A stretch of DNA of 64,000 nt, taken from NCBI GenBank assembly GCA_037447605.1, contig CM074822.1, positions 1,449,492-1,513,491 of the forward strand. Direction: 5' to 3'. The translations under genes and the position numbers were made by a program. The notes beneath the pieces are model-generated. The model ran no database searches, was not told the DNA's origin, and worked only from the letters and a program-made list of their open reading frames with translations. Positions 1 through 64,000 of the stretch are shown in pieces (position 1 is the stretch's first letter; each line of letters starts with the position of its first letter). The DNA comes from Zygnema circumcarinatum SAG 698-1b. Lineage: Eukaryota; Plantae; Zygnematophyceae.

Positions 1-3000
1 CCCTCCCCCTCCCCCCCCCTCCCCTTCCCTCTCCCCCTCCCCCTCCCCCCTCCCCCTCCCCCATCCCCCTCTCCCATCCCCCTCCCCCTCCCCTTCCCTC
101 CCTCTCCCCACTCCCTCGCCCCCCCGCCCCCTCTCCCCTCCCCTCCCCTCCCCCTCACCCCTCTCCCCCTCCCCTCCCCCTCCACCTCCCTCCCTCCCCT
201 CCCCCTCCTCTCCCTCCCTCCCTCCCTCCCTCCCTCCCTCCCCTCCCCTCCCCCTCCCCTCCCCCTCCCTCCCGCTCCCCCTCCCCCTCCCCCTCCCCCT
301 CCCCTCCCCCTCCCCCCTCCTCCACTTCCCCTCCCTCCCCTCCCCTCCCCCTCCCTCCCTCTCCTGCCCTCCCTGCCCTGGATCTGCCCTCCCTCCCTCC
401 CAGTCCCTTCCCCTCCCCTTATTGGGTCCCCCTCCCGACTCCCCCTCCCGCCTCTCATGCCCTCTCCCCCTCCCCATCCCCCTCCCTCTCCCCCTCCCCC
501 TCCCCATCCCCCTCCCCCTCCCCTCCACCTCCCCCTCCCCCTCCCCTCCCCTCCCCCTCCCTCCCCCCCTCCCTCCTCCCTCCCCCTCCCCCTCCCCCTC
601 CCTCCTCCCTCCCCTCCCCTCCCCTTCCCCCTCCCCCTCTCCCTCCCCCTCCCCCTCCCCGCCCCACTCACACTCCCTCTCCCTCTCCCTCCCCCTCCTC
701 CCTCCCCCTCACACCTCCCCCTCCCGCTGTCCTTCCCCATCCCTCTCCTCCATCCCCCTTTCCCCCTTCCCGCACCCCCCTCCCCTCCCCCTTCCCCTCC
801 CCTTAGCCTGCCCCTCGCCCTCCCTGTCCCCCTCCCCTCCCCCCACACCCACCCCCTCCCTCTCGCATACCCCTCCCGATCCCCTCCCCCCTCTCCCTTC
901 CCCTCCCCCTCCCCCTCCCCCCCCCTCCCCTTCCCTCTCCCCCTCCCCCTCCCCCCTCCCCCTCCCCCATCCCCCTCTCCATCCCTCCCCCTCCCCCTCC
1001 CCTCCCCTCTCCCCCTCCCTCACCCCCGCCCCTCTGCTGCCCCTCCCCTCCCTCACCCCTGCCCCTCCCTCCCCCCTCACCTCCCTCCCCTCCCCTCCCC
1101 CCTCCCCTTCCCTCTCCCCCTCTCCTCCTCCATCCCTACTCATCCCTACCCGTCCCCCTCAACCTCCGCCTCCACCCTCCCTCGCCCCTCCCCCTCCCCC
1201 TCTCCAACCCCCTCCCCAACCGCCTCCCACTCCCACTCCCCCTCCTCCTCCCCCACCCCCTCACCTTCCCCTCCACCTTCGCCTGCCCCTCCCCCTCCCT
1301 CTCCCTCTCCTCCCCCTCTCCCCCTCTCCCTGCCCCTCCCTCCCCCTGAACCTGCCCCCTCCCTCCCTCCCCATACCCCCTCCGCCTCCCTATGGGATCC
1401 CCCTCAACTTCCCTCCCGCCTCTCATGCCCCTCCCCCTCCCCATCCCCCCTCCTCTCCCCTCCCTCCCCATCCCCCTCCCCCTTCCCTCCACCTCCTCCC
1501 TCCCTCCCCTCCCCCTCCCTCCCCTCCCCCTCCCCTCACCCTCCCCCTCCCCCTCCCCCTCCCTCCCCTCCCTCCCTCTCCCTCCCCCTCCCCTCCCTCC
1601 CCCTCCCTCCTTCCCTCCCTCCCTCCCCCTCCCCCGCCCCACTCACACTCCTCCCCCCTCCCCCTCCCTCCCCTCCCCCTCCCCTCCCCCTCCCCCTCAC
1701 ACCTCCCCCTCCCGCTGTCCTTCCCCATCCCTCTCCTCCATCCCCCTTTCCCCCTTTCCCGCACCCCTCCCCCTCCCCCTCCCCCCTCCCCTTAGCCTGC
1801 CCTCACTCCCTCTCCCCCTCCCCCTCCCCCCACACCCACCCCCTCCCTCTCGCATACCCCTCCCGCTCCCCCTCCCCCTCCCTTCCCCTTCCTCCCCTCC
1901 CCTCCCCCCTCCCCTTCCCTCTCCCTCCCCCTCCCCCTCCCCCTCCCCCATCCCCCTCTCCCGTCCCTCCCCCTCCCCCTCCCCTCCCTCTCCCCCTCCC
2001 TCGCCCCCCACCCTCTCCTCCCCTCCCTCCCTCACCCCTCCCTCCCCCTCCCGCCTGGTCCCCCTCTCCGTCCCCTGCCCCATCCCCCTCGACCTCCACC
2101 CTCCACCCTCCCCTCGCCCCTCCCCCTCCCCCTCTCCAACCCCCTCCCCAACCGCCTCCCACTCCCACTCCCCCTCCTCCTCCCCCACCCCCTCACCTTC
2201 CCCTCCACCTTCGCCTGCCCCTCTCCCTCCCTCTCCCTCTCCTCCTCCCCCTCCCCCTCCCCCTCTCCCTGCCCCTGCCCCTGCCCCTGAACCTGCCCCT
2301 CCCCCTCCCCCTCCCCATCCCCCTCCGCCTCCCCCTATACGATCCCCCTCCCAACTCCCCCTCCCGCCTCGTCATTCCCCCTCCCCCTCCCCATCCCCCT
2401 CCCCCCCTCCCCCCTCCCCCTCCCCCTCCCCCCTCCCTCCCTCCTCCTCCCTCCTCCCTCCCTTCCCTCCTCCTCCTCCTCCTCCTCCTCCCCTCCCCCT
2501 CCTCCCTCCCTCCCTCCCCTCCCTCTCCCTCCCCCTCCCCTCCCCCTCCCCTCCCCTCCCTCCCTCCTCCCTGGCTCCCCTCCCTCCCTCCCCTCCCCTC
2601 CCCTCCCCTGTCCCCCTTCCCCTCCCCTCCCCTCCCCCTCTCCCCATCCCACTCCCCCCTCCTGCAGTCCCCAACCCCTCCCCCTCCCTCCACCCTCGCT
2701 GCCTCCCTCCCTCCCTCTCCCCCTCCCTCCCCCTCCCCCTCCCCCTTCCCCTCCCCCTCCCCTCCCTCCCCTCCCCCTCCCCTCCCCCCTCCACCTCCCC
2801 CTCCCCCTCCCTCACCCTCCCCTCCCCCTTCCCTCCGCCTGCCCTCCCTGTCCCCTCCCCCTCCCCCCACCTCCCCTCCCTCTCCCCCACCCCTCCCTCC
2901 CCTCGCCCTCCCTGCCCCTCCCTCCCCGCCCCCCACTCTGCCTCTTCCCTCCCCTTTCCCTCCCTCCCCCTCCCCCCTCCTCCCCTTCCCCTCCCCCTCC

Positions 3001-5380
3001 CTCCCCCTCCCCCTCCCCACTCCCACTCCCCACTCCCACTCTGAACGCCTTCCCTCCCTCCCCCTCCCTCCCCCTCCCCTTCCCAACTCAACCTCCGCCC
3101 TCCACCCTCCCTGGCCCTCCCCCTCTCCCTCCACCTCCCCTCCCCTCCCCTCCCCTTCACTCCCTTCCCCCTCCTCTCCCTCTCCCCTCCCTCCCTCCCC
3201 TTCCCCTTACCCCTCGCCTGCCCTCCCTCTCTTCTCCCCCACCCCTTTCCCTCCCCCTCCCCCCTTCCCTCCCCCTCCCCCTCCCAATCACCCTCCCTGC
3301 CCCTCTCCCTCCGCCTCCCTCCCCTCTCCCCCTCCTCCCCCCACCCCCTCCCCCTCCTCTCCCTCCCCTCCCTCCCTCCTCTCCTCCCTCCTCCACTCCC
3401 TTCTCCTCCCCCTCCCTCCCTCCCCCCTCCCCTCCCTCCCCCTTCCCTGCCCCTCCCTCCCTCCCTCCCCCTCCCCCTCCTCTCCCTCCCCCCACTCCCC
3501 TTCTCCCCTGCCCTCCCCCTTCCCTCTCCCCCCCTCCCCCCCTCCCCCTCCCCCTCCCCCTCCCTCATCCCCCTCCCCTCCCCCCCTACCCCTCCCTCCC
3601 CCTACCCCTCCCTCCCCTCCCCTCCCCTCCACCTCCTCCCTCCCCTCCCCTCCCTCCCTCCCTCCCTCCCTCGCCCTCCCCCTCCCCACCCCCTCCCCTT
3701 CCCTCCCTCCCCTTCCCCTCCCTCCCCCTCCCACCCCCCTCCCCCTCCCTCCCCCTCCCTTCCCCAGCTCCCCCTCCCCCTCCCACTCCTCCCTCCCTCC
3801 CTCCCCCTCACCCTCCCCCTCCGCCTCCGCCTCCCTCCCCCACCCCTCCCCTTCCTCCCTCCTCCCGCCCCCCTCCTACCCCTCCCTCCTTCCACTCCCC
3901 TCCCTCGCTCTCCTCCCTCCCTCCCTCCCCTCACCCTCCTGCCTCCACCTCGCCTCCCCTCCCCTCCCTCCCTCCCTCCCTCCCTCCCCCTCCCCTCCCC
4001 CCTCCCCTCCCCCTCCCCCTCCCTCCCCCTCCCTCCCTCCTCCCCCTCCCTCCCCCTCCCCTCCCCCTCCCCCTCCCCCTCCCTCGCCTCCCCTCCCCCT
4101 CCCACTCCCCTCCCCCTCCCCGCTCTCCCTCCCTCCCCTCCCCTTCCCTCCCCTCCCCCTCCCCCTCCCCCTCCTCTCACCCTCCCATCTCCCTCCCCTC
4201 CCCTCCCCTCCACCTTTTATGCCCCTCCTTCCCCCTCCTCCTCCCTCCCCTCCCCCTCCCCTCCCCCTCCGCCTCCCCTCCCCTCCCCCTCCCCCATCCC
4301 CCTCTCCTTCCCCTCCCCCTCTCCCTCCCTCCCCTCCCCCTTCGCCTCCCCTCCCCCTCCCCCTCAATCCCTCTCCCCCTCCCCGTCCACCTCCCCCCCT
4401 ACCCCTCCCCCATCCCCCTCCCCCTCCCCCTCCCCCTCCCCCTCCCCCTCCCCCTCGCCCTCCCTCCCCCTCCCCCGTCCCCTCCTGCCTGTCCTGTCCT
4501 GCCCCTCCCCATGCCCCTCCCCTGCTCCCTGCCCCTGCCCCTGCCCCTGCCCCTGCCCTGCCCTGCCCTGCCCCTGCCCCTGTCCCTGCCCCTGCCCCAG
4601 CCCCTGCCCCTGCCCCTGCCCCTGCCCCTGCGCCTGCCCCTGCCCCTTCCCCCTGCCCCTGCCCCTCCCCCTTGCCCTTCCCCTCCCCTTCCCCATGGCC
4701 CCTGTCTGTGCCTCCCCTCCTCCTGCCCTGGACCTCCACTGCCCTCCCCTCCCCCTCCCTCCCTCCCTCCTCCTCCTCCCCCTCCTGCCTCCTCCCTGCC
4801 TCCCCTCCCTCCCCTCCCCTGCCTTCCCCCTCCCCTCCCCTCCCCTCCTCCTCTCCCTCCCCTCCCCTCCCCTCCCTCCCTCTCCTCCCTCCCTGCCCCT
4901 CCCCTCCCCTCCTCCTCCCTGTCCTGCCCTGCCCCGGCCCCTGCCCCTCCTCTCCCTCCTCAGCCTGCCCTCCCTCCCCCTGCCTCCCTCCCTTGCCCTT
5001 CCCCTCCCCCTTCCCGTGGCCCCCTGCTCTGCTCCTGCTATCCTGACCTTCAGCTTGCCCCTCCCCTCCCCTCTCCCTCCTCCTCCTGCCCCTCCCTCCC
5101 CTTCCCCTGCCCTTCCCTCCCCTCCCCTCCCCTTCCCTTCCCTGTCCCTGCCCCTCCCCTCCTCTCCCTCCCCTCCCTCCCCTCCCCTGCCCCTGCCCCT
5201 GCCCCTGCCCCTGCCCCTGCCCCTCCCTCCGCCTGCCTCCCTCCCCCTCCCCTGCCCCTCCCTTGCCCTTCCCTCCCTTCCCGTCACCCCCTCCTCTCTC
5301 ATCCTCCTGCTCCTGATCCCGCGCTTGCCCCTTCCTCTCCCAAACCCTGCCCCAGCCCTTTTGCCCTGCCCTGCTTCCAG
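1..5380. repeat. Giant polypyrimidine (C/T-rich) low-complexity tract with an internal ~0.95 kb higher-order repeat; probably intronic to the OSCA/ERD4 gene
   Basis: Almost only C/T on the + strand (CCCCT/CCCTC/CCCTG motifs). Landmarks recur at ~421/1391/2336, 711/1699 and 1200/2132. Ends in a ctgcttccAG acceptor-like site at 5380. Confidence 0.9.
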
Positions 5381-5511
5381 GGAGCTGGCAAGTGACTCGC
5401 TCTTCGAACCTNNNNNNNNNNNNNNNNNNNNNNNNNNNNNNNNNNNNNNNNNNNNNNNNNNNNNNNNNNNNNNNNNNNNNNNNNNNNNNNNNNNNNNNNN
5501 NNNNNNNNNNN

Positions 5512-9753
<4,242 letters not shown>

Positions 9754-12299
9754 TAATATTGTTTCAAGGCGTTTTCTTGGACTTTTCGACGACACGTAAG
9801 TGTCCGTACGAGGCTCAATTGTACGAAAATTGGACAGATTAAATGTCGGTTGCCCTTTCGATTAAATGAACGGTCCAGATTTACCGGCGCTAGGAAGATT
9901 CGAATCCTACGAAAGGAAGCGTGCAATGGATACGTTAAGATTGCAAAAGGACAAATCGTAGGACGTGGCTGGACATGACTGGTGGAATACTGTACGGATG
10001 GTCATACACGTGTGACGGTGATTGACGGTTCGACGGGCCGCCAGTTGGCGTTTCGGAACGGGAGGCGGAGAGGGAGAGAGGAGAGGGAGAGGGGGGAGAG
10101 GGAGTGGAAGTGAGGAGGGAGACGGGACAGGAGGAGAGGGAGGGAGAGAAGGGGAGAGAGGGAAGGGCAAAGGACGAGAGAGGGAGGGAGGCAGAGGGAG
10201 AGAAAAGGGAAGAGAGGGAAAGGGAGAGATAGAAAGAGAGGGAGAGGGGGAAAGGTTGAGAGAGAAAGAGAGGGAGAGGGGGGAAGGTCGAGAAAGGGAA
10301 AGGTCGAGAGAGGGAGGGAGAGAGGGAGAGGGAGAGGGGGAGGGATCGAGAGAGGGGCGAAAATAGAGAAGGAGAGAAAGCGTGAAGGCGAGGAGAGGGT
10401 GAGAGAGGAGAGTGACAAGGGAGTGGAGGAGAGAGACAAGGAGGGAGCGGGGTAGGAGAAGAGGGAGGACAGGAGTGTGAGAGAGAGAGAGGGAGAGGGA
10501 GTGAGAGGAAGTATGGGCCCGTGTCTGTCAACGTCGTCTGGAGAGTGTCGACGTGTCGACTCCATCGGTCAGTTTGTACCTCCAACTCAGATCGAAATTT
10601 CTTTTTGTACATTTATTATTGTGGCAGATCTAAATTTAATTAATCAAATTTGCTTTATTCCGAGGTGGATTTTTAATTCTCTCCATTTTTAAAAAATGGA
10701 AGTCAATTTAAGACGGAGGAAGTAGGGAGGGAATTGGGGAAAGGAGAGGAAGGCAAAAGGGTAAGAGAGAGAGCGGGAGAGAAGGGGAGCGGGCGAGAGA
10801 GAGAATGGGGGAAAGAAGGGGAGGGGGAGAGGGAGTGGGAGAGAGGGAGTGGGAGAGGGAGAGAATGGGATGTTGAGAGGGAGAGGGAGAGGCAGTGGGA
10901 GAGTGGGAGGGAGAGAGGGAGTGGGAGAGGGAGAGAAGGGGGAAGAGAGAGGGAGAGGGTGAGAGGGAGTGGGAGAGGGAGAGAAGGGGAGGGGGAGAGA
11001 GAGAGAGGGAGGGGTAGAGGGAGAGGGAGAGAGAGGGAGTGGGAGAGGGAGAGAAGGGNNNNNNNNNNGGAGAGGGAGAGGGAGAGGGAGAGGGAGAGAG
11101 GGGATGGGAGAGGGAGAGAGGGGGTGGGAGAGGAAGGGAAGGGGAGGGGGAGAGGACGGGACAGAGGGAAGGGAGAGCAGCGAGGGTCGAGAGAGAGTGC
11201 AGCGGAGGGAGGGTGAGTTAGCGAGGGAGAGAGATGGAAAGAGCGAGAGAGGGGAGAGAGAGGACAGAACAGAGGGAAGAGATCAGTGAGGGGACGAGCC
11301 GGATGGAGGGATAAAGAGGGAGTACTGATTAAGGGAGAAGAGGGAGGGGAGGGGCAGAGAGAGGGAGATGAGAGAGCGAAGCGGAGGGGGGCGGAGGCTG
11401 GACGGGATAGAAGGGATAGGGACAACAAGGGGCGAGTAAGGGAGGGCGGAGACAGTTATGTAGAGAGTGAGAGAGACAGAGACAGAGACAGAGACAGAGA
11501 GAGAGAGAGGGGGTTTCAGAGAACTTGATAGAAGGAACACTAGAACGAGGCGTGGGAGTGGAGGGGAGTAGTGGGGGTAAGTGAGAGGTGTTGGGGGTTG
11601 GAGAGAGAGAGAGATAGGGAGATAGAAAGAGAGTGAGAGAGGTGTGGAGAGCAGGTCTATTGCCGCAGTAGCGTAGCGATACAGCTCATCTGTGACGTAG
11701 CCCCAAACTGTGGATTCTGAATCTTCTCATTCTCCTCCTCCCTTCCCTCAAAAATTAAACGCATTTATCGCCATTTTCTCTTTTTTTCCTTCTCACACAT
11801 CTTCCCTTGCATTTCCACACCCCGCCTCCCTCCCTCCCTCCCCCCTTTCCTTCTCCTTTCCCTCTCCCCTCTCCCTCCCTTCCCTCCCTCCCTCTCTCCC
11901 TCCTCTCCCTCCTCTCCTTCCCCCTCTCCCTCCCTCCCCCTCCCCCCCCCTCTCCTTCTTCTCTCCCTCCCTCCTCCCCTTCTTCTCTCCCTCCCCCCTT
12001 TCCTTCTCCTTTCCCTCTCCCCTCTCCCTCCCTTCCCCTCCCTCCCCCCTCTCCTTCTCCTCTCCCTCCCCCTCTCTCCTTCCCCCCTCTCCCTCCCTCC
12101 CCCTCCCCCCCCCTCTCCTTCTTCTCTCCCTCCCCCTTCCCTCCCTCCCTCCTCCCCCTCCCTCCCCTCCCTCCCCCTCCCCCTTCTCCTCTCCCTCCCC
12201 CTCTCCCTCCCTCCTCCCCCTCCCTCCACCCCCCCTCTCTCTTCCGTAATCAACTTCCCTGCATCTGTTTTACGGTCTGTTTAACTGAACTGCGTGCAG

Positions 12300-15200
12300 T
12301 GAACCCGGCGGCCCTGCACGACCCCTCCTCTCACAAACGCCTTCACGAGGAGGGCCTCCGCGATGCCGCGCTGGCACGACTCCCGGACCGCCACGTGGCA
12401 TCGGGACGCCACGTGGCATCTGGGCGGCGCGGAGTGGCCTGTCTGTATTCGCGCCCGGGACAGAAGGGGCCAAACCAGGACACTATGCTCGTGTGGGAGG
12501 TGGGCCTCTCTCTCTCTCTCTCTCTCTTTCTCTCCTCTCTCCTCTCTCTCTCTCCTCTCTCTGCTCTCTCTCTCTCTGTCTCTCTCTCTCTGTCTGGACC
12601 CCTCTCCGCACTGTCTCTCTGTCTGCTCCTCCCTCCCTATCAGCCCCTCTCTCTCTCCGTCTGTCTCACTTTGTCTGCACCTCTCTCTGACTCCTCTCGC
12701 TCTGTCAGGCCCCTTTCCCTTTGGTTTCTGTCGGCCCCTCTCTCACACCCTCTCTCTCTCTCACCCTTCCCCTCCCTCTGTCTGCCCGTCTCTTTCCCGG
12801 TCTACCCTCTCTCACTCCGTTTCTCCCTGTCCCCTTCCTCCTTCTCTATCTTTTTCCCCCCACGCTCACTTTCTATCTATCCCACTCTCGCACTATCACT
12901 CGTTGTCTGCCCCATCCTCCCCTCTCTCTGCGACTGTCCTTCACTTCTTCTGTCCCCTCTCTCCCTCTCTCCCTCTTTGTCTCTGTCTTCTCCTACCCTC
13001 TTTCTCTCTATCTGCCCCTACTTCTCGTCTCTCCCCATTCCCTTTCTCTGACTTTCCTCACTCGTTCTCTCTCTCTGTCTGTCCCTCACTCGCTCCATGC
13101 CTGTCTCTCACACAAAATCAATACCTCTCTCCTAATCTTACGCCGTTCTCCCTCTACCCCCCTCCCTCTCACTTTCCCTCTACCCCCTCTCCCCCTTCCA
13201 TTCCCCCTTTCTCTCCCATTCCGACTCTTTCTCTCTCGCTCCTCCTCTTCCTCTCTTCTCCCCTCTCTCCCATATTCCTATCTCACTCCCACTTCAACTC
13301 TCTCCTCTCTCTCTTCTCTCTCCTCTCTTCCCCTCTCTCCACTCTCTCCCCCCCCTCACTCCACTCCCCCACCCTTTCTCTCTCACCCCCTCTCCCTCTC
13401 TCTCCACTGTATCTTCTCCCCCCCTCTCTCCACTCTCTCCCCCCACTCACTCCACTCTCCCCCCCTCTCTCTTACCCCCTCTCTCTCCCCCCCCTCAACC
13501 TCTCTCTCCACTGTATCTTCTCCCCCCCTCTCTCCACTTTCTTCCCCCACTCACTCCACTCTCCCCCCCTCTCGCTCACCCCCCCTCTCTCTCTCCCCCC
13601 TCAACCTTTCTCTCCACTGTATCGGCTCCCCCCCTCTCTCCACTCTCTCCCCCCACTCCCTCCACTCTCACCCCCTCTCTCTCACCCCCCCTCTCTCTCT
13701 CCCCCCTCAACCTCTCTCTCCACTGTGTCTTCTCCCCCCACTCACCCCACTCTCCCCCCCTCTCTCTCCCCCCTCTCTCTCCCTCCCTCTCTCCCTCCTT
13801 CCAGAACTTCCTATCTCAGCCCGGCACCACCCTCCTCGGAGTATTTGACGGCCATGGCAAGTACGGACACATCGTTTCAAAGCGAGTCCGAGACTCTCTA
13901 GCCACTCACATTCACCACACGTGGCACAGGGCGCTCTCATTGGACGATCTCAACGCTGAAACCACAACACAATCCCCAAAAATCGACAAAACCGAATCCT
14001 CCGATACGGGCAGCCCCAGCCTGACCGAGAAAACTTTGGGCAGCCCGTTCAGCAGCTCCGAGAAGCTGAACTTGGACCCTGATTGGTCCGACGAAGCTTT
14101 TCCGTCGGAAAATTTGTGGCGAGAAATTTTGGTGTCCGCTTTTGGGGAGATGGAGAGGGAGGTGAGGCGACATCCGCAGCTCGATCCGTACGCGAGTGGG
14201 GCAGCGGCGGTGCTGGCAATACGGCAGGTGAGGGAGGGAGGGAGGGAGGGAGGGAGGGAGAGAGAGGGAGGGAGGGATGGAGGGAGGGGCTGTTGGAGAG
14301 GGGCTGTAGGAGAGGTGGTGTGGCAGAGGTTGAGGGAGGTGTGGGAGAGGGGCTGTGGGAGAGGTGGTGTGGGAGAGGTGTGGGAGAGGTGTGGGAGAGG
14401 TGTGGGAGAGGTGTGGGAGAGGTTGAGAGAGGTGTGGGCGAGGGGCTGTGGGAGAGGTGGTGTGGGAGAGGTGTGGGAGAGGTGAGGCTGAGGCTAAGCC
14501 ATGCAAGCAGTAAATCACCCTTTCACCATTGTTATTTCGGCAAGCGAGGGATGCTGAATAGGACTCACATGATTCCTACTTGGTTTCATACTCCCTTTTT
14601 TTTTTTTTTTTGGACAGGGCTTCAATATGTTCTAAGCCCATGTGGGAGATTGGTTTCATAATTCCTTTTTTTTTTCTTTGTTTTTTTTCTTGAGGCAGGG
14701 CAAAAATATGGTGTTAGCCCATGTGGGAGATTGCCGGGCAGTTCTCGCGAGTTCTGGTGAAACAGAGGGTTCGCTCACAGCGCAACAACTCACGGTTGAC
14801 CACAAACTATGCATCCCCGGTAGGCAATCCATACCTTATTTCGTACTACCTTCATCTTATCACCCTTCTCCTCCCTCCCACTCTCCCTTCCTCCTCTCCA
14901 TCTCCCACTCCCACTCTCTGCTCTCCCTCCTCCCTCCTCCCTCTACCCCTCTCTGTCTACCTCCTCTCCTTCTCCCTCCCTATCTCCCCCCCCCTTGCCA
15001 TTTTTACCTCCCCTCCCCCCTCCCCCACCCTCTCACTGCCCTCTTCTACCCTCACTTCTCCCTCCCCCCCCCCTACTCTCCTACTCTCCCACTCTCCCAC
15101 TCTCCCACTCTCCCACTCCCCCCCCTCCCACTCTCCCACTCTCCCACTCTCCCACTCTCCACTCTCCTCCCTCCCACTCTCCCACTCCCCCCCCTCCCAN

Positions 15201-16582
15201 NNNNNNNNNCCCCCCTCCCCCCCTCCCCCCCCACCCTCCCACACCCCTCTTCTACCCTCAATTCTCCCCCATTCTTTCCCTTTCTTTTTCCTTCCTTTCC
15301 GTACAGCCGAAAGCCGTAGAATCCGCGAAGCCAATGGCCGCATTTTCGCACTACACGACGAACCGAACGTTCTGAGGGCGTGGACCCCTGAGGAGATGAC
15401 ACCTGGCCTCGCGATGTCGCGTGCTTTTGGGGACTCCGTACTGAAGGAATTCGGATTGTCCGCAGAGCCGTCAGTTATAAGGAGAAGGCTGGAGAGGGGG
15501 GACAAGTTCGTTATTGCGGCAACGGATGGGGTGAGGGAGAGGGAGAGGGAGAGGGGNNNNNNNNNNGAGGAGGGGGAGGGAGACGGGGGAGAGGCAGAGG
15601 GGACGAGAGGGGGGGGAGGGGGGGGGGGTGGTCTTGGAGTTCCATGTGGGGGGAGGGCGTTGGTGCAGGGTTGGCAAGACAGGGGGGGGAAGGTGGTGGG
15701 GAAAGAGAGGGGAGGGGGGTGGGGGGGAGGTACAAATGGGAAGGGGGGGGGTGGGGATATAGGGAGGGAGAGGGAGAGGAGGTAGACAGGGAGGGGTAGA
15801 GTGAGGAGGGAGAAGGGAGAGCAGAGAGCGGGAGTGGGAGATGGAGAGGAGGGAAGGAGAGGAGAGAGAGAGGTAGCCATTACACTTGAAATGCATGCTT
15901 TTCACATACGACAACTTCATGGTTTAACGCTCATGGCATCTCCATAAAACCCCAAAATGTTGCCCCAGAAGCTGACACGTGGCACGTTCTGAAGCTGACA
16001 CGTGGCACTTTCTCTTGCTGCCAGCTGTGGGATGTGATGTCCAATGAGGAGGCCATTCAGATAGCGGCAAAAGAAGGTGTGAACGCTGCCGAAAAATTAG
16101 TTAGTGAAGCATGTTATAGATGGGCGAAAAATTACCCCACTTCTAAGAGGGACGACTGCACAGTGGTAGTGCTCTTTTTCGATATCTACGACTCCGATTC
16201 TGAACGAGAAAGAGTGATAGTTTCGAGCCATGGGAGTCCCGAAAAGGAAAATAATTTCGAAGTTGAAGGGGCTGCAAATGTGGTGGAGATGGGGGAGGGA
16301 GAGGGGGAGGGGGAGAAGACAAGGGAGAGGGAGAGGGAGAGGGAGGGGGAGGGGGAGAAGACAAGAGAGAGGGAGAGGGAGGGAGAGGGGGAGAGGGGGG
16401 GAAAGGGGGAGGGAGAGGGGGAGGGAGAGGAGGAGGGAGAGGGGGAGAGAGGGGGTCTATTAGGGGTACCAAGCTCGGACTCTTCGCTTCCTCCCAGACT
16501 CTCAAGTTATAAGAGAACAGATATCCAAAGCACTTTCACGGAGTCGGATGAAATTGCAAAGGAAATAAATAGTCCAAGATAG
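12300..16582 (+). CDS. Protein phosphatase 2C (PPM), plant clade E (EGR-like); exons 12300-12499, 13805-14227, 14699-14819, 15307-15530, 16025-16582; start exon not identified
   Basis: Motifs ACLYSRPGQKGPNQDTMLVWE, GVFDGHG, SGAAAV, AHVGDCRAV, LTVDHK, PGLAMSRAFGDSVLKEFG, ATDG|LWDVMSNEE, DDCTVVVLF. All junctions are GT-AG with compatible phases (0,0,1,0). Confidence 0.93.
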
Positions 16583-18392
16583 TCTCGATCGACCGTAAAT
16601 TGTCGACAAGTTTCATGTTTATAGATGGATTTTTTTAGCTTTTGTGGGTTGGAATTGGAGTCGAAAGGAGAGGAGGGGGTATTTATATTTGGAGGGATTG
16701 TACTATATATTTGATATGGCCGTCTCGGAATTTTGGCTACTTTGTAATATGGAGAGGAGACGGAAGAGAAAGGAATACATTTTTGGGGGACATGATTATT
16801 TTCAACAATTTCCCTCTACTATATCAGCTATAAGCACCCGATTTGGGAGTACAAATTTCGGGAGAGCGGTTATCTCCTGTGCTAAGCAGGTGAGAGACAA
16901 TTGCCATTTGTCTCCCTCTCTCCCTTGTCCTCTCCCACACTCCCTCCCTTTCTCCCCCAGGCCATGCACACCTCCCCTTCCCCCTTCCCCCNNNNNNNNN
17001 NCCCTCCCCTTTCTCCCTCCCCCTCTCCCTCTCCCTCTCCCTCCCCCTGATACCTGACACTCTCTTGCTGCTTGCAGGATGCATTTTCATGTAATGTAAC
17101 AAGAGTCGTCCCCCCCCATCACTTGTGAAAGGATTCCCCTTCTCACTCTCTCTCCCTCTCTCACTCTTCTGTAGCAGAGCGAGTCGAAGATGAGAACATC
17201 AGGCGTACGAAACATACCCGATACGTCACGTCACGTCACGTAACCCATTTTTTCCTCCGCATGGTCTGAAAGATGTCTCCCTTTCTCATTGAGAGTGAAG
17301 CGCGCATGTCTCGCCACGTGTCATTGTCGCAGCGTGCGGAGGGGGCCAATAGAGGGTTAACAGTTGGGTCTTCTTTTTGGAAATAAGTAATAAATGGCGC
17401 TCGGTAATAGAAAAAATCTTTGACTGCTTATGTGGGATCAGGAAGAAAAAAGATTTGTTTGTTCTTGTTGAGAATTATCTTTTCTTTCCGCTTTAGTTTT
17501 TTATCGTTTCTATAGGTTCACTCGAGGAAACCACGAGGAATTTGGGCATGGTGCCAATTTTCTTATGGGTTCAATGTTATGTCATGTCATGTCATGTCAC
17601 GTCGACTTGACGTGACGTGACATGTCAATAGAAGGTAGGCTGGCTGCTTTGTACATTAGGGCTTAGGGTGGCATGCAAGCAAGCTTCATCAGGATCTTTT
17701 AAGAGGAAAATGGACTTCTGTTTTTGGGAGATGTTCGGAATGAAAATATAAGTGGAGAGTGTTCTCACAATCAGAGACAAGGTAATTTGCATTTCTGTAT
17801 ATATATATATATTCTTTGTGAACAGCCCACTATATTTCCAGCAAAAGGTTCAGGTCAGGCAGGAATTTCTATGGGCTACGTTAATCGATTGTTATATCCG
17901 CACTGAAGATGATGCACAGTGCAAGTAAAACTCAAAACATAAAGACTCCGGCATAGCGAAGATAGAATAGAATAAAACAGCACTGAACATATACAAAAGC
18001 AAGTTGACTAAACGTTTACACCTTTCCATGGAAGAAAATTGCTTTTTCCCCTCCTTGCATCGACAGATCTGTCGTTCAACTGCCTGACCGATTCACTGAT
18101 TTCTGATTGAATGAATGATAGAATGAAAAAACTCTTGACCTTTCTACAATGAACAAACAAAAACAACCGCTCTAATTGCTTCACTACACCAGCAACCCTC
18201 ACACTTTCCTCCCGCATGCCTCCCTCTCTCTCACTCACTCTCTCCCCCCTCTGCTACTCCCCTACCCCCCTCTCCACCTCACACTTTCCTCCCCTCCTCC
18301 CTCCTCTCCCCCTCTCCCCCTCTCCCCCTCTCCCTCCACTCTCTCTCGACAGTGGAGAGAGGGATCACCCAAACATGAAATCCGAGTCCGAG

Positions 18393-19948
18393 TTAGAGTC
18401 CGGGAAGCGACCCCAAAGTTTCGTCCCACGAAGTGAGAAGAGAAACCACGCGCGGGAAACGCTCTCTTAGATTTTGCGACTCCCCCTGTCTATCCCCCAA
18501 AATATTGCAAAAATGGACCTTCTCCTCCTCCCTCCCCCCCCCCTCCCCTCTCCCTCCTCCCTGCTGCCCCCCTTCAGCCCCTCCACTCCCCATTTCTATG
18601 TTCCCCATTTCTCTCAGTATCAGTCCCGGAGGTCCTCCACATATATGGGAACCATTTCGGTCATATTTTACAAAGGCCATAGAAGCTTTCCATCCTCCAC
18701 TCTCTATCTCTCTCACATCTCCCTCTAAGCTGACTATGGTTTCGCATCCTCCAAACATGTTTTTGGCTAACTCCTCTACTGCTCCTTCACTTGTCACTCT
18801 CGGCCAAATTAGGCTGAATGGAGCATCTTCCCTTGGTAAAGGCAGCTCAGAAATTTCCCTCCCTTGAGAGCGAAAGTGGGTTTCTTCCCTATTCACATGT
18901 GGCATTTGAAGGTTTTGTAACTCCCTCATTTGGAGATCAGTATTGAGAGTAGACTGACTTAGACTGGCTAAGGTCTTACGACTATCCCCACTCACATTAC
19001 ACCCTAAGGATTCCTCTCCCACTCCTCCAACTGCTCCTCTCTCTCTCTCTCCTGTCTCTCTCCCCTGCTGAATCAAACTCTTCTCTCGTGAAGTTCCGTC
19101 TTGCTCTCCCATCTCTCTACCGCCGCCCCCTCCATGAGACCATCTCTCACTCCCACTCCCTCCTCCTCCCACTCCCCTTCCACCTCTCACTGCTGTCTTC
19201 TTCTGCTTAGAGAGGAGAATCTCTTGCAGCCTGAGAGCCAAAGCACTTGGTGGAACTCCATTCTCGTGGTTAACCATACTCTCCATGCTTTTTTCAACTG
19301 ATTGTTCACGAGTTGGGGGAATCCCTACATCCCTAATCCATGGACTATTCATACATTTTGGAGCTCCAATAGGGGGCCTCCCTCCCCCCCACCCTCCTCC
19401 TCCTCCTCCTCCTCCTTCTCCTCCTCCTCCTCCCCCCCACCCTCCTCCTCCTCCTCCTCCTTCTCCTCCTCCTCCTCCAGTATTACTCCAAAGTGAATGC
19501 AAATCCTCTCTACTCCTCTGCATCTCTCGAAAGTGGGAGGTAGTCTCTCCCTCTTCGGGATCAGGACTCCGACAATTATCATCAAATGTGCACTGAAATG
19601 TTCCACTGGATGATGATGATAATGAGGGAGAGCTTGGGAGAGTGGCTACCGATGGACTACTCACTGCCAATAGTGGCTCTACCACAGAGGGAGAAGATCG
19701 ATATATGATGACTTCAGTTTCTTGTCTGGGAGGGGGGGTGGGATGGTTATGCTTTCCGTCATATGTGACTCTTATGAAGGAGGAGACTTCAAGCGTACGA
19801 TCGACAGTTTTTTTCGCCGTACAACCTTCCCTTTTTTTGGCACAAGAGTAGTAGGCCCTGTAGGGAAAAGAGGAAAAGAAAGGGATGAGAGTAGGAATGG
19901 AGGGCAAGCAGAAATGTGAAGAGGGAGAGAGAGAGCGAGAGAGAGAGA

Positions 19949-20042
<94 letters not shown>

Positions 20043-20952
20043 TGATGTTCGAGCTACTAGGAACACATACCTGTTGTATGGCATATCCTTTAGAGGTTTC
20101 TGCCCATATTTCCGCCATTGATGGCCGTCCTCCGGAGTCGGCATTTCGTCTGCTTTACGGACTTGCCTTTGCCTGCAAAACGTCAAAAAAAACAAAAAAA
20201 AACGAAAAAAAACACATTCAAAATGTTCTCCAATCTGCATTCCTTCCAAAGCCTCCGTGAAAGGGATCTGATGGAATCACTGTAATGCAAGTGGGTCAAG
20301 AAAAGACATATAAACGAAAAGGAGAGGTAGAGCGAGAGAGGGAGGGCATGGAGGGAGGGAGAGGGGAAGGGAAAGGGGGAGGGAGAGGGAGAGGGAGAGG
20401 GGGAGGGAGAAGGGAAGGGGGAGGGGGAGGAGGAGGGAGAGGAAGATGAAGAAGGAGAGGGAGAGGGAGAGGAAGATAGAGCGGGAGAGGGAGAGGGGGA
20501 GGGAAAAGGGAAGGGGGAGGGGGAGGGGGAGGGAGAGGAAGATGAAGGAGAGGGAGAGGGAGAGGGAGAGGGACAGGGAGAGGGCGAGGGCGAGAAAGCG
20601 GGAGTGGGAGTAAGAGAGAAAGAACGAGAGGGAGGGCGAGGGAGTGGGATAGGGAGAGGGAGGAAGATGGAGAGGAAGAGAAAGAGGGGGAGGGAGGAAG
20701 ATGGAGAGGGAAAGGAACAGGGACAGAGAGAGAGAGAGTGGGAGAGAAAGAGAAGGGAAATCGTCTAGAAACGCACCGTTTGGGAGGGCTTGTCGGAGAG
20801 GTCCCCTCCCTCTTGCCCCCATTAGCATTCGTTTGTCCTTTGTGCGGCGATGAAACGAAAGGAGGAACTTCCAGGAGCAGTTTGCTGTCAAGGGCCGGAA
20901 AGTTCCAGGAACGTTCCGCCGCTGATTGGGGCGGTGCAGTATCGGTCGCCAT
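18393..20952 (-). CDS. Single-domain WRKY transcription factor; exons 20952-20777, 20172-20071, 19857-18393
   Basis: EDGHQWRKYGQKPLKDMPYNR|AYYSCAKKREGCTAKKTVDRTLEVSSFIRVTYDGKHNH, with the phase-2 R-type intron at the conserved position. The first exon (MATDTAPPQ...SPPKR) is inferred from phase-2 donor compatibility and is less certain. Confidence 0.9.
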
Positions 20953-23226
20953 TCCTTTCGCACCGACCTGCGCATGGAAACAAACCAGACCGAGTTAAAG
21001 GAGGAGCAACAATTATCATTCACATTCAATTCTCCCTTTCTCTCTCCTTCTCTCTCTCTCTCACTCTCCCCCTCTCCCTCTCTCTTCCTCTTTCTCCCTC
21101 TCTCTCTCTCTCTCCCTTTTTTCCTCTCTCGTTCTGACTCACCCCCTCTCTGTCTTTCACAATCCTTCGTTCACACCATCCACCTCTCTCCCTCAAATCC
21201 TTCACGCTCCCTCCCATCACTCTCTGAATCTCTCCTACCGTCCCAACACACTCTCCACAACCTCTCTCTTCTCTGTCTAACACTCTCTCCGTCTCTCTCT
21301 CTCCCATCATAATTTCTCCCGACCTGACTCTCACTTCTCACAACACTCCTGTCATCCGCCACCATCCTCGCTTCACCCTCTCTCTTCCACCCACCTCCCT
21401 CCCTCACCTCCTTCCCTCCTCTCTCTTCCACCTCCCCCCTCCCCATCTTACCGCTCTCTCTCTTTCCCTCCCTCTCCCTCCCACTCTCTCTCTCCTCTAT
21501 CTTCTCTTCCCTCCTCCCTCCCTCTCTCCAGCTCTCTTTTTCTCCCCTCCTCCCCCCCTCTCTCCAGCTCCCTCTTTCTCCCCTCCTCCCCTCCTCATCC
21601 TCCCTCCCTTCCTCCCTCCCTCTCTCCTGCTCCCCCCATCTCTCTCCATCCCTCTCTCCTGCTCCCCCCCTCTCCCTCCCTCCATCTCTCCCTACCTCTC
21701 TCCTGCTCCCCCCTTTTCTCTCCATCCCTCCCTCGCTCCCTCCCTCCCTCCCTCCCTCCCTCCCTCCCTCCCTTCCTCCCACCCTCCCTCTCTCCAGCTC
21801 CCCCTCTTCCTNNNNNNNNNNACTCTCTCCCTCCTCCTCCCACCCTGTCTCCAGCTCCCCCCCTCTTTCTCTCCCTCCCCTCCTCCCTCCCTCACTCCAG
21901 CTCCCCCCCTATCTCTCCCTCCCCTCCCTTCCTCTCTCCAGCTCCCCCTTCTCTCTCCCTACCCTCCCTCCCTCGCTCCTGCTCCCCCCTCTTCCTCCCT
22001 CCCTCGCTCCCTCTCTCCCACGCACCTGCAAGCCTCCTCCGCTCCGCCCTGCTCCCTCTCCCTCTCCCTCTCCCTCACGCCCTATACGCCTGCCCTCCGC
22101 CCCTGCACGCGCTGGCTGACCACCTCACTACCCGCTTTAACCAAAGCTTTAACCACGCGCCTCGCCTCCCTCCCTCCCTCGAGAGTCGAGGCCGCTCTTA
22201 TGCCCTGCGCTGCCTTCACGGCCACGTCACTGATCGGTACGTGTGAAAGAACGCACACATTGGCCGGAGCCCCGGAATTTGCGGCTGAAAGCCTTGGGGC
22301 CAACACGTGGCAGGGCTTGAGTGGGCGAGGGATTGTTGCACGTGCGCTGGGGAGCTCTGATTGGAGGAAATTTTTTAGGTCAAACCCGGGGAAGGGTCCA
22401 CGGGCGGGTCAACACGGAGGAAAGCGCGTTGCGGGTCCGGTGGTGGATGAAGGAAGATCCGGTAGGAGGAAAAAGATGTTTGGCGAGAGTTGTGGCGGCA
22501 GAAAACGTTTGATTTGGCTGTCCAGCGCGTTCTGATTGGATGATGGGACGATATTTTCTGTTAGATTGTTTCAGGTCTGAGCTACCCGAATATAACGGGC
22601 AGTGGGCAGACGAATACAAATTAAATTGACGTGTCGGCAGGTCCCGCCCGAGAGCTGAGCTAACGCGGCGGAGAATTTTTACCGAGAAGGGCAAGATGGG
22701 CAGACCAAAAATGTTTTCACGGTCACTTTCTCAAACGTTTTTTGGAAGTATTTTTCATCGGGCAGATCCACGAGAGCCGTCGATGTGACAAACATGGAAT
22801 CGCAGCCGTAACTACTCATTTTGAGAGCAGAATGTAATTCTTTTTGAAGTAAACTGCAAACTGCCCGAAAAAAGCTTGGACTCGCCACGCTGGATTTTGG
22901 CGTTTCTTGCCTTCTCGGACCAGGCCGCAAATTTCCTGTACAAATTTACACGTGTGACGGAAGCACATCATTCGTCAAAAGAGCACATTTTCAACATTCA
23001 GCATGGAGATGGCATATTCCAGTTCGCAGTTGCACTTGACTGGTCAACGCCCTTATTTTCAACTAATTTCCATGTCCTCAGTTTCAAATACCGTGATTTT
23101 GACTCCGTATGGAAATTGTTACAATTACCGTACAACACGCCTTCACACTATCTGAACGGGTCCAGAGTTTGACTTTACCGAAAATCCAAACAGGTTGAGA
23201 AAATGAGAGACGAGTTTACCTAAGGG

Positions 23227-23572
23227 TAGGGATGGATTAATTACGACTATATAATATATATTATATTATACAACTGTGACGACTAGATAACGGCTGATAT
23301 ATATTACTTTACAACGCCTTTACAACATGTACGGTCGTACGGTCGTACGGTCCGTCTACGAACCAGACGGACGCATTTCGCAACGCCAACGCCAAAACGA
23401 CCTAATTTTGGAATGGTACGACCGTACGACCTTACTCGTACGGTCGTCAATTGTTCAAAACGAGTGGGTATAATATATGTAATAAAGTGTTTTACTTTGT
23501 AATACATTACTAATTTTAAACCCGTTGTAAAATATATAATGTATTCGGAATTTATAACGCGGGCCATCCCTA
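23227..23572 (+). mobile_element. hAT-like MITE, family A (TIR TAGGGATGG...CCATCCCTA)
   Basis: 9-bp TIRs, near-perfect 8-bp TSD (cctaaggg / cttaaggg), no coding capacity, multicopy in the window. Confidence 0.85.
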
Positions 23573-24318
23573 CTTAAGGGTACAGTAGTGTGAAATCCAC
23601 CCCTTCTTTCGATCGACACACCCCTTTTCCGCCGGGCAGATTTTAGAAAAATCAAAAACGGCAAATGCTTTTTTCACACCTTTTAGAATCGGTACAACAC
23701 CTTTTTCTGTCGGGCAGGTTTTATTCTACAAAAAAAAGGTCGAAACCCTAAAGTATAGGAGAATGCTACTGCACCCCCCTATTTTGACTTTTGCACCCCC
23801 CTTTTTGCAAAAATGGGCAGGTATGGTTATTCTTAGTATGTGTCCTTTAAATCCTTGGAAACTTTGTGGGCCGCCCGGCTTAGGCTTTTAACTGTGTGCT
23901 CTCTTTATGTAGGGAAATGGGCCCACAATGTTGGTACAAAAGTGTATATATATTCACCCTGTGAAACATAATCTGTGTTCATCGTGAGTTCAATGCCATT
24001 TTCCCCCTTTTTTAATCTGTGTTCAAGGAGTCGATTCGTAACCAAAGAGTGGACAGTTATTTGTTGTTGTAAATGCAAGCGTTATGTTCTAGAGGACGTA
24101 TGGTTAGCCCTATGCCTATGGGTCTATGGCTTACCCTGGCGATGGCCATGCTCAATGTGAAACCATGCCCATGGCCTTGCTCAAAGTGAAATCATGCCTG
24201 TTGATGTATAGGGCACATCAAGGTGTTGGTATTTAGTTCCTCGCATGAATGTTGTCCGGGACATCAATGTGTTGGTATAGGGACAACGTCCATGCATGGA
24301 TGGTCATGNNNNNNNNNN

Positions 24319-24511
24319 AACGCCAAAACGACCTAATTTTGGTATGGTACGACCGTACGACCGTGCGAGTACGGTCGTACGGTCGTTAATTGTTCAAAAC
24401 GGGTGGGTATAATATATGTAATAAAGTGTTTTACTTTGTACTATATCACTACTTTTAAACCCGTTGTAAAGTATATAATATAGTCGGACTTTATAACTCG
24501 GGCCATCCCTA
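24319..24511 (+). mobile_element. Family A MITE, right half (left part lost in gap)
   Basis: Homologous to ~23385-23572; ends CCATCCCTA. Confidence 0.8.
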
Positions 24512-25150
24512 GTCGCGACAGACTGGTTGCGTGCGTGACGTGACGCATGGTTCAGCAATGTCGATGGAGAGATTTGGAGATGTTGACGGTGAATGAGGAG
24601 GTGCCACGTGGACTGTTAGTGGGGTCCGTGGCTCTTACGAGGTCATCTGGTCAGAATTTGCGCGAGCGGCGGACATGCACGAGCGGGCGGCGGACGTGTA
24701 CGTCCAGGCAGTGGAACAATACGGAAGGCTGCTGTAGGTCGGTGCTGGCATAGGTTTTATGTGAGTGCGCGTACCTGGCCGTTGAACGGCATTGTCATTT
24801 GCTACTGCGCCTGTGACGTGACATTGGGTGGTCACGGTGTACAAGAGCAAGCTTGGCTCTCTCTTACTCACTCTTTATGTTATGCTACTCGACCCTTTGT
24901 ATTTAGGAAGAGTATGCGGAGGCGAGGCCTAGAGGAGTCCGGCCTTGTGTAGGAAGTGTTGGAGTGGGGGATTGATCCCCGCTGCTCCCGGCAACACCTC
25001 GTGTGTCACCCTCCACAGGAACTCGTGTTCCCACCGATGTAGACATTTCCACTCTTTCACTCTCAAGGCTCTATCTCAATTCACTCATCGCCCATAACTC
25101 ACAGAATGAACACTAGAGATAAGCACAGCGGAAATCAATTGAGAGAAGTT

Positions 25151-25290
25151 GTAACAAGCCTTGAGCTCCAAGCCCAAAACCTGCTAGAGACTAAGTCACA
25201 TGAATGTATAATGCTGGTTTCCAGAGTGTATGCAAATGCCGCATCTCTGTTACTCTTGCATACGCTCCACGCCCCTTATACGCTCCCCCC
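25151..25290 (+). repeat. Dispersed repeat also present at 32623-32765 and 33855-33997
   Basis: Shared gtaacaagccttgagc...cctgctagagactaagtcac...ccacgccccttatacgctcccccc. Confidence 0.75.
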
Positions 25291-26934
25291 GTCGAACCCT
25301 CTACCAGCGTGAGGGGCCGGGAGCAGGGCTAGCCAATAGCAAAATGCCATGTGGCCAACATTGGAAAAAGTCAACGACCTTTCATTGCCGCTAGCTGAGT
25401 CCAATANNNNNNNNNNGAACCACGCCGCACGAGATTGGATCGCGCGCCCTTGACGAACGCGACACGTCGCGCTGAAAAGTCGCCGACAGTCCGTACCAGC
25501 CGTACTGTTCGTACAGATGCGTACGGACCCGTACGCCTGAGCCGTATGGTTGTACGGAGGCTTTGTACGGCCGAACCGCACAATTAACTCCAGAATGCCG
25601 GCGGCATTATGGTAACGGTCTCCATGACGCGCAGGGCATCATGGTGTCTGTAGCGTCTAGTTCGCTACAGAAGTGTAGGAAAAAGCTCACGGCTCTAAAA
25701 TTCCTTTATAATAAAATGTCCTACCCACATGAAGTTCTCCCACTACTACAAGGTAAGTCCCTCTTACTCACTACTGTTGGTGCAAGGAGGGCCCGAGAGC
25801 AGACTTCAAGGAAGGGATAAATACATGCCCGGATGAAGCTCAAAACTTTCTTCATCTTCCACTTGGGCCACATACCGCTTCCTCCACAAACTGCCTTCCA
25901 TCCACCCCTTGCCAGGTGCGCACAGCGGAAAACTAAACGCGTCACCTACAAGAACACTTCAACTCCTCCATGGTCTCGGCTCCTCAAGTCCACGCTCCTC
26001 CAATGATCTCCTCGTGTGGAGCAACACACCGCCCATACAATGGCTGCCTCCACTCATCCACCACGTCAATCCAACACGAGGACTCACATGACAAATGATG
26101 CAGTAATAAGGAGAAAGCCCACGGCCATAAAACTCCTTAAACTCATGAGTGTAATACAAGCTCTTTGAGGAAATCTACATAGTCCCTTATGCTAGATTCT
26201 CCTCCTCACATGAACGCTATCCTATTCTCTGATAGCCTACACCCCGACTGCAGTAGCCAAGTACTTATTGCCTCCATGAACTCCTCCTCTACCTCAACAC
26301 ATGAGGGACACATCATCTAACTTCTTCATTAAAGCTTAGCATGATGAGAGCTAGTTCTCACGACCTTCATACACAAGGCCGGACTCCTCTACGCCTCAAC
26401 CTTTGCTTTCTCTTCCTAAAAAACCAACGACAGAGCAGCATTACATTCAGAGAGAGTTGAGCTTGAGTTAGTGAGTTGAGTTAGTTGAGTAGTGAGAGAG
26501 CCAAGCTTGCTCTCTCTTAANNNNNNNNNNATCTAAGTCAAAGCCGCAAACCTACGACCCTAAACTATTCCTAGACCTGCCGTACCGTGCCCTAATGATA
26601 CGGGCACCCCCCATGTTCGGTCCTACACCAAACATGACCGTTCATGCATGACATTGTCCCTATACCAACACATTGATCTCCCGGACAACATTCATGCTAG
26701 GAACTAAGTACCAACACCTTGATGTACCCCATACATCAACAACTACCTCACGACACAAGTGAAGGCAGCCTGACAGCACGAGCAGGCACAGTTGAAGAGA
26801 CAGAACTAGTATGGTTATTTTCCCATAGTAAAACTATGCACTATATAATATGGCACCCGTGACGTGACACACATGTCACGTCGCGTCCGCCATTGCAAAC
26901 CCATGCACCGAGTCTCAGTGGGCGCACTCAGGAA

Positions 26935-27309
26935 TAGGGATGGATTAGTTACGACTATATAATATATATTATATTATACAACTGTGACGACTAGATAACG
27001 GCTGATATATATTACTTTACAACGCCTTTACAACATGTACGAGCGTACAGTCGTAAAACTGTACGGTATTATGCGGTGAAGACAGAGTGAACCAGACGGA
27101 CGCATTTCGCAACGCCAACGCCAAAACGACCTAACTTTGGTATGGTACAAGAGTACGACCATGCGAGTTTGGTCGTACGGTCGTTAATTGTTCAAAACGA
27201 GCGGGTATAATATATGTAATAAAGTGTTTTACTTTGTAATATATTACTAATTTTAAACCCGTTGTAAAGTATATAATATATTCGGAATTTATAACGCGGG
27301 CCATCCCTA
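26935..27309 (+). mobile_element. Family A MITE, full-length copy
   Basis: Both TIRs present and high similarity to 23227-23572; TSD degenerate. Confidence 0.85.
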
Positions 27310-29022
27310 CTCTCTAGGAAGGGAGGCGAGGCGCATGGTTAAGGCTTTGGTTAACGAGGGTAGCGAGGTGGTTAGCCAGCTCGTGCTGGGCCGGAGGGCA
27401 GGCGTGAAGGGCGGGAGGGGGAGCGGGAGAAGGAGCAGGGCGGAGTGGAGGAGACAGACACGTGCGTGGGAGAGAGGGAGGGAGGGAGAGGGGGAAGGAG
27501 AGAGAGGGGGGGAGCTGGAGAGAGGGATGGAGGGGAGAAAGGGAAGCTTGTGGNNNNNNNNNNCCTCCTCTCCCACCTGCTGTCAGCATGAACCACACCA
27601 AGCGACAATTTTATACCATTCGATCTGCCACGTGGCCGCCTCCTAAATTTAAGGCAATCATTCTACGCCGTTCGATCTGCCACGTGGCCGCCCGATCTCT
27701 TCCCATCCCTTAGGCTGCGCTCGGCCAAGTGCTCTCAAAGTCCCAACTCAATATCTCGTGCTTTGTATTCGGCGCTGATCCTTGTGAAGCCAACGTAAGC
27801 ATTGTCGGCCCGCACACATGCGGTATGGCGTGATTAGCACTTAACACTTGGCGCAAAGCGCCGCACCGAGTGCGTCAGTAGGCGAGGTTCCGCGGGTTTG
27901 ATACCTCGGAGGCGAGGTATACACTCCATAGTTCAAAGAAGAAGAGCGCGTCGTACTCAATCAAGCATACCAGCATTGGAAAAAATCATGAGAAAGAGTT
28001 GTGGTTTTGAAGGTTGGCAGTTCTCTTAAAGACGATTTTCATACGCCGAAGCGTTTGCGAGGAGCTCTCCCAAGATCGACGTTTTTATTAAGGTGCTCGA
28101 AAGTGGTGCTGCACTTCCCAGGCTGAATGTAGAGTTGTGCGATTGTTATCCAAGATTTCCACCACTTGATGCGACGAAATAACCCAACTATGCATTTGAA
28201 GTAAGAAGGAAAAATGTGAACTATCGCCGGTCCGTGCATTGCTCTTTGGAAGTACAAAAGGAGAACTTAGATCTTTGAATAAAGCTTCTTGGCATCCCGC
28301 AGTCGCATTGTCTCGTAAAAGTTCGATTGGACTTTGATAGAGTCCGATTCCAGTAAGAGTCTTATTGTCTCTTGTTAGTTGCAATTTCAATGAATCGATC
28401 TCTGCTGAATATCGACGAAGTATTTTACTTGAAGAAGTAAAGGTCGGGTAGGGGAAGGCTTTAATTTTGGGGTACTAGTTCTTCAGGCTTACACTTTGAC
28501 GGTAAAAAACTTAAATCAGCGTGCAGTGCAGGGAAGAAGTTTAGATTAGGCATAAGATTGCCATAGTTTCTGCGAAATAAAGCAGAGACACGCAGCCAGG
28601 CTTAACCACACTGATGTATCGCGAAAGGTTCGAGCAACCGAGCACAAACTGTCCCAATTTTCTGGATGTTTAGGAAACCTCTCTCCCTTTTCGTCCCTTT
28701 CTTTCCTTTCGTTTTCTTCATCTTTCGCCTCTCTCCTCTATCTCTCCATCTCTCTCTCGCCCTCCCTCCCTCCCATCCTCACTCCCTCTGCATACTCGCC
28801 ATTAGGCCGCACATTAAGTATCCAACACATCCGCGTGTGAACAAACATTGCATTTGCTTGCAAAGGACAAGCTCCCTCATATCCGTTTGACAGCAGGCAG
28901 GCACACAGAAAAAAATGGTGGGTTCAGCACAAAATCGCACGAATAGAAGTCATAACCGGCATCAAGAATACTCCCACCGAGGACTTCCTAAATGCATCCG
29001 TCTAAAACAATCCAAAACATAC

Positions 29023-29444
29023 CTAGAAATGCTCCATAAACCTTCACTTCGCATAGAGTGAGGATATTGCGTAACGTCCGACCAAAGAGGAACACCTTTT
29101 GACGAAGGGGAAGCCATCACTTGTGGCGTTGAACACGAACTTGTTAGTGGGGTCGCACTCTGTGTTTCCTTCTCCATTCCAAGTGTCATTTTTAGCACCG
29201 ATCCACACCGTCACTCCATTCAACCGTCCTTGGGCGACATCTGTTCTCCCATACAACAAAACGGAGTTCACCGTTGCATTATGACGCAGGTCCACCTTCC
29301 ACCAACCTGGTGGCTCATTAGTGCTCGCGCATTTGTCGTAGTAGTCGTCCACAGCCCTTTTAGCAGTCCAGTACACTTGCGTAGTAGAACTCCAATACCA
29401 GTAAGTGCTCGCCTGAAATGCGGGCATATAGAGAGCCAGATTGT
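29023..29444 (-). pseudogene. FTP-A exon carrying a frameshifting 22-nt deletion
   Basis: Exon length is 422 (not 3n). Between GRY and LTLCEVKVYG only 8 nt remain versus 30 nt in FTP-B, giving ...GRYAISSLYAK*. Confidence 0.75.
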
Positions 29445-32400
29445 CTGCGATCTCCAGTTGGAAAACAATTACATACAAAAAACAGAAGCATACATGAGGT
29501 CAGAATATGGTGAAACAGTATTGCAAATTGCCATCCACAAAAAACAAAATAATGACATTCCTATGCATAAAAAACAAGTGTAACTCATCCAAATGCACAA
29601 CCACTACCCGACAAGAAATATTCAGACTTACTCGCCTCTTCGATTCTCCATCATCGTCATTTACCAAACATGGAATTTGGAGCACAACTTAATAAGGACA
29701 AACATGACTTTGCCAGAACACCGACAAAAACACCCTTCAGATTTTGTCAGGAGTGGGACACTAGAATTAGATTTCAACTTCACAAAAGTCGTTCGAAAGC
29801 AAAAGACACAACCAAGGCGCAAGGTTTGAAGGAGAAGGTCGTACACCGCGGCATGCATCGAAACTCTTTTGGAAAAACGCATCTGACCCTCATTGAATAC
29901 ATTGCGACATTGGAAATCATCTCGTTTTACCTGTCAGAATTCCAGGAGGTGGGCTTGGAGGTGGAGGTGATGGCGGTGGGCTTGGGGGCGGTGGACTAGT
30001 GTCTCCACAGCCGTACACGAAGAAGTAAGTATCAAGACGTGGCTCATTTCTGTTTTAGAGAGTGGTTGATTGACAAAAATTTGCATTAAACAAGGAAAAA
30101 CCTGGAATAAGTTGGAAAACTGAAAAAATGCACGAGCTTGTGTTCGACAGACAAAAGGAACGAGAATTTATATCCCCATCGCTAGCGAACATGATGAGGC
30201 CAGAAATGTTCAGAATTTGCTTCTCTTTACATACTAGGAATTTAGTTCTCCTTGGATGCAAAGGTTGCATCTGCCCGCAGCCACTTCAGATACTGCACAC
30301 TCTCTCAAACCCTCCCTTCCCCCTCTCCTCTCAAAATCTATCCTTTCCTCTTCTCTCTTCTCCACTTTATCTTTCACTTTTTACGTCGCTCGTTTTCGCC
30401 TCTCCCTCTCTCTCACTCCCAGGCAACACTCGTCTTGTCGAAAAGGACCAACCTCTCTCACATCAGTTTCACAACAAGCAGACGCGCAGATAATCAAAGG
30501 TGGCCGATCCCAAATTCAGCGAGGAAGAAAGCTGCAACTGAAGTGGGTCTAACACTTGGAACTTAATCTAAGTTATAACCGGCATCAACAAAAGGAGCGT
30601 ACAACGAGGAGGTCCGAAATTCATCCGTCTGGGTTTATCCAAGACATACCTGCATATGTTCCATAAACCTTTACTTCGCATAGAGTGAGTCCACCACCAA
30701 TTGAAAGGTACACCCAAACGTAACGTCCGACTAGAGAGGCACACCTCTTGTTGAACGGGTAGCCATTGTTTGTGGGGCCGTACACAAAAACATTAGTGGG
30801 GTCGCACTCTGTGTTCCCTTCTCCATTGAACGCGGTATCGTTAAGACCGACCAAAACCTGCACTCCATTCAAACTTATGTAGCCATCTGTTCTCCCATAC
30901 AGTGCAACAGTGTCCACAACTGTAATACGAAGTAAATCCACCCCCCACCACTTCCCACTATTTGTTTCCGAACATCCTCCCAAATGAGGATTGCCATTGG
31001 CGTTGCCGTCCACAGCCAAATCAGCGGTCAAGTAGAGCCCCGACCCGTATCCCTCGCACCAGCAATCGTAATTATCGTCCTCCTGAAATGCGGGCTTACG
31101 TAGTGCCAGATTTTCTGCAATCTCCAGTTGAAGAATAATTAGATACCAACAAGCAGAAGTATACATGCGATCCCCATATTGTGAAACATAATGACGAACG
31201 CAATTCATTTATTCATCCACAAAAATAAGATAATGAAATTCTTGAAAACAAAGTGTAGCTCATCCAAATGCACAACCACTACCCGACAAGAAATAGTCAG
31301 AATTAAACAAACAAACATCTTCATCCGCCTCTTCGATTCTCAATCAACGTCATTGACCAAACATGAAATTTGGAGCACAAATGAACAAGGATCAACATGA
31401 CTTCGCTAGAACTCCGACGAATGTACCCTCACCAGATTTCTTTCGGAATGTGATAAGAAATTTAAATTTCACCTTGAGAACGAATCGTTCAAAAGCAAAA
31501 GACACAACCGAGGTGCATGGTTTGAAGGAGAAGGTCGTACAGTGCGGCATGCATAGAACCTCTTTTGGTACATCGCATCTGACCCTCATTGAACACATGG
31601 CTACACATGAAGTCATCTTGTCCTCTCACCTCTCTCTGGAGGTGATGGCGGTGGGTTGGGAGGTGGAGGTGGAGATGGAGGTGGAGGTGGCGATGGAGGA
31701 GGGCTTGGAGGTGGAGGTGGAGGTGATGGCCTTGGAGGTGGTGGACGAAGTGCTCTAAAGTCGTACACGACAAACTTAGTATCAAGACGTGTTTCCTAGC
31801 CATTTTAGAGAGTGATGGATCGACAAGGCTTTTAATCTAAGAAAAAAGGTGCACTCATGTAAGTCATAACCAGCATCAAGAAAAGAAACTTGCATCGAGG
31901 AGTTCCTGAATGCATCCGTCTAAAACAATCCAAGACATACCTTGAAAATTTCCATAAACCTTTACTTCGCATAGATAGAGGAAAGTGTAGGTTGGTAGGT
32001 ACACCCAAACGTAACGTCCGACCAGCGAGGGACACCTCTTGATGAAGGGGAAGCCCTTGCTTGTGGGGCCGTACAAGAAAACATTAGTGGGATCGCATTC
32101 TTTGTTCCCATTTCCATTAAACATGGCCTTGTTAGGACCGATCCACACCTGCACTCCATTCATGTATTCTTGGTAACCACCTGTCCTCCCATACAACAAA
32201 ACATTGGTGACCGCTGCAGTACCAAGTAAATCCACCTTCCACCAAATTGGTGGCCCATAAGCAACGTGAACTGTCGTGTAGGTGTCAGTATAGCCGTCCA
32301 CTGCGTCAGCAGCGGGCCCGGCAACGTCAGGGCCTGCCTTAAATGCGGGCTTATGGAGGGCCAGATTGCCTGCAATGTCAAGTTGGAAAACAATTAGATA

Positions 32401-35400
32401 CAAACACACGATTTCACTCATGTGAGGGACAATTGGGGGAGATACACATAAAACATGATGTACATACACGCAATGAATGTGATGCCTATGTAACGCATTT
32501 CTGCTGTCCACCCCTTTCTAATCCCCACTGCATAAATTCATTCTCTTCCTTTGCAGTGGCTCTCTTTTAGTCCTATTTTCTTGCTGACTCCGTCTCAAAA
32601 TCCCGCCCTATTCTGTCTGTCTGTAACAAGCCTTGAGCACAACACCCAAAGCCTGCTAGAGACTAAGTCACTTAAACGTAATGCTGGTTTTTGGAATGAT
32701 TGCAAGTGCCCCCCTTCCAAGGACCCCCTCTTGCATTCATCCCACGCCCCTTATACGCTCCCCCCNNNNNNNNNNGCGGCATGCATAGAACCTCTTTTGG
32801 TACATCGCATCTGACCCTCATTGAACACATGGCTACACATGAAGTCATCTTGTCCTCTCACCTCTCTCTGGAGGTGATGGCGGTGGGTTGGGAGGTGGAG
32901 GTGGAGATGGAGGTGGAGGTGGCGATGGAGGAGGGCTTGGAGGTGGAGGTGGAGGTGATGGCCTTGGAGGTGGTGGACGAAGTGCTCTAAAGTCGTACAC
33001 GACAAACTTAGTATCAAGACGTGTTTCCTAGCCATTTTAGAGAGTGATGGATCGACAAGGCTTTTAATCTAAGAAAAAAGGTGCACTCAAGTAAGTCATA
33101 ACCAGCATCAAGAAAAGAAACTTGCATCGAGGAGTTCCTGAATGCATCCGTCTAAAACAATCCAAGACATACCTTGAAAATTTCCATAAACCTTTACTTC
33201 GCATAGATAGAGGAAAGTGTAGGTTGGTAGGTACACCCAAACGTAACGTCCGACCAGCGAGGGACACCTCTTGATGAAGGGGAAGCCCTTGCTTGTGGGG
33301 CCGTACAAGAAAACATTAGTGGGATCGCATTCTTTGTTCCCATTTCCATTAAACATGGCCTTGTTAGGACCGATCCACACCTGCACTCCATTCATGTATT
33401 CTTGGTAACCACCTGTCCTCCCATACAACAAAACATTGGTGACCGCTGCAGTACCAAGTAAATCCACCTTCCACCAAATTGGTGGCCCATAAGCAACGTG
33501 AACTGTCGTGTAGGTGTCAGTATAGCCGTCCACTGCGTCAGCAGCGGGCCCGGCAACGTCAGGGCCTGCCTTAAATGCGGGCTTATGGAGGGCCAGATTG
33601 CCTGCAATGTCAAGTTGGAAAACAATTAGATACAAACACACGATTTCACTCATGTGAGGGACAATTGGGGGAGATACACATAAAACATGATGTACATACA
33701 CGCAATGAATGTGATGCCTATGTAACGCATTTCTGCTGTCCACCCCTTTCTAATCCCCACTGCATAAATTCATTCTCTTCCTTTGCAGTGGCTCTCTTTT
33801 AGTCCTATTTTCTTGCTGACTCCGTCTCAAAATCCCGCCCTATTCTGTCTGTCTGTAACAAGCCTTGAGCACAACACCCAAAGCCTGCTAGAGACTAAGT
33901 CACTTAAACGTAATGCTGGTTTTTGGAATGATTGCAAGTGCCCCCCTTCCAAGGACCCCCTCTTGCATTCATCCCACGCCCCTTATACGCTCCCCCCNNN
34001 NNNNNNNCTCCCGTCCCCCCATGCCCTCCTTCACTGTCCCTCCCTTAATCCTCCCCACCCCCTTGCCATCTCACCTTGCCTTCCCCTCCCTTCCCTCCCC
34101 TTCTTCCCCCTTTCCCATCCCCCCATGCCCTCTTCTCCTTCCCCTTCCACCCCTCTCTCCCTCCCTCCCTCGCTCCCTCCCTCCCTCCTCGCTCCCTCCC
34201 TCCCTCCCCTCTTGCCTTGCCCCCCAGTCCTCCACCCTCTACACTCCCTCCTTGCCCTCCCCCCCTGCCCTTTCCCCCCCCTTTGTCTTCCCCTCCCTTC
34301 CACTTCCCTCCCCTACCTTTCTCCCCTCTCTCCTGCCCTTCCCCCCTTCCCTGCCCTCCCTACCTCCCCCTCCCGTCCCCCCATACCTCCCTCAAGCGAA
34401 AGACAACCGAGGTGTAAGGTTTGAAGGAGAAGGTCGTACAGCGCGGCATTCATAGAACCTCTTTTGGAACAACGCATCTGACCCCGATTGAATACATTGC
34501 TACAAATGAAGTCATCTCGTCAGTCGTCTCGTTTTACCTCTCAGAATGTTAGGCGGTGGGCTTGGAGGAGTTGGACCAAGTGCTGCAAAGCCGCACACGA
34601 AGAACTAGGTGTCAAGACGTGGCTCTTATCCGTTTTAGAGAGTAGTTGACAAGGAAACTTTGATAAAAGAAAAAGGCGCAAAATCCAAGGCATACCTAGA
34701 GGTGTTCCATAAACCTTTACTTCGCATAGAAAGAGGTAAGTGTAGGTTGGAAGGTACACCCAAACGTAACGTCCGACAAGGTTGGAACACCTCTTGACGA
34801 AGGGGAAGCCATTGTTCGTGGGGCCGTACACAAAAACATTAGTGGGGTCGCACTCTGTGTTCCCTATTCCTTTCCACGTAACATTGTTAAGTCCGATCCA
34901 CACCTGCACTCCATTCATCCGTTCTTGGGCGACATCCGTCCTCCCATACAACAAAACAGTGTCCACAACTGCACTACGAACTAAATCCACCTTCCACCAC
35001 CTTGCATGATATGTGCTCGCGCATGTATCTTGTCCAGCATCTGCTCTGCCATTGCCGTTGTAGCCGTCCACTGCCCTATCAGCGGTCCAATACCAGAAAG
35101 TACTCGGCTGAAATGCGGGCTTATTGATAGCAAGATTTTCTGCAATCTCCAGTTTAAAAAAAAAAAAATAACACACAAACACACGATTTCACTTATATGA
35201 GGGACAACTGAGGGGGATACAACTCAAACATGATAACCACACACGCATTGAATGTGATGCCAATGTAACGCATTTACAGTACCAACCGTCTCCTGTCCAT
35301 CCTCATGTACACTCGCACTGCATCAATTCATTCTCATCCTATGTAATTGCTCTCTCAATCCTTTTTTCTTGATAACTACATCTAACAATACCACCCACTC

Positions 35401-36132
35401 CTGTCTTTACCTTCTGTTCTATTGAATCGATAACGCCCACCGCGCCATTTTTCCTTTCTCGTTGATCCTTTTCGTTGTGTATCTTCCCGGTTCTCTCTTT
35501 TTTATTTCGTTTCGCCCCTAACGATCTTTTCACTTCTCCATTGAATGACACCCTTTCCAAATATTCCTCACTTTTTTTTTACAACCACTCGATTTTACCT
35601 CAACTGTGTTCTACTCTCTCCTTTCTTTCCCAAGCCTTACTTCTTCCTCCTCTCTCCACCCTCCTCTCCAGTTTCTTCCATGCTCTACATTTCCCCTCTC
35701 GTCGTCCCTCCCCCTTGCCCCTTGCCCTTGTCCTCATCTACAAATCCTCCTCTCCCCACATGCCCTCCTTCACTGTTCCTCCCTTATCCTCCCCACCCCC
35801 TTGCCATCTCACCTTGCCTTCCCCCTCCCCTTCCACTTCCCCTACCCCCCTATCCTCCCCCCTACCTTTCTCCCCTCCCTCCTGCCCTTCCCCCGTTCCC
35901 TGCCCTCCCTACCTCCCCCATCCCGTCCCCCCCTACCTCCCTCAAGCAAAAGACAACCGAGGTGTAAGGTTTGAAGGAGAAGGTCGTACAGCGCGGCATT
36001 CATAGAACCTCTTTTGGAACAACGCATCTGACCCCGATTGAATACATTGCTACAAGTGAAGTCATCTCGTCAGTCGTCTCGTTTTACCTCTCAGAATGTT
36101 AGGCGGTGGGCTTGGAGGAGTTGGACCAAGTG
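29023..36132 (-). CDS. Modular F-type lectin (FTP/fucolectin-like) - Ser/Pro-rich linker protein. Exons in transcription order: L 36132-36088, FTP-D 35139-34696, L 34582-34538, FTP-C' 33601-33173, L 32984-32862, FTP-C 32369-31941, L 31752-31630, FTP-B 31114-30650, L 30002-29931, FTP-A 29444-29023. 5' and 3' ends not found.
   Basis: Each large exon reads NLAxxKPAFQ...A(V)DG...WWKVDL...VxLYGRTD...GNxECDP...C...GRYVWVYL...LCEVKVYG, the FTP fold signature. All exons are AG-flanked 5' and GT-flanked 3', phase 1-1, with lengths 45/444/45/429/123/429/123/465/72 nt (multiples of 3). Confidence 0.85.
31544..33997. repeat. 1.22 kb direct duplication (31544-32765 / 32776-33997, offset 1232) containing linker + FTP-C, bounded by 10-N gaps
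   Basis: Copies read as identical except cactcaTgtaag vs cactcaAgtaag. Confidence 0.92.
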
Positions 36133-36198
36133 CTGCAAAGCCGCACACGAAGAACTAGGTGTCAAGACGTGGCTCTTATCCGTTTTAGAGAGTAGTTG
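34395..36198. repeat. Near-identical ~250 bp linker-exon cassette duplicated at 34395-34650 and 35945-36198 (offset 1550)
   Basis: Direct sequence identity spanning intron, linker exon and flanks. Confidence 0.9.
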
Positions 36199-37059
36199 AT
36201 CGACAATACTTTGGACCCCTTGCCTTCCCCTTCCCTTCTCCTTCCCCTCAACCTGTTGCCCAACCCCCCCCTTACCTTCGGCCCTGGCCCTGCCCTTGGC
36301 CTCCCCCCATTGTCCACCCCTCCCCCTCTGGCTTGTTCTTTTCCCCTCCCACTTTTCCTCCCTCCTTACCCTTGCGCCTTTGCCCTCCCGCCCTTGTCCT
36401 CCCCTCCCCGCCCTCCCTGCCCCCTTTACCCCTTCCCCCATGCTCTCCCCCCCTTCCTTCCCCCCTTTCCCCCCTGCCATCCGCCCTCTGCCGTCCACCC
36501 CTTGCCGACACCCCTTTGTCCTCCCACTTGCTCATTGCCCTACCCCACTGCCCTTCCCCCCTGCCATTCCCCCCCTTGCCTTAGACCCCTTGCCCTCCCC
36601 CCCTTCCCTCCCCTTCTTCCCCCTTTCCCATCCCCCCATGCCCTCTTCTCCTTCCCCTTCCACCCCTCTCTCCCTCCCTCTCCTCCCTCTCTCCCTCCCT
36701 CCCTCCCTCCCTCCCTCCCTCCCTCCCTCCCTCCTCGCTCCCTCCCTCCCTCCCTCCCTCCCTCCCTCCCTCCCTCCTCGCTCCCTCCCTCCCTCCCTCC
36801 TCGCTCCCTCCCTCCCTCGCTCCCTCCCTCCCTCCCTCCCTCGCTCCCTCCCTCCCTCCCTCCTCGCTCCCTCCCTCCCTCCCTCCCTCCCTTGCCCCTC
36901 CCCTTCCCTCCCCTTCTTCCCCCTTTCCCATCCCCCCATGCCCTCTTCTCCTTCCCCTTCCACCCCTCTCTCCCTCCCTCCCTCGCTCCCTCCCTCCCTC
37001 CCTTGCCAGGGGGTGCACGTGTCCCTGGGCATTGGCCGGGGGGGGGGGCGTGCCTCCAA

Positions 37060-37965
37060 CCCTAACCTCGGACCTCCATTTTGTCGCTTTCCGTTCTTTC
37101 GTTTTCTTGCGGATTCTGGTCTTGGCTTTTCAATATTCGATGCGGACCCGGCCAGCTTTACGTGACGTCATCAATGTACCAATCATAGGTGGACTGAGGC
37201 ATACAGATCGAAGTGACGTAGGTGGGAGCTTACACGTTCGCTGTACAGCATTTTTGTCGTTTTGGGGGAAGGCACGTGGCGGGCTGTCGCTGCGCTGGGG
37301 AGGGTTTGCGGGTCCTTCGGGCGGTACGGTACGGCACGTTTGAAAAATGGCAGTCGTCAGTTCTGTGGCGCGTCAGTTTCACGGATCCCGTCAGAGCTAC
37401 GGAATACATATGTTTTCGTCAGGATACGTTTTCAGAACAAGTACCCGGCAAGAAACTGAATTATTTTTGGAGACGACTATTTACAGTGTCCTTGTTCTGA
37501 ATGTAGTGTACTTTTTCTTCGGGCAGCTTCTACAAAGGATGATACAGCGGGGGGGACGCCGTGCCTCCAAACCTACCCGCGAACCTCCATTTGTCGCTTT
37601 TCATTCTTTGGTTTTCTTGCGGATTCTGGTCTTGACTTTATCTATTCGAAGCGGACCCAGCCAGATACACGTGACGTCAGTATTGTACGAATCATAGTTG
37701 GACTGCGGATACAGTTCGAAGTGACGTAGAGGGAGTTTAATACGTCAATGTATGGACTTTAATGTCGTTTGTGGGGAAGGCACGTGGCGGGCTGTCGCTG
37801 CGCCGGGGGAGGGTGTTTACGTGTCCTCCGGACAGTACGGTAAGGCACATTTGACAAATGGCAGTTGTCTGTTCTATGGCGCGCCAGTTTCAAGAATCCG
37901 TCAGAGCTACGCCTACATATGTTTCGTCAGGATACGTTTTCAGGACGAGTACCTGTCAAGGGAAC
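37060..37965. repeat. Diverged ~0.5 kb tandem duplication (about 37060-37550 / 37565-37965)
   Basis: Shared ttgtcgcttt..ttttcttgcggattctggtcttg, gaaggcacgtggcgggctgtcgctgcgc, cgtcagagctacg, gtttcgtcaggatacgttttcag. Confidence 0.85.
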
Positions 37966-37972
37966 GATTAAT

Positions 37973-38346
37973 TAGGGCGTGTCAGACTTAACAAAATGTT
38001 ACGAATATCGAGTTTTTAGTATTACGAGAATCGAGGTTACTAAGTACTAAAAATCATCGCGCCCCCGAACCTAAACCGAACCGAACGGAAGTCAACTGTA
38101 TTAAGTCAACGGGTCAACGTTGCGAAGATTGACCCGTGGGGTTTACTGAAATTGNNNNNNNNNNGCGAAGTTGCGAAGACGGCGTTTGGAGAAGTGCGAA
38201 GACGGCGATCGCGGAGTGCGAACAGGACCGCGCCGCGAGTGCGAAAAACTAGGCTCGGGAATTTTAGTTTTACTGACGTTGACTCGAAATGTTACGAATA
38301 TCGAGTTTTTAGTATTACGAGAATTTTTTAAGTCTGACACGCCCTA
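37973..38346. mobile_element. hAT-like non-autonomous element, family B (TIR TAGGGCGTGTCAGACTTAA); internal gap
   Basis: 19-bp inverted termini tagggcgtgtcagacttaa / ttaagtctgacacgcccta; no clear TSD. Confidence 0.75.
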
Positions 38347-38355
38347 TTATCAATG

Positions 38356-40322
38356 GAAAATTCTATTCTCACACCTTTTTTGTCTACACACAGGCCTCTT
38401 TTCGACGGGCAGATTTTAAAATAGCACAAAAAAAGAACACACCTTTCACACCTTCTCACCTTTTTTTTTGGGTAGTGATATTTCCACCCCTTTTTTGGAT
38501 CCAAACACCCCTTCCCGGCCGGGCAGATTTCAAAAAGGATAAAAAAACGGAAAATGCTTTTGTCACACCTTTTTGGAATCGATACCACCCTCCATCGGCA
38601 GATTTGTTTTTGCGAAACAAGGAAAATGATAACCCGTCACCCCATTTGAATATCCCGCCTACCTGAATTTTTTTTCACACGTGCGGTCAATCGCAGCCGT
38701 CGATTCAGTCGCCGATCGCAACACGGCAGATCACTATTTGATTTGCAGCCGGGCTCGGTCACAGCGCATGGCACGGGACCACGTATCCCGCCAAAGTCGT
38801 CTCAAAAGTTTGTCCGTACGCATGTCGTACGGTCCCAACTTGAGGAACCCAAAATTTCGTACATTGAGATCTTAAACCAATCAAAATTTTCCACGTCAAA
38901 AATGTTGCACGTGGCAGACGTTGATTGGCTGGAAGCTAACAATGACGAGATCTCGGGCCGAGGGACGCGCGCACTCGCACGAGCGGTCCGGCTTTGACGG
39001 GACTCGTGGGCGCTTTCCATTCGCTGAGATAGAGCCTGGCTGCAGATCGAACGGTGATCTGCAGTGGTGCGATCTGCGAGGGAATCGACAGCTGCGATTG
39101 ACACACACGTGTGAAGGACGGACACCCGCGAACGATCTCGTGGCGGACGGATCTTCCGCTTCGAGCGGATTCGGGCAGGCAGATATTTCTTTCCCGCAAA
39201 AAAAAAAATCAGGGAGGCGGGATACAGTATTCAAAATGCGATGACGGGGTATCATTTTCCTTGGTTGGCAAAAATAAAATCAGCCGACGGAAGAAGGTGG
39301 GTATCGATTCCAAAAAGGTGTGACAAAAGCATTTTCTGTTTTTAATCCCTTTTGAAATCTGCCCGGCCGGGAAGGGGTATTTGGATCCAAAAAAGGGGTG
39401 GAAATATCACTACCCTTTTTTTTTCACCTTTTTTTTCCCACCTTTTTGAAATCGATACACACCTTTCTCCATCGGGCAGATTTTACCCCTTCTTGTTTTT
39501 TTCAAAGAAAAAGTTATCGGCCTGGCCGAATCCACTCGGAGCAGAAGATCCGTCCGCCACGAGATCGTTCGCGGGTGGCCGTCCTTCACACGTGCAGAAA
39601 CTGTACACCGTCGATTCTAGAGCAGATCACACCACGGCAGATCACCGTTCGATCGGCAGCCGGGCTCGGTTCCAGCGAATGGCACACGCCCACGTGTCCC
39701 ACCCGAGCAGGCTCGAGGACCGTACACAACTCGTACGGTCGCAGCTTCGAGGAAAGTCTAAATTCCTTACATTGCGCGCTTGAACCAATCACCATCTGCC
39801 GCGTGCTCTTTGTAGACGTGGCACACTGTGATTGGTACAGGCACAACTTTAATTATTACGTTTTTTGACTTACCTCGAAGCTGCGGGCGTACGCCTTTTG
39901 TACGGTCCTTGGAGCCGGCTTGGGTGAGACACGTGGGACAGAGCCCGGCTGCTGATCGAACGGTGATCTGCATGGTGCGATCTGCGTGAATATCGACGGC
40001 GGAAAATTATTGCACGTGTGAAGGACGGCCACCCGCGAACGATCGCGTGGCGGACGGATCTTCCGCTCCGAGCGGATTCGGGCAGGCAGATATTTTTTTC
40101 TCTGAAAATAAATGATAAGGAGTAAAATCTGCCCGACGGAAAAAGGTCTCACGGCGCTCGGCCGCTCAGGACGAGTAGCGTGTATCGATTCCAAAAAGAT
40201 GTGAAAAAAAAGGTGAAAAAAAAAAGGTGTGACAGGTGTGTTCCTTTTTTGTCTATTTTAAAATCTGCCCAGCGAAAAGAGGTCTGTGCGTAGACAAAAA
40301 AGGTGTGAGAATAGAATTTTCC
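38356..40322. mobile_element. ~2 kb foldback element made of nested inverted modules
   Basis: Outer arms 38356-38455/40228-40322, inner arms 38465-38590/39298-39420, and two further diverged inverted pairs (38660-38900/38950-39200; 39540-39870/39870-40090). Confidence 0.7.
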
Positions 40323-41008
40323 TTATGTAAACCGCTCGCAGCCCCGAGCGGCCGCCAGCGGCCGTCGATCTCCCGCGATCGCGGAGCCGCAGTCCCATAC
40401 GCCCCCGCCTGCCGTACGCTCCGCAGCCCCGCGAGGCCCCGCCGCCGGGTCGGCGCAGCTCCGGAGGCCTGGGTGGTACGGATGTTTTATCACCCTTTTT
40501 TTTTTTTTTGGAGGGCGTTTTTTTTTTTTTTGGTGCGCTTTTTTTTTTTGAACTTTTTTTTTCTGGGTTTTTTTTTTTTTTACTTTGTTGGTTTTTTTTT
40601 TTCCTTTCTCTTTTTTTTTTTTTTTTAGACCACCGCGGTGACCCCGCTTCACAGAGACACAGTCCAGGCACCGCCGCCCGCCGCCTACTCGCGGCTAAGT
40701 TTGCAAAACCACGAGGACCACTCCCTCTGCAAGCGACATCGCCGTTGCGTTTCTCGTAACGCAATAGCGGACGGGGGGCGGCGGCCATGGAAACGTAAAA
40801 ATGCGATACGATACGATACGATATTTGCGCCTTTAACAATACGGACTGTCTCTCCGCCGCTAAGGGATGCGTCCTCGTGGTTTCTTTCTGCTCTTCTCCT
40901 GAACGCCCTCCCCCCTCGCCGTCCGCCATAGCCCGAGCAAGGGTCCTGCCTGCCTGCCTGCCTGCCTGCCTTCTGTATTTCTTCCCTTCGCCCGTCATTT
41001 CTCCGCAG

Positions 41009-41222
41009 TGATGGAAACGCGATCTACCCCCCATTCTGATTGTCCACCTTGGTTGGTAGAGTTGGATAGAAAAATTGATCATCCAAATTACCTTATATGC
41101 AAAGATGGATCCGTTTTATCGACGGAAGATTTAGTGAGCATTATTTGTGCAGAGCCAGAAACTACTGAGATTGGCTTGGTGGCTGCAATGGAAAATCGTC
41201 GCAGCATACCAATTAATGGAAG
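41009..41222 (+). other. Isolated exon-like segment of unknown product (METRSTPHSDCPPWLVELDRKIDHPNYLICKDGSVLSTEDLVSIICAEPETTEIGLVAAMENRRSIPING)
   Basis: Polypyrimidine + ccgcAG acceptor, open frame, AG|GTATGT donor. Confidence 0.4.
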
Positions 41223-41426
41223 GTATGTATACATATGTACATTTTTTTAGAAGGAAATAATTGAGAAAATTAATGTGTATTTTGTAAGGGTTCTTTTGTT
41301 TCAGGATGAGGGTTTAGGGTTTCGGGTCTCTCTCTCTCTCCCCCCTATCTGTTTGTCTTTCTGTCTGGGAACTCTCTTTCTCTCTCTCTTTGCCTCCCTG
41401 TCCCCCCCTCGTTCCCAAGTTGAAGT

Positions 41427-44232
41427 ATTGGGAGGGAGGGAGAGGAGGGAGGGAGGGAGAGAGCCGACGCAAGAGAGCGGGGGCCGCGGGAGTGGCCGCT
41501 ATAGAGGGAGGGAGGGAAGGAGGGAAGGAGGGAGGGAGGGAGGGAGGGAGGGAGGGATGGAGGCAGTTTGCACCATGTTACCAAGCCTTCTCCGCCCCTC
41601 GCCTACGAATGAGGACCACCCCGGAGAGGACGGCTGGCCAAACTGCCTCGTGTCATTCGTGCCTTGCCTCCCCGGTCCGCCTGCATTGGCATCGCGTGGG
41701 TAATGCTTCGACATCGTATCAAGTGGCTGCTGAATAAATTGTGCCACGAGCTGCTGAATTGAACCACTGGCCGCGTTGTCAATCACGGATGCAATCACGC
41801 GCGCGTTTCCCATTAGTCTGAGCTCATCTTGCGAGTAATCAATCCACCTGTGCGTCAAGACTCCAACAACCTCGCGGTCACACACAGGACGTCCGTTGAT
41901 CTTCTCAAACAGCGCATCTTGCCGCTTGTACCGTCGCAGAAGCCGCGTCGCACCGACGCGCCTGACAGTCCGTGCAATGAGAACAGGATGTCTGAGCCTG
42001 TCGATGCTGACACGATGGGAGGGGGGGAGGGAGGGAGGGAGGGAGCCGACGCGAGAGAGGGGGTGGCTGCGGGACATGCCTCGATATTTGCACTGCAGNN
42101 NNNNNNNNGGAGGGAGGGAGGGGAGGAGGGAGGGAGGGAGAGAGCCGACGCAAGAGAGGCGGTGGCCGCGGGAGTGGCCGCTAGAGAGGGAGGGAGGGAA
42201 GGAGGGAAGGAGGGAGGGAGGGAGGGAGGGAGGGAGGGATGGAGGCAGTTTGCACCATGTTACCAAGCCTTCTCCGCCCCTCGCCTACGAATGAGGACCA
42301 CCCCGGAGAGGACGGCTGGCCAAACTGCCTCGTGTCATTCGTGCCTTGCCTCCCCGGTCCGCCTGCATTGGCATCGCGTGGGTAATGCTTCGACATCGTA
42401 TCAAGTGGCTGCTGAATAAATTGTGCCACGAGCTGCTGAATTGAACCACTGGCCGCGTTGTCAATCACGGATGCAATCACGCGCGCGTTTCCCATTAGTC
42501 TGAGCTCATCTTGCGAGTAATCAATCCACCTGTGCGTCAAGACTCCAACAACCTCGCGGTCACACACAGGACGTCCGTTGATCTTCTCAAACAGCGCATC
42601 TTGCCGCTTGTACCGTCGCAGAAGCCGCGTCGCACCGACGCGCCTGACAGTCCGTGCAATGAGAACAGGATGTCTGAGCCTGTCGATGCTGACACGATGG
42701 GAGGGGGGGAGGGAGGGAGGGAGGGAGCCGACGCGAGAGAGGGGGTGGCTGCGGGACATGCCTCGATATTTGCACTGCAGTGTGCTGGTGTTTTACTTGA
42801 CTCGTTTACAGAATTTCCAATGCTTGGGACAGTAATTCAGTGCAATGTACCAGGTCTGATGGCGAACGATGGCATTTACCAAGAGACTGTGAAGCATGCC
42901 ACCAGCCTGCAGCACTTTCAACATTGAAAGCTTTTTAACCGAGAATTTGTAAACTAGGCCAAAACATATGTCGATAAGATAATCTTGCTAGGCTTTTGGA
43001 GTGCGAGTTCCATTGGGAACATCACTATAACCACACAGAAAAAAGCTCGAAAACACTTACAGACACAAAATCGTGCAACTCAACTCAATCGCACACTCCC
43101 TCCATCCCTCCCTCATTCCCACGCGCACAAAGGTAATGCTTTATAAACGTACCAATGCCATTCGGNNNNNNNNNNGGAGGGAGGGAGGGGAGGAGGGAGG
43201 GAGGGAGAGAGCCGACGCAAGAGAGGCGGTGGCCGCGGGAGTGGCCGCTAGAGAGGGAGGGAGGGAAGGAGGGAAGGAGGGAGGGAGGGAGGGAGGGAGG
43301 GAGGGATGGAGGCAGTTTGCACCATGTTACCAAGCCTTCTCCGCCCCTCGCCTACGAATGAGGACCACCCCGGAGAGGACGGCTGGCCAAACTGCCTCGT
43401 GTCATTCGTGCCTTGCCTCCCCGGTCCGCCTGCATTGGCATCGCGTGGGTAATGCTTCGACATCGTATCAAGTGGCTGCTGAATAAATTGTGCCACGAGC
43501 TGCTGAATTGAACCACTGGCCGCGTTGTCAATCACGGATGCAATCACGCGCGCGTTTCCCATTAGTCTGAGCTCATCTTGCGAGTAATCAATCCACCTGT
43601 GCGTCAAGACTCCAACAACCTCGCGGTCACACACAGGACGTCCGTTGATCTTCTCAAACAGCGCATCTTGCCGCTTGTACCGTCGCAGAAGCCGCGTCGC
43701 ACCGACGCGCCTGACAGTCCGTGCAATGAGAACAGGATGTCTGAGCCTGTCGATGCTGACACGATGGGAGGGGGGGAGGGAGGGAGGGAGGGAGCCGACG
43801 CGAGAGAGGGGGTGGCTGCGGGACATGCCTCGATATTTGCACTGCAGTGTGCTGGTGTTTTACTTGACTCGTTTACAGAATTTCCAATGCTTGGGACAGT
43901 AATTCAGTGCAATGTACCAGGTCTGATGGCGAACGATGGCATTTACCAAGAGACTGTGAAGCATGCCACCAGCCTGCAGCACTTTCAACATTGAAAGCTT
44001 TTTAACCGAGAATTTGTAAACTAGGCCAAAACATATGTCGATAAGATAATCTTGCTAGGCTTTTGGAGTGCGAGTTCCATTGGGAACAACACTATAACCA
44101 CACAGAAAAAAGCTCGAAAACACTTACAGACACAAAACGCGCAACTCAACTCAATCGCACACTCCCTCCATCCCTCCCTCATTCCCACGCGCACAAAGGT
44201 AATGCTTTATAAACGTACCAATGCCATTCGGC
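41427..44232. repeat. Triplicated unit (about 41427-42098, 42109-43165, 43176-44232) separated by 10-N gaps, each with a minus-strand ORF of unknown function
   Basis: Offsets 682 and 1067; a few substitutions/indels between copies; ORF core HPVLIARTVRRVGATRLL...LTHRWIDYSQDELRLMGNARVIASVIDNAASGSIQQLVAQFIQQ. Confidence 0.9.
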
Positions 44233-44873
44233 GGGCTCTAATCCTACAAACCTTTATAGGCACACAAGTTGTAAACTGGACAGAAAGATCTACCAAACAA
44301 GTGAAACAACGCCTGTTTCATTCATACCAGCCACTAACAACTACTCACACTTTTAACAATCAAATTTGTACACAAAGCCATTTCATATATACAAGGTTTC
44401 GAATTTTGTAAACGCATATCGTCGAGTTGTTGTGTGTCCGGTTCTCTCAATGTACTGGTCTCTACACATTTTACAATTTCGTACAAGTTTACAATTGTCT
44501 CTTGGTTTCAAATTCTGGCTTGTGTCTTGTGTGATACTGTGAGTTCCATTTTTTGCCTAAGGGTCGGGCCGCGCCTTCACATGCGCGAACTGAGCGCGCG
44601 GATTGCGTCTCACGTCGGCGCGGCTCAGCTGCACTCGAAACCACCAGGACCACTCCCTCTCCAAGGCGGTGACTTCCCGTGCGTGCTTTTCACGCGCGGA
44701 TGCACTCCCGCTGCGAGATCCTTGCTGGCGCATCGGTATCCGCCCATTTCATCGACGGTTCTTCGCGAGCTGCGAAATCAAGCATAACTATGGTTATCAA
44801 TACTGTACTTAGTTGACGTACAATAGACCCCCCCATTACTTTCGCCATGGTTTCGGCAAAGGGTAACTCTACT

Positions 44874-44993
44874 GCACCCCCGCGTTTTTTCTTTCGCACC
44901 CCCGCGTTTTTTCTTTCCCACCACCGCGTTTTTTCTTTCGCACCCCTGCGTTTTTTCTTTCGCACCCCCGCGTTTTTTCTTTCGCACCCCCCC
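44874..44993 (+). repeat. 22-bp minisatellite (gcacccccgcgttttttctttc), 5 copies plus partial
   Basis: Direct tandem copies. Confidence 0.95.
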
Positions 44994-45033
44994 CATTTGA
45001 AAATTTGTCTCCCGTTTTGAGGGCCGGGAGTAC

Positions 45034-45878
45034 AGGGCAGGGCAGAGGGCAGGGCAGGGCAGGGCAGGGCAGGGCAGGGCAGGGCAGGGCAGGGCAGGGC
45101 AGGGCAGGGCAGGGCAGGGCAGGGCAGGGCAGGGCAGGGCAGGGCAGGGCAGGGCAGGGCAGGGCAGGGCAGGGCAGGGCAGGGCAGGGCAGGGCAGGGC
45201 AGGGCAGGGCAGGGCAGGGCAGGGCAGGGCAGGGCAGGGCAGGGCAGGGCAGGGCAGGGCAGGGCAGGGCAGGGCAGGGCAGGGCAGGGCAGGGCAGGGC
45301 AGGGCAGGGCAGGGCAGGGCAGGGCAGGGCAGGGCAGGGCAGGGCAGGGCAGGGCAGGGCAGGGCAGGGCAGGGCAGGGCAGGGCAGGGCAGGGCAGGGC
45401 AGGGCAGGGCAGGGCAGGGCAGGGCAGGGCAGGGCAGGGCAGGGCAGGGCAGGGCAGGGCAGGGCAGGGCAGGGCAGGGCAGGGCAGGGCAGGGCAGGGC
45501 AGGGCAGGGCAGGGCAGGGCAGGGCAGGGCAGGGCAGGGCAGGGCAGGGCAGGGCAGGGCAGGGCAGGGCAGGGCAGGGCAGGGCAGGGCAGGGCAGGGC
45601 AGGGCAGGGCAGGGCAGGGCAGGGCAGGGCAGGGCAGGGCAGGGCAGGGCAGGGCAGGGCAGGGCAGGGCAGGGCAGGGCAGGGCAGGGCAGGGCAGGGC
45701 AGGGCAGGGCAGGGCAGGGCAGGGCAGGGCAGGGCAGGGCAGGGCAGGGCAGGGCAGGGCAGGGCAGGGCAGGGCAGGGCAGGGCAGGGCAGGGCAGGGC
45801 AGGGCAGGGCAGGGCAGGGCAGGGCAGGGCAGGGCAGGGCAGGGCAGGGCAGGGCAGGGCAGGGCAGGGCAGGGCAGG
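45034..45878 (+). repeat. (GGGCA)n pentanucleotide satellite, ~0.84 kb, followed by a GGA-rich purine tract to ~46930
   Basis: Essentially uninterrupted GGGCA run. Confidence 0.98.
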
Positions 45879-46985
45879 GAGGGGGAGGGGAGGGGAGGGG
45901 AGGAGGGGAGGGAGGAGGAGGGGAGGGGAGGAGGGAGGGAGGGGAGGGGAGGGAGGGGAGGGAGGGAGGAGGAGGGGAGGGGAGGGGAGGGAGGGAGGGG
46001 AGGGGAGGGGAGGGGAGGGGAGGAGGGAGGAGGGGAGGGGAGGTGAGGGAGGGGAGGGAGGGAGGGAGGGGAGGGGAGGGAGGGGAGGGAGGGGAGGGGA
46101 GGGAGGGGAGGGGAGGGAGGGGAGGGGAGGAGGGAGGGAGGGGAGGGGAGGGGAGGGGAGGGGAGGGAGGGAGGGGAGGGAGGGAGGGGAGGGGAGGGGA
46201 GGGAGGGAGGGAGGGAGGGAGGGGAGGGAGGGAGGGAGGGAGGGAGGGAGGGAGGGAGGGAGGGAGGGGAGGGGAGGAGGGAGGAGGGGAGGGGAGGGGA
46301 GGGGAGGGGAGGGAGGGGAGGGGAGGGAGGGAGGAGGGGAGGGGAGGGAGGGAGGGAGGAGGGAGGAGGGAGGGAGGGGGGGAGGGGAGGGAGGGGAGGG
46401 AGGGAGGGAGGGAGGGGAGGGAGGGGAGGGGAGGGGAGGGGAGGGGAGGGAGGGGAGGGAGGGAGGGGAGGTGAGGGAGGGGAGGGGAGGGAGGGGAGGG
46501 AGGGAGGGGAGGGGAGGAGGGGAGGGGAGGGAGGGGAGGGGAGGGAGGGAGGGGAGGGAGGGAGGGAGGGAGGGAGGGAGGGAGGGAGGGGAGGGGAGGG
46601 GAGGGAGGGAGGGAGGGGAGGGGAGGGGAGGGGAGGGAGGGGAGGGAGGGAGGGAGGGGAGGGGAGGGGAGGGGAGGGGAGGGGAGGAGGGGAGGGGAGG
46701 GAGGGAGGGAGGGAGGAGGAGGGGAGGGAGGGGAGGGAGGGAGGAGGGGAGGGGAGGGAGGGAGGGAGGGGAGGGGAGGGGAGGGAGGGGAGGGGAGGGG
46801 AGGGAGGGAGGGAGGGAGGGGAGGGGAGGGCCTGGGAGGACAGGGCAAGGGAGGGGAGCGGAGGGGAGGGGAGTGGAGGGGAGGGGAGGGGAGGAGAGGG
46901 CAGGGGAGGGGGGGAGCGGAGGGGACGGGAGGGGCGGGAAAAAGATTTTTTCCCGAAATGTTCAAAACTGGAGGGGTAACCAAAT

Positions 46986-49900
46986 TAGGGGGAGTCAGAC
47001 TTAGACCAGCGCCAAATCAATTCAGAAAACCCCCGACCCTAATTCCGCGTTGTACGGCAGCCCAATTCCGCGAAAAGTGGACGTTCGACAGGCTCGGGCG
47101 TCACGAATTCCAGAGAGCAATTATTTTGCCTCCGTATCTCCGGCCAGGTTTGACCTTTTTCGGCCCCGCGCCTCCTCCGCCGCTCCGCCGCCCGCCGCCT
47201 CCGTTTTGTCGCTACGCAAGTCAATTACCGCGCGAGCGGCGTCCTGCCGCGGCGCTCGCGCCTGCCGCCTGTCTGGCTCGCTCGGCTCGCTGCGAGCCTA
47301 TCAGCTCGGGTTTGTTGTTTAGGCTCCTCGCCATGGCTGAGCTTATCCTTGCAGCGGAACGAGCAGAGCGTCCTCTCGCCTCACCCCAGTGAACGGTGAG
47401 CGGTGTGCCGTCGACCACGGCAAGAGCGCGATCGGTTTATGGGACGTGATTTATGACTGGAGCAGCGGTGAGTCCTGCCCTTTGCCCCTGCCTCCCTTAG
47501 GCCTTGCCCCCTGCCTCCCTCCGTGCCCTGCACCTGCCTCCCCTTGCCCTTGCCTCTGCACCTGCCTTCCCGCTCCTTCCCCGCCTCCCTTCCCTTGCCC
47601 CTGCCTCCTGTGTGCTCTTGCACTGCCCCCTGCCTCCCTGCCTTTGCTCATGCATCCTTTTGTCTCCTTGGTGTTTTTGCTACTGCTGCTGCTGCTTTTT
47701 ATGCTGCTGTTGTTGATGTTGCTGCTGCTTTTTATGCTGTCGCTTTTTTTCTTTTTGCTTTTTTGCTGCTGCTGCTGCCTCTTCTTCCTCTTCATCTGCT
47801 GTTTTTGCTGTTGTTGTTGTGCTGCTGCCGCTGCTACTGTTGTTGCTGCTGTTTCTGCTGCTACTGCTCCTGCTGCTGCCGCTTCTCATCCTGCTGCTAC
47901 TGTTGGTTGCTGCTGCTGCTGCCTCTTCTGCTCTTGCTTTTGCTGCTCTTGTTGCTTCTTCCTTTTTCTGCTGCCGCTGTTTTTGTTTTGTTGCTGTTGC
48001 TGTTTCTGTTGCTACTGCTGCAGCCTCTAGTCGCTTCTTATCCCAGGCTGCTACCGCTACAGCCCTGCTGCTACTGTTGCTGCTGTTATACCGCTGTTGT
48101 TGCTGCTGCCGCTTGATGTTGCTGCTGTTTCTGCTGCTACCGCTGCAGCTCTATCGCTTCTTATCCCGCTTTTTCGCTAATACTGCTACAGCCCTGCTGC
48201 TACTGTTGCTACTAAGCAGAGCAGGATGAAAGAGCAGCATTGCTGCTGTTGCTGCTGCTGCCGCTGTTGCTGCTGTTCTGCTGCTACTGCTGCAGCCTCT
48301 AGTCGCTTCTATCCCGCTGCTACTGCTACAGCCCTGCTGCTACTCGTTGCTACTGCTGTCGCTTCGTTGTTGCTATTGCTGTTGTTACTGCTGTTGCCGT
48401 TGCCGCCGCTGTTGCCACTGCTGCCGCTGCTGCCGCCGCTGGTGCTGTGTTGTTGCTATTGTTGTTCTGTTGCTGCCCTGTTGCTGTCTCTGTTGCTGTT
48501 CCTGGGTTGCTGCTTCTTTTCTTGTTGCTATTGCTATTTGTTGTTACTTCCTTGCCGCTGCTGCTGCTATTGCTTTTCTACTACTGCTGCTGTTGCTGCT
48601 GTTTATGCTGCCAAGTATTGTTGATGTCAGCTGCCATGCTTTTTGGAGTTGCTTTTTTCTCGCTTGCTTTATGTTGTTACCAAAGCAATTTTTATTATTT
48701 TTTGGATGCTGCATTTGGTATTCTGCATTCTGCATTCCTCATTTCAAGCATTCCGCATTCCGCATTTTGCCTCCCTTGCCCATGCCCTAGCCTCCTTTGC
48801 TTTTGCCCCTTGCTGTGTTGCCCTTGCCTCTGTCTTCCCTTCCTTTTGCTTGTGCCTCCCGTTCCTTCGCTTATGCCATTGCTACGTATATGAGTGTGTG
48901 TTATTCCTCCCCCTCCCCATTAAGTCAAAGTGGCGGATTGGTTACGCAACTGTTGCAAAACAGTAATAAAGGGGTTCAAATCCCCTCTTTGACTTGTAGT
49001 GTTTATTCATTCTTCTATTTTTATTTATTTAAAGTTTTTGTGTTTTTGCCTCATATACCAAACATATGTTGTTATTTTTTCTAGTTGTTTTTATTCTATC
49101 TATCCATTCTTTATTCTATATATTATTCTATCTGCTTCTGCTGCTGCTATTGCTGTTGCAGCATGCTTTTTTTTTTGCTGCTACATTTTGTATCTGTGAT
49201 TCCCTATTCGCATTCCGCATTCCTGGGACTAAGATTCCGTGATTCCGCGATTCCAAGATTCCGCATTCCGGCGATTCCGCGATTCTGCCTCCCCTTTGCC
49301 TCAGCCCACCGCCCAGTTCCTGGCTCTATGCTTGTGTTGTGTATGAGTGTATGTTATTCCTCCCCTTCCAATTAAGTCGAAGTGGTGGATTGGTTACGCA
49401 ACTATTGCAAAACAGTAATAAAAGGGTTCAAATTCCCTCTTTGACTTGTAGTGTTTATTCTATTTTTATTTATAGTTTTGTGTTTTTGTTTCATATGTCA
49501 AATATTTGTTGTTATTTTTGTTGTCTTTTGCTTTTACCTTTATTTGTTTCAATTGATGAGATTGTATAAATGTTTCTGACCTTCCCAGCATACACAACTA
49601 CTACTCTTTCTTTGTTATTATAAATACTCATTAACGCTAAATAATTCATACACATATATACATACACACAAACATATATAAAAATAATTTTGTATACAAA
49701 ATAAAACCATGTCTCATTATAAAAACTTGTGCCATTCATTCTCAATTTAGTAAGTACTGGCGCCATCTAAGACACCCCTGGCCTCCTTCTCTCTCTTTGT
49801 GCACACACACTTTTTGAGTTCTCCTGTACTCTACTTTAAGCGATTCTAAATGCAAATAATATCATGTTTTAACATTAATAGATTTTTTACGCTGCTCCAA

Positions 49901-52231
49901 TAATGTGTAATCTTTGTTCTTCTTGAGAATCTTATATTTGTAAGTTTTGTTCTTCTTCTTCATCTTGGATTCGCCTTGCCTCAGTAAACTCTCATTGTTG
50001 TTTCTCCCACTCCAGTCTTTGACGTTGCATCTTCACTTGAGATTCCACGCATATTGCTTATTATTTTTAGGTTTATTTGTATATCTCATGGGAGAAGCTT
50101 TATTCAATGTTCTAAATTGCGCTACAACAACAACCCAATTCAAAGTTTTGAGGGAGATGGTGAAAAGCAATAAAAACAACTAAAAAAAATATCAACAAAT
50201 GTTTGGCATATAAAGCAAAAACACAAAAACTTTAAATAAATCAAAATTAGAAGAATATAAAAACACTGCAAGTTGAAGTGGGGATTTGAACCCCTTTATT
50301 ACTGTTGCAATGTTTTGCAACGGTTGCGTAACCAATTCGCCACTTTGACTTGGGGAGAGGGAGGAATGACATAGAATCATACACACAACAGTAGCATAAG
50401 CAAAGGAATGAGGGGCAATGCTGTGCGCAAGGAAGACAAAGGCAAGGGCAACACAACAAGGCAAAGGCAAAGGAGGCTGCAGGTGCAAGTGAGGCAAAAT
50501 GCGTATTGCAAAAATGCAGCATCAAAAACAAAAATGAATGCTGCAACAGCAAAGCGAGAGCAACAGCCCAGCAGATAGATAAAATATAGAATAAAGAATA
50601 GATAGATAGAATAAAATAAATCTAAAAAAAATAACAACAAATATTTGCATATGAAGCAAAAACACAAAGTTTAAATAAATAAAAGAAAAGTGAATAAACA
50701 CTAAGGTTGAAGAGGGGATTTGAAACTCTGGTTACTGTTTTGCAACAAATATGCGAACTAATTCGCCACTTCAATCCTTAATAGAGAGAGGGAGTGAATG
50801 ACATACAATCATATACACACAACAGAAGCATAAGCAAAGGAACGAGGGGCACAAGGCAAGGAAGACAGAGGCAAGGGCAACACAACAAGGGGCAAAGGCA
50901 AGGGAGGCTGGAGCAGGTGCAAGGGAGGTAGAATGCGGAATGCGGAATGCCGAATGCGGAATGGGGAATGCGGAATGCGGAATGCCGAATGCGGAATGGG
51001 GAATGCGGAATTCAGAATGCGAAATGCAGCAGCCAAAAAAAAAAATGAATGCTGTAGCAGTAGCAGCAAGAGCAGCAACCGCAACAGCAGCAGCAGCAGG
51101 AGGAGGAGCAGGAGTAGGAGTAGGAGCAGCAGCACAGCAACAGCAGCAGCAGCAGAAAAAGAAGCAGAAGCAATAGGAGCAACAACAGTAGAAAAAGCAG
51201 CAGCAAAAAAAACAGAAGCAATAAGAGCAACAGCAGAAGCAATAAGAGCAACAGCAGAAGCAGAAGCAGCAGCACAGCAACAGCAGCAGCAGCAGAAAAA
51301 GAAGCAGAAGCAATAGGAGCAACAACAGTAGAAAAAGCAGCAGCAAAAAAAACAGAAGCAATAAGAGCAACAGCAGAAGCAATAAGAGCAACAGCAGAAG
51401 CAGAAGCAGCAGCAGCAGCACCAACAGCAACAACAACAGCAATAGTAGCAGCAGCACCACCACCAACAGCAACAACAACAGCAGTAGTAGCAGCAGCAGC
51501 AGAAAAAGAAGAAGAAGCAGCAGCAGTAGCAACAGCAGAAGCAGCAGCAGTAACAACAGCAGAAGCAGAAGCAGCAGCAGCAGCCAGTACCAGCAGCAAG
51601 AGCAGCAGCAGCACAGCAATAGCAACAGCAGCAGAAAAAGAAGCAGCAAAAAAAAAACCAGCAGCAGCAGCAGCAGAAAGAGCAGCAAGGGAGACAAGGA
51701 AGGCATGGGCCAGGGCGAGGGAGGCAGGGGCAGGTGCAAGGGCAAGGACTCACCGCTGCTCAACTCCGCCGTCGTCACTTCGCGTCCTCGCTGACCACTC
51801 TCCCGTGGTGCTTATGAGGTCCGTGAGGACGTGCTTGCCGCAAGGTGGGTGTTGTTGGTGGGGGAAAGAGAAACCCTAAAGCTGTGCCAGCCCTGAAACG
51901 CTGCTCTGCGCGGCGGCGGGTCGCGGCGTCCGGGCGGCGGCGGTGAGGCGCTCGCACGTGCGTGACGCGCATGGCGACAAGGCGGGGCACGATTCCTGAT
52001 CGGCGGAAAGCTGGAATTTCGAAACGGGGGGCCTCTGGAGGCCCCCCGTTTCGGAGCGCGGAATTCTGAAATTTGGGGGCATTTTTGTAACCTATTCCGC
52101 CGTACGGACGTGACAGACAGGTTCGGGGGGAGCCGTGGTTTCCGACCCGAATTCGGAAATCGAAATCAATACCTTTCCGCGGTCGAAATCTTGCAATTCC
52201 GCGGGCGATGGTCAAGGTCTGACTCCCCCTA
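46986..52231. mobile_element. 5.2 kb non-autonomous foldback element with family-B hAT-like TIRs (TAGGGGGAGTCAGAC) and long internal inverted arms (about 47458-49560 / 50180-51762)
   Basis: 15-bp inverted termini; arms are diverged reverse complements containing CTG/CAG tracts, GCATTCC heptamers and two ~0.4 kb subunits; no transposase ORF. Confidence 0.75.
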
Positions 52232-52407
52232 ATTTTGGTATGGTACGACCGCACGACCGTATGAGTACGGTCGTAAGACCGTTAATTGTTCAAAGCGAGT
52301 GGGTATAATATATGTAATAAAGTGTTTTACTTTGTCATATATTACTAATTTTAAACCCGTTGTAAATTATATAATATATTCGGAATTTATAACGCGGGCC
52401 ATCCCTA
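52232..52407 (+). mobile_element. Family A MITE right half, fused to the end of the 5.2 kb element
   Basis: Homologous to ~23405-23572; ends CCATCCCTA. Confidence 0.8.
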
Positions 52408-52410
52408 CAC

Positions 52411-52571
52411 TAGGGGGTGTCAGACTTAACAAAATCTTACGAAAAGCGTTACGAAAAAAAAGGTTACGAAAGTACTCCGCCGCAGGAGGATCGCTATTAT
52501 ACTGGAGTACTCGTTCTGATGTCAAACTTACGAACACGCGTACTGAAATTTTTTAAGTCTGACACCCCCTA
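52411..52571. mobile_element. 161-bp family B MITE (TIR TAGGGGGTGTCAGACTTAA)
   Basis: 19-bp perfect inverted termini; internal similarity to 37973-38346. Confidence 0.8.
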
Positions 52572-52685
52572 CTAGACGCGCGCGCTTCGTACATTCAAAT
52601 CACCATCCGTACATCCGACGAAAAAAGGTCTGTATCTATTCTGAAAAGTATGAAACAGATTTTTTCGCAAAAAAAATCGGAGAAT

Positions 52686-53712
52686 GATACAGCGGCCCCA
52701 CTTTTTGGATATCGGCGCCCCCCTTTTGGGAAAAAAAGTACTTTTTTTTTGGCTAATCAGCCCCCCCCCCCTTGGAACTTTCGGGAGGAGAGATCTTGTA
52801 GACAATCGGACCCCGCGCCTCGCGCGCAGGATCCGACCGTGCACCGACGTACGGCGCCGCGCATCGCGGCGTGGCCCGCGAGATGCGGCGAGCCTACGGA
52901 AAAGTTGTCCTCACTTGACCCGTTTGGGTCAGAGGTTGCCACGTGGCAGTCTGCCATTGGAAAGCCCTGATACCGGTCCCCCATACCGATACAGTGGACC
53001 CCCATAATATTTTCCACCTTGTACAGTGCGTCCCCAAGAAATTCGCCCCGATTTTGCCGAAACCACCTTTTTGTACGGTAACTCAATGTTAACGTATTAG
53101 GGGTGTTGACATAACCTGACCTATTCTCCAATACAAAATCTGTTAATCGAAACGGGTTTCAAACATGGGTCACGCTTTTACGCTGTACGGTATGTACGAA
53201 TAAAATCTCTAGGTAGTACGGTATACGTACGGCACCAATAGGAGCTCGTGTATCTAAATCACTGTACGATACGATACGATACGTACGAACAGACATGAAC
53301 TCTAACATAATACCGCTCGCCTATTGGTAACACGGACCTTATATTTGCAAATTACAATATTTTCGCCCAGTATTTGCCGAGACCATGGCGAAAATATTAT
53401 GGGGGTCCACTGTATCGGCATGGGGGACCGGTATCAGGGCTGTCCAATGGCAGACTGCCACGTGTTCTCTACCCCAAAAGGATCAGGTGAGGACAACGTT
53501 TCTGTAGGATCGCCGCATCTCGCGGGCCACGCCGCGATGCGCGGCGCCGTACGTCGGTGCACGGTCGGATCCTGCGCGCGAGGCGCGGGGTCCGATTGTC
53601 TACAAGATCTCTCCTCCCGAAAGATCCAAGGGGGGGGTGATTAGCCAAAAAAAAAAGTACAGTTTTTCCCAAAAGGGGGCGCCGATTTCCAAAAAGTGGG
53701 GCCGCTGTATCA
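52686..53712. repeat. ~1 kb hairpin: ~330 bp high-identity inverted arms (52686-53010 / 53385-53712)
   Basis: e.g. gcgcctcgcgcgcaggatccgaccgtgcaccgacgtacggcgccgcgcatcgcggcgtggcccgcgagatgcggcga is exactly reverse-complemented in the right arm. Confidence 0.92.
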
Positions 53713-53886
53713 TCCTTTGTAGAAGCTGCCCGAAGAAAAAGTACACTACATTCAGAACAAGGACACTGTAAATAGTCGTCTCCAAANNNNNNNNNNNNNN
53801 NNNNNNNNNNNNNNNNNNNNNNNNNNNNNNNNNNNNNNNNNNNNNNNNNNNNNNNNNNNNNNNNNNNNNNNNNNNNNNNNNNNNNN

Positions 53887-56800
53887 CTCCACTCCACCTC
53901 CAAGCCCTCCCCCTCCCACTCCACCTCCAAGCCCCCCGCCTCCGACTCCACCTCCAACCCACCCCACCCCCACCCGACTCCACCTCCAAGCCCTCCCCCG
54001 CCGACCCCACCACCAAGCCCTCCCCCTCCCACTCCACCTCCAAGCCCCACTCCACCTCCAAGCCCTCCCCCTCCGACTCCACCTCCAAGTCCTCCCCCTC
54101 CCACTCCACCTCCAAGCCCTCCCCCTCCCACTCCACCTCCAAGCCCACCCCCTCCGACTCCACCTCCAAGCCCTCCCCCTCCCACTCCACCTCCAAGCCC
54201 TCCCCCGCCGACCCCACCACCAAGTCCTCCCCCTCCCACTCCACCTCCAAGCCCTCCCCCTCCCACTCCACCTCCAAGCCCCCCGCCCCCTCCGACTCCA
54301 CCTCCAAGCCCTCCCCCTCCCACTCCACCACCAAACCCCCCGCCTCCAACTCCACCTCCAAGCCCACCCCCACCGACTCCACCTCCAAGCCCTCCCCCGC
54401 CGAACCCACCACCAAGTCTTCCCCCTCCCACTCCGCCTCCAAGCCCTCCCCCTCCCACTCCTCCTCCAAGCCCTCCCCCTCCCATTCCACCACCAGGCCC
54501 ACCCCCACCGACTCCACCTCCAAGCCCACCCCCACCGACTCCACCTCCAAGCCCTCCCCCTCCGACTCCACCTCCAAGCCCTCCCCCTCCCACTCCACCT
54601 CCAAGCCCTCCCCCTCCCACTCCACCTCCAAGCCCTCCCCCTCCGACTCCCCTCCCCCCCCCGACTCCACCTCCAAGCCCTCCCCCTCCCACTCCACCTC
54701 CAAGCCCTCCCCCGCCGACCCCACCACCAAGTCCTCCCCCTCCCACTCCGCCTCCAAGCCCACCGCCTCCGACTCCACCTCCAAGCCCTCCCCCTCCAAC
54801 TCCATCTCCAAGCCCACCCCCACCGACTCGACCTCCAAGCCCTCCTCCGCCGACCCCACCACCAAGTCTTCCCCCTCCGACTCCACCACCAAGCTCTCCC
54901 CCTCCGGCTCCACCACCAAGCCCTCCCTCTCAGACTCCACCTCCAAGCCCCCCCCCTCGGACTCCACCACCAAGCTCTCCCCCTCCGGCTCCACCTCCAA
55001 GCCCTCCACCTTCGAGTCCACCTCCGTGGTCTCCCCCTCCGATTCCACCTCCAAGGCCTCCCCCTCCTTCTCCGCCACCAAAGGCACCCCCGCCGACTCC
55101 ACCCCCAAGCCCTCCCGCTCCGCCTCCACCAGGCAGCTCCGTGCAAACTATCAACAGTGGAGACAGTGAGGCTCCTCGTCCCGCCCCGCCCGCCCTTTGC
55201 AGCGCTGCTCAGAGCCGGGCAGAGTCGGGCGACTCGCTCGTCGAGCCATGTGCTTGCAGATTGTCGTAAAATATGAAAAGCAACCATCTGTTCTCTTCAA
55301 TGAAGGCTTCCATGGAAGGGGAAAAGCTGAAATTTCTTTTTTTTCCCATTGTTAGATTCGAAGCTGAGCTCGATCCCAATCCTGCATCTGCCCGCGTTTT
55401 TTGGCGCAGGGGATGCTCTTCTCGCTGTCAAGGCGGCATTCAATGACGTGTCACAACTCAAACTCACCTCCTGGAGTGCGAATAACGGCGATTGCAGCAC
55501 CTGGGAAAGGATCAGATGTGATGGATCGCCATTCGGCCGCGTTCAGAACCTGTGAGCTACGTTTTGACTGATCACCGCTTTTTATTTTGGAGGGCAAGGG
55601 CACCACGGAGTCCATAGCTGCTGAACTGCAGCACGAGGCTGATGGTTCTGCGGGAAGAAGCCTTCTCAGAAAGCGGCCTAAAATGGGCCGCCGGAGCAGA
55701 GGAGCTCAGTAGAATAAGCTTCCTTCTCCTACCCGATCCCTTATTTTCTGACGCTTTCACTGGTAACCTGCTATGTGCAGAGATCTAGAAGGCTACGGAC
55801 TTGGAGGGTTCATTTCACCTGCCATCGGTAACTTGACAATGTTGGGAGGCTTGTGAGTGGCTCCATTCCATACGGATGCGTTAGATGCTTGTTTTCGAGT
55901 TCACAGTAATGGGGAGGGCTCAGATCTGGGTGATGTGCTACGGGATTTAACTCAATTTCTACAGGCAACATTGTGAATTTGTAGACCTTGTCAGTTTTTT
56001 CCCCTTGAAATCTACAATGCAAGTGATATAGTTCCTAGATAGAGAAATGAAAGTTCAAGTTGTTCTCTTACTTGAAATGGAAGTGCAAAAAAAATCAATG
56101 CAGCTTTCAAATAAGTGAGCCTGTCAATGCATGCTCGCGGTCCTAGCTCGGCTGCATATGCACACCGTTAAAGTTCAGGATGTCACATCCCGCGGACGGA
56201 CACACTGCAGTTGCTCGACTCTGTTCCTCGGCATTCATTTGAGCATCCTTTTCAAATGAGTTCCGCTTCTTGCTGCAAGCATCGGCCAATCTCGTGAAGC
56301 CTGGTTTTTTTCGCAGATATTTGTCTAGAAATTCCCTTTCCGGCTCCATCCCGGATTCTATTGGAAACCTGACGAATCTCTCAATCTTGTAAGGTTCTTC
56401 TTTCCTTAGTTGAAGAAGTGTAAAAAATGAATTCACCTTTCAGAAAAGTTGTGCTGCAAATGCATGCTCGCGTCCTAGCTCGGCTGCACATGCACACGCT
56501 TTATAGTTCAGGAAGTCACGTACCGTGGAAAGACGTACTGCAGTCGCTCGACTTTGTCCCTCGGCATTCACTTGAGCATTCTTTGCATATGAGTTCCGTA
56601 ACTTGCTGCAAACATCGGCCAAACTCGTGAAGATTTTTTTTTTTTTGCAGAAAATTGGATCGTAATTCCCTATCGGGCTCTCTCCCGTATTCTATCGGCA
56701 ACCTTGCGAATCTGGCACTCTTGTAAGTCTCTGAAAGTGTTGAAAACGAACGTAATTCTTACAGAAGTGGGCCTGCGAATGTTCGCGTCCTAGCTTGGCT

Positions 56801-59800
56801 GCACATGCAATCCCTTACAGTTCAGACTGTCACGTCACGTGTGAGCGGACGGACGTGTTTGCTCGACTTTGTTCCTTGAGCATTCTCCCCACATGAGTTT
56901 CGCTTTTGCTGCAAACATCGGCCACACTCGTGAAGCCTTGTTTTTTTATTTTTGCAGATGGTTGTTTTCTAATTCCCTATCGGGCTCTATCCCGGATTCT
57001 ATCGGCCGCCTGACGAATCTGCAAGACTTGTAAGGTTTTTCTTTCCATAGTTGAAAAATTAATTGTACCAAAATAATTCACCTTTCAGAGAAGTGAGGCT
57101 GCAAATGCATGCTCGTGTCCTAGCTCGGCTGCACATGCACAGCCTCAAAAGTTTAGGATATCACGTCCCGTGTACGCGAACGCACGTGTTGACGAAGTTG
57201 TTCGATTGTGTAGTTCGGCATGCCCTTGAGCATTCTCCGCACATGAGTTCACCGTTTGTTGCAAACGTCGGCCACACTCTTGAAGCCTCGTTTTTTATTT
57301 TGCAGGCTCTTGTATTCTAATTCCCTATCGGGCACTATCCCGGATTCTATTGGCAACCTTACGAAACTGCCACGCTTGTACGTATTTTTTTCTCTTATTT
57401 GAAAAAAGAAAGTGTAGAAAAGCAATGAAGGTTTTCGAGGAGAAGGGCCAGTGTATGCTCGCGTCATAGCTCGGCTGCACATGCACACGCTTGAGGTTCA
57501 GGATGTCACATCACGTGTACGCGGTCGCAGACTTGTGAGAGTTGCTCGATTGTGCGCTTCAGCATACTCCCCACATGATTTTCGCTTTTTGTTCAGACAT
57601 CGGCCAAACTCGTGAAGCCTCGACTTTTTTGCAGATACTTGGATTCCAATTCCCTGTCGGGCTCTATCCCGGACTCTATCGGGAACCTTAAGAATCTGGG
57701 ACAGTTGTGAGTTTTTTATTTGAAAAATTAAAGTGTGAAAAGGAAATGCAATTTTTATAGAAGTGGGGCTGCAAATGCATGCTTGTGTCCTAGCTCGGCT
57801 GCACATGCACACGCTGCATAGTTCAGGACGTCACATCACGCGTACGTGGACAGACGTGTTAGATTTGCTCGATGATGTTCTTCGGCAGGCACTTCAGCAA
57901 ACTCCCCACATGAGTTTCGTTTTATGTTCAAACATTGGCCACACTCGTGAAGCCTCGTCGTCGTTTTTGCAGATACTTGCGAGCGAATTCCCTGTCGGGC
58001 TCTATCCCGGACTCTATCGGCAACCTTACGAATCTGGGGCAGTTGTAAGTATCTTTTTCTCATAAATTGGAAAACGCTGTGGATAAAATCAACCCTTATT
58101 TTAAAGAAGTGGGCTAAAAGCAAAAAATGCTGTTTATGAATATTTTGCCAATGCATGCTCGGCTGCACATGCAAACGCTTGAAGTTCAAGAAGTCACATC
58201 ATGTGAACGCGGATGGACATGTTCGAGGTGTTCGATTGTGTTCTTCGGCATGCACTGGTGCATTCTCCCCCACATCTGTCTCGTTTTGTGTTGCATACAT
58301 CGGCCAACCTCTTGAAACCTCGATTTTTTTCGCAGAATGTTGAATTCAAATAACCTGTCGGGCACTATCCCGGGTTCTATCGGCAACCTTATGAATCTGG
58401 GTTACCTGTAAGTAATTTCTCCACTTAGTTGAATAAGAGAGTGTAAAAGACCAATGCAACTTTTTGAGTAGTTGGGTTGCAAATGCACCGCGTCCTAGAT
58501 CGGCCGCACATGCACTCGCCCGAAGTTGAGGATGTCATGTCCCGTGTACGCGGACGGACAGATTGCAGTTGTTCGGCATTCACTTGAGGATCCTTTCCTC
58601 ATGATTTCCGCTACTTGCTGCAAACATCGGCCAATCTCGTGAAACCTGGTCTTGTTTGCAGAGACTTGTCGTACAATTCCCTATCGGGCTCTATCCCGGA
58701 TTCTATCGGCAACCTTAGCAATCTGATCCACTTGTAAGTACTTTTATTCCAATGCATCTTTTAGAGAAGTGGAGCTGCAAATGCATGCTCGCATCCTAGC
58801 TCGGCTGTTTATGCACACGCTTAAAATTCAAGAAATTTTGTGAAAAATGCGTCTTAGAACTCGTATAGACAAAACATTATCTTTTTGATGCATCTGCACA
58901 ACAATTGTTTGGAGATCCACGATCCAAATAGTTATTTTTTGTCTCCTTATTTAAAAAAAGTACAGAAGGTGGACCTGCATGTCTTGTTTGTTGCGTGAAC
59001 TCTTTTCCGTGATCGGGACCACCCTTTATCCTTTTCTTTAAACTTATTTCCTTGTGTCTACAGGACTTTGCAAAGTAACAAATTGGAGGGGAGAGTGCCC
59101 GGCTCCTTCAGTAAACTTACCATTATGACGAAATTGTGAGATCCGCTGCATTGATAAAGTTGTAGTTGTGGTTTCATTTTTTTGTTTAGTTGCTTGTACC
59201 TCTCAATCTGTCACATTTAATTTTGCAATTGCAGTAGAATTGAGTTAAGATGTTTTTTTGTCACTTGGTGTTATTTAAGCACAATGATACGCAATTCTGC
59301 AATCAAAAGATTGGACTCAATTTTTCAGGTTTAATCTGTAGAGACTACGGGGTCGGGTTTACGATTGTGGTTCTTTTAGTTTGAAGGGTTTAGGGGCTAA
59401 TGCCGATAAGGGTTCAGAAAATCTGGGCGTTTAGGTAGTTCAGAGTCTACAGGATTGAAGGTTAAGTGTTCAATGGGCTTAGAGATGTAGGCGTTTTGGG
59501 GTTTGAGATTCGAAAACTGAAGGTGGGAGGGTTGAATATGGAGAATACGGAAAATGTGCACAATAGGATGGTCGTAATGGATGTCACCACACGGAAGAAG
59601 TTGGGAGGCTCCTCTCTCTCTAACGCGCCACCCTTAATGCCATCAGGTATTTAACCTCCAACAAGTTGACAGGCTCCATTTACCTTGGGAGGAGTACTAC
59701 TGACCTCAATTTCGAATACAACTACTTCTCTGGGCCATTCTACGCGGAGGGGGTTCCCATTTGCCCTAGCCATTATGCATCAAACTGCATTTTTCGAAGT

Positions 59801-62800
59801 GACACATTCTGCCCAGGCCTATATCAGAAATCGCTGCAAGAGTGTGCGTCCTTTTGCCACAGCGATGTTTCCGATGGAGCGTGCGGGGGGCATGGCACAT
59901 GCGGGTACGACTCACAAACGTGCACGTGTGACGCCGGATATACGCTAACATCTGGCACATGTATGCTGCCCGGTCCACCTCCAAGCCCTCCCCGTCCGCC
60001 TCCACCTCCACCTCCGAGACCTCCCCCTCCGACTCCACCTCCAAGCCCTCCCCCTCCAACTCCACCTCCAAGCCCACCGCCTCCGACTCCACCTCCAAAC
60101 CCACCCCCACCGACCCCACCACCAAGTCCACCCCCTCCCACTCCACCTCCAAGCTCTCCCCCTCCGATTCCACCTCCAAGCCCACCCCCACCGACTCCAC
60201 CTCCAAGCCCTCCCCCTCCCACTCCACCTCCAAGCCCTCCCCCTCCAACCCCCCACCGCCTCCCCCTGGTCTCCCCCTCCTCCACCTCCAAGCCCTCCCC
60301 CTCCGACTCCACCTCCAAGCCCTCCCCCTCCGACTCCACCACCAAGTCCTCCCCCTCCCACTCCACCTCCAAGCCCTCCCCCTCCCACTCCACCTCCAAG
60401 CCCACCGCCTCCTACTCCACCTCCAAGCCCTCCCCCTCCGACTCCACCTCCAAGCCCTCCCCCTCCAACTCCACCTCCAAGCCCACCCCCTCCTACACCG
60501 CCTCCATCTTCGCCTCCTCCCACACCGCCTCCATCTTCACCTCCTCCCACACCATCTCCATCTTCACCTCCTCCCACACCCCCTCCAACTTCGCCTCCAC
60601 CCACACCACCTCCATTTCGGCCTCCTCCCACACCACCTCCACCTTCGCCTCCTCCCACACCGCCTCAATCTTCGCCTCCTCCCACATCTTCGCCTCCTCC
60701 CACACCGCCTCCATCTCACCGCCTCCTCCCACACCACCTCCATCTCGGCCTCCTCCCACCCCGCCTCCATCTTCGCCTCCTCCCACACCGCCTCCATCTC
60801 GGCCTCTTCCCACACGCCTCCATCTTCTTCTCCTCCCACCGCCTCCATCTTCGCCTCCTCCCACACCGCCTCCATCTTCGCCTCCTCCCACACCGCCTCC
60901 ATCTTCGCCTCCTCCCACACCGCCTCCATCTTCGCCTCCTCCCACACCACCTCCATCTCGGCCTCCTCCCACATGCCTCCATCTTCCTCCTCCCACACCG
61001 CCTCCATCTCCTCCCACACCGCCTCCCTCCTCCCACACCGCCTCCATCTTCGCCTCCTCCCACACCACCTCCATCTCGGCCTCCTCCCACACAGCCTCCA
61101 TCTTCGCCTCCTCCCACACCGCCTCCATCTTCGCCTCCTCCCACACCACCTCCATCTCGGCCTCCTCCCACACCACCTCCATCTTCGCCTCCTCCCACAC
61201 CGCCTCCATCTCGGCCTCCTCCCACACCGCCTCCATCTTCGCCTCCTCCCACACTTCCTCCTTCGTCGTCTCCTCCCACATCGCCTCCATCTTCGCCTCG
61301 TCCAACACTGCCTCCATCTTCGCCTCCTACCACACCACCTCCATCTCGGCCTCCTCCCACACCGCCTCCATCTTCGCCTCCTCCCACACCGCCTCCATCT
61401 CGGCCTCTTCCCACACTGCCTCCATCTTCGTCTCCTCCCACATCGCCTCCATCTTCGCCTCCTCCAACACCGCCTCCATCTTCGCCTCCTCCCACACCAC
61501 CTCCATCTCGGCCTCCTCCCTCACTGCCTCCATCTTCTTCTCCTCCCACATCGCCTTCATCTTCGCCCCCTCCCACACCGCCTCCATCTCGGCCTCATCC
61601 CATACCGCCTCCATCTTCGCCTCCTCCCACACCTTCTCCATCTCAGCCTCCTCCCACACCGCCTCCATCTCGGCCTCCTCCCACACCGCCTCCATCTTCG
61701 CCTCCTCCCACACCGCCTCCATCTTCGCCTCCTCCCACACCACCTCCATCTTCGCCTCCTCCCACACCGCCTCCATCTCGGCCTCCTCCCACACCACCTC
61801 CATCTTCGCCTCCTCCCACACCGCCTCCATCTCGGCCTCCTCCCACACCGCCTTCATCTTCGCCTCCTCCCGCACTTCCTCCATCATCTTCGCCTCCCTC
61901 CCTCCACCGCCTCCATCTTCGCCTCCTCCCACACCGCCTCCATCTCGGCCTCCTCCCACACCGCCTCCATCTTCGCCTCCTCCCACACCGCCTCCATCTT
62001 CGCCTCCTCCCGCCCCATCTCGGCCTCCTCCCACCGCCTCCATCTTCGCCTCCTCCCACACCGCCTCCATCTTCGCCTCCTCCCACACCGCCTCCATCTT
62101 CGCCTCCTCCCACACCGCCTCCATCTTCGCCTCCTCCCACACCGCCTCCATCTCGCCTCCTCCCACACCGCCTCCATCTTCGCCTCCTCCCACACCGCCT
62201 CCATCTTCGTCACCTCCCTCACCGCCTCAATCTCGGCCACCTCCCACACCTCCTCCATCACGGCCTCTTCCCACACCGCCCACATCTTTGCCTCCTCCCA
62301 CACCGCCTCCATCTCAGCCACCTCCCACACCGCCTCCATCTTCGCCTCCTCCCACACCGCCTCCATCTCGGCCTCCTCCCACACCGCCTCCATCTTCGCC
62401 TCCTCCCACACCGCCTCCATCTTCGCCTCCTCCCACACCGCCTCCATCTTCGCCTCCTCCCACACCGCCTCCATCTTCGCCTCCTCCCACACCGCCTCCA
62501 TCTTCGCCTCCTCCCACACCACCTCCATCTCGGCCTCCTCCCACACCGCCTCCATCTTCGCCTCCTCCCACACCGCCTCCATCTCGGCCTCCTCCCACAC
62601 TGCCTCCATCTTCTTCTCCTCCCACATCGCCTCCATCTTCGCCTCCTCCCACACCGCCTCCATCTTCGCCTCCTCCCACACCGCCTCCATCTCGGCCTCC
62701 TCCCACACCGCCTCCATCTTCGCCTCCTCCCACACCGCCCATCTCGGCCTCCTCCCACACCACCTCCATCTCGGCCTCCTCCCACACTGCCTCCATCTTC

Positions 62801-63951
62801 TCCTCCTCCCACATCGCCTCCATCTTCACCGCCTCCATCTCGGCCTCCTCCCACACCGCCTCCATCTTCGCCTCCTCCCACACCGCCTCCATCTTCGCCT
62901 CCTCCCACACCGCCTCCATCTCGGCCTCCTCCCACACCGCCTCCATCTTCGCCTCCTCCCACACCACCTCCATCTCGGCCTCCTCCCACACCGCCTCCAT
63001 CTTCGCCTCCTCCCACACCGCCTCCATCTTCGCCTCCTCCCACACTGCCTCCATCTCGCCCTCCTCTCACTCCTTCTCCAAGCCCTCCCCCTCCCACTCC
63101 ACCTCCAAGCCCTCCCCCTCCCACTCCACCTCCAAGCCCTCCCCCTCCCACTCCACCTCCAAGCCCTCCTCTTTCGACTCCATCTCCAAGCCCTCCGGCT
63201 GCATTTCCAACTTTCCCCCCGCGGTCTCCCCCAGCAAGCCCTCCACTTCCACCTCCTCGTTCATCCCCATCAAGTCCCCCTCCGTTTCCTCCACAATCGC
63301 CCCATCCCCGTCCTCCTCCCCGCCCGCCCCGTCCTCCTCCGCCTCCTCGTTCTCCTCCCCGTCCTCCTCCCTTCCCGCCCCGTCCTCCTCCGCCTCCCCG
63401 TTCTCCTCCCCGTCCTCCTCCCCGCCCGCCCCGTCCTCCTCCGCCTCCCCGTTCTCCTCCCCGTCCTCCTCCCCGCCCGCCCCGTCCTCCTCCGCCTCCC
63501 CGTTCTCCTCCCCGCCCTCCTCCCTCTCCGCCTCCACCACCGCCCGCTCCCCCTTCTCCTCCGTCTCCGCCTCCACCTCCTCCTAGTACGTACCAGGATT
63601 TGCAGGATAGTGGAGATAGTGGATCTGTTGCTTGAGATGCTCTAGTCAGTCAACAGAGTGTCTAATTTTTTCGTATGTTATGTGATTGGCACGATCTTGC
63701 AGCTGCGGAGCTGGCATCATTTTGGAGAATCGACGCACTCAATATGAGGGCAGTGAGCCTACTTTTATCTCAAAGAACGACAGCAGATATTTGTGCGACG
63801 TCGTGTTTGGCGAATCCCAAATGTATCGCGTTTGTTTTTACGAGAGTGTCAAATATGACGATCGTTGGAAATTGCACATTCATAGGACTTCCTGTGAAAT
63901 TTTACGTTTCAAGCTCTCAACTGACAAGTATTTTTGTCCGGGATGTATTTG
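53887..63951 (+). CDS. Chimeric extensin-like LRR protein: Pro-rich - LRRNT - 11 plant-type LRRs - Cys-rich/EGF-like - long Pro-rich rod - PAN/apple. Exons 53887-55165, 55410-55551, 55781-55852, 56317-56388, 56651-56722, 56958-57029, 57306-57377, 57635-57706, 57973-58044, 58336-58407, 58662-58733, 59064-59135, 59647-63585, 63703-63951. Start lies in or before the gap; the gene continues past the window.
   Basis: GD|RDALLAVKAAFNDVSQLKLTSWSANNGDCSTWERIRCDG (LRRNT). Ten 72-nt phase-2 exons of type LxLxxNxLSGSIPDSIGNLxNL. NYFSGP...NC...C...QKSLQECASFC...CGGHGTC...CTCDAGYTLTSGTC (LRR cap + EGF). All junctions GT-AG with consistent phase. The Pro-rich exons contain apparent frameshifts. Confidence 0.88.
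56090..58810 (+). repeat. Tandem array of eight ~307-363 bp units, each an LRR exon plus homologous intron
   Basis: Intron motifs gcaaatgcatgctcgcgtcctagctcggctgcacatgcac and gcaaacatcggcca.actcgtgaagcct recur before each exon. Confidence 0.93.
63703..63951 (+). CDS. PAN/apple-like domain exon (part of the LRR-extensin chimera)
   Basis: TAELASFWRIDALNMRAVSLLLSQRTTADICATSCLANPKCIAFVFTRVSNMTIVGNCTFIG...; C-x3-C-x5-C-xAF...C pattern; ttgcAG acceptor, 249 nt, phase 1-1. Confidence 0.75.
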
Positions 63952-64000
63952 GTGTGTATCACTCTATCTATATCAGTATTTTCATTTCCACTTTTCATTG

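Follow-up and report, generated by a model that had tools for sequence, protein, structure and literature searches.

Results

An array of alternating lectin and linker exons

Within positions 29023 to 36132 of the window (the whole 64,000-nucleotide stretch of DNA that was analysed), ten exons lie on the minus strand. Five of them encode an F-type lectin domain (FTLD; exons FTP1 to FTP5) and five a short Ser/Pro-rich linker (La to Le), the two kinds alternating throughout (Table 1). Every exon is preceded by AG, followed by GT and in phase 1 at both ends, and the spliced exons form an open reading frame up to FTP1. The array is organized in class 1-1 cassettes, meaning that one module corresponds to one symmetric exon with a length divisible by three: this holds for nine of the ten exons, and FTP1 departs from it solely by a 22-nt deletion. 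The initial annotation had described five FTP exons in alternation with linkers, each intact exon being 3n and phase 1-1. Ten exons are indeed found at exactly the limits given there and in these phases, but one of the FTP copies is near-identical to its neighbour and bounded by gaps, and another one is frameshifted.

Table 1. Exons of the array, in minus-strand order, and assembly features within it
Feature	Coordinates	Strand	Description
Linker La	36132-36088	-	45 nt, phase 1-1; Pro/Ser-rich peptide, one SPPP run
FTP5	35139-34696	-	444 nt, phase 1-1, intact; motif Ser-Arg-Asp-Arg
Linker Lb	34582-34538	-	45 nt, phase 1-1; one SPPP run; sequence identical to La
Assembly gap (10 N)	33998-34007		inside Lb-FTP4 intron
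FTP4	33601-33173	-	429 nt, phase 1-1; on gap-bounded contig
Linker Lc	32984-32862	-	123 nt, phase 1-1; on gap-bounded contig
Contig with Lc and FTP4 between gaps	32776-33997	-	copy of 31544-32765
Assembly gap (10 N)	32766-32775		inside Lc-FTP3 intron
Part of dispersed repeat element	32622-32765		intronic; 76% identical to 25150-25290
FTP3	32369-31941	-	429 nt, phase 1-1, intact; motif His-Arg-Gly-Tyr
Linker Ld	31752-31630	-	123 nt, phase 1-1; 40 residues
FTP2	31114-30650	-	465 nt, phase 1-1, intact; motif Glu-Arg-Asp-Ser
Linker Le	30002-29931	-	72 nt, phase 1-1
FTP1	29444-29023	-	422 nt, frameshifted; donor GT at 29022 kept

The introns are homologous between units, as had also been claimed: they share repeat families (D2 and D5-D14), their 150-nt flanks are 46-79% identical, and long CT-rich tracts (GA-rich on the coding strand) occur in them. 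La is a solo linker in the sense that homology to the other units stops slightly upstream of it, with CT-rich low complexity setting in from about 36224. The block containing La (35916-36199) is 99% identical over 284 nt to the block containing Lb (34366-34649), and the La-specific continuation past 36199 is present, as loose ends at 34649, in DNA contigs of two sequencing runs, X1 and X2.

The linkers are of the SPPPP type originally assigned to them. Ld/Lc and Le each carry four to five runs ranging from SPPP to SPPPPPP, and La and Lb one SPPP each, so that the array contains the repeated Ser-Pro(3-5) glycomodules of extensin-type hydroxyproline-rich glycoproteins. Tyr is absent from all linker exons, and with it the Tyr cross-link motifs YXY and VYK.

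The FTP exons encode F-type lectin domains

All five FTP exons score above the cut-off of Pfam family PF22633 (28.9-39.5 bits versus 27.8), and their matches to PF22633/PF00754 have E-values of 1e-6 to 1e-10. When a profile of four exons was compared with the PDB, FBP32 (1.7e-27), eel agglutinin (2.8e-16) and the FTLDs of S. pneumoniae and S. mitis (about 1e-7) were retrieved. An AlphaFold2 model of FTP5 (pLDDT 88, pTM 0.86) was submitted to Foldseek: ranks 1-11 in the PDB are all FTLD structures (2j1t, 2j22, 3le0, 3cqo, 1k12) with TM scores of 0.74-0.81, CBM32 structures reach only about 0.62, and the matching AFDB clusters are FTP proteins too. With Pfam, PDB profile search and predicted fold in agreement, the original assignment of these exons to the F-type lectin (FTP) domain is solid.

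Close relatives were not found in the protein libraries searched, in which the best matches are animal fucolectins with at most 38% identity. An exhaustive profile search of a representative library returned 4428 matches, mostly animal multi-FTLD proteins at or below the same 38%; the 20 matches whose names were checked are all animal, bacterial or unnamed. A word-index search gave 0 matches with FTP2 among proteins of 85-270 aa and, with the four-exon alignment, only seven single-domain animal or bacterial fucolectins (31-37% identity) and 0 algal relatives; on exact look-up in public contigs, the FTP3 open reading frame was not on record. According to the literature, FTLDs are absent from higher plants and present in green algae (PMC5712786), in line with the earlier statement that FTP is not a standard land-plant domain but occurs in some algae.

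An incomplete fucose-binding site

The domains were examined for the fucose motif, a His followed by Arg-X-Asp-X4-Arg/Lys (His52, Arg79 and Arg86 of eel agglutinin). At the corresponding alignment columns (54/85/87/96), FTP5 and FTP1 have S/R/D/R, FTP3 H/R/G/Y and FTP2 E/R/D/S. The full His-Arg-Asp-Arg motif is kept in no domain, the first Arg alone being invariant, and the fucose binding implied by the initial annotation is not borne out by these residues. The columns of the vicinal Cys-Cys, which contacts fucose, read V-A or G-Y in all copies and C-C in none, a feature shared with some tandem FTLDs elsewhere (PMC5712786). As judged by alignment, the cation motif h-h-D-G-x is canonical in FTP2 (AVDGN) and takes the form AVDGY in FTP5 and FTP3 and AVDDY in FTP1. 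Likewise by alignment, the Cys pair corresponding to Cys108/Cys124 is invariant, and the pair corresponding to Cys50/Cys146 is present in FTP5 and FTP2, has its first Cys changed to Tyr in FTP3 and is out of frame in FTP1.

It is conceivable, if doubtful, that the domains keep the F-type fold but serve as structural or as protein- or lipid-binding modules, like discoidin C2 domains, and not as lectins. Such a role would fit the deviant motif in every domain and the consistent loss of the vicinal Cys-Cys, and there is precedent in that motif-deviant FTLDs may have lost sugar binding and that factor V C2 binds phospholipid (PMC5712786). Yet the first Arg is invariant, two of the four domains still have both the Asp and the second Arg, and the cation motif (AVDG-x) and the two disulfide pairs are mostly retained; moreover, some FTLDs of oyster bindin lack the triad within a working recognition protein (PMC5712786). 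In the reading that we prefer, plain fucose is probably not what the heads bind, and ligands may vary between heads, because each head has lost part of the fucose-binding triad, and each differently.

Assembly gaps and a probably redundant copy

The contig enclosed by the two gaps in the array differs from 31544-32765 at a single one of 1222 positions (31858, T versus A). It is probably a redundant assembly duplicate, and because of this near-perfect match only four of the FTLD exons are distinct; most likely, the locus as assembled comprises three intact distinct FTLDs and a broken one. Unitigs from four runs cross 31544 without a branch. The unitig depth of FTP3/4 in X1 is 9.2, equal to single-copy depth (6-9.4) and indicative of one copy, but X2 gives 1.3-2 times the single-copy value, so the word depths of these runs disagree on copy number. 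Both contig ends (32765 and 33997) break within the same repeat element: DNA runs reading past 32765 (X2) and past 33997 (X1) continue into a repeat that is also found at 25150-25310 and match its continuation at 25291. Before 34008, DNA runs read sequence resembling 35717-35746. The reading frame does not depend on the gaps, because both are intronic and every flanking exon is phase 1-1.

Given that the window holds 17 gaps, the array might in part be an assembly construct, with short contigs of several paralogous FTLD genes scaffolded across the 10-N gaps. The probably redundant middle contig and many alternative joins between units in DNA runs (for example 29059->34733, 29475->32402 and 34521->29945) are in line with this. 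We consider it very unlikely nevertheless, since no gap interrupts the contig (27564-32765) that carries the five exons FTP1, Le, FTP2, Ld and FTP3, nor the one (34008-38154) that carries Lb, FTP5 and La, and since unique intron stretches (29229-30220 and 31394-31596) are matched at 100% by DNA unitigs of independent runs. In addition, to either side of the gap, the intron that follows Lb is colinear with the one that follows La, and an Lb-type linker is joined to an FTP3/4-type exon in one RNA contig.

Transcription and splicing

In two RNA-like runs the exons are covered, and the introns little or not at all. In X8, depth is 790-2023 over FTP2 and 823 in the region of Le (29800-29999); RNA depth is also high at 34600-34999 (FTP5). 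Linker and lectin exons are joined in transcripts at predicted sites, as the initial annotation required. The joint between Ld and FTP2 (31114->31630) is found in RNA only, is exact, skips 515 nt that end in CT..AC (GT..AG on the minus strand) and has a depth of 1374 in X8, and a joint from 33599 to 34538 in X20 uses the Lb donor and carries two changed letters. RNA loose ends start exactly at 29023, 31941, 34538 and 34696, the one at 31941 (FTP3) reading into the start of Ld; these four positions are used as donors in RNA and 33601 as acceptor. Neither junction of Le and no junction of La was seen in the RNA runs.

RNA and DNA runs of the same organism carry the same 7-8 differences from the window in FTP2, and the window's exact FTP2 letters occur in none of the runs compared. 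Other RNA junctions connect exons of the FTP1, FTP5 and Lb types with exons that were searched for in the window and are absent from it. Close paralogues or strain variants therefore exist, and part or all of the RNA could be derived from paralogues. Short Logan contigs contain several combinations of linker and FTLD, which could be paralogues, strains or isoforms alike; an isoform with altered valency through exon skipping, as suggested initially, was not identified among them.

Lesions, coding constraint and copy number

In FTP1, 22 nt are missing between 29070 and 29069, which causes a frameshift, a stop at 29046-29044 and the loss of the last beta-strands. Words spanning the deletion occur only in X3, the probable source sample, and in X25; all four runs that were compared with the array contain an intact FTP1-like tail (joint 29059->34733). 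When the 14 kb upstream were scanned for an ATG with a hydrophobic stretch and a phase-1 donor behind it, no credible start or signal-peptide exon emerged; such an exon may be hidden in a gap or situated outside the window. Because no such exon was found, the locus as assembled is an incomplete gene fragment.

According to pairwise simulations, a copy that had diverged as far as observed by random substitutions would have a 1-3% chance of acquiring no stop codon. The five indels that separate FTP5, FTP3 and FTP2 all have lengths divisible by three. The dN/dS between units is only 0.4-0.8, with regional values up to 0.99. That the reading frames are due to chance or belong to non-coding repeats was rejected, in view of their openness, the 3n indels, the E-values of the profile searches and the RNA evidence. 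In DNA runs, FTP5 and the FTP1 tail reach 7-13 times single-copy depth; therefore several copies exist at 95% identity or above.

It is possible, though in our estimation not likely, that the locus is a truncated, decaying paralogue, be it a partial duplicate or a pseudogene, and that functional, highly expressed members of its family with FTLDs on a proline rod reside elsewhere in the genome and are the source of the RNA. The 5' side appears truncated, with the solo linker La followed by low complexity and repeats in place of a start exon; the FTP1 frameshift, with its deletion words confined to X3 and X25, the RNA junctions that lead out of the window, the elevated DNA depth and the dN/dS values point in the same direction. 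Also in its favour, 5 of 206 positions in the RNA contigs on FTP3/4 deviate from the window, compared with 0-1 in DNA contigs. On the other hand, the frames of three distinct FTLD exons and of all linkers are uninterrupted, their splice sites are intact and their indels are all 3n. The Ld-FTP2 junction also agrees with the window to either side, and the variant letters it carries recur in DNA contigs whose unique intron flanks match the window at 100%.

Discussion

With moderate confidence, we favour the view that the array is a segment of a real, transcribed modular gene, or of one member of a small near-identical family, which is incomplete as assembled. Several observations speak against this view: the 5' exon is missing, the locus is surrounded by repeats and gaps, FTP1 is broken, dN/dS is not lower than 0.4-0.8, RNA junctions lead out of the window, the FTP2 letters of the window occur in none of the runs, the fucose motif and the vicinal Cys-Cys are incomplete or lost, and close relatives were not found in the protein libraries. 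The encoded protein would be of an extracellular type, with FTLDs of about 143-155 residues joined by Ser-Pro(3-6) spacers of 14-40 residues. In this view, a unit of 1.2-1.7 kb, made up of a linker exon and an FTLD exon with an intron after each, was duplicated in tandem to build the array. Later the array was presumably reshuffled by gene conversion or unequal crossing-over, either of which is plausible, since some blocks are nearly identical and the introns resemble one another in a mosaic fashion.

How might such a protein act? Presumably it is secreted, and its spacers, probably stiff and possibly Hyp-glycosylated, would hold several beta-jellyroll heads apart. The heads might then bind repeated glycan epitopes in a multivalent manner, be it in the wall, in the matrix or on other cells. 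The roles that were put forward initially, namely to cross-link the wall, to recognize gametes or to sense microbes, are speculation.

Wall and matrix proteins of the green lineage also pair globular binding heads with Ser-Pro(n) rods, as exemplified by the hevein-extensin lectins of Solanaceae, the volvocine pherophorins and the sexual agglutinins. In those proteins the head folds differ, there are no more than two heads and the rods are long; the array has several heads, short spacers and no Tyr cross-link motifs. No description of an FTLD array with Ser-Pro spacers was found in the literature searched. Neither the FTLD itself, nor its occurrence in tandem, nor its existence in green algae is a novelty; what is new, and modestly so, is an arrangement of known parts, in which FTLD and proline spacer alternate on exons of their own.

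F-type lectins have been studied almost wholly in animals and bacteria, and those of green algae are known only from database surveys. The locus presents an algal form whose construction resembles that of animal mosaic proteins: each module has a phase 1-1 exon to itself, the spacers are extensin-like and belong to the wall toolkit of the green lineage, and the module junctions are used in RNA. With the assembled copy incomplete and its components known, the gain from this locus alone is modest.

Within the green lineage, FTLDs were reported by Bishnoi et al. (cited in PMC5712786) for algae and their viruses, including Volvox, Chlorella and prasinoviruses, and they are also described in receptor-like kinases of Chlorophyta (PMC12757656). 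Compared by description only, these share domain and lineage with the array; they occur once or as tandem copies, mostly alongside other domains. The tandem F-type lectins of fish and amphibians, MsaFBP32 (PDB 3cqo) and the multi-FTLD proteins of Xenopus, are the best matches in sequence and fold and have tandem FTLDs with non-identical binding sites as well. Their identity to the array is only 30-38%, however; their FTLDs are directly adjacent or separated by short peptides, in contrast to the extensin-like spacers of the array, and they are serum lectins that keep the basic triad, which is incomplete here.

The closest analogue is the sperm bindin of the oyster Crassostrea gigas, which contains one to five tandem FTLDs per gene and for which variation in repeat number by recombination and alternative splicing has been proposed (PMC5712786). 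In both cases, tandem FTLDs reside in one gene and repeats were duplicated along with their introns; GA/CT microsatellites lie in the bindin introns beside FTLD exons (PMC5712786), and CT-rich tracts in the introns of the array. Some bindin repeats lack the His-Arg-Arg triad (PMC5712786), which is incomplete in all domains of the array. Bindin is an animal gamete protein, whereas the array is a green-lineage gene; the bindin FTLD is split mid-domain by a variable intron (PMC5712786), whereas that of the array occupies one exon, and bindin has no counterpart of the Ser-Pro spacer exons. One might go further and imagine an algal counterpart of bindin, a fast-evolving multi-FTLD recognition family with variable copy number, although we regard this as unlikely. 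The triad would have diversified in each head, and head number would change through recombination in introns that are homologous and rich in repeats, or because phase 1-1 exons are skipped, in the service of discriminating self from non-self, whether mating partners or gametes or associated microbes.

An array of lectin and linker exons

The array is real and well above chance. Its ten exons all sit between an AG and a GT, and all have phase 1-1, with two codon-completing bases at the start and one extra base at the end; spliced together, they form an open reading frame as far as FTP1. Their outer limits coincide exactly with those of the initial annotation, and the homology of introns between units that it described is recovered as repeat families (D2, D5-D14), with identities between units of 46-79% in 150-nt intron flanks versus 68-76% in exons. 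Searched in full by tblastn, the window yielded no F-type lectin domain (FTLD) exon beyond those of the array.

Exons of the array, exons reached by RNA contigs beyond the window, and a neighbouring domain (window positions)
Feature	Position	Strand	Details
La linker exon	36132-36088	minus	45 nt, 14 residues
FTP5 FTLD exon	35139-34696	minus	444 nt
Lb linker exon	34582-34538	minus	45 nt, 14 residues
FTP4 FTLD exon	33601-33173	minus	429 nt
Lc linker exon	32984-32862	minus	123 nt, 40 residues
FTP3 FTLD exon	32369-31941	minus	429 nt
Ld linker exon	31752-31630	minus	123 nt, 40 residues
FTP2 FTLD exon	31114-30650	minus	465 nt
Le linker exon	30002-29931	minus	72 nt, 23 residues
FTP1 FTLD exon	29444-29023	minus	422 nt
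Off-window exon after FTP1-like donor	RNA contig at 29023 (X8/X20)		begins A-T-S-T-P-A-S-F-S-Y
Off-window linker after FTP5-like donor	RNA contig at 34696 (X8/X20)		begins E-I-G-P-P-P-P-S-P
Off-window FTLD exon after Lb-like donor	RNA contig at 34538 (X8/X20)		begins D-N-L-A-L-R-K-P-A-S
Split WRKY domain in stop-free stretch	18396-20276	minus	Pfam PF03106, E 7e-15

The array exons diverged as coding sequence. An exon given the observed number of random substitutions stayed stop-free in 1-3% of simulated trials, and all five indels among FTP5, FTP3 and FTP2 are multiples of three. With dN/dS between units at 0.4-0.8 overall and regional values of at most 0.99, the constraint on the units is weak.

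Assembly and gene ends

How many units does the array contain? The stretch 32776-33997, which lies between two 10-N gaps and holds Lc and FTP4, equals 31544-32765 (Ld and FTP3) save for one base. Both gaps are intronic and the flanking exons all have phase 1-1, so they leave the reading frame unaffected. In the DNA runs, the letters after 32765 and after 33997 are identical and continue a dispersed repeat also found at 25150-25310; hence both contigs stop at one point in one repeat. At 31544, where the duplicated stretch begins on the left, unitigs of four runs pass without branching, and the depth of the FTP3/4 unitig is that of a single copy in DNA run X1 (9.2 versus 6-9.4) and 1.3-2 times single copy in DNA run X2. 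We consider it quite probable that 32776-33997 is a redundant contig, an allele or error variant, rather than a real and very recent tandem duplication. If this unit is counted once, the array has four distinct FTLD exons, of which three are intact and one is broken. The alternation of FTLD and linker exons first described stands, and the count of five does not. The X1 letters before 34008 resemble 35717-35746, making the intron after Lb colinear with that after La, which argues for a correct scaffold order. The dispersed repeat (25150-25310 against 32622-32765 and 33854-33997, 76% identity) contains contig ends at 32765, 33997 and near 25406, and may lie behind many of the window's 17 gaps.

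A 22-nt deletion in FTP1 shifts the frame into a stop at 29046-29044, so that the last jellyroll strands are missing. Two sampled words spanning the deletion, a weak test, occur in X3, probably the source sample, and in one transcriptome-sized run, and in none of the other runs listed; an intact FTP1-like tail is present in X1, X2 and the RNA-like runs X8 and X20 (four of four). The deletion is therefore probably real in the sequenced sample and absent from some copies or strains. At the other end, La is a solo linker exon, upstream of which intron homology soon yields to CT-rich low complexity and repeats, and neither a start nor a signal-peptide exon was found within 14 kb. In this assembly the locus is either a fragment of a gene or a truncated paralogue.

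Transcription and paralogues

In X8 and X20, two runs of transcriptome size, depth is high over exons, and most intron bins have almost none or none at all; in X1 and X2, exons and introns alike are covered. The initial annotation had posited transcripts joining linker and lectin exons, and such joints exist. One, present in RNA alone (depth 1374), connects 31114 to 31630, skips 515 nt with GT..AG on the minus strand, and is exactly the predicted Ld-to-FTP2 junction; another runs from 33599 to 34538, with two letters changed, and connects an exon of the FTP3/4 type with a linker of the Lb type. Contigs also part from the window precisely at four predicted donors (29023, 31941, 34538 and 34696); the one at 31941 runs on into the first bases of Ld.

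Several RNA junctions reach exons missing from the window, evidence of one or more additional expressed members of the family. Together with a DNA depth on FTP5 and the FTP1 tail of 7-13 times single copy, they imply strongly expressed close paralogues or divergent strain alleles. Conceivably, the array is a decaying partial copy and the RNA signal stems from these paralogues, the main rival, which we regard as rather unlikely. In FTP2, RNA and DNA runs agree letter for letter, and the unique introns that adjoin it in the DNA runs are 100% identical to the window, so this locus or its allele is the probable source of at least that part of the RNA. The most likely reading, to which we give somewhat better than even credence, is that the array is a segment of a transcribed member of a multi-FTLD/proline-spacer gene family.

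Within 30388-31090, X1, X2, X8 and X20 share 12-13 differences from the window (about 2%), located in FTP2 and in the intron that directly follows it, with flanking unique introns 100% identical. This points to a converted block, to a difference between haplotypes, or to an assembly that took up letters of a paralogue.

Fold, binding site and linkers

Pfam assigns all five FTLD exons to PF22633 and PF00754. As the initial annotation had predicted, a profile search returns the F-type fold: a profile from the four distinct exons matches striped-bass F-lectin FBP32 (1.7e-27), eel agglutinin (2.8e-16) and streptococcal fucose-binding modules. For an AlphaFold2 model of FTP5 (43 aligned domains; pLDDT 88, pTM 0.86), each of the best 11 hits in the PDB is an F-type lectin domain (TM 0.74-0.81, 24-32% identity), followed by CBM32 and discoidin folds at TM about 0.6, and AlphaFold DB clusters concur. 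The canonical fucose motif is His52, Arg79, Asp81 and Arg86 of eel agglutinin (PMC5712786). The aligned positions read Ser-Arg-Asp-Arg in FTP5 and FTP1, His-Arg-Gly-Tyr in FTP3 and Glu-Arg-Asp-Ser in FTP2. The cation motif is the canonical AVDGN in FTP2 and near-canonical elsewhere. All copies keep the Cys pair that aligns with Cys108/Cys124; FTP3 has lost the one that aligns with Cys50/Cys146, and no array FTLD has an aligned vicinal Cys-Cys. Judged by profile, model and alignment, the domains belong to the F-type fold and lack its defining fucose motif.

The proposed Ser-Pro character of the linkers holds: Ld, Lc and Le are runs of SPPP to SPPPPPP, and La and Lb have one SPPP each. With Tyr in none of the linker exons, they look like extensin-type glycomodules, yet short and without cross-link motifs. 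A multi-headed lectin/HRGP-like chimera reasonably fits this architecture, with ligand, secretion and isoform variation putative.

The array is akin to tandem F-type lectins and to lectin/proline-rod wall proteins, both known; an alternation of FTLDs and Ser-Pro spacers was described in none of the papers that we searched. Single or tandem FTLDs, mostly joined to other domains, occur in green algae, diatoms, brown algae and oomycetes, and none were found in higher plants, in line with the earlier statement that this is not a standard land-plant domain; viral FTLDs group with those of Volvox and Chlorella (PMC5712786). Chlorophyta receptor-like kinases also contain FTLDs (PMC12757656). The 1-5 tandem FTLDs of oyster bindin owe their diversity to positive selection, recombination in introns and alternative splicing, and the bindin introns contain GA/CT microsatellites next to FTLD exons (PMC5712786); the array introns hold long CT-rich tracts. 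These (coding strand GA-rich) lie at 28680-28790, 30290-30420, 34008-34380, 35640-35940 and 36224-37010, and others at the window ends (1-5400, 60000-64000), with strong strand skew (GC 0.75, GC skew -0.93).

Neighbouring features

Two similar copies of about 400 nt upstream of the array (37060-38000, minus strand) and related stretches at 38300-40250, in which no protein family was found, are probably transposon remnants. At 41499-43900, tandem unit copies about 1067 bp apart, two of them identical and between 10-N gaps, carry a minus-strand ORF of 192-203 aa matching no Pfam family; they are either a satellite-like repeat or further redundant contigs. A motif resembling a PP2C C-terminus by eye (LWDVMSNEE ... 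DDCTVVVLFF) lies at 15990-16250 on the plus strand, in an ORF for which Pfam gave no PP2C match. In the WRKY stretch, whose domain accords with a green-lineage genome, WRKYGQK is followed by an SL-repeat interruption and then the zinc-finger part, and the SL-repeat is probably an intron.

Follow-up and report, generated by a model that had tools for sequence, protein, structure and literature searches.

What kind of protein is encoded by a 10-kb stretch of the Zygnema circumcarinatum genome in which proline-rich repeats, leucine-rich repeats (LRRs), an EGF-like module, more proline-rich repeats and a PAN/Apple-like exon follow one another? LRR-extensins (LRXs) are central in land-plant cell-wall integrity sensing, and here, in an alga near the land-plant lineage, an LRR-EGF head of the receptor-kinase type sits on extensin-type rods, with a rod on both sides of the head. 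The stretch lies at the end of the window, by which we mean the whole 64-kb piece of DNA analysed, and all the segments named in the original prediction (rod, LRR, EGF, rod and a PAN-like exon) were found where it had placed them. On balance, we regard the stretch as probably the internal part of one large expressed streptophyte-alga gene coding a modular extracellular hydroxyproline-rich glycoprotein. The stretch contains an expressed gene fragment in which a receptor-like binding head stands between two long proline-rich rods, and a PAN module probably follows the second rod. Among relatives of land-plant LRR-extensins the gene is unusual, and it belongs to the chimeric extensin type. The architecture had been described as unrecognised, and neither a literature description nor a database protein with the LRR-EGF-extensin-PAN order was found; however, its core of LRRs, Cys-rich hinge and extensin part is the known LRX plan, of which the design is a variant.

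All exons and introns given here lie on the plus strand. The first, the rod 1 exon (53887-55165), is truncated by a 100-N assembly gap (53787-53886), the start coordinate 53887 being the edge of that gap, and the gene's 5′ part, on the far side of the gap, is missing. Rod 1 consists of 46 copies of a 27-bp unit with its proline frame in frame 0, encoding at least 405 residues of (PPPSPPPPT)n with no Tyr among the 405, followed by the linker GSSVQTINSGD. RNA contigs from four runs of three studies were mapped over 55000-60100. In unique sequence they differ from the assembly by three indels only, every one intronic. All 11 GT..AG introns of the LRR region were confirmed as joints in contigs of these runs, including 55551>55781 and 55852>56317 (GT..AG, in four runs), 58733>59064 and 59135>59647. 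The 3′ end of rod 1 is itself expressed, with 117-nt contigs that stop at 55166, and its splice to the LRRNT exon (55165/55410) was recovered in X1, X3 and X7 through the loose ends of contigs, namely TGGAGACA before 55410 (X1, X3) and TTCTCGCTGTCAA behind 55174 (X3, X7). Each of these strings occurs a single time on the plus strand of the window, at 55158 and 55419, respectively. The corresponding intron (55166-55409, GTGAGG..CAG, phase 1) coincides with a fall of RNA depth to 0-16 in 55171-55341, and the junction is in phase solely with the proline frame of rod 1. The exon preceding the LRRNT exon in RNA is thus a rod exon and not a signal-peptide exon. Another donor for this join, 55249/GTGCTT, is phase-compatible, but the RNA donor is 55165/GTGAGG. 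A separate start at ATG 55274, for which a one-base error in a T run would give a signal peptide, was ruled out by the same depth of 0-16 and by contigs joining 55165 to 55410. The missing 5′ part could hold a signal peptide and possibly another head. A search of 36500-53800 for a further head or a signal-peptide exon gave simple repeats and repeat-like ORFs only, and no LRR motif was found elsewhere in the 64-kb window. The repeat just upstream of the gap recurs at 37460-37530.

The head begins with the LRRNT exon (55410-55551; DALLAVKAAFNDV...C..W..I.C), which is entered in phase 1 and left in phase 2, and its match to Pfam LRRNT_2 (E 9.5e-7) passes the cut-off. Eleven LRRs follow, one in each of ten symmetric 72-nt exons delimited by RNA joints (55781-55852, 56317-56388, 56651-56722, 56958-57029, 57306-57377, 57635-57706, 57973-58044, 58336-58407, 58662-58733 and 59064-59135, LRR exons 1 to 10) and the eleventh in a large last exon (59647-63585). 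This exon opens in frame 1 with LRR 11, a Cys-rich cap and an EGF-like module (59647-59971) and continues with 27-bp proline-rich repeats arrayed over 3.6 kb. RNA contigs run without a break from 59647 to 60049, i.e. from the head into rod 2. The predicted flanking of the LRR-EGF head by proline-rich rods therefore stands, through a splice in RNA on the 5′ side and a single exon in RNA contigs to 60049 on the 3′ side, while the onward link to the PAN exon is putative. The cap (NYFSG..C..NC..C..Q..C..FC) and the EGF-like module (C..CGGHGTC..CTCDAGY..C) have a Cys pattern conserved across 11 sequences, the gene and 10 homologues. The module carries the six-Cys, C-x-C-x2-G-Y/F signature and the EGF fold that mark an EGF-like domain. 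Its Pfam EGF_2 match (E 0.0028, 18.4 bits) is under the cut-off of 22.1, and a profile search matches solved EGF domains at E 0.002-0.01 (E-selectin and factor IX; E-selectin E 0.0018). An AlphaFold2 (AF2) model of the head (pLDDT 82.6) superposes locally on a reelin EGF over 33 columns at 1.9 Å. Foldseek with this model returned local EGF matches and weak LRX8 matches but no whole-model match, and a sequence search of the PDB with the head alone returned weak EGF matches only. The cap profile matches residues 278-349 of LRX2 (6qxp), its Cys-rich tail at the C terminus (E 0.0055).

The closest relatives of the head are the ectodomains of Mesotaenium LRR-EGF receptor kinases, not land-plant LRX proteins. 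The head matches the ectodomain of P0005 (ME000153S01472, LRR-EGF-Pro-TM-kinase) with 36% identity over 381 residues (E 2e-53) and P0007 from LRRNT to EGF with 33% over 406 residues (E 2e-51), and P0003 (ME000014S01168) and P0002 are further homologues. An exhaustive phmmer search of 1.84 billion representatives with the 110-residue head gave 12 matches, none of them a land-plant LRX, and a word-based search for long head relatives (722-2296 residues) gave none. The two Mesotaenium endlicherianum kinases, which are uncharacterised, share homology over the whole ectodomain from LRRNT or LRRs to EGF, including the NYFSG..C..NC..C..QR..C..FC cap, the CGGHGxC..CxCxxGY EGF and a Pro-rich stretch behind it. 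In these kinases the Pro-rich stalk is about 10-60 residues long and leads to a membrane segment and a kinase (Pkinase E 5e-37 for P0003 and 6e-42 for P0005), whereas the Zygnema stalk has about 1,200 residues, another rod stands before the head and no membrane segment or kinase is seen within the window. The same head also occurs in small secreted LRR-EGF proteins of 250-450 residues without long rods or PAN, namely P0007 from a Leptophrys vorax data set and P0002 and P0013 from Logan contigs. P0002 and P0013 have a short Pro-rich tail behind the EGF and no kinase, while P0007 and P0011 end after the EGF, likewise without a kinase.

The reading frame of rod 2 (59972-63585, about 1,200 codons, a 27/54/81-bp array) is the least straightforward part of the gene. 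The array is open in all three frames, and its local proline frame, filled with SPPPP and TPPPS units of the Ser-Pro(3-5) type and free of Tyr in every block, is interrupted in the assembly: it alternates between frames 1 and 2 with short visits to frame 0, about ten shifts in all. The original prediction of a continuous, phase-consistent gene does not hold for rod 2 as assembled: the frame set by the head, frame 1, stays open through the rod only to a TAG at 63584-63586, and frame 2 is the one frame in which the donor 63585/GTACGT is in phase 1 and the PAN exon can be joined. One or more of the shifts must therefore either be an error of the assembly or truly break the gene. A frame-repairing intron, within the rod or where it borders on the head, was rejected, the sole good donor in 59990-63590 being 63586 and the RNA being unbroken over 59647-60049. 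At all three places where an adjoining domain fixes the frame, it is the local proline frame. Moreover, among 15 irregular unit lengths 10 are not divisible by 3, and these are mostly scattered deletions of 1-2 nt, as expected from an unpolished long-read consensus; indels lie at about 60250, 60711, 61004, 61881, 62015, 62148 and 62714. We propose that most of the roughly ten shifts would be 1-2-nt errors left standing by the assembly of a homogeneous tandem array, and that the real rod 2 would be read in the proline frame throughout. It is unlikely, in our judgement, that the shifts are instead real and the rod is read in the frame of the head throughout, one 27-nt repeat being used in two registers, so that PPPTPPPSS blocks of extensin type would be interspersed with SSHTASIFA or STSKPSPS blocks rich in Ser, Thr, Ala and His. 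The distribution of the blocks speaks for such a mosaic, since long blocks occur only in frames 1 and 2, the two registers that give a Pro-rich or a Ser/Thr-rich peptide in frame 1, and the frame-0 visits, in which the LPHRLHLRL register appears, never exceed 48 nt. Two of three brief visits (60794 and 60953) are neighbouring pairs of -1 and -2 units with a net change of -3, and the seven long-range shifts alternate between -2 and -1 (p about 0.02). The avoided register is bad in frame 1 only, which is the frame of the head. This pattern resembles constraint relative to the head frame and so argues for real indels, and since the shift sites all differ in sequence, they would be independent events rather than copies of one. 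The low number of indels between RNA contigs and assembly in unique sequence, three and all intronic, also counts against assembly errors. On the other hand, real shifts would leave the PAN exon out of frame, with a product that is broken or ends at 63584. The proline-frame composition is equal in both block types, a codon-position test, run on 65 regular units, showed no signal (underpowered, with 8 and 28 informative mismatches), and rod 1, its frame fixed by RNA, keeps the proline frame over 1.2 kb. The stronger version, in which the shifts are tolerated, extensin-like glycomodules (PPPTPPPSS) alternate with Ser/Thr-rich ones (SSHTASIFA, STSKPSPS) and selection removes only the Leu/His/Arg register, seems to us somewhat more unlikely still. 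If true, it would make ±1 indels nearly neutral in the rod 2 coding sequence and a source of new glycoprotein block patterns.

A reading of rod 2 in its proline frame would lead into the PAN/Apple-like exon (63703-63927, 225 nt, phase 1-1), which has a four-Cys core of C-x3-C-x5-C...C and good splice sites. Its Pfam matches are all under the cut-offs (PAN_4 1.3e-4, 22.4 bits against 27; PAN_1 1e-3, 19.3 against 21.4; PAN_2 1.4e-3, 19.2 against 21.1), while its ten best family-bearing language-model matches all belong to the PAN family or clan, with scores up to 0.94 and, among the matches listed, fewer than 170 shared features. A single-sequence AF2 prediction made with no alignment was poor (pLDDT 51.6), and no relatives were found among proteins of 61-194 residues. 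An alternative frame of the exon is open but has a weak DUF1438 match only. The words of 63587-64000 occur at a share of 0.56-0.67 in the runs of two spliced-RNA studies compared with 0.80-0.92 in the five best DNA-labelled runs, and the share predicted from the PAN exon alone is 0.51, which indicates transcription of the exon without its flanks. From these word shares and the phases, we infer that the rod 2 exon ends at 63585/GTACGT and is spliced across a putative intron (63586-63702, GTACGT..TTGCAG) to the PAN exon. The locus might instead hold two transcription units, the upstream one coding a rod 1-LRR-EGF-rod 2 protein that ends at TAG 63584 and is LRX-like apart from one more rod at its N terminus, and the PAN exon either belonging to a gene of its own farther downstream or being a spliced 3′ exon without coding function. 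We think this improbable. The stop-free frame of the head up to that TAG would suit two units, the contig mapping that establishes the other joints covered 55000-60100 and the rod 2-PAN joint is putative, an ATG in the PAN frame is present at 63675, shortly before the acceptor, and the 0.56 word share fits a first exon from about 63670 about equally well as an internal exon. However, a phase 1-1 module behind a strong acceptor (a T-rich tract and CAG) needs an upstream phase-1 exon, and the sole donor within 117 nt is 63585/GTACGT. A protein starting at M63675 would be without a signal peptide, though PAN modules are disulfide-bonded extracellular domains, and its promoter would have to lie, implausibly, less than 90 nt from the preceding stop. 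Sets of runs that express the LRR part also express the PAN exon, and sets that lack one lack the other. In the single gene that we favour, the PAN exon is followed by a phase-1 donor (GTATTT) with no in-frame stop at the start of the next intron (63928-64000), so that the gene continues beyond the end of the window, 73 nt past the exon. There is a slim chance that it is a giant receptor kinase, with a transmembrane segment and a kinase after PAN and the rods as an expanded version of the Pro-rich stalk of the Mesotaenium kinases. The phase-1 donor does carry the gene beyond 63927, and in P0003 and P0005, which among named proteins are closest to the head, the LRR-EGF part leads over a short Pro-rich stretch and a hydrophobic segment to a Pkinase domain, but the other relatives (P0007, P0011, P0002 and P0013) are without a kinase. 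Such an extension would be compatible with our main explanation.

What such a protein might do can be proposed from its modules. The rods would be glycosylated polyproline-II spacers. Polyproline II rises by about 0.3 nm per residue, at which rod 1 would measure at least 0.12 µm and rod 2 about 0.35 µm. These spacers would keep the receptor-type LRR-EGF binding head and the PAN binding module apart in the wall or mucilage. Because the rods lack tyrosine, extensin-type Tyr cross-linking is not open to them, and the protein may act non-covalently, tethering or cross-linking its partners or trapping ligands. A sensor or adhesion role had been predicted; the homology of the head to algal receptor kinase ectodomains makes a receptor-like binding role a fair inference, whereas the suggestion of a molecule spanning the wall is speculation. 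The combination supports the idea that wall- and membrane-anchored sensors arose by shuffling one head onto different stalks via phase-compatible exons, and the gene offers a concrete protein for ligand-binding and wall-localisation tests.

Among characterized systems, the gene can be compared with the LRX/PEX proteins of land plants (Arabidopsis LRX1; LRX2 and LRX8 with structures 6qxp and 6tme). Both are extracellular and combine about 11 LRRs (10-11 plant-type LRRs being usual in LRXs) and a Cys-rich hinge with a C-terminal extensin domain of the Ser-Pro(3-5) type, which in Zygnema is found in the proline frame of rod 2. Unlike LRXs, the Zygnema gene has an additional proline rod N-terminal to the LRRs, a hinge extended to a true EGF-like module, rods without Tyr and hence without YXY cross-link motifs, and a much longer rod 2 with a probable PAN exon downstream, and the exhaustive search with the head showed no kinship with the land-plant LRX clade. 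LRXs were reported missing in the four algal genomes of the extensin survey that defined chimeric extensins as a class (PMC4769139). The gene also differs from a classical extensin, which consists of a signal peptide and SP(3-5)/YXY repeats only, in having globular LRR, EGF and probable PAN modules and no Tyr. Chlamydomonas sexual agglutinins, Volvox Algal-CAM and pherophorins, examples of green-algal rod-and-head hydroxyproline-rich glycoproteins, are alike by description in being extracellular and modular, with globular binding modules on long Ser/Pro hydroxyproline-rich shafts. They carry other globular modules (fasciclin, pherophorin and agglutinin heads), and we know of no such glycoprotein with an LRR-EGF head between two rods. 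The S-domain (G-type lectin) receptor kinases and WAKs of land plants likewise use PAN and EGF-like modules in the extracellular part of the receptor, but they are without LRRs and extensin rods and have lectin or GUB_WAK and kinase domains of their own, none of which is seen in the Zygnema stretch.

The head of the gene is well defined by transcripts. It opens on the + strand with an LRRNT-type exon (55410-55551; Pfam LRRNT_2, E 9.5e-7, above cut-off), continues 3′ through ten 72-nt exons, each of which encodes one plant-type LRR (e.g. YLSRNSLSGSIPDSIGNLTNLSIL) between AG/GT borders, all in phase 2, and closes in a large exon starting at 59647, which carries the eleventh LRR, a Cys-rich cap and an EGF-like motif (CGGHGTC..CTCDAGY..C) before passing into the downstream proline-rich rod (rod 2). 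RNA contigs from four runs of the same organism, belonging to three studies and all behaving as RNA, were aligned to 55000-60100. All 11 introns predicted within 55551-59647 were recovered as GT..AG joints at exact coordinates, and RNA depth was lower in the introns of the LRR region. Contigs beginning at 55410 have eight additional letters, TGGAGACA (RNA runs X1 and X3), and contigs aligned up to 55174 go on with TTCTCGCTGTCAA (X3 and X7). Because each of these strings occurs once on the + strand of the window, at 55158-55165 and 55419-55431, respectively, the transcript is spliced from 55165 (followed by GTGAGG) to 55410 (preceded by CAG). RNA depth at 55171-55341 was zero in X1 and 6-16 in the remaining runs, against 34-959 in the flanking bins. 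Phase is kept across the join only when the upstream rod (rod 1) is read in frame 0, its proline frame, i.e. the window reading frame giving a Pro-rich peptide locally; the product reads ...PPPPGSSVQTINSGD-R-DALLAVKAAF.... The original prediction of proline rods on both sides of the LRR-EGF head is therefore borne out: the upstream rod belongs to the same transcript through the 55165/55410 join, and RNA contigs run without a break across 59647-60049, so that rod 2 begins in the same mRNA exon as the head. Two candidate gene models, a separate start at ATG 55274 and a rod 1 donor at 55249, are excluded by the same join.

Rod 1 is a tandem array (53887-55130, +) of 46 copies of a 27-bp unit with 81% matches, and its frame 0 reads (PPPSPPPPT)n over about 405 residues with zero Tyr. 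The window is eukaryotic and contains many N gaps, one of which (100 N, 53787-53886) lies directly upstream of 53887, the start given in the original prediction. Both ends of the gene are missing from the sequence at hand, and any signal peptide, more heads, membrane anchor or kinase would lie there. Just 5′ of the gap, two similar ORF-like stretches containing ..ENIMGVHCIGMGDRYQG.. lie in inverted orientation to each other, at 52757-53131 (-) and 53324-53644 (+), and a short gap-adjoining segment at 53700-53786 (GDDYLQCPCSECSVLFLRAAST) is found again 16 kb upstream, at 37460-37530. These segments by the gap (52757-53786) are dispersed repeat or transposon debris.

Rod 2 (+, 3.6 kb), within the exon from 59647, is built of C-rich repeats of 27/54/81 bp and has no stop; with such a composition, all three frames are trivially open. 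Its proline frame switches about ten times, in the order 1, briefly 0, 2, 1, briefly 0, 1, 2, 1, 2, 1, 2; sites of these shifts include about 60250-60270, 60711, 61004, 61881, 62015, 62148 and 62714. The head sets frame 1, in which rod 2 consists of PPPTPPPSS blocks alternating with STSKPSPS and SSHTASIFA blocks and reaches a TAG stop at 63584. The putative PAN exon beyond it is in phase with frame 2 alone, the frame that reads as proline where rod 2 ends. The gene had been predicted to be continuous and phase-consistent; as assembled it is not, with the head in frame 1 and the PAN exon in frame 2. Since the head and PAN exon are not both in frame, either the assembly has introduced at least one of the rod 2 shifts or this allele is a broken one.

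On balance, we regard the frame shifts in rod 2 as probably an assembly artefact. The shift sites are irregular units short by 1-2 nt at scattered positions, and unit lengths that are not a multiple of three make up 10 of the 15 irregular units in rod 2 compared with one of four in rod 1. Such an array is hard to polish because it is highly homogeneous, and wherever an adjacent domain dictates the frame (three places), the proline frame is the one dictated. The opposite reading, that the shifts are real, draws on the regularity of the pattern: no long block of rod 2 is in frame 0, two of the short excursions into frame 0 consist of adjoining -1/-2 unit pairs with a net change of -3, and the seven long-range shifts alternate (p about 0.02). 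It also draws on the avoided register, which reads as Leu/His/Arg in no frame but the head's. A codon-position test of rod 2 had too little power to tell the frames apart. We lean towards the artefact.

The PAN-like exon (225 nt, 63703-63927, +) is separated from rod 2 by 117 nt of non-repeat sequence and has a T-rich tract with a CAG acceptor, a GTATTT donor and phase 1 on both sides. It matches PAN_4, PAN_1 and PAN_2 with E values of 1.3e-4 to 1.4e-3, all under the Pfam cut-offs, and in a language-model search the best ten family-bearing matches all belonged to the PAN family or clan (scores up to 0.94). A second frame of this exon (frame 1, 63704-63925) is open over all 74 codons and would continue the head's frame; for it we found nothing credible, only a weak DUF1438 match (E 0.007). 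Sequencing runs were also searched with 63587-64000, the measure being the share of sampled words found in each run. This share was 0.80-0.92 in the five best DNA-labelled runs (X11-X15), 0.56-0.67, mostly exactly 0.56, in runs of two studies (P2 and P3) for which spliced RNA was established on other runs, and 0.41 in the RNA run X1, where the exon alone predicts 0.51. Shares near the exon-alone expectation indicate that the PAN exon is transcribed and most of its flanks are not. The run sets expressing the LRR part also hold the PAN exon, and the set without the LRR part is without it. An exon of phase 1-1 requires an upstream phase-1 donor, and the single good donor in or past rod 2 is GTACGT at 63586. 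A putative splice joining the PAN exon to rod 2 is quite likely.

An exhaustive search with 110 residues of the head against 1.84 billion representative proteins gave only 12 matches in total, namely three Mesotaenium endlicherianum proteins, one Leptophrys vorax transcriptome protein, several transcript or metagenome fragments, an amphioxus LRR protein and a further long protein (P0012). Two of the three Mesotaenium proteins combine LRR-EGF, a Pro-rich stalk, a membrane segment and a kinase (Pkinase E 5e-37 and 6e-42). From LRRNT to EGF, the spliced ectodomain comprises 408 residues; it aligned with one of these kinases, P0005 (ME000153S01472), with 36% identity across 381 residues (E 2e-53), and with the secreted P0007 from the L. 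vorax data set over 406 residues (E 2e-51). The head alignment has an invariant cap-plus-EGF pattern, N-Y-F..C..NC..C..Q..C..FC..G.C.G.G.C..C.C..G..C. In PDB, a profile of this alignment matched LRR kinases by way of the LRRs, LRX2 by its C-terminal Cys-rich tail (6qxp, E 0.0055), and E-selectin and factor IX by their EGF domains. An AF2 model of the head (pLDDT 82.6) superposed locally on a reelin EGF (33 columns, 1.9 A) and weakly on LRX8. A word-based search among proteins of 722-2296 residues found no long relatives of the head. The same head also occurs in a miniature LRX-like protein: two Logan transcript contigs (SRR8128904_26098 and SRR8128905_16045) carry a complete 302-residue ORF for it, in which LRR-EGF is followed by a short Pro-rich tail.

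Land-plant LRX proteins have been described as wall-anchored binding proteins (PMC4769139, PMC7618880); no LRX was reported in the four algal genomes of one survey, which did report long chimeric extensins in green algae (PMC4769139). The algal gene resembles the LRX plan in its LRR, Cys-rich hinge and Ser-Pro rod core. However, it has a second rod N-terminal to the head, its hinge is a true EGF-like module, its rods are without Tyr and hence without cross-link motifs, its rod 2 greatly exceeds the LRX rod in length and is probably followed by a PAN module, and its head is related to algal receptor kinases rather than to LRX proteins. Because of these differences, we do not class the gene as LRX; we infer instead a chimeric extensin that acts like one. 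The binding head would be fixed in the wall by glycosylated polyproline-II rods, with the PAN module as a possible second binding site and a wall attachment that would be non-covalent. In the literature, we found no description of an LRR-EGF-extensin-PAN architecture.

Tandem repeats with a period of about 348 bp run through the LRR exons and introns alike (56874-58036, wider 56090-58810; 3.4 copies, 74% matches). Since the intron repeats together with the exon, the LRR solenoid expanded via duplication of an exon-plus-intron unit, and every copy is spliced in RNA. At 55516-55939, the first LRR intron is covered by one unspliced contig only, in all four RNA runs, with 13-18 differences from the window (about 96% identity); a 1,119-nt X1 contig over this intron enters unrelated sequence past 55939. 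A second, diverged version of the LRRNT/LRR1 region, either another copy or an allele, exists and contributes to the RNA data. Many RNA contigs fit one LRR exon and then have 14-40 foreign letters or long loose ends (56713-56970, 58038-58370, 59102, 59121-59647). Such contigs derive from expressed LRR paralogues whose exon cores are almost identical, and RNA depth over those LRR exons is therefore not gene-specific. Elsewhere in the window, four C- or G-rich simple-sequence arrays, (CCCTCC)n at 1-5262 (5.2 kb), (CT)n at 5717-6396 (0.7 kb), (CCCT)n at 36664-37003 and (CAGGG)n at 45033-46910 (1.9 kb), are open in several frames and could be mistaken for proline rods; they are distinct from the 27-bp coding repeat.
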